The notes beneath the pieces are model-generated. The model was not told where the DNA came from, did not search any database, and was given only the letters and a program-made list of their open reading frames with translations. A stretch of 64,000 nt of DNA, taken from NCBI GenBank assembly GCA_043228905.1, contig JBHGNT010000006.1, positions 13,454,001 to 13,518,000 on the forward strand, in the 5' to 3' direction. Position 1 is the stretch's first letter, and every line of letters starts with the position of its first letter. Positions 1 to 64,000 of this stretch are shown piece after piece. Source of the DNA: Azolla caroliniana (lineage: Eukaryota > Plantae > Polypodiophyta). A program made the translations under genes and the position numbers.

Positions 1-3000
1 CGTGCCGGTCCCAAGATTACTTGCTTTTGGTTATCGAAAGCTGGCTCGCCGAGACATGGTGTTAAATACGAACGCCGTGATAATGCATCTGCCTTGGCAC
101 ATTAGTGAGGCCGAACGGCATGACCGTATACTCGAAGTGCCCATATCTAGTGCGGACTGCGGTCTTCCATTCATCTCCGGGTCAGCTCCGTACGAGGTTA
201 TAGGCCCTCGTAAGTCAATCTTTGTGAAGAACCTGGCACCATTGATTCGTTCTAAAAGACTTGAGATAAGCGGAAGTGCATACCTATTGCGGATTGTAGC
301 TTTATTCAAGCCACGGTAATCTACCACCAGACGAAGTGAGCCATCCTTTTCCTTGACGAAGAAATGCGTGAACCGGCTGGAGATTTCGAATGTCGAATGA
401 ATCCATTCCCCAAATTCTCTTGTATATAGGCTCGAAGGACTTCTAGCTTGGTTGGTGACAAATTGTAGATCGGTCCCCATGGTGGCTCTTTCCCCGGTTG
501 TAAATCGATGGGGCAATCATATGCTCGATGGTGAGGAAGCGTATTGGCTCGTACTTTATCGAATACATCGGCATAATGATAATACTTCTTTGGTAGCTGA
601 ACGATGGACTCCTCTTTAATGGTGTCGGAGGGTTTTAGTGATATTGCGAAGAGAAACATTTCTTCCTTGGGTCCTTCTTCCCGCAACTGATGTAGTGAAA
701 TGATTGCAATCTCTTGAGTAGATCCTCGGGTTTGTCGACACCGGATTTCGCTCGTTCTCCAATCTATGTCCAGGTTATGTAACTCGAACCATGGTAATCC
801 CAAAACGATGGGATGTTCCGGGATACTAATAATGTTAAATGATACTACACATGCTAAGTTATCTAGGACAATATTAACGGGTTCTGACTCTTGTATGATA
901 TTTCCGGAAGCAATGGGACAACCATCAATGACGACTACAGAGGCTGGACATGGGAGTTTTCTAAGAGATATCTGATGAGCTTGTGCAAAATTCCAATCCA
1001 GAAAGCAAGAATTACCTCCGGAGTCTAGAAGTGCCAAGACGGGTACTGGAGGGGTACGTTTAGTACTAACTATTACTTGGGCTACGAACACATTGCTAAC
1101 TTGGTTAGAGGGAATGGAACCACTAATGGGTTGCACAGATCTAGGGTTGTCCAACCAAACGGCTCCTATTTTGGGTGGACTTAGTGGTTTAACTCTTCTT
1201 CTAACTGACTAAGGACATCAAATTTGTTCGCTAGATCCAGGCTATTAGTAGTATTAATACTGTCAGATATCCCTACTGTAATAGGCTCGGGTTTAGTACA
1301 ATTAGAACTAGCAACTATTTGGTTTACCTGTCTTCTTGGCCTATGGGGACACTTTATTGCAATGTGTCCTGGTCCACCGTAGTAGAGACATAGTCGATTT
1401 GTTCAGCGTCGCTGCTTTTCATCTTCGGATAATGGCCCTCGACGACGTGTAGTGTCAATCTCCATCGGTTGGCCGTCGGTTTGTGGGTGGTAGCTGGAGG
1501 AGAGGTTACAAGTGACCTTGAGCATTTTAAAAAGGTGCTTCCAGAATTTTGACACGAACTGGGATCCACGGTCGCTGACGACACTATTGAAAAGTCCATG
1601 ATGCCGACATACTTCACGCATGACAATTTCGGCGGTGTCTTCACTGGAGATTTCCTTAGTACATGGCAAGAAATGAGCCATCTTCGTATATCAATCTACC
1701 ACTGTTAGAATCGCATTGAACCCCTTAGAGACTGAAAGATCTGTGATGAAGTGAGAGCAATAGATTGCAACGACTTGCTTGGAATTGGTAATGGTTCTAA
1801 TAAACCGTATGGATGATGCCTTGGCATTTTCGCTCTGCAGCATGTATCACAAGTCCGAACAAAATCTTCGACAAATTGTCGCATACGGGGCCATTAGAAT
1901 GATCATTGTACTAAATCTACTGTTTTAGTACTACCAAAATACCCAACTCTATATGTGTCATGACAATTTTGTACTACTCGAAGGCGGCAAGAACCATTAG
2001 GAACATACAAAAGTTCTTTAAACAAGAGTAATCCATCATGGTATTTGAATTGCCGATAGTCTAGACGTGGTGGTTGCTACTATGAACACGACGCTCGAGA
2101 GGGAGAAGAAGTGAGCCATCCTTTTTCTTCACGAAGAAAATGGGTGTGCCGGCTTGAGATTTCGAATGTCGAATGAATCTATTCTCCAAAATCTCCTCTA
2201 TATAGGCTCGAAGGACTTCTAGCTTGGTTGGTGACAAATTGTAAATCGGTCCCCATGGCGGCTCTTTCCCCGGTTGTAAATCGATGAGGCAATCATATGG
2301 TCGATGGTGAGGAAGCGTATTGACTCGTACTTTATCGAATACATCAACATAATGATGATACTTCTTTGGAAGCTGAACGGTGGACTCCTCTTTAATGGTG
2401 TCGGAGGGTTTTAGTGATATTGCGAAGAGAAACATTTCTTCCTTGCGTCCTTCTTCCCGCAACTCATGTAGTGAAATGGTGGCAATCTTCTGAGTAGATC
2501 CTCGGGTTTTTCGACACCGGATTTCTCTTGTTCTCCAATCTATGTCTAGGTTATGTAACTCGAACCATGGTAATCCCAAAACGATGGGATGTTCCGGGAT
2601 ACTAATAATGTTAAATGATACTACACATGTTAAGTTATCTAGGACAATATTAACGGGTTCTGACTCTTGTATGATATTTCCGGAAGCAATGGGACGACCA
2701 TCAATGACGACTACAGAGGCTGGACATGGGAGTTTTCTAAGAGATATCTGATGAGCTTGTGCAAAATTCCAATCCACAAAGCAAGAATTACCTCCGGAGT
2801 CTAGAAGTGCCAAGACGGGTACTGGAGGGGTACTTTTAGTACTAACTATTACTTGGGCTACGAACACATTGCTAACTTGGTTAGAGGGAATGGAACCACT
2901 AATGGGTTGCACAGATCTAGGGTTGTCCAACCAAACGACTCCTATTTTGGGTGGACTTAGTGGTTTAACTCTTCTTCTAACTTACTAAGGACATCAATTT

Positions 3001-4613
3001 TGTTCGCTAGATCTAGGCTATTAGTAGTATTAGTACTATTAGATATCTCTACTGTAATAGGCTCGGGTTTAGTACAATTAGAACTAGCAACTATTTGGTT
3101 TACCTGCCTTCTTGGCCTATGGGACACTTTATTGCAATGTGTCCTGGTTTACCGTAGTAGAGACATAGTCGATTCATTCGGCATCGCTGCTTTTCTTCTT
3201 CGGATAATGGTCCTCAACGACGTGTAGTGTCAATCTCCATTGGAGACGGAGTATTCACTGGAGGCGCATTATAGTACTCCCTCGATAAAGGTTTTGCTAC
3301 TATTGAGGCGTACATGGGCTCTGCTCTTGCCCTCGGCATCTATAGCTGTCGTTCCGAACGTCGCTCAAAGAGGCGGTTGTCACATCTCACCGCGCGACTG
3401 ATTGCTTTTGTTAAGGACTTTGGCTCTTCAGGGAAGGTCAAGAGTAAATCCTTGACATCGTTTCATAAACCATAACGAAATTGCTCCATCAACGCTTGAT
3501 CATCCCAAGGGATGTCAACGGCGAGTAGTCGGAAATCTGCAGCATATGCAGAGGCTAGACGATCTCCTTGGGGTAATTGCCGGATTTTGTTGATTGCAGT
3601 CCTTATGCTGTCAGTATCTCCAAAGCATGCTTTAAACTCACCTATAAACTCTTCAAAGTTGTTGAGTAATGGAGACTCCTTTTCCAACAGTGGAGCGAAC
3701 CATGCCAACGCTGAGCCACTTAACAACGTCCCTACTAAACCCACTCGTGATGCATCGGTAGGATATCGGGAAGGATGCATTTGAATAACTAATCGTACCT
3801 GATTAAGGAACCCTCTAAACTACGATCGTGTTCCATCGAACTTCGTGGGAAGGCCAATCTTGGGTTCCTTATGAAGCCCTTGTGTTCCGGGGCCTTGTTG
3901 TTGCATCGCTACGATGGTAGCTTCGAGTTGTTGCACGCGTAATGCAAGTTCCTCATGTTGTTGTTGCGTTTGCTGCTTTTCTAAGGAGATTTGTTGAAGA
4001 TCCCCCAGCAACCATTGATTTTCTTGTTCCGAAGCAAGGAACTTCTCTTTCAAGCATTAAAACTCTGAGAAAACAGATTGATATTCCTGAGCGCTAACAG
4101 TGACCATGGGATGAAAAGAAAAGAGGAATAAGATATTAGTATGAAGGGAGAGAGACAGAAGGGAAAATCGGTTCAAACTGTCAAGAATAGCACTAAACCG
4201 AGAGAGAATTAGTACTAAACAGAGAGAATTAGTACTAGAGAAGGGAAGTACTATTAGTACTAAGAGGAAGAGAGAAGAGGAGAGAGAGAGATAGCGGGGA
4301 CGAGAGAGAGAGAGAGATGATGATAACAGATTTTATATTATAAGAAGAGTAAGTACAAAAGGGCTATGAGTCTAAAGACTGGCGTTGAACCGATTTGGTT
4401 TGAAATAATGCCTTGTTCCTCCTTTTATAGTGTTCTAAGGAATACTCCTGAAGTTTCTAGAATGTTCCAGAGAAATCTGGAATATACATCAATTTTCTAT
4501 AATAAAACATAAATGAAAATAATATTCTACGTATTACAATGTATGGTCTAATGGTCAAGAGATCGACCCATGTAGCATAAGGTCATGGGTTCGAGTCTTG
4601 CCATATCATGACA
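1..4613 (-). mobile_element. Rearranged Tcn1-like chromovirus (Ty3/gypsy), 3' part outside the window; gag, duplicated protease/RT-N and interleaved integrase/RNase H fragments
   Basis: ORFs 321-1154 and 2061-2930 both encode LLDSGG protease and the RT N-terminus. Gag fragments lie at 3463-4053. The sequence is highly similar to the complete copy at 6891-12574. The 5' LTR is at 4179-4613. Confidence 0.9.
4179..4613 (-). repeat. 5' LTR of the rearranged chromovirus
   Basis: TGTCAAGA...TCATGACA termini; homologous to LTRs 6891-7342 and 12144-12574; adjacent non-tRNA PBS at 4165-4176. Confidence 0.9.
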
Positions 4614-4616
4614 TGC

Positions 4617-5339
4617 ACGCCAGTCTTAAGGCTCTTAGCCACTTTGTACTTATCTTTCACATAGTATATTAGCTGTTGTCATCATCTTTCTCTCTCTCTG
4701 TCTCCTCTTCTCTCTTCCTCTCTTGGGAATCTTACGTTGTCCCGTCCTCTTAGTACTAATAATATCTACGGTTACCACCCACAAACCGACGGCCAAGCCG
4801 AACGAACAAATCAACTGCTGGAGTAGTATCTACGGTGCTTTCTTAGCTATCATCAGGATAAATGGGCAGATATTCTCCACTTCGCTGAATTTGCCTATAA
4901 TAACTCTATCCACGCATCGACTAAAGTGACGTCATTTTATGCTTATACGGGATGTCACCCTCGGTGGGGTCTCTCTCGTCCTCGTTATCTCTCTCTCTCC
5001 TCTTCTCTCTTCCTCTCTCGGGAGTCTTACGCAGTCCCGTCCTCTTAGTACTAATAGTACTTCTCTTCTCTAGTACTAATTCTCTCTCTGTTTAGTACTA
5101 TTCCTGACATTTTGAACCAATTTGGTTCAAAACAATGCCTTGTGCCTCCTTTTATAATGTTTTTTGGAATAATCCTGAAGCTTCTAGAATGTTCCAGAGA
5201 GATCTGGAATATACATCAATTTTCTATGATAAAATATAAATGACAATAATATCCTACAAATTACAATTCATAGTCTAATGGTAAGAGCTCGACCCATGTA
5301 GCATAAGGTCATGGGTTCGAGTCTTGCCATATCATGACA
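4617..5339. repeat. Scrambled chromovirus LTR: R-U5-PBS inverted relative to U3, with an embedded integrase fragment (~4765-4970)
   Basis: 4617-5109 is the reverse complement of the LTR R-U5 and ends CCTGACA. It is followed by TTGAACCAATTT (5112-5123) and then U3 in the original orientation ending TCATGACA at 5339. Confidence 0.8.
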
Positions 5340-6989
5340 ACGGCGAGATGAGTGTTACCGGTAGACGCAAGATACCCGGAATAATGACAGAATAGCTACT
5401 AGGATTACCAGGATGAACGATATGAGCGATACAACTGGGATCACTCCCCCGGTTACAACCAACGGAGGGAGGATCAAGGAAACTATGAAAACCGGCCCCG
5501 ACAGGGTTACCGGAACAAAAAACGCTTCAACAAAAAATGGAACGCTAGAAAGGTGGTGGACCGGACAATGGCACACCAAGCACCCAACCGACCACCAATA
5601 GGACCTCAACTAGGTACTGGAGCGACCACCAAATCCAACAATACCCGGAAAGCGTACTGCTACTATTGCCGGCAAGAAGGACATTACAATAATCAATGTC
5701 TGGTTAAAAGCTATGAGAAAAGACCCACCATAAATATGGTGGTAGTAGAAGTCGTCGACATACAACAAGTCACCACCAAGGCAAAAGGCAAAACAACGGA
5801 GTGGGAAACACAGGAGGCAATCCGAAAGCAAGCCACCGAGTGCGTGAAGAAGGCAAATGAGCAAAATGTGATTGAGCTTGAACAACAAAAGGAGAAACCA
5901 AAAGGGGCCACCGACACGATTCAGCCGGAAAACTCAACATGGAAAGCGTTACAAGAATGTCAGATTACGCTGCCATTGGGACGATTATTACATCTAGTGC
6001 CCCGGTTTACGGAAGGGCTGAAATAAGGAATGACCACATCAATTCCGTTGCCTACTCCTACGTTCTTCTCAAATCTGGAAGAAGGGCCAGCAATGGTAGA
6101 CACGAACAGTCCGGCAATCACCGCCATCGTCAAAGGACAATTGTGGACGGAGGATCGGGCGTGAATGTGATCAATCTACGGACTTGTAATACCCTGGGAA
6201 TCCAGGAATGGGAGCCTTGCCCATTTTGGCTCCGAATGGTGGATATAAGTTCGGTAAGACCTACTGGTTTGATACAGGATCTAGACGTAACTATTGGCGG
6301 TCACGCATTCCGCATTTCGGCGGTGGTTCTCCAACTCAATGCACAAGGTTCTTACCCGCTATTGCTGGGCCGCCCATGGCTAAAAACAGCGCATATCAAA
6401 CAAAACTGGCGGAAAAACATGATTACCTTCCCATGAGGAAAGACTAAAGTAAGGGTACCTACCCACCCTCGAGCAAGTATAGGCAAGGAGCTGACACTGC
6501 TATATGTGGAAGGTGTAAACATGCTCGAGGGGCTTGCAGACGAAGAGGTTGACCAATACTTAGAAGAAAACCCAAAAATTGTACCCCTATTTGAAATCGA
6601 TGTGGCAGAAGCAGTATCACCATATAGAATGCAATCGGACGACGCCGTCGAGGAACTGGATCGGGAAGTTATCAGAGAATTACGACAAGCATAGGAAGCT
6701 CTGGAGAGGGAGATGGCAGTATCCCAACGCGTGAAAGCATCCCAGTTAGAAGAAGTGAACTTAGGGACCGGGGATGACGCTAGACCAGTTCATATTGCTA
6801 AGGAAATGTCACCAGACAACAGGACGGCGATGATCACTTTATTAAAGGAATTCTGGGACGTATTCCCCTAGTCCTATGAAGACATGCGGGTGTCATGAAC
6901 AGTACTGAGACAGAGAAGGAATTAGTACTAAACGAAGGATTAGTACTATGAGAGGTGTGGAACTTCTTCGAGAGAAGGAAGAAGTGAGC

Positions 6990-7047
<58 letters not shown>

Positions 7048-7163
7048 TGATAAGAAAGATATTTATTATATGAAGAGAATATACAACGGTGGCTAAAAGG
7101 CTTAAGACTGGCGTTGAACCAATTTGGTTCAACATAATGCCTAATGCCCTCTTTTATAGTGTT

Positions 7164-7211
7164 TTCAGGAGTAATCCTGAAGCTTCTAGAATGTTCCAGA
7201 GAAATCTGGAA
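7164..7211. promoter_or_regulatory. Heat-shock-element array in LTR U3, immediately upstream of the TATA box (7152-7158, - strand)
   Basis: Perfect GAAgcTTCtaGAAtgTTC core (7179-7196) inside ten in-phase pentamer units; core retained in all four LTR copies. Confidence 0.7.
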
Positions 7212-7265
7212 TATACACTAATTTCCTATAATAAAATGTAAATGAAAATAATATCCTACGTATTA

Positions 7266-7337
7266 CAATAGATGGTCTAATGGTCAAGAGCTCGACCCAT
7301 ATAACGTAAGGTCATGGGTTCGAGTCTTGCCATATCA
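7266..7337 (+). other. tRNA-like Pol III promoter module (A-box + B-box) at the U3 end of the chromovirus LTR, antisense to the element
   Basis: TGGTCTAATGG (7273-7283) and GGTTCGAGTCT (7317-7327), 44 nt apart as in tRNA genes; also at ~4544-4600, ~5271-5325 and ~12505-12560. No intact acceptor stem. Confidence 0.65.
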
Positions 7338-7342
7338 TGACA

Positions 7343-7355
7343 CTATCCCCCCTTT
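7343..7355 (-). other. Polypurine tract of the chromovirus
   Basis: AAAGGGGGGATAG on the - strand directly abutting the 3' LTR. Confidence 0.9.
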
Positions 7356-10300
7356 AAAACGACGAGTGTCACGAGTCGTCTTGGATTGAGGACCCGGTTT
7401 GTGTGGATATTGACGATGGAAGTCTTCAAGAAGAGCACGAGCATTGGTTACATTCTCGATCGGTTCCCAAGTACGTTCGCTGGGACTATAGCCTAGCCAA
7501 TCGACTAGATAGTAGAGCTTGTTGCGAACAATCTTGGAATCAAGAATGGCGGCAACCTCGTACTCCGGCCCATCTTCAAGCTCGATCGGGGGTGGAGGTT
7601 GGATAAGACGTTCTGGGATGGTGCTCTCGTGGTAGGGTTCGAAGAGAGAACTATGAAACACCGGATGTATCCGAAGTTGAGGAGGTAGATCGAGACGAAA
7701 AGCAACATCATTAATCTTTCCAATAATTTGGAAAGGACCTAATCGCCGATAATCCAACTTCTCACATGGGCGAGTAGTCTTGATGTGTCGTCGTAGCAAC
7801 CACACCCGATCTCCAATATTAAAACTAGATGGAAGTCGATGACGATCCGCGTAGACCTTGTGTGTTTGTTGAGCTTGCTGGAGATGAGTAAATAAATCCG
7901 CTTGTATCTTGCGTAACCGCTCCAAACGATCCTCCGCGCACGGATTTGTGGACACCTCTAGGGTTTCAAGTACACTCCACCGGGGGTGACATCCCGTATA
8001 AGCATAAAATGGCGTAACTTTAGTGGATGCGTGGATAGAGTTGTTATAGGCAAATTCGGCGAAGTGGAGAATATCTGCCCAGTCGTCCTGATGATAGCTG
8101 AGAAAGCACCGCAGATACTGCTCCAACGTTTGATTTGTTCGTTCAGCTTGGCCGTCAGTTTGTGGGTGGTAGCCGGAAGAGAGGTTACAAGTGACCTTGA
8201 GCATGTTAAAAAGGTGCTTCCAGAATTTTGACACGAACTGGGGTCCACGGTCGCTGATGATACTATCGGGGAGTCCATGATGCCGACATACTTCACGCAT
8301 GACAATTTCGGCAGTGTCTTCACTGGAGATCTCCTTAGTACATGGCAAGAAATGAGCCATCTTCGTATATCGATCGACCACCGTTAGAATCGCATTGAAC
8401 CCCTTAGAGGCTGGAAGATCTGTGATGAAGTCTAGAGCAATGGATTGCCACGGCTTGCTTGGAATTGATAATGGTTCTAATAAACCATATGGATGATGCC
8501 TTGGCATTTTCGCTCTGCAACATGTATCACAAGTCCGAACAAAATCCTCGACAAATTGTCGCATACAGGGCCACTAGAATGATCGTTGTACTAAATGTAA
8601 TGTTTTAGTACTACCAAAATGCCCAGCTGTATATGTGTCATGACAGTTTTGTACTACTCGAAGGCGGCAAGAACCATTAGGAACATACAAAAGTTCTTTA
8701 AAGAAGAGTAATCCATCATGGTATTTGAATTGCCGATAGTCCATACCTGGTGGTTGCGACTGTGAACACGACGCTCGAGAGGGATCAATTTGTGCTAGTA
8801 TAGCTTGGGCGAACGCATCTGTCTTCAAGTCTTCACGTATGGTATCGATAACGCGGGAATCCATAGGCATGTCAAAGATTTGTGTTGCTTGTAATCGTGT
8901 CGGTCCCAAGATGACTTGTTTTTGGTTATCGAAAGCTGGCTCGCCGGGACGGGGTGCTAGATACGAACGCCGTGATAATGCATCTGCCTTCCCTTGGTGC
9001 CTCCCCGGACGATATGTAATTTTGAAGTCGAAACGCGTGAGGAAGTGGGCCCATCGAGCTTGACGTCGATTCAACACACGAGCATCCTGAAAGTAGGCAA
9101 GATTCTTGTGGTCACTAAATACGGTGACTGGATGAGAGGATCCCTCCAAAAAATGCCTCCATTGCATAAAAGAATCCACTATTGCCAATAGCTCCTTATC
9201 ATGGATTTCGTAGTTGATTTCGGCGGCATCAAACTTGCGTGAGTGAAAAGCCACAGGATGTAGCTTTTCATCATTCCCTTGTTGTGACAGAATGCTCCCC
9301 AATGCAAAATCCGATGCGTCAGCTTCGATAATGAATGGTTTCTCCGGATCGACATGAGCTAGAATTGGAGCCGATGTAAATGCTTTTTTAAGACTCTCGA
9401 AAGCCATGTCCGTTTCTTCAGACCAGATGAACGGTTGTCCCTTCCTGGTAAGTTGTGTGAGAGGTAGAACGATCTTTGAGTAATCCTGTATGAACTTCCG
9501 ATAAAAATTGGCAAAGCCTAAGAAGCATTGCACATCCCGTACCGAACGCGGAGTCTGCCATTCTACCACCGTTCTGACCTTAGCTGGGTCCATGGAGATG
9601 CCGTCTGACGAAATGATGTAGCCGAGAAATTCCACTTGGTTGCACCCGAAACTACATTTTTCTAGCTTTGCATACAGACCATGTTCTCGAAGTCGTTTTA
9701 GTACTAATAGTACATGAGAATCATGTTCTTCTTGGGTCTTTGAATAAACCAGTAGATCATCCAAATAGATGATCAAACAATCATCCAATAGATCTCGGAA
9801 TATATCATTAGCCATGTGCTAGAAGACTGCCGGCGCATTAGTGAGGCCGAACGGCATGACAGTATACTCGAAGTGCCCATATCTGGTGCGAAACGCGGTC
9901 TTCCATTCGTCTCCTGGTCGGATCCGTACGAGGTTATATGCTCCCCGTAAGTCGATCTTCGTGAAGAACCTGGCACCATTGATCCGTTCTAAAAGACTTG
10001 AGATAAGGGGAAGAGCATACCTATTCCTGATTGTAACCTTATTCAAGCCACGGTAATCTACAACGAGACGAAGCGATCCATCTTTTTTCTTGACGAAGAA
10101 AATGGGCGCACCGGCTGGAGATTTCGAATGCCGAATGAAACCATTTTCCAAATTCTCCTCTATATAGGCCCGAAGGACTTCCAGCTCGGTTGGTGACAAA
10201 TTGTAGATCAGTCCCCATGGCGGCTCTTTTCCCGGTTGTAAATCGATGGGGCAATCGTACGGTCGATGATGAGGAAGAGTGTTGGCTTGTACTTTATCGA

Positions 10301-10886
10301 ACACATCGGTGTAATGGCAATACTTCTCGGGAAGTTGAACGGTGGATTCTTCTTTAGTGGTGTTGGAGGGGTTTACTGATATTGCAAAGAGGAACATTTC
10401 CTCCTTGTGCCCTTCTTTACGCAACTGACGTAGCGAAATGGTTGCCATCTTCTGAGTTGACCCTTGGGTTTGTCGACACCGGATTTCTCTTGTTCTCCAA
10501 TCTATGTCAGGGTTATGTAACTCGAACCACGGTAGTCCTAAAACTATAGGATGTTCTGGGATACTAATAATATTAAATGATACTACACATACTAAGTTAT
10601 CTAGGACAATATTAATGGGCTCTGACTCTTCTAGGATATTTCCGGAAGCAATGGGACGTCCATCAATGACTACTACAGAGGCTGGACACTGGAGTTTTCT
10701 TAGGGATATCTTATGAGCTTGAGCAAATTTCTTATCCATAAAGCAAGAGTTAGCTCCGGAATCTAGGAGTGCTAGGACATGTACTGGAGGGGTACTTTTA
10801 GTACTAACTATTACTTGGGCTACGAACACATCACTAACTTGCTTAGAGGGAATGGAACCACTAATGGGCTGCACAGATCTAGGGCT

Positions 10887-10931
10887 GTCCAACCAAACGG
10901 CTCCTATTTTGGCTGGACTTAGTCGTTTAAC
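10887..10931 (-). promoter_or_regulatory. Putative -1 programmed ribosomal frameshift signal between gag and pol
   Basis: G_TTA_AAC heptamer (10925-10931), a 6-nt spacer and an 11-bp stem GTCCAGCCAAA/TTTGGTTGGAC. pol is in the -1 frame and has no ATG start. Confidence 0.7.
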
Positions 10932-12070
10932 TCTTCTTCTAACTGACTAAGGACATCAAATTTGTTTGCTAGATCTGGGATATTAGTACTATTAGGACTA
11001 TCAGATATCCCTACTGAAATAGGCTCGGATTTAGTACAATTAGAACTAGCGACTATTTGGTTTACCTGTCTTCCTGGCCTATGGGGGCAATTTATTGCGA
11101 TATGTCTTGGTCCACCGCAGTAAAGACATAGTCGATTTGTACGGCGTCGCTGCTTTTCTTCTTCGGATAATGGCCCTCGACGACGTGTAGTGTCAATCTC
11201 CATCGGAGTCGGAGTATTCGCTGGAGACGCATTATATGACTCCCTCGGAAAAGGTCTTGCTACCACTGAGGCGTAGGTGGGCTCTGATCTTGCCCTCGGC
11301 ATCTGTAGCTGTCGTTCCGAACGTCGCTCAAAGAGGCGGTTGTCACATCTCACCGTGCGACTGATTGCTTCTGTTAAGGACTTTGGCTCTTCGGGGAAGG
11401 TCAAGAGTAAATCCTTGACGTCGTTGCGTAAACCATAACGGAATTGCTCCATCAACGCTTGATCATCCCAAGGGATATCGGCGGCGAGTAGGCGAAAATC
11501 TGCAGCGTATGCGGAGGTTGGACGGTCACCTTGGCGTAATCGCCGGATTTTGTTGATTGCGGTCCTGATGCTGTCAGTATCTCCGAAACATGCTTTAAAC
11601 TCACCTAGAAACTCTTCAAAATTGTTGAGTAACGGAGATTCCTTTTCTAATAGTGGAGCGAACCATGACAACGCTGAGCCACTTAACAAAGTGCCTACTA
11701 AACCCACTCGTGATGCATCGGTGGGATATCGGGAAGGATGCATTTGAATAACTAATCGTACCTGGTTAAGGAACCCTCTAAACTGCGATCGCGTTCCATC
11801 GAACTTCGTGGGAAGGCCAATCTTAGGTTCTTTATGAATCCCTTGTGTTCTGGGCCCATGTTGTTGCATCGCTACGATGGTGGCTTCGAGTTGTTGCACG
11901 CGTAATGCAAGTTCCCCATGTTGCTGTTGCGTTTGCTACTTTTCTAAGGAGATTTGCTGAAGATCCTCCAGCAACCGTTGGTTTTCTTGTTCCAAAGCAT
12001 GGAACTTCTCCTTCAAGCATTGGAATTCCGAGAAAACAGATTGATATTCTTCAGCGCTAACAGTGGCCAT
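10919..12070 (-). pseudogene. gag: Chromovirus gag with one premature TAG (11936-11938)
   Basis: ATG at 12070 is in frame with ORF 10919-11899; KFDGTRSQFRGF, PMEID and CLYCGGPRHIAINC knuckle. The sister copy has CAG at the stop position. Confidence 0.93.
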
Positions 12071-12129
12071 GGGATGAAAGAAAAGAGGAATAAAAGATTA
12101 GTAGGAAATGAGAGAGACAGAAGGTAGGG

Positions 12130-12141
12130 AAATTGGTTCAA
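12130..12141 (-). other. Self-priming-type primer binding site
   Basis: TTGAACCAATTT lies 2 nt downstream of the 5' LTR and lacks the TGG start of a tRNA PBS. It is exactly complementary to AAATTGGTTCAA (12347-12358), ~33 nt downstream of the LTR TATA box. Confidence 0.8.
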
Positions 12142-12143
12142 AC

Positions 12144-12574
12144 TGTCATGAACAGTACTGAGACAGAGAAGGAATTAGTACTAAACGAAGGATTAGTACT
12201 ATGAGAGGTGTGGAACTTCTTCGAGAGAAGGAAGAAGTGAGCGAGACAGAGAGAAAGAGAGAGAGAGAGAGAGAGAGTGATGATAAGAAAGATATTTATT
12301 ATATGAAGAGAATATACAACGGTGGCTAAAAGGCTTAAGACTGGCGTTGAACCAATTTGGTTCAACATAATGCCTAATGCCCTCTTTTATAGTGTTTTCA
12401 GGAGTAATCCTGAAGCTTCTAGAATGTTCCAGAGAAATCTGGAATATACACTAATTCCTATAATAAAATGTAAATGAAAATAATATCCTACGTATTACAA
12501 TAGATGGTCTAATGGTCAAGAGCTCGACCCATATAACGTAAGGTCATGGGTTCGAGTCTTGCCATATCATGACA
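12144..12574 (-). repeat. 5' LTR (431 bp) of the complete chromovirus
   Basis: Direct repeat of 6891-7342 with TG...CA termini. Confidence 0.97.
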
Positions 12575-14938
12575 GTGGGGGCTAGATCCTTAGTTGTACC
12601 AACACCAAATACACCTCAGTAAGGATGCCAAACCAGTAGCACAACTGTGTTACCGGATGAACCCTATCTATGCGGCAAAGGTCAAAGAGGAAATTGACAA
12701 GTTGCTACAGGTAGACGGAGGCGAATACAACAGTAGGAAGCAGGAAAAAAGTACCCGACAGTCAGACAGAGCCGACGTTACCGGATAACGACAAACAAGT
12801 GGCCGGCAAACATAAATATGGGGAAAAACTGGGATACGGACTCGGTGCTTCCAGTTAACTAAAAACAATTAATAATAATAATAATAAAAGAGAAAGAAAG
12901 AAAAGTCATCATGCAGAGGTGAGGAGCGAATGAGCACTTTGAAAAGATGTGGTGGGTGGCTAATTAAAGCCTTTAAAAAAGGCGCACCATGTGTCAACTA
13001 ACTGATATATTAGTACAGGACGTGCATGCGTGGGAATCAAGAAAAGGCGTCACGCATGGAGAAAGAAAACATTTGCCGCGCAAAGTCCCTTTCATTTTGC
13101 GAACATAGAGATCTCAGCGTACACAGACGATTACGAGTGATCAGGTGAGAGCATGCAGAATACACAGGCACACCCATCTTACCACAACCTACCGACTCCA
13201 ACGACGACATGGACTGCATGGTACTCTCAGAAGCGGCTAAGAAATGGCTGAAGCAACACGGTGTAGAGGGATTCTTGCGAATAGTCAAAGCACCGCCGCA
13301 CGGAGATGCGGAAAATGTCGTTAAAAACATCGACACGAAGGTTATCACCAAGGAAGCCATCCGAGCCATCACCGGCCTATCGGAAGGGGGAATCTACTCG
13401 ATCGACAACCCTTCGCAGGAGCTGTTGACGAGATATTTTGGGGAATACTCCCTAGGCAGCAAGGCATACCGCACGCAAGGCGGTGAAGACCTTTTGTTTC
13501 GGGAAATTGCTCGGGTACTCCTCGAGTATGGCCATGTATACCCCCGAGCACCGGCGATGCCTAGGAATAGAGCTGGTTTGATGATAGCCACCTACGAGGG
13601 AGTACAGGTGGATTGGCCAGTAATGATTGCCAACGGCCTAAACGCTGCCATCATCTCAATAAAAGATGGCAAAAAGATGTGGACAACAATGGCGCAATGG
13701 CTCACACTATTAGCACCGCTAGTGGAGCCCATGAAACAAAGGAAGAGGGGAAGACCGACAAAATCGACCTCCAAAATAGTTTCAAAATGGCAACAACTCC
13801 TGGCTACCTAGGCGAAGGAACGGCCTAATCGGAAACGGGTGGTAGAGAACGAGACATTGGTAGACACCTTGAGGAGACCGTTGAAAATCAAGCCGCGCCT
13901 GTCGGAACAACAAGCAAAACAGCAACCGGAGAAAACGCAGGGGCAAGATCCCTTGGCAGCGTTAATCAACAACAAGACCCTGGAAGAAGATCAGCAAGAA
14001 GATGAGACAACCGAGACGCTGCTACGGCGTCATCACACAAGTGAAAAGGGCCATGAAGGGGGCGCATCCAGGCTAACGGAGGACAATATACGGGAACCCC
14101 TCCCTGAGGAGCCGCAACTGAGGAAGGCGGCAGAACTGGCTCAATAGGAATCGGGGACGGAGCAAGTGCGGCGGTAGGACATCGTGGAACCAACGGTCCA
14201 GGACACGGCAGTACCGGTGGACCAAGAACCGATCATTGAATTGTCGGTATCACCACCATTGCAGCAATAGCCAGAATCGGAGTGGTCATGTGACGTAACC
14301 ATCAATAGTAGGCTCCGGACCAGTGAAAACGCCATCCCACGACCAGACCCGACACGGCCAAAAGGCACCAGCAGTCGATGGCTCCGATGGGTAGCAGAAC
14401 AAGTGACTGGTGTTGTCTGCCAGTTAGAAGCGGAAGAGAAAGCACAGGAAGCCCGGTTGCTAGCCACAACCGAGGAATTAGAGATGTCCTGGTCAAGAAT
14501 CCGGAGCATGGAAGAAGACATAGAGAAGGCCAGAACAGAAATGGCCAAGTCGGTCATAGAAGGACCGCAACAATCGGAACCGGTGGCCCGGGTAACTCTA
14601 CAGAACGATCAAACCCTGGTGACAGCGGCAGGCCCAGATACTCCTAAATCGTCAACACAGGAGCTCGCCATGCTAAGGGAAGACTTGGCAGCACAAGAAG
14701 CCTTAAAAGCCAGGGAACAAGAATTGAAAAAAGCGGCGGAGGAGGAACAAACGAGAACGGCTGATAGCCTCCACCGAACAGAGGAAAGCTTGAGAAGAGG
14801 TCATCAAGCGTATGACCAGCTGAAAGAAGAGAAAGACAGAATTCTGCAAGAAAAAGAGAAACTCCGGAGGACAGCGGAAGTATAGATTCAGTGCCTCAAA
14901 GAAGAGCTCCGGCAACAAAATGACCGTGAGGATTGTGC

Positions 14939-16094
14939 TGTCGTGAAGATTTTCGGCAATGGTGTGAAAATGACGTAAAACGTACAAAATTGAGTATGAT
15001 TCATATAAAACAATAATAGTGAAGATACTAATTTTAAGTAAGTTTAATATCTTAGTACAAAAAGATAGAGGTCTTGAAGAGCTTTCGAATGCACTTTACT
15101 ACATAAGAAACGGACATCTAAGTGTCAACTTATGTGGGTAGGAAGTTTACAAAGACAAAGAGAAAAATAAAGTTGCGAGATATCCCACATAGACAGGAAA
15201 TAAGGATCTCACCATATATAAGGTAGAGCAAAATCTATTATCTTTGTGTCTATGTGTGGAGCATAGAGAGTTCAAGGTGACTTGAACTAAGCTATTGGAT
15301 GAATGGGCGTGGCCTGGCTACTTGCAAAGGTTTTGGCCAACCAAAACCGGACTGACGACGGAGCCAGTGAGCCGGCAACGTAACCGGAGACCGGACAGTA
15401 ACTGGCATCCATCGGCATCCAACGACGGAACCGGACAGTAACCAGCATCTAGCGACCAAACGGTAACTGGCATTCGACGATCGGACGATAACCGGGATGC
15501 GGCAATCGGCGGCTAGATGGATAAATAAATAAATATATATATATACATATACACAAGGAAGGGAAGTAAGGATTTAAACCTTGCACCTCCAAGTTGAGTG
15601 TCAATAGACTTACCACTAAGCCAACACATTTTCTTCGAATTATATTTTTATCATTGTAACTTTACATGTAAATTCTCATGTGTGAGAGCTTTGATGATAA
15701 CATGGCATGCATGCATTGCGTGCACGTCTTGCACCCTCACATGCACCATATGCATGGGGGCATCTATAAAAGAGTGGAGGAATCAAGCAAAAAGGGGATT
15801 TTTTGATCAAGCAAGCTTTGTACTTTATATCAAAATTAATATGAACAAGAAAATTCGTTATCCTTTTGAAGAAATCTTGTTTCTTAAATCTAAAAGTTAA
15901 AAGTTCAATCTTAATCTCTCTCTCCATTTCAATCTCTGTCAATCTAAAGTCAAGCGTTTAATCTCAATTTCTCTCTCTCTCAATCTATCTTAAATACTTT
16001 CTCGCTAAAGCTTGTGTGTACTTCGAGTCCTTCCGGTCCAGAACCCCGGCAGTTCGGCCTCACGATCTGCACGTAGTGACGGATCTTCACGACA
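14939..16094 (+). repeat. Solo LTR of the tRNA-Trp-primed (Phygy-like) gypsy group
   Basis: Terminal inverted repeats TGTCGTGAAGAT...ATCTTCACGACA, with the same 5' terminus as the LTR at 56189; TATA at ~15765; imperfect tandem repeats at ~15345-15515. The TSD is degenerate (GTGC/ACAC), but a 4-bp TSD restores the host frame. Confidence 0.85.
15562..15630 (-). other. tRNA-like A/B-box module in U3 of the Phygy-like LTR, antisense to the LTR
   Basis: - strand TGGCTTAGTGG (15613-15623) with D-stem GCTT/AAGT, and GGTTTAAATCC (15570-15580) in a T-like stem; homolog at ~26531-26597. Confidence 0.6.
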
Positions 16095-17334
16095 ACACTC
16101 GTCGGCTTATCAATCAAAAGCGCAAACAAAAAACCGACGACTTCGACCGATTGCACCGGGATTATAAGCATTTGGATGCTGATCCTAAGAAATTGATTAC
16201 CGAAAGTGACCGACGGCAGGAAAAGTGCAAAGAACTCTGAGAGGAACTTAACCGGTTGACGACGGCATTGATGGAAGAGTAGTTGAAGGGAGCCAAACAA
16301 TCGAAACAACTGGCGGCAACAACGAAAGAGCGACTAGACCTACAAGTGCAGCACCATGCGGAAACGGAGCGCGCTACAATGACTCTGAATAGAGTTCAGA
16401 CGACATATCAGACCCAACTCATGCACTATAGAAGCCAAGAAGTGGGAACCACAAACCTGATCAAACAATTGAAGGATGAAAAATAGGCCACGGAAAACAA
16501 GTTGAAGATGGGGCTAGGGCGGATCCGAGACATCGTACTGGCATGGAGGAATCGAACGAAGCAATTGGTGGAAGAAAGCTCAGTACAATTGTTGCGGGCA
16601 GATGCGGAGAACCGGCGGAAAGAGGGTGACAAAGTTTACATCTTGGATAAAGAAAGCATTGAAGCAATAAAAGAGGAACTAGCGGATTATTTCATATCCT
16701 TGGCTGATGAGCAGAGGGTGGCGATACGCCAGTTGGTGGCTAAACTGGATGATGACCAGTTGGAAAACCAACTCTGTTTCGAAAAGTACAAACGGGAACG
16801 ATGACGGTAAGAAGTGGCCAAGAGAACTGCAACGATTAGCATTAGTTACGAGGAGCCATCTTCAGAACAAACGCCGGTTAAAGCCGGGGGAAGCCAACCA
16901 GAGAGTACTCAAGAGGAGCCACTAGAGGAAGGTCATCCGCAGGAACTGGGGCATGCCGGACAATAGGAACTGGTTGAGCTGGAAAAGGAGGAAGAGCCGG
17001 TAAGACCAGTCGAGCCAGAAATAGAGGCAGAGCTGGTCAGACCGGCGGAGCTGCAGGCAACAGACGTCAACCAGCATTAGCCTCCGTTGGCGCCGAAGCG
17101 GAAAGAAGAGCAGCCACAACCGCAAGAACAGTAGGATGAGGAACAACAACAACAATAGACGACAGAACAGCTTCCCGAGGAAACATTAGAACGCTTAGAT
17201 CAAAGCATTTTGGACATTTTGGAGGATAAATGAAGGCCAAATCGTGGGATTCGACGTACAAGGTACTGTCCCACAGGCGTGCCATGTGTTAGCCGGCCGG
17301 CAAGGGAAGTCCAGAATGGGAAAAGGGGGATAAT

Positions 17335-17804
17335 TAATATCCGGGAGCTAATTAGTTATAGTGTTACAATATAGAATTATTATGATTTTGAGAAGCGAAT
17401 GGACGGACCTGGAATCGGTATGCCGATCCGGATCCATACCGGTTCGTAACCGGTTGCCGGTTGGCACTGGTTTGTACCTAAAGCCGGAGACCTATAAAAG
17501 AGCCCAAGTTAGATTGTAATCATTAGTGGATAATTAATAGAGTGCTATTGTTCTGTATCTTAGTCATTGTTAATTACCGTTCTGTGTTAAGTGTAATTTA
17601 TCCTACGCGTGTATTGTGACTAAGGATATTGCCGCTAGTAACCAATTAGGGTTCCATTCATAGTCGGTCTAACTCTATCTCACCGCAACACCCTTTGGTG
17701 AAGTGTCTCAAAGGGACACCTTGTGTTAGGCCATTGTCTGGCCCTAGCGATAACACTGGATATTGGCGATGAAATTCAGCTAGACTAGGTCGGAGGTGTT
17801 GTCA
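17335..17804 (+). repeat. Probable 3' LTR of the + strand gypsy (ends approximate)
   Basis: Follows the PPT, has CTATAAAAG at ~17492 and ends ...GTTGTCA where chromovirus integrase sequence resumes. No second copy in the window. Confidence 0.55.
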
Positions 17805-20800
17805 AGGTGTAGTTGCATGTGTGGGGGCAAATCAAGGTGGAATGCAACATCATTGATTTGATGAGAGATGATAAATGGACCAAGTCATTGATAATCCAAC
17901 TTATCACAAGGTCTAGTGGTCTTCACATTACGTCGTAATTGACGGGAACTAAACGCTCCTTATGCGCAACGCTCGGCCACAACCGAGCTTAGAATCATAC
18001 ACAAAAAAACAGGAATGAATGCACGACACAATGAAGAGAAGAGTACATAGGATGTTTACGTGGAAAACCCAAACTAGGGAAAAAACCACGGTAGCCCACA
18101 GGCTGCAAACTATCACTATGTTACAGTGTACAACAGTAAAGCACCAAGGCAACAACCTCGAGCTTTCTATCTTCGCCACAGGCGGCGGTTACAACAGAGG
18201 CAACGACCTCTTCCTCTCTCTCTCTCTCTCTGTACACAGTTACGCGCTCTGATCTTGCACACACAAGAATGACAACAACCGCTCTGCCTCAAAAGTTTTC
18301 CCTATGTCATATTTATACTAATATGACTTTTCGGCTATTTACAAATATAGCCACGATGGACTCTCAGAAACATATTTACGAATATGTCTCTTCATCCGAA
18401 GAGAGCTCCTCACCGGGCCTGCATCATCCGGATCTTGCCGGGCACTTATCATTCGGTTCTCACCGGGTCTGCACCATCCGGCTCTCCGTAGTCGGGTACT
18501 CCTCATCCGGTTCTCACCGGGTCTTCACCATCCAGCTCTCCGTAGCCAGGTACTCGTCATCCGGTTTCGGCCTCGGCCGAGTTTGCTCATCAGCACTATT
18601 CTTCTCCCTTCCCATCCGGAGGGACCTGTCTCCCAACAGTAATAGCCATTCATGATCCCCAATTCGAAATTTTGGTTCCTCTGGTGAGGAGTCAAGACGA
18701 TGAAGATCTGCAACTTTCTTGTGTGTGGCTTGAGCCGTATGCTTATGGTGAGAAAGTGCAACATGAACTTCTTGGAGTTGGCGTGGACAATCCTCAACGG
18801 CAAGATTTTTCGAGATTTCTGGATGTTCGATCATCATTCAATGGGGATGATATCCTATGTTTGCAAAAAATGGAGTATATCTTGTTGAGGAATGAACCGA
18901 ATTATTGTATACAAACTCTGCAAAGTGTAAAAAATCCACCCAATCATCCTATTGATAATTGATGAAACATTGAAGATATTGTTCTAGAGTTCAATTTGTG
19001 TGTTCGGTTTGACCGTCACTTTGTGGATGATAGCTTGAAGAAAGTTTACAAGAGACTTTGAGCATCTCAAGCAAGTGTTTCCAAAATTTTGAGATGAATT
19101 GTGGGCCAGGATTACTAATGATGTCATTTGGAAGACCATGAAGCCGGAATACTTCTTTCATAATGATGTCTGCAGTTTCTTTATTGTTGATAGTTTTCGT
19201 GCATGGAAGAAAATGCGCCATCTTTGTGAATCGATCTACTATAGTGAGGATAGCATCAAAACTCTTTGAAAGTGGAAGATTTGTAATAAACGCCACAAAG
19301 ATGGATTTCCATGGACCAGTATGGCTGTAATAACCCATATGGTTGATGTCGCAGAATCTTTGACCGACAACACATGTCACAAGTACGAAGATAATCCTCA
19401 ACAAACTCCCGAAGATGAGGTCACCAATAGTTTTGAGAAACTAGCTCCAAAGTTTTGTGGATTCCAAAGTGTCCAACCATTGGGTTGTCATGACAATATT
19501 ACATTACTTGGAGTCGAGACGAACCATTGGGGACATACAAAAGAGTGTTACGAAAAAGTAACCCATTTTTCCATTGAAATTGGTTATAATCTTTACAAGG
19601 ATACTTGGATTTTGAAGAAGACACACGATCTGAATTGATATGATTCAATACATCTTGAGCAAATTCATCAGAAATGATACCTATTCAGATTGAATCAAGG
19701 ATCCTCGAAGCTTCAGGTGCTTCAGAGGCATTAATAGTCAATAGTCATAACTGATCAAGCCCCAAGATGACTTGCTTTTGATGATCAAATGTGGGCTCAC
19801 CTAGTTGTGGCGCCAAATAAGATCGTCTTGATAGAGAGCCTCCCTTTCCTTGTTGTACACCAGGGCGATATGTGATGAGGAAGTCAAAACGCATCAGGAA
19901 TTGTGCCCAACGAGCTTGGCGTCGAATCAAGACTCTAGCATTTTGAAAGAATGTGAGGTTTTTATGATCATTGTAAACAATGATTTGGTGGGGAGAACCT
20001 TCTAAGAGATGTCTCCATTGTTCAAACGAGTCTATAATGGCCAGGAGCTCTTTGTCGTGAATCTCATAATTGATCTCTACAACTTCAATTTTTTGCGTGC
20101 ATGGAAAGCAATTGGATGCAACTTTCCATCATCTCCAACTTGCGACAAGATACTGCCTAGTGCAAAATCAAACGCATCCGCCGCGATGATAAAGGGTTTT
20201 TCTAGGTCAGCATGAAGTAGAAGAGGAGTAGAAGTGAACGCTCTCTTTAAGTTTTCAAAAGCTTTGGATACACTAGAACTCCATGTGAACGATTTGTTCT
20301 TTCGTGTAAGCGCTCCGTGAGAGGCATCACAATGTTTGAGTAGTTCTTGATAAATTTACGATAAAAATTGGCAAATCCTAAGAAACACTGAACATCATGC
20401 ACTGAGAGAGGTGTTTCCTAGTTTAGAATTGTCTGCATCTTTGATGGATCCATAGATATACCTTGTTGGGAGACCATATACCCTAGAAACTCCACGTGGT
20501 TTTGATCAAAGTTACATTTCTCGAGTTTGGCATAGAGCCCATATTCTCGTAAGCGTTGGAGGACTTGGCGGACATGTGTGTCATGCTCTTCTTGACTTTT
20601 TGAGTAGATCAAGATGGCATCAAGATATACTATGGTAAATGAATCCAAGAAGTCACGAAAAATATCATTTGCCATGTGTTGAAAAAAGGCGGGTGAATTC
20701 GTGACACCAAAAGGCATAACCGTGTACTCAAAATGTCTGTATCGAGTACGGAATGTTGTCTTCTATTCGTCTCTTGGACGTATCCTAACAAGGTTATATG

Positions 20801-23333
20801 CGCCTCGAAGGTCTAGCTTTGTGAAAACTTTAGCTCCACTAAGACTCTCTAGTAAACTCGATATCAAGGGTAGAGCATATCTATTTCGAACTGTGATTTT
20901 GTTTAAACCTCGATAATCCACGACCAATCGTAAAGACCCATCTTTCTTCTTGACAAAGAAGATGGGTGCACCAACATGCCTTTTAGAATGTCGAATGAAT
21001 CCATTTGCTAAGTGCTCATCTATATAATCTTGAAGGGCCTTGAGTTCAGAAGGTGATAGATTATATATTAGGCCCCATAGTTGCTCTTTCCCAGGTTGTA
21101 GATCGATTAGACAATCATAAGGTCGATGGTCTGGAAGAGAACTAGCTTTAGTTTTGTTGAAGATGTCTTCAAAATCCAAGTACTTAGTAGGGAGGTGAGT
21201 ACATGCCCCTTGTGAACTAGAAGATGGATTTTCTGTTACTGCAAAGATAAACATTTCATTTGACCACCCATCTTCTCGTAAGTTTTGTAGAGATATGGGC
21301 GAGATTTGGTGAGGTTTTGAATCTTGGTTGGTAGTAACAAGGCTGTTGGATTCAGGTTTTTGCTGGAAATCATTGATTGCTCGATTTCTCCAATCAATTT
21401 CAGGATTATGAAGCTCAAACCAAGGCAAACCAAGGATAACTAGATGCTCAGGGCTACTAATTATATTGAAGGAAATCACACAAGCAAAGCTACCAAGGAC
21501 TACCCGAATTGGCTCAAATTCTTCGACTATATCCCTAGATGCAATAGGGCGACCATCAATGACTACAATGGATGCAGGACAAGGGAGGTTTCTCAATAGG
21601 ATTTTTTGGGATAAAGAAAATTGTTTGTCCATAAAACAAGAGTTGGCTCTTGAATCTAAGAGAGCAGATGCAAGAACTCGATTACACCTAGAAGTGTTAA
21701 GCTCAACTTGTGCTGAAAAAACTTTGCTAACATAATTCGATAACATGGAACCACTACTTGGGGCTGACTTTACGTATTCTGGTTTGTCCAACCAAATGGC
21801 TCCGATTTTGATTGCACTTATTCGTTTAATATTTCATTAAGCTGACTCAAGACCTCAAAACTATTGGAACGGCCTAGACATGTGGGGCTACTAGGGATAG
21901 ATGATCTAACTGGGGAATTGGAATTAAGTTTCTCACTAGTATTTACTTGATTTACTTCTCGTTTTGGGCTATGTGGGCAGATGATTGCTATGTGTCATGA
22001 ACCACCACAATACAAACATAGACGGTTTTCTCGGTGTCGTTGCTTCTCAGCTTCAAACAAAGGTCCCCCATGATGTGTTACATCGATCTTCATCGGACTT
22101 GGACCACTTGATGGAATCATGTGTGAAGTTTGGATAGTGCTCGTAGGTGTCGAGGCCTTTACTGAAGCATATGTTTGATCCGTTCTTGGTCGTGACATTA
22201 TTGACGTTCTGAACGTCGCTCGAATAAGCGATTGTCACATCACACTACACGACTTATTGCTTCTGTAGCTAATCTTGGATCTTTGTGGAAAGTTAATAAC
22301 AAATCTTTTACATCATTTCGTAGTCCATAGCGAAATTGATCCACTTCTTCATCCCATGGAATATCACAAGCTAGGAGGTGGAAATCTGCGATGTAAGGGA
22401 GGTGGGACGATCCCCTTGACGCAATCTTCGAATTTTATTGATCGTTGTTCTAACACTATCAGTGTCTCCAAATTTTGCTTGAAATTCTTTAATAAAACCT
22501 TCAAAGTGTTGGAGGAGAGGAGATTTCTTTTCTAGCAGTGGTGCAAACCATGCTAATGTCGTTCCTATTAAGAGGGTTCCTACTAGTCCAACTCGAGTTG
22601 TATCGGTTGGGTATCTATTAGGATGCATATGAATTACTAAACTCACGTGGTTTAGAAATCCTCGAAATTGTGATCGATTACCATCGAACTTCCTGGGCAA
22701 ACAAATCTTTGGTTCTTTGGGAGAGCTTTGTTGCATCGAAGCTTGTTTCGAGTTGCAATACACATGTTGATAACTCGTCATATTTTTGCGCCTTTTCTAT
22801 GCTTACTTGTTGTAAATCTCCAAGCAATCGTTGATTCTCTTGCTCTAGAGCCAGAAACTTATTTGTGAGATGCTCAAGCTCTGAGATGACTCAACCATAC
22901 TCTTGCTTGCTAATGGACTCCATGACGATGATAACGCTTGATAGGATTCTCAAGAAAAAGAAGGAAAGAAGAGAGAGAGAGAGTGAAATTGAGAGGATAT
23001 TCTAGTTCAAACTGTCAAGGCCCTAGCTTGACAAAAGAAGATTGAACAAGAGAGGAAAAGAAAGACACCAAAATGAGAGGGAAAAAGTTATTCATTACAT
23101 ACCCCATAGGGGGTTTATATAATACATCCAATGTATGTAATGGTTCCATGACCGTTATAAATAAGACCATTACGCATTCTTGTACACATGCTCATAGTTG
23201 TGCATGTGTCCATACACATACTCATCCTTACACACTCATTTACTTTACACATACACATCAATCACATCATTACACATACCCTTATGCCTCCCCATATATT
23301 CTTACGGGTAACAACTTCATGGGGTTTCATCTA
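17805..23333 (-). mobile_element. Older, degenerate Tcn1-like chromovirus (gag-PR-RT-RH-IN) with probable 5' LTR from 23013
   Basis: ORF fragments 22371-22781 (gag), 20763-21791 (PR/RT), 20418-20717 (RT, YLDA) and 18991-19404 (IN) are homologous to the complete copy; GTTCAAAC|TGTCA boundary at 23013; right end approximate. Confidence 0.85.
17940..18638 (-). repeat. Copia solo LTR
   Basis: TGACGGG...TCCCAACA flanked by a perfect 5-bp TSD GTAAT; related to LTRs 26664-27250 and 31351-31958; interrupts integrase RIGDHEWLL|RRNVK. Confidence 0.93.
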
Positions 23334-24236
23334 CTCATGATTGTCGGTGTTTTATTTGACCTTGTAAACCCATTTGTATCCGATCGGATTCACTCCCTTC
23401 GGAACTTCAATGAAATTGCATGTCTCGTTTTCCATGAACGCATGCATCTCTTCCTCCTTGGCCTTTTGCCAATTTGGATCCTTAGCCGCTTTTGCGTACT
23501 CTCCGGATCACGCACGCATGTACACATAATGATGTGCCATATACTCATTATAGCCATACCAGATCATGGGACTCTTTTAGCGGGTGGATCGCCGCAACTC
23601 CTGGTTCGCCGATTTCTTGACCTTCGAGGCCGATTTTAACCTCTTCTTCAGAGGTCCATCTTCTTGCTTCCCGGAGTCAGATTCGCTCTGATCCAACTCT
23701 TCCCTGCCAGTGTCATAATCCGACATCTTCTTCTTCCTCGTTTCTTTGTGTGTGAACCGTCTCCTTGGTTCCTTATGCGGGGAAAGCACGATCGAGTCTT
23801 AACTATTTGCTGGCTCGTCATCCTATTGACCGGTCCGGCTCAACTAGTCCGGATTTAGTCCACTGATCCAGAGAAAAGTAGGACTATCGGACTATTCGGA
23901 TTCCGCTATGCTTCTCTCTGTTCCGGATTCATTGCCTCATCCGCAACAATCGGCTTGGGTTCGGGTGATGAGAAGTACAAGGATGTTGATTCGTCATAAA
24001 TGACATCACGACTAACTCGAACTTGCTTCGAGCGGGGGTTGTAGCACTTGTACCCCTTATGCTCGTCGGAGTAGCCAACCAAGATGCACTTCTCAGATTT
24101 TGCATCAAGTTTCTTCCGCTTCTCATCTAGCACATGAGGCAATGTTGCCGAATACCCGAAGATGCACCAAATTCGGCTTCCGCTCGAAATACAGTTCATG
24201 GAGTGACACCTTCGTCCCTGAGGCAAATATCCGATT
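23334..24236 (-). mobile_element. Ty1/copia fragment (integrase C-terminus to RT start)
   Basis: KLDAKSEKCILVGYSDEHKGYKCYNP; related to the copia at 45901-51534. Confidence 0.8.
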
Positions 24237-26465
24237 TGTTGGGAAACTAGTCCCTCCGGATGAGAACCGGATGAGCCGAAGCAAGGAGCTGGATCGGATG
24301 GACCTAGAAGGGGTTCGGCCGGATCCAATGTGAACCATGGGAAGGGACATATTGGTAAATATGTTCCTATGTGCCATTGAGGCCATATTTGTAAATAGCC
24401 CCAAAGTTATATAAGTATAAATATAACTAGGGCAATATTGTTGAGTGATAGAGTTGTGATCATTCTTATTGTTGTATAGAGAGAGAGAGAGAGGATAGGC
24501 ATCATGTTTGAGAACAAGAATCTCGTAAATCGATTCTTGGTCTTTTGGAAGCTAGTGAGACTCAGATATCAAGACGGCTCCAGTATGGCAGAGCACATGA
24601 ATGCCTTCTAGGGGTTTATAAATCAGACAACCTCATTGGAGGTATCTCTAGCCGACGAGGTACTCACGTTGTTGCTGCTTGGTTCCCTCCCGGATAACTA
24701 GGAGACATCTATCCCTAGAAAGAGTAAAATCAAGCTTGCTAGATGAAGAGGCTCGTCGGAAAGACAGGGAAGTGATCTCCGACTCAAAAGCCCTAGTTAT
24801 TGAAACCGACACACAATGAGGGAGAGGCCAGAATTGGAGTCCCCAGAACCGAGAAAAGTTGGAGACGAGGTCAAAGTTAAGGGGGAGGCCCACGTGCTTT
24901 TATTGTGGGAAACCGGGGCACTTCCAGAAGAACTGCAGACACTTCCGGAAGGAGAAAGGGGGAGCCGACAATGCCGACTCGAAGAAGGGTCCAAACCGGA
25001 AGAGTTCGGATCGAAAAGGAACGTTGGCGATCACGACAAGCGAAGAAGAACTGCTGCTCATCACCGAGGAGAGCGAGCTACATCTTGTCAACAACGAAAC
25101 GACGTGTGTGATCGACTCCGGAGCGTCATTCCATCTAACCCCCGACTGGAAGTACTTCGCATCCTATAGAGCCAGAGATCACCGTTGTGTGAGCATGGGG
25201 AATGAAAGTGCATGTCGAATTGTCGGCATAGGAGACCTGAACCGAGTGCAAGTTACTATTGAAAGATGTCTAACACATTCTAGAGGTTCGATTAAACCTG
25301 ATATCAGTCGGTCGGCTGGATGATGAAGGCTACACGAGTAGCACCCAGAACAGAGTCATGAAGTTCAGCAAAGGAAGCCTGATCGTGGCTCGAGCCTGGA
25401 AGATCAACGCATTGTACCTTATGCATGCCCAGATTTTCCGAGAGGAAGTAAACATTGTATCTAACATTGCCGGCGAGTTGTGGCACAAGAGGTTGTGTCA
25501 CATGAGCTAGAAAGGTGAAATATGTGCAGCTTGAGAGGTGCACCGATTGTTTGGCCGACAAGCTGAACCGAACCTCTTTCCAGTCATGACCATCGACAAG
25601 ACAGAAAGAACCACTAGAGCTTGTGCATACCGATGTATTCCAAGTGGACAGGAAGTCACATCCTGGGTCGCATTACTTCGTGACGTTCATAGATGACCAC
25701 AACCAGAAGTTGTGGGTCTCGCCGTTGAAGACGAAGGATTAGGTGCTGACCGTCTTCAGGAAGTTCCATGCAAGAGTGGAAAGAGAAACCCGCTAGAAGT
25801 TGACGGCAGTTTGAGCCAACAATAGTGGAGAATATTGTCGGTCAAAAGGATTCTGACTCAAATTTACTGTGCCGAAGACGTCGGAGCTGAACGAATTGGC
25901 TGAAAGGATGAACTGGATTGTGATGGAGAGAGTTTGGAGCATGTTGGCACATGCTAAGCTACCCAAGACGTTTTAGGCTGAAGCCCTAATGACAATGACG
26001 TATGTGATAAACAAATCACCCTCAACACCCTTGGACAGAGACACGCCACAAAGAGTATGGACCGGTAAAGATGTATGTTGCTGGCACTTGAAGGTGTTTG
26101 GCTGTCTCGCCTACATACATGTACCAAAGGACAAGAGAGCAAAATTGGATCCGAAGTCCTGGCCATGCATATTCCTTGGGTACGGCGATGATGAGTTTGG
26201 CTACCGAGTGCGGGACTTGGTCGACAAGAAGGTTTTTCGGAGTCGAAACATAGTCTTCATGGAAGACAAGACAATTGTCGATTGGGAGTCTGAGAAGAAG
26301 ATAGTGGATTCCAGTTCGACTGATAAAGATCAGTTGGAAGATGCCAGTCGGAAGCCGGATGTCAGCTGAAGACCATGATGAACTGATTGGATTGGGACGA
26401 GGAACCAAACCGACCGAAGAAGATTTGGAACCCGGAGCCGGAAGACCCCGAATCGGATTTGGATA
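24237..26465 (+). mobile_element. Truncated Ty1/copia (partial LTR fused by deletion to gag-PR-IN remnants), same group as 26664-31958 but in opposite orientation
   Basis: Starts TGTTGGGAAAC; CFYCGKPGHFQKNC; IDSGASFH; KVFGCLAYIHVPK..KLDPKS. Confidence 0.85.
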
Positions 26466-26663
26466 GTAAGTTGAAAATATGAATAAAATGAGAACCCGAA
26501 GGCCTAGTAGGATTTTCATGCATACCAACGGGTGCAAGGTTCGAAACTTGCACCTCCAAGTTAAGACACAATTGACTTACCATTAGGCTAAGTTGTTACT
26601 TATTGCACTTTTAAGATTATATTTTTCACATGTAAATGCTTCTACATGAGAGCTTGAATGATT

Positions 26664-29600
26664 TGAAGAGAAATGCACGGAATATCACTCGGCCACAATC
26701 GAGTAGTAAATCACTTCTATAAGAATCAAAAACAGAAATGGGAAGTGGAAAGTACACAAGAAAATGACACAAGATGTTTACGTGGAAAACCCTAATAGGG
26801 AAAAACCACGGGAGCCCACAGACTCCAAACTATCACTATGAAGAGAAGGGGTACGATCAGAGACTCGGAGGCAACGACCTCGAGCTCTATTTCTTCGCAC
26901 AGTGGCGATTACAACAGAGTATCACTCTGTATCTCTCTCTCTCCCTCTCTCTTTGTACAACAGTTACAACAATATGACAACAACACAATCACACACAAAT
27001 GTGATTGCCCTAAGTCATATTTATAGTTATATGAACTTAGGGCTATTTACAAATATAGCCTCAATGAGCTTATTCAAGACATATTTACAAATTTGTCTTC
27101 TCTTCCGGTTCTCACCGGGTCCACTGATCCGATTTCTTGATTTCTACCGGTTCTCACCGGGTCTCCTCCGGTTTCCGGATCTCTTCCAATTCTCACCGGG
27201 TCGTCTTTATTCATCACCAGATCCCATCTGAAGAGACCGATTTCCCAACAATCTCTCTCTTCACTCCGGTATGGGATGTCTTGTAACTCCGATCCATTTC
27301 TGGCATGCGTCCAGCTTGTCGGGTGTCAGCACCCTGGTGAGCATATCCGACCCGTTCCCCTCCATGTGGATCTTCGTCAGCACGAACTCTCGATCTTCAA
27401 CTCGCTCCCGGATCCAGTGGTACCTACGTTGGATGTGCTTCGTTCTGGAATGGTATGTCGCATTCTTTGCAAGGTGAATGGCACTTTGACTATCGCAGTA
27501 GAGCCGGTATTCCTCTTGTCGGCTCCCTAGCTCTCCGATGAAGTCCTTCATCCATAATATTTCCTTGTCGGCTTCCACGGCTGCCATGTACTCCGCCTCC
27601 GTGGTTGACAATGCAACCGTCTTCTGTAGCCTCGACTGCCACGAAACGGCTCCCCCTGCATAGGTCATGACATATCCGGAAGTTGATCGGCTGGTGTCCA
27701 CATCAGCCGACATATTCGAATCGGTAAAGCCTTCCATGAGGGGTTTACCGGAGCCAAATCGGAGGCACATACTCGAGGTGCCCTTCAAGTACCGGAGTAT
27801 CCATTTTACCGCATTCCAGTGCTCTTTTCCGGGGTTGGTCATGAACTGACTCACCACTCCGAATGCATATCCAATATCCAGTCGAGTACACACCATTGTG
27901 TACATCAAGCTCCCGACCGCAGAGGCATATGGAATCTTCATCATATCCGCCTTCTCTGCCTTTGTCTTCGGGCTTTGCTTACTGGATAATCTGCAGTTTG
28001 TCGGGAGTGTCGATCCGACTGGTTTTGCTTCTAACATGTTAAACCGCCGAAGCACCTTTGTCACACACTTTTCCTGTGACAGCCACAATTGCTTCTTCAA
28101 CCGGTCCCGGAGGATGTGCATCCCGAGTATCTATCTTGCCGGACCCAAGTCTTTCATTGAGAAGGTCCAGTTAAGGGCCTTCTTAAGCATCCGTATCTTG
28201 ACTTGGTCTCGTTCGACAATCAACATGTCGTCCACGTACAGGAGCAATATCAGGAGATCTCCTCCATCAAATTTCTTCACAAACACGCAGTGATCGGCCT
28301 ACGTCTTGTGGTACCCTTCATCGGTCATGAAGGAGTCAAACTTCTGGTACCATTGCTGAGGAGCTTGCTTCAGTCCGTATAAGCTCTTCTTCAGCCAGCA
28401 CATCAGGTGCTCCTCCCCTTTCTTCTCAAATCCTTCCGTGTTGATGCATGTTGATCTCTTCTTTGAGGTCTCCGTGTAGGAATGTCGTCTTGACGTCCAG
28501 TTGCTCTACCTCGAGGTCCATGCTTGCCGCTTTGCCCAATACCATCCAGATGGATGTCATCTTTACTACTGGGGCAAAGATCTCATCGAAGTCCACTCCT
28601 TTCTTTTGCTGGAACCCCTTCACCATGATTCGGGCCTTATACCTTGGTGGATTTCCGGCGTCTCCCGGTTTTAGCTCGTACACCCACTGGTTCCGGAGTG
28701 CCCTCTTTCCTTTCGGCAACTCCACCAATTTGTATGTGTGGTTCTCATGCAGGGAATCCATCTCCTCCTGCATGGCACTCAACCACTTGTGGCTGTGGGT
28801 GTCTCCCCTTGCTTCTTCAAAGCTTTCTGGCTCCCCCTCATCAGTTAGCAACACATGCTCTGCATCCAAAAATCTTCGGGGGGCTCTTCTCTCCCGGAGA
28901 GGATATCTCTGTCCTGGGTTTTTGACTGCCAGTTCCTCCATTTGTTCCTCATCCTCATCCGATTTGGGATCTTGTCCGGTTTCGGTGTCTTCTTCTTTGG
29001 TCGGTTCGGTTTCCTATCCGTATCCGGCCGGTTCGTCGAGTGTCATCCGGTTACCGGTTAACATCCAGTTTTCAACTGGGTATATCCTTTTGTCCTCAAG
29101 CCGGTTTTCAATGGATGATCTGGAGTTCGTTACCTTCTTCTTCAACTCCCAGTTGGCAATGGTCTTGTCTTCCATGAAGACTATGTCCCAACTCCAGAAA
29201 ACCTTTTTGTCGACCAGATCCCACACCCTATAACTGAACTCATCATTGCCGTATCCAAGGAATATGCATGGTCGGGACTTCGGATCCAGCTTTTCTCTCT
29301 TGTCCTTTGCCACATGCACGTATGCGAGACACCCGAACACCTTGAGATGCCGGTCAGACACATCCTTACCGGTCCATACTTTCTGCGGTGAGTCTCCGTC
29401 CAAGGGTACTAAGGGTGATCTGTTTATCACATAGGTCGTTGCCGTCAGTGCCTCAGCTCAAAACGTCTTGGGTAACTTGGCATGTGCGAGCATGCTTCGG
29501 ACTCTCTCCATTATGGTCCGGTTCATCCTTTTGGCCAACTCGTTTAGTTCTGGCGTCTTCGGCACGGTTAATTCGAGCCGGATTCCCTTCGACCGGTAGT

Positions 29601-31958
29601 ACTCCTCGAACTGCCCCCGGTATTCTCCTCCGTTATATGCTCGAACCGCTTTTAGCTTTTGGCTGGTTTCTCTTTCCACTCTCACGTGGAGCACCTTGAA
29701 GACGGATAGCACTTGATCCTTCGTCTTCAACGGTGAGACCCACAACTTCCGGTTGTGGTCATCTATGAACGTCACGAAGTAATGCGATCCAGCATGTGAC
29801 TTCGTGTCTCCTTGACACACATCGGTATGCACCAACTCCAGTGGTGCATTCTGTCTCATCGGTGGTCTTGACCGGAAGGAGGTGCGGTTTTGCTTGCCAG
29901 CCAGGCAGTTGGTGCACTTCTCATGTTGCACGTCCTTCACCGGAATGAGGTTGTCTTCGGCAAACCTCTTCATCCCCTTCTCACTCATGTGACATAGTCT
30001 TTTGTGCCACAGCTCACCAGGAGTGTCAGATGCTACGTTCACTTCTTCCCGGCATATCCGGGCATTCATCAAGTACAGTGTGTTAACCTTCTAGGCTCAA
30101 GCCACTATTAAGCTCCCTTTGCAGAACTTCATGACACTGTTTTGGATGCTACCTGTGTAGCCTTCATCATCTAGCCGACCGGCTGATATAAGGTTCAGTT
30201 GAACCTCGGGAACGTGTCAGACATCCTTCAGCAGCAATTTGCATCCGGTTGAAGTCGTCAACAACACATCTCCTATGCTGATAATTCGGCATGTCCCTTC
30301 ATTCCCCATCCGAACACAGCCGTGCTCACCGGTTGTGTAGGATGAGAAGCATTTCTTGTTCGGGCTAAGGTGGAACGACGCTCCGGAATCGATAACCCAC
30401 GTTGTCTCGTCGATGGCAAGGTTCAACTCACTCTCCTCGGTGATGAGCATTAGTTCTTCTTCACTTGCCGTGATCGTCGTTGTTCCCTTTTGGTACGGGC
30501 CTCATCAATCAAAACTGTTTCAGTCTGATGACTTTTTCGAATCGGTACTGTCGGTTCCATTGTCTTTTCGGAAATGCCGACTGTTCTTTTGGAAGTGCCC
30601 CGACTTGCCGCAATAGAAGCAACTGTGCCTCCCCCTTGACTTTGAACGTGTCCTGACTTTTCCCGGTTCTGGGGACTCCGATTCCTTTGTCTTCCGCGTT
30701 CTAATTCGGTAAGAAGGGTTTTGGAGTCGGAGATCACCTCCTTGTCTTTCCGACACGCCTCCTCATCTAGCAAGCTCGACTTGACTCTTGTTAGGGATAG
30801 TTGTTTTCCTTCTGGCCCGGCATTGCCCAACGTGACAACTAACGTCTCCCAGCTATCCGGGAGGGAACCGAGTAGGAGCAGAGCAAGTACCTCATCGGCG
30901 AGAGGTACTTCCAACGAGGTTGCTTGGTGTATCAACCCCTGGAAGGCATTCATGTGCTCCACCATACTGGAGCCGTCTTGGTACCGGAGCCTCACTAGCT
31001 TCCGAAATACCGAAATACCGAAACCCGATTAACAACATTCTTGTTCTGGAACATGATGTCGATCTTCTCCCAGAGTTCATGATCGTTGCTCTCTTCATTG
31101 AAGTTGTTGTACAGGCTCGTGTCGATGAAGCACCGTATGTATGTCGTCTTCTTCATGTGCATCACCTCCCACACTGTGGCGTCGATCTTATCCGGTCTCT
31201 TGTCCCCGAATTGAACCGGTAACCAAAGATCTTTAACCACCAGCATGTCCCTCATCTTCAACTTCCACATTGAGTAGTTGGAGTCGGTGAGCTTGAACAT
31301 GCCGTTGTAAGATTCTTCCATTTTTTGTGTTGTTCGCTCTGATACCATTTTGAAGAGAAATGCACAGAATATTGCTCGGCCACAACCGAGTAGTAAATCA
31401 GTTCTATAAGACTCAAACACAGAAATGGGAAGTGGAGAGTACACAAGAAAATGACACAGGATGTTTACGTGGAAAACCCTAATAGGGAAAAACCAAGGGA
31501 TCCTACAGACTCCGAACTATCACTATGAAGAGAAGGGGTACAATTAGAGACTCGGAGGCAATGACCTCGAGCTCTATTTCTTCGCACAGTGGCGGTTATG
31601 ATAGAGTATCTCTCTGTATCTCTCTCTCTCCCTCTCTTTTTGTACAACAATTACAGCAATATGACAACAACACACTCATACACAAAAAGTGATTGCCCTA
31701 AGTCATACTTATAGTTATATGGACTTAGGGCTATTTACAAATATAGCCTCAATGGGCTTATTCAAGACATATTTACAAATCTGTCTTCTCTTCCGGTTCT
31801 CACCGGGTTCACTGATTCCGTTTCCGGATCTCTTCCAGTTCTCACCTGCCTCTTCTGGTTCTCCCCGGGTCCCCTCTGGTTTCCATATCTCTTCCAGTTC
31901 TCACCGGGTCCTCTTTATTCATCACCGGATCCCATCCGGAGAGACCAATTTCCCAACA
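26664..31958 (-). mobile_element. Full-length but degenerate Ty1/copia (Tnt1/Tork-like)
   Basis: LTRs 26664-27250 and 31351-31958; TSD TGATT/TGAGT; PBS TGGTATCAGAGC (tRNA-iMet, ~31336-31347); PPT at 27251-27260; order gag-PR-IN-RT-RH. Confidence 0.95.
27261..31321 (-). pseudogene. Copia gag-pol polyprotein with multiple stops and frameshifts
   Basis: WVIDSGAS; LWHKRLCH; ELVHTDV; YVDDML; ALSTTEAEY; HSRTKHI. Confidence 0.93.
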
Positions 31959-32701
31959 TGAGTGACATGGTCATCATGCATAACATGCAATGCATGAGCA
32001 CCAAATGGAAATCATGCATTGCATGCATCTCATGCCTTGTATGCATGTCTTACACCCTCACATGCATCATATGCATGGGGGCATCTATATAAGAAAGGAA
32101 GGAAGGGAAAAGGGGGGGGATCAATCTTGGCATCAATCAAGCTATTTATTGAATCAACATCTAAATATTAAAGCACCTACTTATCTTATTGGTGACTTGT
32201 CTTGTTTCTCAACATTGATGTCAAGGGTTCAAACCTAGAATTGGAGTTTCCATCCATCTATCCATCTATCTTAAACACTTCCTCAATTCCCGTCTCTCTC
32301 TCTCTCACACACACAACCAAATTAGTGCGTCACTTCGGCTACCACAATTTCATTTCGTGTGGTCATTCACTCTATCTGTGGAATTCTCATCAAGAAGGAA
32401 ATAGCACCGGCAAAGATCATTTCGTCGTCGTCATCGCCCGGTAAACGTTGCACACCACCACATTACCGCCACCTACACATCAATTCTAGTTCGGATGCGT
32501 CCTTGACAACAAAGAACAACCTGACAATAAACCTAAAACGGCTAATTCCTCTCCTCCATAACCACTAGTGGATAGAGGCCTGGTGCTTGTCCGCGCCTGT
32601 GTGACACTCACATCGCGATGTTTGGCACGTGGGTCACATGCCACGTGACAACGCATCCACGCGAAGAACCACGACATCTTTGGTGAACCCGACGTGAAAA
32701 G

Positions 32702-33445
32702 TGACGGGAACTACACACTCCGATGAATGACGCTCGGCCACAACCGAGTCTAAAATCAAACACAGAAAACAGGTAAGAATGCACGACACAGTGAAGAGAA
32801 GAGTACACAGAATGTTTACGTGGAAAAAACCCAAACTAGGGAAAAAACCACGGAAGCCCACAGGCTGCAAACTATCACTATGTTACAGTGTGCAACAGTG
32901 AAGCACCGAGGCAACAACCTCGAGCTTTCTATCTTCGCCACAGGCGGCGGTTACAACGGAGGCAACGACCTCTTCCTCTCTCTCTCTCTCTCTCTGTACA
33001 CAGTTATGCACTATGATCTCACGCAGACAAGAATAACGACACACATATAAAAGTTTGCCCTAAGTCATATTTATACTAATATGACTTTTCGGCTATTTAC
33101 AAATATAGCCACGATGGACTCTCAAAAACATATTTACGAATGTCTGACCCGTTCTCAGCCGTGTGGATCTTCGTCAACGCGAACTCCTGGTCATCTACTC
33201 TTTCTCGGATCCAGTGATACCTTCGCTGAATATGCTTCATCCGGGAATGGTAGGCTGCATTCTTAGCAAGGTGGATGGCACTTTGATTGTCGCAATAGAG
33301 CTGGTATTCATCTTGCTGGATACCGAGCTCTCCGATGAAGTCCTTCATCCATAAGATTTCCTTGCCGCCTTCCACAACCGCCATGTACTCCGCCTCTGTG
33401 GTTGACAACGCAACCGTCCCATCTAGAGGGACCTGTCTCCCAACA
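32702..33445 (-). repeat. Copia solo LTR whose U3 interior is replaced by an RNase H coding fragment
   Basis: Perfect TSD AAAAG; termini match solo LTR 17940-18638; ~33145-33417 encodes STTEAEY...HSRMKHI...KIHTAENGSD. Confidence 0.88.
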
Positions 33446-35795
33446 AAAAGGGGGGTAGAGGAGTCTGAATATGAGAGGAAGCGAACTCGCTGAAGCCATG
33501 GCGGCGGCCATTGACCGCCTGGTGAACGCTCGAGAGAGCACGAGGGCCCTCGACAGAGTCGTTAAATCGATAGTCGTTATGATCTGCCATTTCAATGGCA
33601 AAGATACGACTAGCTACCTGGAAGCCTACCGGGCCGAGATGATGATGAGGGACATCCTGGAGGACAGAAGACTGGCTGAATTCCCTCGAGTCGTTAGGCT
33701 GAGCATCCACGCCAATGTGCTCGAGGTGCGAGCAAACTGTCGTAGTTGGGCAGAATTCGAGGGGCACCTCCTCGAAAGGTATGGTTTTGATGACTCGCTC
33801 CAGTTGTCGAAGAAGGACTTTATGGATCGGGTCGAGAGCCCTAACAAGGAACGGAATACGTCGTCTCTGGTTCGGGAGTTCGAAAAGTGGTTCTCATGAC
33901 TCTCGACACGAGATTGGACCGTGCTCGATATGAGCAAGGTCGTATTGTTTGTGAAGTCGATTGACGTACTCGACTATGAGAAGTTTGGTCTCCTCTTGGA
34001 AACGTATGAAATGCTCACGACCGACTAGGCCGTGGTCAAAAGAGTTTGCGGTTGTTTCGACAAATGACGCAATTGGAACGACGCGGGGTCGTCGACGACC
34101 AGCATGGCTATCGAGAGGAAGCCGAAGGAACAGGTTTTGAAGAGAGCGAACGAAATGAGACGGTGGCTCGAGTCGTAGGACCGTTCGGGGGCACAACTCT
34201 TGAGGATCTGACCAAGATGGTGCGCGATCTCTAGATTGAACAAGCACGAAGGCATGGCGGGGTCAGTCGCGTGACCGGAGGCCGCCATTCAACCAGAGTG
34301 CATGTGGTGCGACGTTATCAACCATGTCTAGAGGGACTGTGTCGATTTCGCTGAGGTGCTTAAGAGTAACATGCTCTACCTTTGGAATGGTCGGGTACAC
34401 ACCAATGATACGTGAAGGGTCCTGGAGGTAAATACTGGTTGCGGTGGAATGAAAAGGGTAATGGAGGAAGCTACGGCATGGCACACCGAAACCATCCACT
34501 ATTCGGCATCCGACGGCATCCGGGTAGGAGTGGATAGGAGTGTTGACTCCGAATTCTGGCCACTGGTGTTGGGAGGCTTGTCACGAGTAAGACTGGGAAA
34601 GGAAGAGGCGTACCTCGCGGAGAAGTGGGTCCAAGAAGTCACCGGGTGGAACGACCTGGTCGAAGAAGAGTCTAGCATCGTGGAGACTGCATGCCAGAAC
34701 TATGAAGTTCTGGTAGAAGACAAATAGGCTGGGAAGAGTGGATGAGTAGGACTGTCGATTCGATACGATACGCATAGTGCCCAAAAGAAGAATGATGAAG
34801 GTCCGACAGGCCCACGGGATGGGATGAAGTTGACAAGCTTCTGGTTGAGCTCGGAGATAGAGAGGGCGACGGACCTGCGGAAGGTCTTGGAGGAGCGGAT
34901 CGTTGATAGCAAAGTAGAGCTATCATTGAGGGAAGTGCTAGGGATCGCAAAGGAGTTCCACGACTCCATCGTGGATTTGGTAAAATGAAAGTGGCTCTTG
35001 ATATAGCCTGAGCCACAGAAGCTCGTAGAGGTGAGAGTAGCACACATCGACGAGGCCACTTCAGAAGACAAGTTCTCGGCCAGCCACTATATGAGGCCAC
35101 ATTGGGCGAGAGTGACAACGAAGACACCGGTTCCAATCAGGAACATGAACAAACTAGTGGTGGCTTTGATCGACCATGGGTCGGAAAGTAACCTGATGTG
35201 CATGGACTTCTACAAGAAAGGTAAATGGACGATCAACACCAAGTACGAGTGGAAAATATGCGCGGCGACCCATGCCACGGAGGAGCTACATGAAAGTCCG
35301 AGTGAAGGTCAGGGATGTCAAGATCGACCCGCACTTCTTCGTGAAGGAGACATCCTCCCATCCAGCCATCCTCGGCGAACCTTACATTACGGTAGCTCGA
35401 ATGGAAACAAAGGTGTTGCACAACAGTTCAGCCTACGTTAGGGTGAAGTGTCAGGATGATTGGCACTCAGTTCAGTTCTTGACAGTCCAGCTGAACCACG
35501 AGCGGAATCGCGAGTCTCTCGGCAATCACGGGCGAGAGGATTTTTAGAGAGGGCTATCAAGGTCTGGGGTCGCGATAGTCCGGATAACCGGAAGAAAATC
35601 CACACCTGTACCATAGGTAGGAGATTTTGGTCATCCATTAATGGCGGTTATTCCATAACTGGCATTAGCGGTTGGGAGAAGAAGCAGATCAAAGGACACT
35701 TGAGGGCATGCGGCACCTTGAGTCCCAGTGACGAGATTGGTGGCACCGTGGAGGCGGTCTCATTCGGCGACACCCGGCTTGGAGAAATTGTGAGA

Positions 35796-36730
35796 GTAGA
35801 CGAAGAGGATCTGTGCGAAGACTAGATGATTCCAGTCAATTTAGTGGAGATGTACGAAGTCATCACGGATTTCAGGAGGATGTTCGGGTCGAATCAGACG
35901 GCCTCAGTTGACACCAAGGACAAGACTATGGACTGGAATGTGAGACCAGTCATGGCTCCCTTGCCAAAGGACAGCTGGGAACGAATGAAATGGGTCGTGA
36001 CAGACCTAAGTTTATGAGATCCGGCCAGCATAGGACACCGGTTCACCGACAAGACACTGCAGAAGCTCAAGATCGGTGGGGGTGGCTTCCTACTGCCTCC
36101 AGACGTCTGGTTTCGGAGGATGCTCGAAAGGCACGGGAAAGCCTTTGCATTCTCGTTCGGGGAGATCGGTTGTGTAGACCTGACTATCATTGAATCGATG
36201 GTGATCTTCACGGTACCGCACGTGTCGTGGAGTCTCAAATCGATTCCAGTGCCGAAGGGGACGAAGGGTAGACGAAGAGGATCTGCGCGAAGACTAGATG
36301 ATTCCAGTCAATTTAGTGGAGATGTACGAAGTCATCACGGATTTCAGGAGGATGTTCGGGTCGAATCAAACGGCCTCAGTTGACACCAAGGACAAGACTA
36401 TGGACTGGAATGTGAGACCAGTCATGGCCCCCTTGCCAAAGGACAGCTGGGAACGAATGAAATGGGTCGTGACAGACCTAAGTTTATGAGATCCGGCCGG
36501 CATAGGACACCGGTTCACCGACAAGACACTGCAGAAGCTCAAGATTGGTGGGGGTGGCTTCCTACTGCCTCCAAATGTCTGGTTTCGGAGGATGCTCGAA
36601 AGGCACGGGAAAGCCTTTGCATTCTCGTTGGGGGAGATCGGTTGTGTAGACCTGACTATCGTTGAATCGATGGTGATCTTCACGGTACCGCACGTGTCGT
36701 GGAGTCTCAAATCGATTCCGGTGCCGAAGG
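35796..36730 (+). repeat. Tandem duplication with a 472-bp period in the PR-RT linker
   Basis: Identical peptides from ORFs 35826-36017 and 36298-36489; few substitutions between the units. Confidence 0.93.
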
Positions 36731-38176
36731 CTCACATCCCAAAGCTGATGGAGTTGCTCAAACAGAAAGTGGAGATGGGCATCCTCGAGCCATCAAGCGC
36801 CCTGTATTCGAATCAGTGGTTTATGGTACCGAAGAACAACAACACATTGCGCTTCATCCAGGACCTGTAGATGGTCAACAAGGTGACCATTCGGAATGTA
36901 GGAATCGGGTCGACGATTGATGAGTTTGCGGAGGCCTTCGCCGGAAGGTCGATCTACTTGGTCAGCGATTTGTACTCGGTACGACCAATTCCAGCTACTC
37001 GTGGAGAGCAGGGATATCACGACGATACGAACCCCTCTTGGTTAGGTTCGGATGTGTATCCTGCTGCAAGGAGGGACCAATTCAGTGGCACACATGGTGA
37101 ATGCAATGAACAAGGTTTTGCGGGACTGCATACCGGACATCACCATGCCATTCTTGGATGATATCCCCATCAGGGGATGTCCAGAGGGAGAGAAGGATGA
37201 ATCGATCGGGCCAGAAGGATTCCAAAAGCTTGTCGCAGACAGATACTGTAGAGGCTTGAGGGCATTCAGCTTACCTTATCTCGGGAGAAGTCGGCTTTCG
37301 GACAATCCAAGATCCTAGTGGTAGCGCACTTGTGCAGACCATATGGATGGAAAACATCTCCGACGAAGGTAGAGGCCACCCCCAGGATAAAGGGGAAATG
37401 CAAGTCGGTCACGGAAGTCCGAAGATTCCTGGGAGTGTGCGTTTTCTACCATGTTTGGATTCCGCACTATGCGCACATCGTAGAACCGCTCTACAAATTG
37501 CTAAAGAAAGGCCGTAAGTTCGAATAGGAGGAAGAGCACACGGAATCGGTCCGGAAGCTAAAGGAGGCATTGTCTGCGGCGTCGGCTCTTCGGAAAGCAG
37601 TCTACAAGCTGGATACTCTAGTTTACGTAACAGTGGATACTCTAGTCTACAAGCCGGGAGGAGTTGTTGGCGGGATGGATCCGTCAACTCGAGCGAAGGT
37701 CGGAGGGCGTAGAAAGAGCAAATAAGAAGTTGCACGCGGCAAGGGAGAAGAACAAGGGCTGATTCAACCAAATCCACCGACTCAGGCCGAAAAAGATCGA
37801 GGAAGGCGACTAGGTGTTGGTCTATGACAACAACTTAGACAACCAACATCGATCGATCCAGAAGTTTGCAAGATGGTGGTTCGGGCCATATGTGGTGACC
37901 AGCATGAACGACAATGCAACCTGCCACCTTGCGAAACTTGACGGGACGAGGATAGCAGCACCTGTCTCGGGAAAGCGGATAAAGGCCTTTAGAAGGCGAT
38001 GCGAGCAAGAACCGGAGCCGGAGATAGAAGAGGGTGAAAGCGCGGACGAGGGTGAGGAGCCGGGAGAGGACCCGATCAGTGACGACCCGGGAAGGAACGC
38101 GTAAAGGCTGAGCTGGAATCCCCACCACTTCACTACTTGGCACATGTTGGAGGATGTGCAATTTGGTTGGGGTGGA

Positions 38177-38995
38177 TGTCGCGAAGGATTCCGGCCACAG
38201 AGGGAAACAGAGAGAAACGCGTGGGAATGGTTGTTTACATGGATATACAAAGTTTAGCCTTTATTTATGAAACATGTAATAACATTGGACTAGTAATGAC
38301 TAGGTAGTAGGGTTAATGGGCACTTTGAAGACCCGCACGGATAAAGAGGAATGTGGAGGTTTGACGTTAGGGAATTGAGGAAAATCTCTGTCGAAAGAGG
38401 TTGACTTAACTATCTGATGTAATAGCTCTCTCTCTCCTTGAGCTATAAAAGGAGGGAGAGAAGACTGAGAAAGGGATCCGGGAATTAGGAGGAGGAAGTG
38501 ACGTCAAATTGAGCGCCGAGTTCTCTACCTCTCTCTCTCTTTTCCCGTCTTGTGCTCTACACTGTTTCGAAGAGGGAGAGGAAGTCTTTGCAAGCGTTGG
38601 CAGTCTGTGTGCTCCCGACCAGAGATTCTTTGTCCTATCTCCTTCTGTGTGTCTCTCTTGAGAGCGCAAAGCGTTGTTGCCGGCCGCGCTTGGTTGTACT
38701 CTTTGGATTCTCTCTTAATCATTAGTTTGTTGAGTCCCCTTTGTTGGCGTTTCTGTGTGGCTCCTACTTGTCATGTGTTTGCCGTGCTCTTAGCTCGTGT
38801 CTTATTCCCGTCCTGAATATGTTGCGTGCACGTACGATTCCGCGAGCTTGTGCACTTGCCACTGTTCCTTGGCATCCTAACTGGGGAAAGATACACTCCC
38901 TTAGGCCGGCGAGCTGCTCTGCTCTGATCCGGGTATCGTTCCGTGTTTGATACGCCACCGCGAACCAGTCCGGCGTACCTATCTGGACTATGACA
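38177..38995 (+). repeat. 3' LTR of the Phygy-like element
   Basis: TGTCGCGAAG...TATGACA; CTATAAAAGG at ~38443; preceded by the same 3'-UTR motif (GGATGTGC...GGGGTGGA) as at 61092-61116. Confidence 0.75.
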
Positions 38996-39913
38996 CGGCC
39001 CTCGCTTCCCCCCTATTATGACTCCTTGGTCCGAGATCCCGGTGGTCCCATCCTATTTCTATGTATCCACGTGGAAAACCACGACAATGGATGTCTTCTT
39101 CGTCGAATTGTGTGACTGAGATCAAAGGTCTTGAGAGCTCATGTACATGTCGAACATTGTGTACTACTAGTGTAGAGCCACTCGGAAGATTGAGCTCTAC
39201 AATGCCGATTCCAATTACGCAATGTCAGGTTGAATATTGCCAAAATTGGGATGTATGAGGGGTCACATGACAAGACCCACCGGAATCCAATAGCCATGTG
39301 CTCGATTCATCAGTCGTAAGGAAAACTTCTAATTTGATTGAATTTTCAATGGATAGTATATTGGGGTCATCCCTCAATACTTCGGGTGATGAGTCGAGGT
39401 AGTTCACTTAGTTCGTTGAGGTTTATTGTTCTTTGCTTTGAGGGCGCAACAATCGGCGTTGATGTGTCTAGGTTTCTTGCAATAATTGCAAGTTCGATTA
39501 TCCTAGGGCTTGCTCCGGCTTCACTGATTTGTCGGCGGTCAAGAAGAACGTCTCCCATGATTGTTCGGTCGGTCGACCGAACCTTGTACTACGTAGGTAT
39601 CACTAGCTGAATCGTTTGCAAACAATTTTTTCCAACCTGCTTCTGTCAAGATTGAGCTCGTGACTTCGGAGTATTTTATTGCACACAGTTGTCACAAAAC
39701 TGTCCCAAGAAAGAGGGAGATTACTCATTAAAAGCATTGCTTTTAACCCGTCTTCGATTGTCGTCCCTTAAGCCGAAATCTAGGAGCTTAAACTTTCGTA
39801 CTCGTTCAGGTGTGCTTAGACCGAGTGGGATTTCGGAGTTGGGACGGAGCTTCTGGTTCCAGTCCAGTGGAGATCGGTCGGCATTCCGTCATGCCGAACT
39901 TGTACAACATAGT

Positions 39914-40333
39914 TGTAAAAAGAATAGTGTGCAAAAGCAAGTAGAAAACCGAGCACAGAAAATGCGCAGGTTTAACGGAGAGCTTGAATATACATAGTAG
40001 GCGGGAGAGAGAGAGAGAGAGAGAGAGAACACACAAAAAATCAATTCAAAATAATACTCAATCTGTACATCGGATGTGCTCAGTGAGCACTTTTATACAA
40101 GTCCATACGGACTGACAGAGGTACTGACACGTACTTCAATGCTCATAAATGAGCTCTGCACTAACTCCCAAAATATATTCCTACGCGGAATATCTTTCCA
40201 ACGGCCTCACGGTTTACGCGCCGCTACGACTTCTCGTTGCGTACCGGTCTGCGCACAAGTTTACGCACCCATTTTACGCACCGGTCTGGCCTAACCGATC
40301 CGGTTCTCGGCTTGCACAGCTGATCCGGCCAAT
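39914..40333 (-). repeat. Copia LTR-like relic interrupting the host RT
   Basis: Similar in organisation to LTR 51076-51534 (AGGTTTAA.GGAGA, TTATACAAGTCCATA); RT coding sequence on both sides; no clean TSD. Confidence 0.6.
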
Positions 40334-40464
40334 GTTAAGCCGTCGGGGGTTCGGATCACCTCAATCCCAAGGAAATAGTGAAGGTCCCCCAGGTCCTTCA
40401 TCTCAAATGTGTCCGACAGTTGAGACTTGACTCGGCTGATTTCATCGAGTCCAGGTCCGGTGAT

Positions 40465-43400
40465 TGTTAAGAAAACGTGAAGAAGGCACTCGGGCTCTTC
40501 TTTTGTGTGCGCGGCGGATCGTAGTGTGCTGGATCGTTAGCGTGCTCTAAACAGATAGAGAAAGGAAAGGGGACTTACCTCTGTAGTAGCAAAATGGTTT
40601 TCTTCTAGTACATGTAGAGCTCAACTTGCTCTCGTCAGTCTTCTGGTCTCTCACTCTCTCAGAGTTCTCTACTCACTATTCTCTGTTTTTTCTTACTACT
40701 TACTTCCTATTCACTCTCACTTACTTTTACCTAAGTCATAAGTTATTACACATGCAGCTAATTAGCTGCCAGTAGCTAATTAGCTGTCAGTCGCTAAATA
40801 GCTGTTCACTAGCTAATTAGCTGTCACTAGCTAAATAGCTGTTTTACCTTTTTGTTCACTAGTAGCTAAATAGCTACTATAGCTTATTTCTCATAAGCAT
40901 CACATACCATGTTGAGCTTGCTTCTCAACACTCCCCCTCAAGCTCAACTTATCCTTTCTTGGGGTTATCTACAACTTCTTTTCCATTTTGCTTTTTAGCC
41001 ATCTCATCAATGTTTACAACTCCCATCATGTTCCGAAACTGTGTATGCTTTTCCACACTCAATCCCTTTGTGAGAATATCAACAACCTACTGATTTGTAT
41101 TCACATACACCAGATCAACTTCTCCTTCAATCACTTTTTCTCTAACAAAGTGATAATGCACTTCAATGTGCTTTGTTCTTGCATGGAACACAGGGTTCTT
41201 TGCAAGTTGAATGCTGCTCATGTTGTCACACCAGATTGTGACAGTACCGTCTATATACTCTCCCAAATCAGCAAGCAATCTTCTAATCCATACCTCTTCA
41301 CAAGTGGCTATGGTAGCTCCTCTGTACTCAGCTTCAGTACTAGACAATGCAACAGTAGCCTGTTTCTTGCTACTCCATGAAATACCTGCACTTCCCAATG
41401 TAAAGATATATCCACTTGTGGATCTCCTGTCTGTTTGGCTTCCAGCCCAATCAGCATCTGTATATCCTTCCAGATTTATGTCCAAATCAGCCCTGTAAAA
41501 CAATCCATAGTTCTGAGTAGCTTTTACATACCTCAGAATTCTTCTAATGCAGTCCAAATGTGGCTTTGTTGGCTGTTGCATAAACTGGCTGACTAATCCA
41601 ACAGCATAGCTCAAATCAGGTCTTGTTATCGTCAAATAAATAAGGCTGCCCACCATAGACCTGTACATGTTTACATCTTCTATCTTGGCTCCCAAATCAG
41701 CCCTCAACTTGCAGTTTTTATCAAGTGGTACAGCAATAGGTTTGCATCCAAGCATACCATACTTTTTCAACATAGTTGTTGCATACTGTTTTTGCAACAT
41801 ACATATACCACTTTCAGATCTGATGATTTCAATACCAAGAAAATATCTCAGATCTCCCAAATCTTTCATATGAAACTGCATTTCCAGATTTTTTTCCAAC
41901 TTTCTTATTTCATCCACGGAATCTCCTCCAATAATCAAATCATCTACATAAATCAGAATAATAACAATGCAATCATTTTCACTTTTTACATACAAAGAAG
42001 GATCAGCTTTTGACATTTTGAAACCAAGATTTTTCAGAGAATCTGAAAGTTCTCTGTGCCATGCTCTTGGTGCCTGTTTCAGTCCATAGAGAGCTTTTTT
42101 CAGCTTACATACATAATCAGGATGTTTCTTATCTTCAAAACCTGGTGGTTGACTCATATACACTTCTTCTTCCAAGTTACCATGTAAAAAAGCATTTTTT
42201 ACATCCATGTGATGCAAAATCCATTTTCTGGCTGCTCCTACAGCAAGTAGTGTTCTCAAGGTTGCCATCTTTGCAACCGGTGCAAAAGTCTCATCATAAT
42301 CAATCCCTTGCATCTGAGCATATCCTTTTGCAACCAATCTTGCTTTATGTCTACTTACATTCCCATTGGAGTCATGCTTTGTCTTGTAGACCCATTTGCA
42401 GCCTACCACATTTTTCTCTTTTGGTAACTTCACTAAATCCCACGTTTTGTTCTCAGCCAATGCATCAATCTCTTCTTGCATTGCATCCATCCATTTCTTC
42501 TCAGATTTTGCTTCTTCAAAGCTGTTTGGGTCAGGGATCTGTACCACCTTAGACATATATGCATAGTGCATAGCCATATATGTATCATACCCAAATCTTT
42601 CCACAGTCTTTTTCTCTCTATCTGATCTTCTCAGTTCCTGATTTGCATTCTTTATTGCCTTTTCCATACCAGGGATTTTCATTTCCTGTATTCCAAGGAA
42701 ATCATCCAAAGACATATCTGAATCTTCATCTTCCATGTTTTTTGATAGGTCATCCGGGATTTCATACTCTGGCATTTTCTGTTTTCCTTTTTTGTCATCA
42801 GATTTTTTCTGTCCAGTTTTTCCACTCCATGAATTTGAATCAGATTTACCATCTGAGCTTTTTGATGGTCCAGAACATTCTGTTGATGTTGGACTTTGCT
42901 GTCCAACCTTGTCTCCATCTCTGTGACAGTCTTCTACATTTTCTGATTTGTCTTTGTCTTCATTTTGACAGTCTTCATCAGTCTCTAGATTCTGTTTTGG
43001 GCTGTACCAACTAGCCAACTCATCAAATATCACATCTCGACTTGTCACAATCTTTTTAGTCACAGGGTTATAACATCTGTACCCTTTTTGTTCTTTTGAA
43101 TATCCAACAAAGATACATTTTTCTGCTTTTGGATCCAACTTACTTCTTACTTCTGCAGGCACATGTACATATGCAAGGCATCCAAACACTTTCAAGTGTT
43201 GTAAGCTAGGCTTCCTGCCATAAAAACAGTCTTCAGGAGTTGCCTCATGTACTCCTGATGTAATACATCTATTTAAAATGTAATTTGCTGTATTTACAGC
43301 TTCTGCCCAATAGTATAATGGCATGTTCTTCTCAGTCATCATTGCCCTTGCTATGTTCACCAAAGTTCTGTTTTTCCTCTCAGCAACTCCATTTTGCTGT

Positions 43401-45900
43401 GGAGTATATCGGCATGTGAACTGTCTTCTTATTCCCTGATTACACAAAAAATCAGAAAATTCATTGGAGAAATACTCTCCTCCTCCATCAGATCTCAAAC
43501 ATTTTATCCTTGTACCAGCCTGCTTTTCTACCATGCATTTAAACTTACGAAAACAGTCAAATACTTCACTTTTCTCCTTCATGAAGTACACCCATGTCTT
43601 CCGTGAACAATCATCAATAAATGTAACATAAAATCTGCATCCACCAATAGATGCATTCTTTGTTGGTCCCCATACATCTGTATGTACCAAATCCAACAGA
43701 TTTTTGCTTACATGTCTCTCATGAGGGAATGGCAACCTGTTTTGCTTACCATATTGACATGCTTCACATACTTTTCCCATTTCACACTTTTTCAAGTTTG
43801 GCAGTCCAGCCACTGCATCTTTTCTCAACATATTCTTTAATGTTTGCATACTTATATGGCCAATCCTTTTATGCCACATTTCCACAGATGAGATTACACT
43901 CGTTCCATTTGCAAACATGGTTGAAATCTGTTTGGGCATTTCTACATCCAAGATAAACATTCTTCCTTGTCTCTTCCCTTTTGCAATGAGCTTCCCATTC
44001 TTTTCTATATAGCATCCACTTGGCTTAAACTTCACTTGCATACCTTGCTCTACAATCTGTCCAACAGAAATCAGATTCTTAGCAAGGTTTGGAACATGCA
44101 TCACATTCAACATATACTTGGTTTTTCCTCTTTCTTCCCACAATGGGATATCTCCAACATGTTTTATTTGGTGAGTTGTGTCATCACCTGTTTGTACATA
44201 ACCAGGAACCTCTGGTTCTCTTAAACTCTCAAACCAATTTGCATGTCCAGTCATATGGTTAGATGCCCCCGAGTCTACATACCACGTAAACTCTTCATTA
44301 CATTTCTGTGAGCTTTCAGCCACTGCTGCTATCTCATGTTGCACTACAAAAACACCTTCCTTTTCACAATCTTCACTAGTAGAGGCATAGTTACTCTGTT
44401 GTCCTTTTCCTCTTTTCTCATCATTTTGTTTCTTGTAACATTCAGCCTGTGTATGGCCTGGTTTACCACAATACCAGCAGCCATCATCATTTACATAAGT
44501 TTGCTTACCTCTACCTCGGTTGCTCCCCCTGCCTCTGTTGTTGTTTCCTCCTCTATGAGCTTGTTGTCCTCTTCCTTGAAAACCATTATTATTGGTTCTT
44601 CCTGAGCCAAATCTTCCATGGCCTCTTCCTCGGCCTCTTCCGGCATTATTATAGAGGGCTTGCCCCTCGTTCTCTGAGTTTCCTTTATTTGCATCATCCA
44701 TCTGATTCCTTTCCTCTACCACAAGCATTGAGACCAGATCTGAAAAACTTGGGATACTATCCCTTGTGAGCATAGAAGTTTTAAAACTCTTGTATTGAGG
44801 TCCTAAGCCTCTTAAGCATATTTCCACTTTGTCATCATCTTCTATCTTCACATTGATAGAAGCAAGTGATTCACATATACTCTTGATTTTTAGGGCATAC
44901 TCATTTATTGACATCTTACCTTTTTCTAAGGTATTTAGCTCAGTCTTCAACTGTAGCTTTCTAGCTTTTGTGTTTACTGCAAACAGTTTTACCAAACTGT
45001 CCCAAGCTTCTTTTGGGAGCATAGCATCCTATATGTGCCCAAGCATCGAATCTGAGATGCTAAGTGAGAGCCAATGCATTACCTTCCTTGCCCCTTGATT
45101 CCAATCTTTGAATGCTTTAATCTGTGCTGCTGTGGCATTTTCTTCTGGGATCTCCGGAGCCTCTTCTAGGTCTCCTTCAATGTAATCCCAGTATCCTTTC
45201 CCCATTAGGAAATTTGTCATTCTAAATTTCCACGCCGGGAAATTGTTTTTATCTAGTTTCTCTGTAACTATTTGGCCCGCATTCTTTGCAGCCATTATCT
45301 CTTCCAAACTAGGTTTTCTGTTACAATTACTTCAACAAGTAACTTTCTGATTCAGATCAGCAAACAGAGAAATACCTTTCTCAGATCTATGCACTTTTGT
45401 ACTCTTCTTTATGAGCAACTCTGCTCTGATACCATGTTAAGAAAACGTGAAGAAGGCACTCGGGCTCTTCTTTTGTGTGCGCGGCGGATCGTAGTGTGCT
45501 GGATCGTTAGCGTGCTCTAAACAGACAGAGAAAGGAAAGGGGACTTACCTCTGTAGTAGCAAAATGGTTTTCTTCTATTACATGTAGAGCTCAACTTGCT
45601 CTCGTCAGTCTTCTGGTCTCTCACTCTCTCAGAGTTCTCTACTCACTATTCTTTGTTTTTTCTTACTACTTACTTCCTATTCACTCTCACTTACTTTTAC
45701 CTAAGTCATAAGTTATTACACATGCAGCTAATTAGCTGCCAGTAGCTAATTAGCTGTCAGTCGCTAAATAGCTGTTCACTAGCTAATTAGCTGTCACTAG
45801 CTAAATAGTTGTTTTACCTTTTTGTTCACTAGTAGCTAAATAGCTACTATAGCTTATTTCTCATAAGCATCACATACCATGTTGAGCTTGCTTCTCAACA
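40465..45900 (-). mobile_element. Young full-length Ty1/copia retrotransposon
   Basis: 466-bp LTRs (40465-40930, 45435-45900) with 4 differences counted by eye; perfect TSD GTGAT; PBS TGGTATCAGAGC (45423-45434); PPT AGCTTGAGGGGGAG (40931-40944). Confidence 0.98.
40949..45295 (-). pseudogene. Copia gag-pol single frame (~1448 aa) with two premature TAG stops (45029, 41087)
   Basis: CWYCGKPGHTQAEC; VDSGASNH; WHKRIGH..CEAC; HTDVWGP; YVDDL; TDADWAG; HARTKHIEVHYHF. Confidence 0.95.
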
Positions 45901-48900
45901 GTGATGACTAGATCATCAACATACAACAAGATGCAAACCGGATCATCCAGACCTTGCTGGATGAACACTGAAGAGTCGGACTTGGAGGCCACAAACCCCA
46001 TCTTACACAACCGGTGCGTGATCTTCGCATTCCAAGCTTAGGGGGCTTGCATGAGGCCATAAAGTGACTTCTTCAGCTGGCATACTACCGACTTGTTCAT
46101 CTCCGACTGGAAACCGGGGGGTTGGGTCATAAAGACCTCTTCTTCAAGATCACCTTGAAGAAATGCATTCTTCACATCCATCTGGTGAAGATGCCACCCC
46201 CTTGCCACAACAACCGCCAGCACCACAGGAATCGTCGTCATCTTCGCTACCGGAGCGAAGGTCTCGTCGTAGTCAATTCCGTCGATCTGCGCGTATCCCT
46301 TCGCCACTAACTGGGCCTTGTACCGGTTAACCACACTATCGGCATTGTGCTTTACCTTGTATACCCACTTACATCTGATCGGTTTACAGTGTCGGGGAGG
46401 GTCAACTAGGTCCCATGTCTCGTTGGCATCAAGTGTCCGCATTTCTTCCTCCATAGCGGCACGCCAATTTGCATCCTTTGCCGCATCTGCGTAGCTCTCC
46501 GGCTCACGCACTTCTGCCACCTTGGTCATGTACGCATAGTGATGCGCCATGTACTCATTGTACCCGTACCGCTTCACGGGGTTCTTCTGGCGGGAAGACC
46601 GGCGTAAATTATCGTTACCGGTTTGAGGCCCTTCTTGGCTGGTTTGGACTTCGTTCCCGAAGATCCACTTTCCTCCTTTCCAGAGTCGGATTCACTCCGA
46701 TTCAACTCAACGTTGCCGATTTCGTATTCCGGCATCTTCTTCTTCCCCTTCTCTTTGCACATGAATCATTTCCTTGGTTCCTTGCGCGGGGAGAGCACGG
46801 TAGAGTCTCCACTACTCGGCGGTTCCTCATCCAACTGGTCATCTCGACTCAGCCGCTCGTTCGGCCCGCTCAACCGAAACGATTCCGGACTCAGATCTAG
46901 AGTCTCGAACCCATCGTCTTCTCCCTGGACCGGTTCAGGCTCACTAGCCTTATCCTCCGGTATTGGGTCGGGGTCGGAAGTCGGAGCCGGTAAGGCATAC
47001 CATGATACCGTCTCATCAAACTCAACATCCCGGCTAACTCGGACCTCCTTTGTCTGGGGGTTATAACACTTATACCCCTTTTGTTCATGCGAGTAACCGA
47101 CCAGGATGCATTTCTCCAACTTTGCATCCAACTTCCTCCGCTTCTCATCTGACACATGCACATATGCAATGCTACCGAATATCCGAAGGTGTCTCAAATT
47201 TGGTTTGCGCCCGAAATATAGCTCATGCGCGGACACCTTGTCACCGATCCGGTTTTGGATATAGATGGTCGTCCGGACAGCCTCGGCCCATTAGAAATGG
47301 GGCATGCTCTTCTCCTCCAACATTGCCTTTGCCGCGTCAATAATCGACCAGTTCTTCCTTTTGGCCACACCATTTTGCTCCGGTGTGTATCTGCACCTGA
47401 ACTCTCTCTGAATTCCTTTTTGCTGCAGATAACTATTGAATTGGCCGGAAAAATATTCTTTTTCGCCATCCGATCGCAGGCACTTGATCTTCCTCTCCAT
47501 TTCCCGTTCAACCAGGCTTTGCAGGTTTCGGAAACACTCAAAGACTTCGCTCTTCTGCTCAATGAGGTAGATCCATGTGTGCCGGCTGTAGTCGTCGATG
47601 AAGGTGATGAAATATCGACTCCCGCCAAGACTAACGTTCTGTGTCGAGCTTGTTACGGCTATGGTTTCGTTCGGTGGGGGATTGAAGCCGGTGTTGCTTC
47701 CCGAGTTGGCAGGCTTCACATATTTGGGCCTTCTGGCCACTGAACTTCGACAAACCAAAAACAACTTGTTTCATTTTGAAAGACTTGAAGCCTCCGGTAA
47801 TTGACATGGCTGATCCGCTTGTGCCAGAGATCAATATCCGATTCAATCTTTTGTCCTTTGGGGAACAAAGCGGTGCCGACATCATTGGTGTCGAGGATGA
47901 ACATCCTCCCATCTCTGCGCCCTTCCGCAATAATTTGGCCCTCTTCCTCGATGAAGCACCCAAGGTGCATAAACTGCACCCACATCCCCTGGTCAACAAT
48001 CCGACCAACTGACACCAGGTTCTTTGTGATAGTCAGAACGTGTAATAAGTTCATCAGCTTCCCCCTCTGTCCAACGTGGCTCAAAGGGACTTCTCCAATA
48101 TGCACGATTGGGTGAGTGTAGTCTCCGGTTTCGACGACTCCCGGTTGTTCTAGTTTCTCCAAGAAAGAGAACCACTCTTTCTTGTAAGGGAGGCTCGACG
48201 AGGTCCCATGTGTCATTGGCATCAAGTGCCCGCATTTCTTCTTCCATAGCGGCACTCCAATTTGCGTCATTTGCCGCTTCTGCGTAGCTCTCTAGCTCAC
48301 GCACTTCCACCACTTTGGTCATGTACGCATAATGATGCACCATGTACTCATTGTACCTGTACCAAGTAACGGGGTCCTTCTGGTGGGAAGACTGGAGTAA
48401 CTTGTCATCACCCGGTTTGGGGCCCTTCTTGGCTGGCTCAGGCTTCGTTCCTGAAGATTCGCCTTCATCCTTTCCGTACTCGGAGTCACTCCGATCCGAC
48501 TCAACGTTGCGGGTTTCGTATTCCGACATTTTCCGCTTCCCTTTCTCTTTGCACATGAACCATCTCCTCGGTTCTTTGCGCGGGGAGAGCACGGTAGAGT
48601 CTCCACTACTTCACCGGTTCCTCATCTGACTGGTCATCCCAACTGAACCGCTCATTCAGTCCACTTAGCCTGAATGAGATCGTACTTTCTTCTAGAGTGT
48701 CGAGTTCTTCATCTTCTTCCTTGACCTTGTTGGGCTCACTAGCCTCATCTTCCAAAATCGGGTCTTCGTCAGGAGTTGGAGTCGGTAGGGAGTACCATGA
48801 TGTTGTCTCATCAAACTCGACATCTCAGCTTACTCGGACCTGCTTTGTTCGGGGGTTATAGCACTTATACTGCTTTTGCTCTTGCGAGTAGCCGACTAGG

Positions 48901-51534
48901 ATGCACTTCTCTGACTTCGGATCCAGCTTCCTCCGCTTCTCATCCAGTACATGCACATATTCTATGCTACCGAATATACGAAGGTGTCTCAAATTCAACT
49001 TCCACCCTAAATACAGCTCATGTGTTGACACCTTGTCTCTGATCCGGTTTTGGATGTAGATGGCCGTCTGGACTGCCTCAGCTCAGTAGAATTGGGTCAT
49101 GCTCTTCTCCTCCAGCATTTCCCTTGCCGCATCGACAATCGACCTGTTCTTCCTTTCGGCCACACCGTTTTGCTCCGGTGTGTATCTGCAGCTGAATTAT
49201 CTCCAAATTCCATTCTGCTGCAGATAACTGTTGACTTGGCTAGAAATGTATTCTTTTCCGCGATCCGATCGCAAGCACTTGACCTTCCTCTCCGTTTCCC
49301 GTTCAACTAAGCTTTGCAAGTTCTGGAAACATTCGAAAACTTTGCTCTTCTGTTCGATGAGGTAGATCCACGTGTGCCGGCTGTAGTCGTTGATGTAGGA
49401 GACGAAGTATCGACTCCCGCCAAGACGAACGTTCTGTGCCGGTCCCCATACATCTGAATGTAGTAGATCAAGCTTGTTACGGCTCCAGCTTCACATATTT
49501 GGGCCTTCCGGCCACTGAATTTCAGCAATCCGAACACAACTTGTTTCGATTGCAGGTCTTCAAGCCTCCGATAATTGACGTGGCCGACCTGTTTGTGCCA
49601 CAGATCGATATCTAATTCAATCTTCTTTCCTTTGGCAAACATGGCAGGGCCGATGTCATTAGTGATGAGGATGAACATCCTCCCTTCTCTACAACCTTGC
49701 GCAATTATCCAGCCTTCTTCCTCTATGAAGCACCCCAGGTGCGTAAACCGCACTTGCATCCCCTAGTTGACGATTTGTCCGACCAATACCAGGTTCTTTG
49801 TGATTGTCAGAATGTGTAGTATGTTCATCAGCTTCCCCTTCTGTCCAACATGACTCAAAAGGGACTTCTCCGACATGCACAATCCCCAGTTGTTTCGGTT
49901 TTTCCAAAAAAGAGAACCATTCTTCATGGCTCGTCATGTGGTTGGATGCTCCGGAATCAACGTACCATACTTCCTCCGATTTGGAAGTAGTCTTCTTCGT
50001 CGAGTTAGCCTTGTGCTTCATCATGAAGGTTGGCCCCTTTCCGGTTTTCCCAGTTACGGATCCCTCCGATCCTTCCGTGTAGTGCGAGCTTTGCCAGTTT
50101 TCCCGACCAGTTTTGCCGGATCTGGATTTGTCCAAATCGGCGCGCTTCTTCCAGCACTCACTTTCCCTGTGGCCGTTTTTGCCACAATACCAGCATTTCG
50201 TGTTGACTTTGCCTTGCCTGCTTCTGGCACTGCTTTGACTCCCCTGCTTGTGGAGGGTCCGGAACTGCTGTTGGCACCATCTTTGTGCCTTCGGTTCTAC
50301 TCTTGTCGGCTGCCTCCATTGCGTGCAGACCCACCTCGTCCACCACGTCCATGGGGCCAATCTGTCTCCGTGTACAGCATTCGGTCGTCCGATTGAGTGG
50401 TCCTAGACCCACTCGCGTGGTTTTCTTCGATCATTAACATCGATTGCAAGTCGAAGAAAGTCGGTGGCTTCTCCTGAGTGTAGATTGATGTCTGGATTGG
50501 CCCGTACCTTTGCGTTAGCCACTGAGGAAGATTTGTACCATCTCGTCCTCGTCCACCGTCACGTTGATGGACCCAAGGGCGTCACAAATCTCCTTTATCT
50601 TGGTGGTGTAGTCCATAACCGACATGTCTCTTTGCCAGATGTTGTTCAGCTCTTGCTAGAGCTACAACTTACGGGTCGTGGTACTCACGGCGAAAATCTT
50701 CCTCAAATTTCCCCAGGCTTTTTTCGGCGTTTTTGCATCCTTTATGTAGCCGAGCATTTGACCGTGCACACAGGACGCAAGGCAATACAATACTCGGCTC
50801 ACTCCTTGCTCTCAAACCAGGAAGTCATTGTGTGCCGGCTCCGGCGCTACCTCATTCGTTCCTTCCACGAAGCTCCAATATCCATGCCCCAGCAGGTACT
50901 AGTGTATTTTATATGACCATGATGTGTAGTTGCTCCGGTCGAGCTTCTATGTGGGAAGTGAACTCGCCATAGCTCTGTCCATATCTTTCTCTGTCTGTCC
51001 TTACCGAGTATAAGGGTTTTTCTTTGAAAGCGTCTGTCGGCTATAGAGGTTCTCAACCCTCACACTTTGATACCATGTGAATGTAAATGTGCGGAAGCAT
51101 TAGACAGAACCAGCTCAGTCAGATAGCAACAGAGAATAAGATGAAGGTTTAATGGAGAAGCTTAGTATACAAAGAGTATACGTGGGAGAGACAAAGAGAG
51201 CATAACGTAAACGTAGATTCAAAAAAATGAAAATACTCTGTAACTCTGTACATACAACATGCTAAACAACACTAGTTATACAAGTCCATAAAGGACTAAC
51301 AAGTACTTCAATATTCCTACGTGCAACTAACACTAATTACGAGACAATGATTACCTAGTAGTCTAGGCTACTACTAGGCTTCCGGTTCCCGCTCGAATCC
51401 GGCTCTCCGATCCGTCTCCCCGATCCGGATACCGATCCAGCTCATCCTTCTGGATGCCAATATTGCTCAGGCTTATTCAGTTGATCCGGATCCGGTTGAC
51501 CTTGCTCGCTCAACAAAATCGAACATGTTCAACA

Positions 51535-52727
51535 TGATCTTGCAAGGTACGGCTATATATCAAAATATCATCCAAGAAGACAACAACAAAATCACCGAGT
51601 TAATCTCGGAAAACGTCATTCATCGCTTGTTGGAATGTGATTGGAGCATTAGTCAACCCGAAAGGCATGACTAAAACTCATAATGACCATAGCGCGTACG
51701 AAAAGAGGTTTTAGGAATATCATCCTCGGCAATGCGAATCTGATGATAACCTGTTCGTAAGTCAATTTTCGTAAAATATCAGGCCCTATGCAAATGATCA
51801 ATCAAATCATCGGCACGAGGTAACAAATATGCATTTTTAATTGTCATTTTATTGAAACGGCGATAATTGATACACATTCACCATGAACCTTCCTTCTTCT
51901 TAACTAATAGAACTAGCGCACCCCAAGGTGATTTACTATACCTAATGTGGCTCATACTCAAGTATTCCTTAAGTTGTTTAGCAATCTCATCCTCTTCTAA
52001 TCGACTAAGTCGGTAAGGTGGAATGCTCACAGGAGCAGCACCAGAGATGAGTTCAATTTGATGGTCCACATTACGTTTTGGTGGTAAAGTAAGCAGCAAT
52101 TGGTTAGGAAACACGTCTTGAAATCATCTAAAATAGAGTCGAATAATCGTTGTTCATAATGTGGTAATGGTGTGGCGTCAATATTAAAATAATAAAATTG
52201 AAGCGCAGGATCAATTACACACGAATAAATTAATGAACTAGAATACTCACTTAAAGATTTAGAAGACACAAGCAAACGAGAAGGAAGTTTGGAACATTGA
52301 ATAAAATGCTTACAATTCTTAAGTTCAAATGTGATTGAGTGATTAACCCAATTAATGGACAAAGAAGGGTTTTTATTAAAAAACCAAGGGTATCCTAAAA
52401 TGACATCTGCGGATTGTAGTTTCATAACATGAAAGTCAAGCTTCTCCAAATAGGTATCTATTTGAATTGGCAGTTAACAAACAATGCCACTAATGTATTG
52501 AAGGCTTCCATTTGCCATGTGAACTTGATAGATATGATCACTTGCGTTTATGTGGAGTTCCATTTGATGCACAAAGTGATCATTAAGAAAATTGTGAGAA
52601 CTACCAGAATCAAACAAGAAATGTGCTTGTGTTCCATTGATATACCCGACTGCTCGGAGTAAATCATTAGGTCCAAGTAAATGTGAAGGAAAAGTGCATT
52701 CACATGAACTTAGGTGGTTGGTATGAA
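51535..52727 (-). mobile_element. Ty3/gypsy protease-RT fragment
   Basis: LFDSGSSHNF; LPPKRNVDHQIEL..PPYRL..SPWGALVLLVKKKEGSW; cut by the copia on the left and the hAT on the right. Confidence 0.85.
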
Positions 52728-54129
52728 TAGCAATGGGCACGGTTTTGGCTCAAACCAAACCGAACCATTAAACCCTGGCTTAACGGTTTATCGGTTCAAA
52801 TATAAATAGACAGTTTGGTTTGGTTTATAAAGTGTTAGGTCGTTTTGGTGTTGGTTTGGTTTGGTTTTAAACTTGACGGTTTATCGGTTTATGCGGTTTA
52901 TCAGTTCCTTATATATGTGGTTCGGTTTATAGGTTTATAGGTTCATACATACCCCTAGCCCTTGGGCCCTAATTTTTCACACCAGTCTCTAAGTCCCCAC
53001 TTTTCAGTGCTCATTTTCAACTTTTAATTTTAAAAATTAAACCTCATCCCTCGGGCCTCTGTCACGAGTCACGACTCACCGACTCATCTGTGCAAGAAGT
53101 TCGAAAAGGAAGTGCACTGTGTAGGCGGCAACAAGCTAATAGGCTACAACCACTTCATCCCTCTTCCTATCATTTTATCTTCCTCACGTATCATACCTCC
53201 ATACTCCATTCCACTCTTCTACCTCAACCTCTTACAGCTGCTACTATAACACAGGTATGGATCAAACACCCTCTCTCTCACACATAGGTTTTGTATCTTG
53301 GTAAATTGTAATATTCAAGAATATTATTATTGAAGAAGGAAACAATGAATTTGAATGATTTCCTTGTGATATGCTGGGATGGATGTATATTTTGTACTCA
53401 ATACTACCTGAGATACACTTTGATTTGTTAGCTTTTCGTGAGCTTGTGTGTACATATCCATGATGTGATCCTTTACTCTTTCTGAAGAACCACTTGCTTC
53501 TAGAAAGATTCCCAAGGTAAACTTGATATAGATGAGGACGGTGAGCACTTTGTATAGTATACTGATTGGGCCAAAACCTTGATAGAATTAGAGCATTAGA
53601 TTAGAGTGAATTGGCTCGTACAGTTCATTATTGGCGGAGATAGAGTTTCGTCATATCAGCATTCAGTTTGAATGTTTTGCGGTTGATGGAATTTGATTAG
53701 GGCTCAATCAGATATGATTAGATCTGCATGAAATGTGGCCTTCTGAGAATAAAGATGAACTGGTGACATTGATGGGATTGTCTCAAAATTGTATGGCATA
53801 TTGCCCAAGTAAAGGATAATTTTGATAATTTCCACTTTATTGAAAATTATTCGATTTCTTCTAACGTTCAATTGTTCCTTTTTTTCTGCACAATTTGCAT
53901 TGACGTGCATAACTACCCTAGACATTTTAGATGACCATGTATGCTAGACTTGACATCATACTGAATTGATGCAGTGTTTTGTTGCAACTCGCTTTTATTT
54001 TTCTAGAGAATTTACTTATTTAGGATGACCACAGAAACTACGTTGGGCATATCAAATATCACATAGCACATGTACAACAAACATCTCGTGAATTCAACAT
54101 CAACTTACGAAGCATCTTCATTTACTTTC

Positions 54130-54239
54130 TAAACACAAGAATATTGCAGCTTCCAGGTGTCTTCAAGAAAGCTAATCCACGTCCCAATAACAGAAGCCTC
54201 GACATTTTGATTTGCAATTAACCTTGTTAGCTCTTCCTC
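54130..54239 (-). pseudogene. Probable captured host-gene exon fragment inside the hAT 5' region
   Basis: Acceptor TTTTTACTGTCTTAG followed by EEELTRLIANQNVEASVIGTWISFLEDTWKLQ, which resembles, from memory, a conserved plant coiled-coil protein. Confidence 0.45.
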
Positions 54240-54549
54240 CTAAGACAGTAAAAAATATACATTCATTCACCAAGTAATTCTAGAAAGAGAAAAAGGAAAC
54301 AATGTCTGCATCTATATAACAGATTAGATAATGATGCTCTTTGTAACAATTGGATGGAGAAGCACTTGAAGCTTCATGAAGAAGTTTCATTGTGAAAGCA
54401 GGTCCAAGACAGGAAAATTCCCAAAAATCCCAATGTTTGTAGGTATCTCAGAGCAGAAAAAACCACATTACCAAAGTATATCCAGATTCAATCCAAAAAC
54501 TCCTTCACATTTTCCCTTTGATGCCCAGGATTCTTTCAGGTGGTTACCT

Positions 54550-54745
54550 TTACATAAAAGTCTGTGTTTATGACACTAGGCTAGAACTACGCAGGCATGC
54601 TTTCTTTGCTCAATCAGTGTTGGGAGAAGATAACGATGTCTTCAAGAAACACCACAATGAATAGATCAATGTATTCTCAAAAAACGTTGTTCATCATGTG
54701 TTGCAAGACCGCCTGGGCATTCGTGCAGCCCAACAACATCATTAA
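54550..54745 (-). pseudogene. Highly eroded gypsy RT fragment inside the hAT
   Basis: GCTNAQAVLQHMMNNVF*EYIDLFIVVFLEDIVIFS parallels [18 protein letters not shown]...VYLDDILIYS. Confidence 0.7.
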
Positions 54746-56902
54746 ATGATATCACTGCGTGCTTGAGATGGTATTCAATAACTGTTACACTTAATGTGTA
54801 TCCTATGAAAGCTGAACAAAAAAATAGGACCAAGCGCAAGGGGCAATTGCTTGATACCATAGATGTAGGATAGGCCACAAAAAGGCTGATTTCAGGTACT
54901 TTAAAAAAAACATTGTGCATAGAATCCCAATATGCGGATGTGAAAGAGATAAGTTTCCAAGATAAAAATAGCTCTAAAGGCAAAGAAAGGCCATCTCTAA
55001 ATGGATATGTTCATCCATTTGTTTTATGCTGACTTGTTTGGTTGTGTTACAAGTTACAACTTAAATGGATATGTTCATCCATTTGTTTTATGCTTCTTTC
55101 TTCAAGCTTCGATAACTCTATTTTTGGTAAATATATCAGTTTTGTATTTTATTTGTTTACCTTTTTATGTACGAGTGCGTTGTCTGCTAGTCTCAAAAAG
55201 CATGTTCAAGTTTTTTTGTGCTCCATTCTTTGATTTTCTTGTCTCATATAATATGGCAATTAACCAAAAGTGAAGAAATTGGCAATTGTTTGTACCTATC
55301 TTTGTTTTAGGTAACTGCCAGAACCTGTTTGTACCCTCTTTTCATGGTATGAATCACTGAATCCTCCATTATCAAAATTGCAAACAAATCAATCACCTCA
55401 TCAGGAATTACCAGGCTAACAATAAACGCTAATAGTGATGCTAATATCTTCCTCGTTAATTCTTGTATAGCATGTATATAATTTAACAGAAACCCATTTA
55501 ATGAAGATCCTAGAAAATTCAAAGATAACCAAGCTCAATTACACAGCTTTTTAGTGAAACCTACTTGGGCTATGTTTTCTGTTATCATTTGGGAATTAGC
55601 AAGGCCATTGCTTCCAGCAAACAATATTTAGGAACATTTTACCACATGCTTGGTAAGTAGGCTCAATCTTTTGATGCTTGATGACCTTCATGTGCTGATT
55701 AAACCAGAAAATTCTGTGGGTGAGTTTTTAGTAATCTAATTCAATTCTATATAACGTTTTATAGAAAAGAAGGAACTATATGTGCTATTTGAGTGATTGA
55801 TATGTGTTGATTGAGTTTTATAGGAACAACATTAAATGGAATCATCATCTCAAACTCATGCAACAATGGAGTCATCGTCAGTTAATGTTAGCCATGGGCC
55901 AACAACTACAAGCAGCTCAAGAAAAAGGCAACGAACATCATGGATAGATGCTCACATCATATCATATATGGATAATGGCACACCTCGACGACGATGCCAT
56001 CACTGTGTTGTTTGTTGGCCTCTGCTAAAGAATCTCGTGTTTTAGAGAATAAAATTGATGCTGCCATCACAAAGTATATTCTGATGGGAATATTGCCCCA
56101 TGCACATGTGGAGTCACTTGAATTTAAGGAGTTCATACATCAAATTGTGTCTGGATATCAAGTGAAGACAAGGCGCACGATTAAACGTTGTCGTGAAGAT
56201 TTTCGTCCACAAGCGGAAACCCGAGCAACGAGAGCCAAAGAGCGATGTGCAACGTTGCACACGTACATAATGTATTTGTAATAATAATAGGGGAAAAGGG
56301 TATGGTGCTAGAAATGCCCCATAAGATCCCTAAGGTATAAAGGTGATGTGGTCTTGTGCACACATCCACGCAAGAGAGAGAGAGAGGTACTATGCGGTAC
56401 ATAGGTACCTAGTTGTTTGTGAGGAGGTGGGAGTTAAGGGGTGCCATCAATCTCACCCTCCCCAAATCAAGGCAAATATCCCCTTTGAATGAAAGGGGAT
56501 ATTTTAGTCTCGTTTTTGTAAACGGTCTTCCCTCCTTGTGCTATAAAAGGAGAGGGAAGGCACCATTGTGAGGGTTGCCTATTTTGAGTGTGCGAGGTAT
56601 ACCACATAGGTCGAGCGTTAGGGTTAGGGTCAGGGTTTCGAGTAGTCGTTTGGTGCGGCCTACGCGGCCACCATTTTTGTAATCGTTCATCTCGTTTTAA
56701 TACATCTTGTTGTTCATCTTGTCTCCATCTTCCTCTTGTTCATTCTTCTTCTTCTTGAGCAAAGCTTCCATTCCGTGTCTGATTCCTTCTCCTCTACTCC
56801 TTAGTCCAAGACCCCCGTGGTCCCGCCCTTCTCCACGCACGCGCGTAGCAACGCGACATATTTGGTGAACCCGACGTGAAGAGGCGGCAAGGGAGGAAGG
56901 AG

Positions 56903-59900
56903 ATGGAAGCCGGAGACATCGCGGAAGTAATTACGAGAATGGCAAGGGATTTCGCAAGAAGGAGAGAAAGACAAGAAGAGGCGTACAAGTACGATCGACG
57001 TGAGTTCGATCTATGGGTGCCGTCGGCAAAGGCTCCTCGAAGCGCAGTGAAGGCATTCCGGGAGTTCGATCTCCGGTTTTCCCAACTTTCGGTCCGGGAT
57101 CAAGAATCGGTGGGGGCGGACAAGGTCCCACTATTCTTGAAGTCGGTCAACGAAAGGGGAAGAATGGCCATTTTTCCCTACCTCGAAGACGATGAAGGGG
57201 CATACGGCCTCACCGAAGATTGGAACGAGGTGGAATGGGCATGCATACAATGCGATGAGAGGTGGTCGGCCACAACGCGGCCCGCGAGCGGCGGAGAAGA
57301 GAGAGCGGCGACCGACTACGCACTAGCGCCGGAAGAGAGCTCAACGCAAATCGGTTCGGAGGAGCTCGACATCGAAGCCTTGGTGCGGGAAGCGTACGAG
57401 ATCGTAGAGGCACAAATCGAAGCCGAAGAAGGGCTTATTGCGGAGTCGGGCCCGAGCGGATCGGAGGATGACGTGGCCGAAAGAGAATGGTGATGAGGTA
57501 TAGACACGTAAGAGTGTAACACGCGTCACGTTTTATGCTCGATTATAATGAAAAAGAAACACAAGAAACACACACAATGGCACAACAAAGATTACACAAG
57601 ATTTAACGTGGAAAAACCCTCAATGAGGGAAACAACCATGGGACAAAAGTCCAAAACCAATCCACTATCACCAAAGAGATACAACACAAGTACAAATTCT
57701 ACTTCTAGATAAACTAGAAATAAGTAGAGATGTGTAGCATAGTACTACCGACAAAGATGGTACAATAATCCAAAGGGATAAGATTATGTCTCAAGCATAT
57801 AAGAGAAAAGAAGAGAGAAGAAAACCCGGATAAGAACGTCCACAAGTCGAAGTAGTAGCCGCGTAGATCTCACGTTGAGTAGTGGAGATGGAAAGGAGAT
57901 TGGGAGTAGATGAGTTGAGCACCAAGCTTCACCAAGCTTCACCAAGCTTCACTATGCTTCTCTATGCTTCGCTATGCTTCACTATGCTTCACACTCCTCA
58001 TACCTTTCTTTTTTTTCTCACCTCTTCCCATATATATATATATATATCTCCTTTCCACCCTCTCTTCTCTTTGTCTCTCTCAAAAACAAAAACGGTCGTT
58101 TTGTTTTGTTTTCCTCTTTATTATTATTATTATTATTTTTCTTTTCTTTCTTTATTCACTAAAAAACGTAACTTACATTTACCCTTTTAAAGAAATAAAG
58201 TAAGGGTAATAATTACTAAAGAAACAAAACTTTCGTTTTGTTTTATATTACTATCTAATAATAATAATAATAAATATTATTAAAAAAGAAAAGACAAAAT
58301 AGTGACCGGATACATTAACAAATGGTACATCGGTACCATGGGAGAGGGTGCGGAGCGAGCCACCCTCTCGACAGGCGGAGAAAGATCGACCGAGGACGAG
58401 GTCGGGGACGGTGAGGCGGCGATTGCCGATTCGAGCGGACATGAGGGAATTCGGGCATGGAGGCCCGAAACATCGAGCGGGGAGGAGACAAGCGGCGGTG
58501 CCGCGACCTTACACACACCGGCCCTAGAGGCATCGGCGGTCGGCCCGATTGCCGACGTGAGACCTAGAGCGACGGGCGGTAAGGCGGTAAGGCGGTAAGG
58601 CGGGCAACCGAGGCAACGGTATGGAGACCGTGGAAGAGGAGGCGGCAAGCATAATTGATGCTTGCATATACGGAGGCGGGGTAGCCACGGACGAAGATGT
58701 CCGAATGGAGGAGGCTACGGGCATAGCATCGACGAGCGGTGGCGTTGCTACCTTACGCGCACCGGTTCAAGAGACCCCGGCGGCCGGCCCGAGTGCCCAC
58801 GTGAGACCTAGGGTAACGAACGGTGGCGGCGACAAGGCGGACGACCACGGCGACGGTGTGGGAGAGGGTGCGGAGCGAGCGACCCTCTCAACTTGTGGAA
58901 AGAGGAAGGCCATGGATGAGGCCGATATCTACGGAGCAATGGACGCCACTTCGAGAGTGGGCGAAAGTTTCGGGACGCGGTTGCCCGAAATGTTCTACGA
59001 GGATATCGCGAGCATACTCGAGGCTTGCGAAATCGAGGAAGAAGAGGAGACGAGCGGCGGTGCCGCGACCTTCCACACACCGGTCCTAGACACTCCGGCA
59101 ACCGGCCCGAGAGCCGGTGTGAGACCTAGAGAGACGAACGGTGACGACGGCAAGGCGGGCAACCGAAATGACGAAGACGAGGGTTGTAGCGGATGGAGGC
59201 GAGATCCCTCGACACCGGGGCCGGAGACTTCGGCAGTTGCACCCGAGCGCGGACAAAAGATCGGAGAGATGGGCGGTGGCCGTGAGGATGAGAGGCCCGG
59301 AGTGGGCACGTGCAAAAAGACCGAAGGAGAGGTCCGGAGCGGCATCGAGGAGCGAGTCGGGAACCGACCCGACCGAAAGATGAGCCGGTCGGTAATCCGA
59401 CCCGATCGGGAGGCGGAGCGGAAGAAGGGTGAAGCGGGGTCCGGTCAACCGGGCCCAAACCGAAGAAGAACCGGCAAGGCCGGATTTGCGCGGACAAACA
59501 TGTACCGGCCGGTTACGATTACGGAAGGGAGCCGACCAAACCGGAACTCGATCGGCCGAGACCGATCCGGGCGAAGGCTAAGTCGGCATGATTGGAGATC
59601 GGGGAGGACGAGTCACAACACGCGACAAGAGCCGGTGAGCGTATTGAGGAGGCCTAGTGGGCACGGTGATCACGGCTTGCTAGAAGACCGAGAGCGAGAG
59701 GGACCTTCCACACCCATTCTAGAGACTTTGGCGGTTGCGGATCAACGTGAGACCGGAGAGACGGCGGGTGGCGGCGAGGAGTCGAAGGCCGAAGCGGACA
59801 AAGTTATCGGAGCGAGTATCCGGTATGAGATGATGGACGAGCGGGTCCAAGATGGCGAGCCCGGGTCGGAGCGAGCTACGGTGACAAAGGAAGAAGTGGC

Positions 59901-60693
59901 CGACACGGAGGTCGGGTCTACGGCGGATGAAGGGCGTAACACGAAGCATGCATTACGGTTAGTGAAGGGCCCAAGAACGAGCATGCATCCGAGAGAGCGT
60001 CAACGAGTGACCGGAAACGGTGGACCGATTAAGCCTTTGAGAGGCGAGGACTCGGTGGTGGACCGAGAGTGGGAGGAACCCTCCACACCTACCCGTGAGG
60101 CATCAGCGGTTGCGGATCGAAAGGAGAACGAAGAAACGGTGGGTGGAGGCGAGGAGTTGGAGACCGACGCGGAGGTCGGGTCTACTGCGGATGAAGCGCG
60201 ACATGAGACGCATGCAATACGGTCGGTGGAGGGCCAAGACACAAGCATGCATACGGCGGATGGGCGACAACGATTGACAAACGATGACGGTCGGGTCAAG
60301 ACTTCGAGAGGCAAGCACGGGACGAAGGACGGCGCGGCAAAACACCAAGACCGACGACATGGGCCGAACACGATCGGCATGAGCGGAGAGTCGTGTCTTG
60401 AGAACCGAAGAAGGTGCGCGGAGAGCAACGGGCTACGCGCCGGGAAGAGGAAGCGCGGCTTCCCGGAGGGCATGCAAGGCCAAGCGAGCCAAGAGGGCGC
60501 AAGTCGAGGCAAAGCGGTAACGAGAGCCTCAAGGGACACCGACACGGAGGTCGGGATGACAATACGCTCTACTACGAGAGAGCACGGCGAAAAAGGGGAA
60601 AGCAAAAAGCACGTGATGGGGTCATCGAAGAACCGAAGCGCGAGCACGCATTCGGAGGTGCGCGGCACGCAAAGGGCGGAATCCGGCATGTGA
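56903..60693 (+). pseudogene. Gag-N-like domain fused to a long repetitive, low-complexity region; reconstructs to ~979 aa
   Basis: Removing the solo LTR plus TSD (835 bp) and two extra GGCGGTAA units (16 bp) gives a 2940-bp open frame. The N-terminus (REFDLRFSQLS..DKVPLFLKSV) resembles the gag at 33470-34050. Confidence 0.75.
57491..58320 (-). repeat. Solo LTR (copia-like) inside the young non-autonomous element
   Basis: TGATGAGG...CATTAACA flanked by perfect TSD AATGG; shares ACGTGGAAAAACCC with the other copia LTRs; short tandem repeats (CACCAAGCTT)n and (CTATGCTTC)n. Confidence 0.9.
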
Positions 60694-63600
60694 CCGGGAG
60701 CGCATCCGGAGGATATACGAGGCGGACAAAGGAAGAGCAACCGGGTCGGCGACGGCGTTCGGGAGGACCGAACGGGGAGGAAAGCATGGGCATCGGATAC
60801 GGCGGGTCAGATGTAGTCAGTGGTTCAGGGACCCACGGTGAACGTGGCGGATTGGGTGGAGGCAACGACTCGGCGAACATCGTCGAGTGTGGCGGATCGG
60901 ATGGCGCCGATGGTTCGAGACCATTCGGTGAGGATGGTGGACCGGAAGACGGCGGTGGTTCATGTGGACGGGGTGGTCTTGCTCGAAGTGGAAGACAAAA
61001 CCGGGCGAGCCCACGAGGACGCTAAGGACTCGGTCGGTCGTCGTGGCCGAAAATCTCGTGTTCTCTCCCCTATGTTTTGGCACATACCGGTGGATGTGCG
61101 GTTATGTGGGGGCGGATGTCGTGAAGATTTTCGTCCACGAGCGGAAACCCGAGCAACGAGAGCCAAAGAGCGATGTGCAACGTTGCACACGTACATAATG
61201 TATTTGTAATAATAATAGGGGAAAAGGGTATGGTGCTAGAAATGCCCCATAAGATCCCTAAGGTATAAAGGTGATGTGGTCTTGTGCACACATCCACGCA
61301 AGAGAGAGAGAGAGGTACTATGCGGTACATAGGTACCTAGTTGTTTGTGAGGAGGTGGGAGTTAAGGGGGGCCATCAATCTCACCCTCCCCAAATCAAGG
61401 CAAATATCCCCTTTGAATGAAAGGGGATATTTTAGTCTCGTTTTTGTAAACGGTCTTCCCTCCTTGTGCTATAAAAGGAGAGGGAAGGCACCATTGTGAG
61501 GGTTGCCTATTTTGAGTGTGCGAGGTATACCACATAGGTCGAGCGTTAGGGTTAGGGTCAGGGTTTCGAGTAGTCGTTTGGTGCGGCCTACGCGGCCACC
61601 ATTTTTGTAATCGTTCATCTCGTTTTAATACATCTTGTTGTTCATCTTGTCTCCATCTTCCTCTTGTTCATTCTTCTTCTTCTTGAGCAAAGCTTCCATT
61701 CCGTGTCTGATTCCTTCTCCTCTACTCCTTAGTCCAAGACCCCCGTGGTCCCGCCCTTCTCCACGCACGCGCGTAGCAACGCGACAACGTTCCATCTTAG
61801 AAATGTATGCGGTGTTGTGCCATCAAGTGATAGATTTGCTATCTAAATGCGAATCAAGATTTTCCATAACTTTTAATGGTTGGTGAAATAGTAGTCTAAA
61901 GGGCTTCTACTCGGTGACACTTCATTGGGCATGTCCTGAGACAGCAAGGTCAAGGTCAATGTTATTGGATTTTGTGCATATATTTCCAAGTGTAGGATCA
62001 AGGAAACGTTGTGCACATGCCCTCTTTCGTCGACTTCGATCCTTTAATATTTCTAATCCACTATTAGCTACAATTTTTGATGGAGCTAGTGATGCACAAG
62101 TGGCTGCAAAGGAGTTGAGGACGTTGTTACAAAATGAACATGGTAAGGAAATTTTGGCTCCGTCACATATATTACGGTGTATGGTACATACTTTTCAGTT
62201 GGGCATCAAGTCAGCATTAGAGGTTATCTCACCCTCAACAGAAAAGTTGAGAACAGTTCTCTATACTATAAGATCTAGTAAGGTTCGAGGGGAAGTATTT
62301 AGGAAGTATGCTAGGATAGCTGAACATCGTGAAAGAGAACCCCCAAGGCTTGATGTTGTTACAAGATGGAATTCTACCTTGGAAATGTTTAGGCAAGCTA
62401 TCAAGGATAGAGATGTATTGACTTTAACAGTTTCAAATTTAACAATATCAAGTGATTTCAATGGTTATGTCTTGACCGGAGAAGATTGGAGCTACATACA
62501 TGCCATGGAGGAATGGCTAGATACACCTATAGAGGTTTGTACTTTTCTAGGAGTGTCAAGATATCCCACATTATCGATAGCATCTCTAGCGTATAATTGT
62601 TTACTAAATCATTGTAATCAATTTTTGGATTCTTCACTTCTAGCATCATCTAGATTCACACAAGAGGTGCTTCAAAGCGCGTTTGAGAATTGCTTACAAT
62701 ATTTAATTAAGTATCAAGAATCGTTGAAGTCTATTCCATCTCGCATAGCAATGCTTCTTGATCCCAGGTAATGCTTACCTTTATGTCTTACAATTTTCAT
62801 CATGCTTGCTGATTTTTTATTTGGGTTTTAATTATTTTTATTCGTTACATAGATTGCATCTTCCAAATGATCATACAGAAAGAGAGTTAGATATTAAGTT
62901 GGTTGAAAGCATGATTACATCCCATTACCACTCATTCTTGAGTGATGTTGAACCATCGTTGGCTTCAACCACAATTCCTCCAAATGATAATAACTCTAAA
63001 ATTTGGAGATTAATGGGTGTAAAAAATAAAAGTCTTGTTTCTGATTCACGATCAAAAATTGAGCACTTTATAAGACTTCCTTCTGGCACAAACAAGGATC
63101 CATTACAATGGAGGAATGATAATAAATTTGCAATGCTACAACTATATAGGATGGCATGTGATTACTTCGTTTTACCGGCATCAACTATACATGCTGAAGA
63201 GGCTAATTCAGCAGCAAAAATGACCTTTGATAACGGGATCAAACTTCATTCATGCACATTCAAAGCTGAAATGTGTATTCGATCATGGATGGATGTTTTA
63301 AAAGAATCTAATGTTCAATTGACAGATAATTTTCACACTACTTATAAAGAACTAATAATGAATTTGGATGATCTTGTTAGTGAAGATGAGGTAATAGATT
63401 ACATCTTACATGATAGTCAAAGGAAAATTAAGGTTTGCATACTTTTTACTTGGTTGTTTTTTATTTGAGACTTTACTTGTTATTTTTATTACTAATTACT
63501 TACGTGTTTTATGTATTTTATATATACAGGAATCATGTTGATTCTTCACAAGTTAATGATTGTGGTGGTTGCAATTGGAGATCCTCAAAGTCAATGTAAT

Positions 63601-64000
63601 TTTTACTACATACTTTTTACTATTTTCTTTTTTATTCGATTTTTTATAAATTTTTTATTGTTAATTACTTAATTCTTTTACATATTTTATACTTTCAGGA
63701 ATCCCTAATTCTAACTTAAAGAAAAGATTGGAAATGAGAAGATGAACACTCATTTACATATATGGATTTGGAAAATGCTTCATTTGAAGTATAAACTCTA
63801 TTATATGGATTGTTATTTTTTGGTTACATATTTGGATTTAAAGTTTGAACTCTACTATATGGATTTTACTATCATTCCAAAAAATATTTATCTTTTTATG
63901 TTATATCTTATCATTTTCTAAAAATTAGTAAATCTCAGAAAATGTGGTGTGAATTTCTATTTATTTTATGATATTTGTTATTCTAGAGTATTTGGTTTGG

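Follow-up and report, generated by a model that had tools for sequence, protein, structure and literature searches.

Why would a retrotransposon that codes for its own proteins carry in its long terminal repeats (LTRs) a pair of motifs resembling the internal promoter of a tRNA gene, and carry them pointing against its own transcription? The question is raised by a stretch of 64,000 nucleotides from Azolla caroliniana, referred to here as the window, in which the initial annotation had recognised an A box and a B box at tRNA spacing in four LTR copies and had proposed that an element that is not tRNA-primed has domesticated a tRNA gene. [quoted passage not shown] Since an outward-facing promoter in a coding element cannot drive that RNA, a conserved module must serve something else.

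The host element and its antisense module

The module resides in a Ty3/gypsy element of 5.7 kb at 6891-12574 on the minus strand, which codes for gag, protease, reverse transcriptase (RT), RNase H, integrase, an SH3 domain and a chromodomain (Table 1). The insertion is young: one substitution and 21 gap columns separate its two LTRs, and its target-site duplication has a single mismatch. The pol frame is interrupted by two stops, near 8574 and near 9819, and runs 8 nt into the LTR. The self-primer, located downstream of the TATA box, pairs with the binding site behind the 5' LTR over 12 nt in five of six cases (9 nt in locus L022), and the two sides of the 12-nt pairing co-vary across families; the element is therefore self-primed, with no tRNA primer binding site, in agreement with the initial annotation. 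Its domains follow the Gypsy order with a C-terminal chromodomain, as in Tcn1 elements; the aromatic cage of that domain is present, read by eye as Y, W and Y at what we take to be the cage positions, and the nearest named match of the element is fungal. Self-priming together with an aromatic-cage chromodomain marks the Tcn1 clade in non-seed plants (PMC6317226), and the passages on Tcn1 chromoviruses used here (Neumann 2019, PMC6317226; Novikova 2010, PMC2864245) describe elements that are likewise self-primed, with an aromatic-cage chromodomain, a length of ~5.7 kb, ~440-bp LTRs and fungal nearest kin. By these shared traits, rather than by grouping with reference elements in a tree, the element is assigned as a Tcn1-like chromovirus. 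The same passages (PMC6317226, PMC2864245) contain no tRNA-like or Pol III module, and the other Tcn1-like families compared here also lack one.

Table 1. Features of the window that bear on the A/B-box module (positions count from the first letter of the window)
Feature	Position	Strand	Remark
3' LTR	6891..7342	-	1 substitution and 21 gap columns versus 5' LTR
5' LTR	12144..12574	-	paired with 3' LTR 6891..7342
Target-site duplication	6886-6890 and 12575-12579		5-bp, one mismatch
gag and pol	7335..11935	-	PR, RT, RNase H, integrase, SH3, chromodomain
Polypurine tract	7343..7355	-	adjoins 3' LTR
LTR TATA box	7152..7159	-	
Self-priming binding site	12130..12141	-	directly after 5' LTR
Self-primer	12347..12358	-	complementary to binding site 12130..12141
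Heat-shock-element-like array	7179..7211	.	alternating GAA/TTC units; predicted Pol II enhancer
AT-rich flank upstream of module	7216..7265	+	80% AT; predicted TFIIIB platform
tRNA-like module in 3' LTR	7266..7337	+	tRNA positions 1-72; antisense to element
A box	7273..7283	+	
Variable-loop-like pentamer	7309..7313	+	tRNA positions 44-48; conserved between families, outside scoring model
B box	7317..7327	+	
Module copy in 5' LTR	12498..12569	+	
Module copy in LTR ending 4613	4537..4608	+	
Module copy in LTR ending 5339	5264..5334	+	
A/B module in second, unclassified LTR	15560..15630	-	antisense; LTR at 14939-16095
Similar module in Copia-split relative of second LTR	26527..26597	-	antisense

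All four LTR copies of this family in the window carry the module, just as the initial annotation had stated. The B boxes start at 4588, 5314, 7317 and 12549, each 26 nt from the LTR tip, and in every copy an A box lies 43-44 nt upstream. The boxes read on the plus strand and the element on the minus strand, which confirms the antisense orientation, and the stretch 7266-7337 fits tRNA positions 1-72 without a gap. For scoring we used a textbook A/B-box model; each of the four copies reaches 26.5 bits, a value attained by none of 100 dinucleotide shuffles per 150-nt U3 end, whose maxima for the four copies were 10.9-15.9. Around the window copies no tail or target-site duplication is visible, again as annotated. 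In one of these LTRs, at 4617-5339, the R-U5 part seems to lie in inverted orientation between self-primer and binding site, a pair that makes up a 12-nt inverted repeat, and a further copy of the family is inserted at the edge of this LTR. Elsewhere in the window lies a 700-codon open frame (58591-60693) with no Pfam match, in what looks like an element whose repeats, at 56189 and at 61117, are 99% identical.

The A and B boxes at tRNA spacing and the AT-rich upstream flank are traits of a type 2 Pol III promoter. A tRNA fold is absent, and the module shows neither the cloverleaf nor the covariance-model match of a tRNA gene. ARAGORN calls no tRNA gene in the window, and the covariance-model check that the initial annotation had proposed came out negative, RF00005 (Rfam) giving no match to the module at E values up to 10. 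Two to five of the seven acceptor-stem pairs and zero to four of the five anticodon-stem pairs can form. A degenerate pattern of the 3' half matches 121 loci of a viral collection, 48 of which lie within tRNAs called by ARAGORN and belonging to many isotypes, so that no parent isotype can be assigned. The fern Azolla has an inflated tRNA count (PMC13578239), but a connection with the module, which is not called as a tRNA, is unsupported.

The hairpin that had been annotated over the same region is real in the window family (z -3.9 on the antisense and -5.3 on the sense strand), modest in L010 and not significant in seven other families. A conserved hairpin is rejected, since cognate arms pair no better than permuted ones (p 0.11, or 0.31 without the window family; on the sense strand p 0.08, or 0.42 without it), so the fold stands as a family-specific feature that does not co-vary between families. 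Within the window family the module doubles as an imperfect inverted repeat of ~20 bp (7281-7333), likewise family-specific, and thereby gains on its sense strand a weak resemblance to a B box (score 10.2). The self-primer region at 12347-12362 also resembles a B box on the sense strand, a resemblance that is lost in L006/L007 and in families outside the clade described below; pairing of the B box with the self-primer was considered and rejected, because the B box is unchanged in L006/L007, where the self-primer has changed.

Distribution and conservation among related loci

How widely the module is shared was followed through an integrase-chromodomain alignment, which retrieved 83 loci. Of these, 78 were processed; 31 had no polypurine tract that could be found, four had less than 100 nt of U3, and 43 were scored, 12 inside a clade that includes the window element and 31 outside it. 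Counting the window as one row, 13 clade rows were scored, and the module of L014 was added by eye; the clade as a whole comprises 16 rows, with U3 unreadable in L008 and L037. The module is present in all 14 clade rows with a readable U3, at integrase identities of 56-88%, and A-to-B spacing is 43-44 nt in 13 of them and 46 nt in L012. Most clade rows score 18-26.5 (L014, 18.4), and the shuffle p is at most 0.03 in 12 of the 13 scored. The exception, L018, scores 7.7 (p 0.22), and its LTR is 80% identical to that of L011 with the same layout. None of the 31 outside rows exceeds 13.4, and three of them (L036, L039, L040) at 11.8-13.4, with p 0.01-0.02, overlap the scores of L011 and L022. A free SINE present in only a subset of LTRs, which the initial annotation had named as a refuting case, does not fit these data: the module is not a SINE insertion of only some LTRs, since it occurs in 14 of 14 readable U3s, without a visible tail or target-site duplication.

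A scan of the whole loci, 360 kb outside the clade, gave no score of at least 22.5 and 12 matches at 18-20, none of them antisense in U3. In 134 kb scanned, scores of at least 22.5 all lie inside LTRs, barring one in the pol linker of L007, a locus with two tandem copies whose protease-RT linkers carry antisense A/B-like matches near 1020 and 6344 (scores 22.5 and 20.0). These linker matches, and one at 32226 in the window, are probably due to chance. In an integrase-chromodomain protein tree, the module rows fall on one side of one branch with an SH-aLRT of 93 (quick search; 56 of 84 rows), and they do so in an RT-RNase H DNA tree with support of 99/98 (20 rows). As every clade locus derives from a single group of assemblies, clade and host lineage are confounded here. 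The window also holds an older, broken copy of the L018 family at 18843-23031 (91% DNA identity in RT-RNase H), which speaks neither for nor against the module because only ~20 bp of its 5' LTR are left.

Eight families were compared in tRNA register, and 13 module positions proved invariant in this comparison, which is biased in that eight invariant box positions served as its anchors. Five of the 13 lie outside the scoring model, namely one just 3' of the A box and positions 37, 44, 46 and 47; positions 44-47 are conserved even though they lie outside the consensus B box. Mean identity across the families is 0.90 for positions 44-48, 0.71 for the B box and 0.65 for the A box, as against 0.36 for the anticodon-arm region (24-43) and 0.30-0.39 for the flanks. 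After the B box it is 0.30, and neither the sequence nor the length of this downstream part is conserved. Fourfold-degenerate integrase sites of the same families have a mean identity of 0.41, and 0 of 48 are invariant. Set against the 13 invariant positions, this indicates that the module is kept by selection and is no neutral relic; it is under purifying selection across the clade. The boxes are not wholly fixed, for between families G10 is kept in three of eight and C61 in five of eight. A pairwise search of LTRs from distant families leaves the module unaligned and picks up the region around the self-primer together with portions of enhancer or U5; the only module that aligned to a window copy was that of L014, at 79% over 52 nt.

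DNA nearly identical to the element's is also recorded for five organisms and for metagenomes of leaves and plants. Variation inside the window family was counted as variants at 4% or more in contigs of four runs, with a contig-weighted depth that reflects subfamilies rather than single copies. Counted in this way, variable positions number 7 of 11 in the A box, 0 of 11 in the B box, 9 of 25 between the boxes, 0 of 15 from the B box to the tip and 6 of 42 upstream; the stretch 12456-12486 is also without a variant at this threshold. The 5' half of the A box is variable inside the family: in three of the four runs, A replaces G10 in 21-47% of the depth, and G replaces A14 in 6-23%. Within the family, then, conservation of the A box does not exceed that of its flanks. 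The initial annotation had described boxes that are kept while the anticodon-arm region varies; that contrast is clear only between families and holds in part within this one, where most of the A box varies and the run from the B box to the tip does not.

Position of the module relative to the Pol II promoter

Across the clade, the order of parts is constant: module, AT tract, a swappable enhancer, TATA box and self-primer. The 50 nt upstream of the module are 76-90% AT in 11 of 11 modules, whereas the most AT-rich 50-nt window of U3 in 15 outside LTRs reaches 48-74%. Between AT tract and TATA box stands the predicted enhancer, which is heat-shock-element-like in the window family, in L006/L007 and, as far as its contig reaches, in L010. 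In L011, L013, L014, L015 and L018 it is CATG/G-box-like. Because these sister families carry such arrays in place of the heat-shock type, enhancers have been swapped within the clade, and the link between the module and a heat-shock array drawn in the initial annotation does not extend beyond certain families. The heat-shock-element-like arrays at 7179-7211 of the window and at 2740-2825 of L006 are long, and they suggest that these families are heat-inducible.

The module had also been described as fixed at the tip of U3, a claim that was not borne out. The distance between B box and tip varies across the clade (26-64 nt), and the distance from the module to the Pol II promoter is 114-184 nt. 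In a second, unclassified LTR at 14939-16095, an antisense module lies about 640 nt from the tip, and the parts after it come in the same order: AT tract, CATG-rich enhancer and TATA box. The constant relation of the module is to the Pol II promoter and not to the LTR tip. A relative of this second LTR (26480-26663 and 31959-32400) is split by a Copia element at 26664-31958, which has a 5-bp duplication with one mismatch and sits 74 nt upstream of the A box of the module there.

Candidate functions and significance

Sequences of tRNA origin in LTRs are not in themselves new. The parts of the Helenus paper that bear on this (Kojima 2024, PMC10886601) already describe tRNA-derived A and B boxes in the LTRs of Helenus TRIMs and TRIMp3, state that "not a few" Repbase LTRs contain tRNA-like sequence, and put forward a SINE insertion as the origin of that of Helenus; a further source, PMC13570524, in the part consulted only cites Helenus. 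As in Helenus, both LTRs of the window element have A and B boxes, and in both cases the tRNA-derived sequence is conserved around the boxes without a functional tRNA. Helenus differs in being non-autonomous, 311-1263 bp long, tRNA-primed and thought to be transcribed from its A/B promoter, its autonomous partners being expected to use Pol II (PMC10886601); the chromoviruses of our clade are 5.7-kb coding elements, self-primed, with gag-pol, no tRNA primer binding site, their own TATA box and enhancer, and boxes that face outward. The words antisense and opposite are absent from the main text of the same paper (PMC10886601). Cassandra TRIMs, as that paper presents them (PMC10886601), likewise conserve an internal Pol III promoter in plant LTRs, but one that is 5S-derived (type 1), belongs to a non-autonomous element and starts the element's own RNA. 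Our full-text literature searches, which leave subscription journals and Repbase reports uncovered, turned up no autonomous chromovirus described as having a conserved A/B module antisense in its LTRs.

That boxes, spacing and AT flank are conserved without a conserved fold or downstream sequence points to a DNA element for TFIIIC/TFIIIB, and the module is likely a tRNA-derived Pol III promoter. The use of this promoter that we favour, and to which we give a little short of an even chance, is as a TFIIIC/TFIIIB platform acting as a barrier or chromatin opener for the adjacent Pol II enhancer. A tRNA gene or the head of a tRNA-derived SINE would have been captured once into the U3 of the clade's ancestor. 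With TFIIIC bound to the B box, TFIIIB would be positioned over the AT tract, in a back-to-back arrangement with the enhancer for Pol II, and the bound complex would maintain a nucleosome-poor patch and slow the spreading of heterochromatin from the flank; short transcripts made outward by Pol III would arise as a side effect. Genes for tRNAs can serve as chromatin barriers, and chromodomain integrases are considered to favour heterochromatin, so a barrier would benefit an element whose chromodomain integrase has that preference. The antisense orientation may be fixed through plain common descent.

Other uses deserve consideration, and a barrier and other uses of predicted bound TFIIIC/TFIIIB may fit the data alike. 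The Pol III transcript itself might be what is selected, as a self-regulating or decoy small RNA. Started in the 3' LTR, it would cross the tip of U3 and the polypurine tract in antisense; started in the 5' LTR, it would enter the flanking DNA. In favour, A box, spacing and AT flank are retained as a complete promoter layout, the module of the window family forms a strong hairpin, and a run of T4 lies 22-62 nt past the B box in seven of twelve 3' LTRs; in three of the twelve, however, T4 is absent for ~450-500 nt past the tip, in two more it occurs only at +131 and +463, and neither a fold nor the sequence and length past the B box (identity 0.30) is conserved. Simian foamy virus offers a precedent, in that A/B-box Pol III units in the LTR of an autonomous element, apart from its Pol II promoter, make miRNAs according to passages of PMC3993851, but those units yield stem-loop RNAs with terminators, whereas the chromovirus module has no conserved stem or terminator and follows the tRNA register. 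We consider selection on the transcript unlikely. Quite improbable in our judgement is a landing pad, in which bound TFIIIB/TFIIIC would steer retrotransposon integration beside existing copies and into gene-free repeat blocks. TRE5-A does target TFIIIC/IIIB (in the part of PMC3159450 used), and the window offers both the Copia insertion beside the module at 26527..26597 and the copy ending at 4613, located at the R start of another LTR copy; yet two events make no pattern, and the full-length element and the copy ending at 5339 adjoin the coding region of another Gypsy, in a flank without a module scoring at least 18.

A role in the genomic RNA would account for the fixed antisense orientation and for the conservation of positions 44-48: the sense strand of the module would be complementary to a host tRNA in its D and T arms, and would anneal such a tRNA to serve dimerisation, packaging or strand transfer. 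The invariant positions, however, include 58, 47 and 16, which are modified in mature tRNA and pair poorly, and annealing needs neither the AT flank nor exact spacing. In Ty3, with its bipartite primer binding site, U3 pairs with the primer tRNA through that tRNA's T and D arms (passages of PMC5371799), and a tRNA-like sequence in U3-R of HIV-1 is reported to promote strand transfer (in the part of PMC6468702 used), so U3 sequence complementary to tRNA arms has parallels. Both of these are tRNA-primed and match one primer tRNA; because the present clade self-primes, no tRNA is attached to its minus strand, and the constancy of the B box where L006/L007 changed their self-primer argues against pairing with that primer either, so that tRNA annealing seems to us very improbable. 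The least probable reading is that the module is the relic of a tRNA or SINE, carried along neutrally as a passenger, or that sites for Pol II factors resemble A and B boxes by chance. The silence of ARAGORN and Rfam and the variable 5' half of the A box would suit it, but neutrality is largely refuted by the 13 invariant positions and fixed spacing when no fourfold site is invariant, and chance is countered by the shuffle results in 12 of 13 clade rows.

If the favoured TFIIIC/TFIIIB platform does act as a barrier, it would be a new anti-silencing device for heterochromatin-seeking retrotransposons and a natural, compact test case for TFIIIC-site insulation in plants. A broader proposal, tentative and held with less confidence, is that autonomous plant retrotransposons turned a domesticated tRNA-gene promoter into a portable TFIIIC/TFIIIB boundary, so that in two or more LTR families of this host every LTR would arrive with a barrier of its own, placed back to back with an exchangeable enhancer for Pol II. 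Were that true, the many copies of these families would also seed sites for the Pol III machinery across the genome.

Follow-up and report, generated by a model that had tools for sequence, protein, structure and literature searches.

tRNA-derived A-box/B-box modules point away from TATA-like boxes in the LTRs of Phygy and chromovirus-type elements of Azolla caroliniana

Introduction

Among the closest described counterparts of the LTR module reported here are Helenus and TRIMp3, non-coding TRIMs of 311-1263 bp for which transcription of the element by Pol III has been proposed; in the sections of that paper drawn on here, the autonomous partners of Helenus are argued to need Pol II, its sole plant case is Selaginella, and 'not a few' Repbase LTRs are said to share partial similarity with tRNAs (Kojima 2024, PMC10886601). 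Sites of the same kind act outside mobile DNA in yeasts, where tDNA barriers require TFIIIC and Pol III and, in fission yeast, function in both orientations (PMC2040200), and where ETC sites, bound by TFIIIC without polymerase, act as boundaries (PMC3395662). Among plant gypsy elements, Phygy is characterized by a 4-bp NCGN TSD, a tRNA-Trp PBS and the lack of a chromodomain, whereas Tcn1-like elements bear a chromodomain (Neumann et al. 2019, PMC6317226). In moss, the chromovirus RLG1 is expressed, although heterochromatin is considered to be its target (PMC7466625).

The modules that we describe in Azolla caroliniana resemble Helenus/TRIMp3 and Cassandra in being small-RNA (tRNA)-derived LTR segments with conserved boxes, but their carriers include elements of 6.8-8 kb that contain pol ORFs and have a TATA-like box distinct from the module, and the modules themselves are antisense, whereas the Helenus segment would be sense, judging from its proposed role (PMC10886601). 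A Pol III promoter placed so as to transcribe its own element is not what we found, as all 11 U3 modules of an unselected sample are antisense and a separate TATA-like box is present, a sense module in one family (family G) being a possible exception. Simian foamy virus likewise has a Pol III A/B-type promoter in the U3 of an autonomous retroelement, with cassettes that are dispensable for replication in culture; unlike the modules studied here, which are tRNA-register relics with no conserved hairpin, these cassettes are miRNA hairpin genes with terminators (PMC3993851). Yeast tDNA barriers and ETC sites share with the modules the placement of A/B boxes, or of a lone B box, beside a Pol II promoter or boundary, but they are host loci with shown binding that work in either orientation, whereas the modules are mobile and polarized, and TFIIIC binding is predicted for them (PMC2040200, PMC3395662). 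The consulted parts of the Phygy/Tcn1 survey make no mention of a tRNA-like LTR module (Neumann et al. 2019, PMC6317226), nor do those of PMC2864245, PMC7466625, PMC13570524, PMC3286476 and PMC13437025. A search of full-text literature found no antisense A/B module in the LTRs of autonomous plant gypsy elements; Helenus Table S1, the large REXdb files, Repbase and subscription papers lie outside its scope and may contain cases.

Results

The window analysed is a stretch of 64,000 nucleotides (assembly GCA_043228905.1, contig JBHGNT010000006.1, positions 13,454,001 to 13,518,000 of the forward strand), and its features are collected in Table 1. The A-box, B-box and TATA consensus motifs and the tRNA numbering are those of textbooks. 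A first-pass annotation had described an antisense A/B-box pair in U3 of a Phygy-like solo LTR, about 140-200 bp upstream of the TATA box, and both statements hold: a matrix derived from tRNA genes of this genome gives the pair 25.3 bits (best of 20 shuffles, 12.0), and the distance to the TATA-like box is 140 nt for the A box and ~190 nt for the B box. The gap between the boxes is 32 nt, a distance of 32-33 nt being found in 53 of 59 tRNA genes of this genome. When all 27 LTRs were shuffled, 24.4 bits were reached in 1/540, and a strict A+B pattern, matched 95 times across selected loci totalling 533,921 bases, was absent from each of five shuffles. Antisense in U3, the module is present in both chromovirus and Phygy LTRs, far above shuffled controls. 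A functional tRNA gene at 15571-15623 is ruled out, as ARAGORN reports no tRNA gene in the 64-kb window, Rfam RF00005 gives no match and the cloverleaf stems are broken. The annotation had also considered an ordinary SINE with TSDs. Genome-wide, the Phygy-type module pattern has 1575 matches and none in a reversed control, and its context is a Phygy LTR in the first 30 of these 1575 loci and on 17/17 metagenome contigs. A search with the family A LTR gave 4075 first-look candidates in the 523-Mb genome, 40 of them scored, and the module is part of the LTR at all 30 family A loci retrieved. An ordinary SINE at 15571 is ruled out; a rare free donor is possible among the 1545 further pattern matches. 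A GC-rich array of short units, which differs in length between copies, occupies 15359-15500 in the U3 of family A and adjoins the 3' side of the module.

Table 1. Modules, LTRs and associated features of the window
Feature	Position	Strand	Remarks
Chromovirus module, additional LTR copy	4544..4597	+	A/B boxes
Chromovirus module, additional LTR fragment	5271..5323	+	A/B boxes
Chromovirus module, 5' edge of 3' LTR (6891-7342; element on -)	7273..7326	+	antisense to element
Chromovirus module in 5' LTR (12144-12574)	12505..12558	+	A/B boxes
Phygy family A solo LTR (TG..CA)	14939..16094	+	no clean TSD; flanking 4-mers agree at 1/4
tRNA-derived A-box/B-box module	15571..15623	-	tRNA register retained, stems broken; in 30/30 family A loci
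B box of family A module	15571..15580	-	one key-position change in window copy; intact in most family copies
A box of family A module	15613..15623	-	motif and tRNA matrix
TATA-like box of family A LTR (putative Pol II promoter)	15765..15771	+	assigned by motif
Phygy family B LTR, 5' part	26461..26661	+	own 5' end missing; boundary approximate
Family B module with copy-specific perfect hairpin	26538..26590	-	A/B boxes
Copia insertion between family B module and TATA	26662..31958	-	LTR pair 26662-27250 / 31349-31958
Remainder of family B LTR	31959..32650	+	TATA-like box ~32085
Weaker A/B relic downstream of family B TATA	32182..32235	+	matched in 27/30 family B loci
Module-less Phygy LTR	38177..38900	+	end approximate; element in module-less clade
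Module-less Phygy-type LTR	56189..56858	+	LTR pair partner 61117-61786

What the modules conserve is the tRNA register and not the tRNA structure. Seventeen of them (15 from LTRs, 2 from a free SINE) keep 7-8 of 8 key positions in the A box and 7-8 of 8 in the B box, and the distance from T8 to G52 is 43-44 nt in all 17, whereas pairing extends to 1-4 of 5 positions in the anticodon stem and 0-5 of 7 in the acceptor stem, as compared to full pairing in three real tRNAs. Because modules were located by A/B patterns, their box identity is inflated; the fixed spacing and the samples anchored on the PBS or PPT, which were drawn without that selection, are free of this bias. Between lineages, identity is 0.72-0.86 in the B box and mostly near background in the flanks, the spacers diverge freely, and the module is the sole U3 block that aligns between family A/B and family C/D/E LTRs. 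Pooled over four families, the ratio of shared to singleton variants is 7:44 in the module and 289:596 elsewhere in the LTR (Fisher p=0.005, with copies that are not independent), and the singleton rate per site is equal (0.21 and 0.22, respectively). Inside single families, constraint on the boxes does not exceed that on the spacer (p=1.0), key positions compared with the rest give p=0.16, and 18% of the other 53-nt windows of family A are equally conserved. An upstream CAA motif, present in 4/17 modules, is uninformative. The module is a real, lineage-wide and probably selected feature.

The carriers of this module are Phygy by the published marks of TSD, tRNA-Trp PBS and RT-RH-IN without a chromodomain. 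A paired member of family A (L061) has a PBS, RT, RH and IN and lacks a chromodomain by Pfam, and the same Phygy arrangement is recognized by Pfam in L275. In 13 of the 14 full solo LTRs of family A, 4-bp TSDs of NCGN or CpG-decayed form agree, by eye, at 3 or 4 of 4 positions, with 4/4 agreement in 6 of the 14; the window copy, at 1/4, is the exception. The complement of the PBS equals the 3' end of genes called tRNA-Trp at 4/4 loci, and exact matches to the Phygy PBS number 5527 in the genome. Carriers L061, L237, L275 and L277 are 6.8-8 kb long with pol present, and short derivatives of 2.5-3.7 kb also occur in families B and E. Family G (L275:283-1378; 2599 first-look candidates, 40 scored) is young, with LTRs that are 99.9% identical, ORFs of 680 and 1164 aa, and RT, RH and IN. 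Family D was found with an A/B pattern whose spacing misfits family A, and family B, which has no RT, is tied to family A by LTR homology only.

Within Phygy the module is confined to part of the tree. Seventy of the 5527 exact PBS sites were chosen by their position on C1 regardless of the module, which is present in 10 of these 5' LTRs and absent from the other 60; the U3 modules of this sample, 11 in total, are all antisense. With the tRNA matrix, no score above 12.4 bits is seen among eleven Phygy LTRs without the module and three copia LTRs. The first-pass annotation had failed to find the module in the LTRs at 38177 and 56189, and the matrix scan agrees; its suggestion of a general LTR strategy in this genome is not supported, as the module is absent from 60/70 Phygy 5' LTRs and 3/3 copia LTRs. 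Module-bearing elements form three deep Phygy lineages (A, C/D/E and G/H), and one abundant clade without the module, which includes the element at 38177, supplies most copies and has young members (LTRs 99.5-99.9% identical). On an RT-RH DNA tree of 27 elements the presence of the module amounts to one change (100/100), and on integrase trees of 20 elements one change suffices; an RT protein tree with chromovirus RT as outgroup leaves the base open and gives two changes, one also being possible. Nine elements (L064, L235, L259, L260, L279, L287, L289, L290 and L293) were excluded from the trees, as their RT or IN match was fragmentary, ambiguous or part of another element. The unrooted tree is equally compatible with a single gain and with an ancestral module followed by one loss, and the midpoint of the integrase tree favours the side of loss.

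Several further observations concern Phygy elements. The element at 56189-61786 is young (LTRs 99.7% identical), its internal region is GC-rich and repetitive, and a 700-aa frame within it (58591-60693) has no Pfam match. A metagenome contig (L346) holds an AT-rich Phygy in the tandem order IN-PPT-LTR-PBS-gag, whose LTR has little beyond the module region in common with the families of this genome, and which joins G/H on the integrase tree, where long branches meet. At L262:838 the second head of the free SINE described below lies upstream of a Phygy PBS, perhaps as an ordinary SINE insertion into a module-less LTR.

The annotation had further held that a chromovirus carries an antisense module in U3, and the window indeed contains four copies, antisense to an element that has a PF00385 chromodomain in 7338-8570 and whose LTR carries the module 16 nt from its 5' end. 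Thirty genomic loci were anchored on a purine-tract (PPT) pattern, 24 of which start like LTRs. An antisense B box lies no more than 60 nt from the end in 18 of these 24 chromovirus-type starts versus 10 of 240 control windows, with a sense match in 1; of the six misses, five show their best match, weaker but antisense, in the same slot, and one (L419) is probably no LTR. Upstream of 14 of the 24 starts there is a chromo/SH3 match, three of the 14 (L407-L409) being one tandem cluster. Chromovirus-type LTRs place the end of their B box 6-37 nt from the terminus, three of them (L402, L416 and L427) lack an A box at tRNA distance from the B box, and the heads differ from family to family, such that several unrelated heads occupy one slot. 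The Selaginella SM-Tcn1 LTR has, by eye, no such box at its 5' edge, and the R-region motif of the chromovirus-type LTRs resembles that of SM-Tcn1 by eye only. Two loci stand apart: in a chromovirus-type LTR at L422:1500 the module comes after a purine tract and after a frame similar, by eye, to a copia IN-RT junction, so this element is possibly chimeric, and a diverged chromovirus-like LTR stretch at 23011-23400 of the window, which may be truncated, has no module in the part scanned.

The U3 position and antisense polarity that the annotation had reported for both lineages recur beyond the window (11/11 modules in the PBS-anchored Phygy sample, 18/24 chromovirus-type starts), and the position is set with respect to the TATA-like box. 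In 15 families the A box is 113-250 nt from this box and 70-743 nt from the LTR 5' end; the module of Phygy family A, which lies 630-740 nt from the LTR end, tracks the TATA-like box instead. Two of the 17 modules (B2 and G2) have no TATA-like box in range, TATA boxes having been assigned by motif. The family G LTR has three modules, two antisense and upstream of the TATA-like box and one sense and downstream, and family B has a weaker sense relic that is also downstream, to which the B2 relic is related (15.2 bits only). Every module found points away from the TATA-like box, and in view of the sense copies in families G and B, the polarity is better described as away from TATA than as antisense.

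The diverged relative that the annotation had placed at ~26531-26597 proved to be a module of family B, the sister of family A, and is present at 30/30 family B loci examined, with a damaged B box in 2. The T-arm-like hairpin noted at 26531 exists as a perfect hairpin in the window copy, but it is ruled out as a conserved trait, being perfect in no other of the 30 family B loci; the window copy lacks 5 nt found in the others. Other copia sequences of the window include related internal regions at 24346-26317 and 29117-31069, inverted to each other and 73-83% alike, and a young element at 40465-45900 with LTRs that are 99.1% identical and an unbroken 1313-aa ORF on the minus strand.

A source for one chromovirus-type module could be traced. 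A second A/B pattern has 618 matches in the genome and none in the control, and the first 30 of these 618 loci comprise 22 copies of a free ~200-bp element, 6 loci at which the match is the 5' edge of a family F chromovirus, and 2 other contexts. The free SINE-like element (L175-L204, e.g. C1:2328146) lies in GA-rich tracts. It has a tail rich in A and, in several copies, TSD-like repeats, and it carries a second tRNA-like head that converges on the first; the end of this second head is visible in 18/30. The family F module matches the head of this SINE at ~90% identity (67/74 columns) and has no body, tail or TSD, except that one copy (L203) keeps a few extra bases of SINE body. This match points to capture of a SINE head separate from the Phygy module, and independent capture in this one chromovirus family is well supported by the alignment. 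The annotation's statement that the Phygy and chromovirus modules differ in sequence is confirmed by their middles, which are at background identity (0.18-0.34). Its proposal of convergent tDNA capture stands in part: family F represents a separate capture, but within Phygy one change on the tree suffices, so inheritance with loss, or a single gain, fits as well as convergence. Positions 44-51 are common to families A/B and C/D/E (0.84), so that these modules have one origin, and likeness just after the B box makes a donor common to chromovirus 1 and C/D/E possible. When 18 anticodon types were compared, the module of family A2 aligned best to tRNA-Arg(TCT) (64 vs 53), with an Arg-type loop kept, and the other families gave near ties. 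Paired tRNA-Arg(ACG)/(TCG) genes, with 554 pattern matches in all, repeat every ~1180 bp in long tandem arrays at C1:25118108-25154362 and C9:18389019-18396447; at C18:8833105-8877193, C8:17796786-17823371 and C16:4989495-5105657 there are tandem or clustered genes of tRNA-Ala type (1191-bp period) and tRNA-Trp type, their isotypes being taken from other loci with the same patterns.

Discussion

On the reading that we put first, while giving it slightly less than an even chance, the module would be a fixed tRNA-derived head that has lost its cloverleaf and kept its boxes, likely as a DNA site for TFIIIC that keeps the Pol II promoter open or shielded. TFIIIC would land on the module DNA, either together with Pol III or without it, and once bound it would shield the LTR promoter from neighbouring heterochromatin, either as a barrier or by clearing nucleosomes. 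TFIIIB would assemble on the side that faces the TATA-like box, and any Pol III would head in the direction opposite to the Pol II promoter, an arrangement that would account for the polarity. The heads would have been captured from a SINE or tRNA at least twice and then selected during replication of the element. Chromovirus-type LTRs with a B box only have the pattern of TFIIIC-only sites. Fission yeast barriers are free of orientation, so the strict polarity seen here needs an extra assumption if TFIIIC is the ligand. The strongest point against necessity is that the module is dispensable, as the clade that does without it holds more copies than any other and is still young. A wider proposal, which we regard as possible but doubtful, is that two anciently separated autonomous gypsy clades repeatedly captured tRNA or SINE heads, and that selection kept these as portable TFIIIC insulators that face away from, and sometimes bracket, the LTR promoter, thereby providing a built-in anti-silencing device for elements that dwell in heterochromatin.

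Alternatively, the module could be an active Pol III promoter whose antisense short RNA feeds small-RNA control of the element's own U3/PPT/integrase region or acts as a decoy. Most families do have complete A and B boxes at tRNA spacing, the Phygy modules are followed by a T4 run 83-383 nt past the putative start, constraint within families is equal for spacer and boxes, and the U3 cassettes of foamy virus yield small RNAs (PMC3993851). Folding gives a divided answer: it is stable in 5/15 LTR modules (z -2.6 to -4.5), but there is no common RNA fold and z is above -1 in the other 10. As the terminator distance is not conserved, B-only modules exist and spacers diverge freely between lineages, we consider this explanation unlikely.

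The modules may instead be neutral relics of SINE heads that landed in a few master LTRs and were copied along, the antisense bias arising since sense copies in U3 would harm the genomic RNA. Such a history would accord with the free SINE family and its likeness to chromovirus F, with the most numerous Phygy clade having no module, with the one change on the Phygy tree and with the Selaginella Tcn1 LTR, which by eye lacks the 5'-edge box. Neutral copying would not, however, predict that boxes and exact spacing persist in lineages whose U3 has ceased to align and whose spacers show background identity, that shared variants are depleted in the module (p=0.005), that several unrelated heads fill the same slot in chromovirus-type LTRs or that family G has three modules, and we judge it rather improbable.

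The steady distance to TATA and the constraint on all 53 nt within families would also suit an ordinary upstream element of Pol II that was co-opted, with its box likeness partly historical. What is kept between lineages, however, is the TFIIIC consensus and its spacing, with no shared Pol II factor motif, and this makes such an element quite improbable. Ty3 targets Pol III genes, and by analogy TFIIIC near the LTR end might tether or place the cDNA or attract nested insertions, a role that the terminal position of the chromovirus-type B box, a copia located 71 nt upstream of the A box in the window copy of family B (n=1) and one family A2 module inside a tRNA-Arg array could be taken to favour, but which is very improbable given that the family A module lies far from the LTR end and follows TATA and that target choice in family A is NCGN, as in published Phygy.

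How elements that sit in silenced chromatin are transcribed is an open question for plant chromoviruses, and a two-box cassette at a steady distance from TATA, present and absent in sister lineages, offers a natural comparison. The SINE head documented here beside its LTR-captured form represents the origin proposed for Cassandra and Helenus. Even without a function, the Phygy families A-E alone would supply at least 1575 A/B-type sites as possible TFIIIC sites in this genome. If the TFIIIC reading is true, the boundary function of tDNA and TFIIIC that has been shown in yeasts would extend to plants and to mobile DNA.
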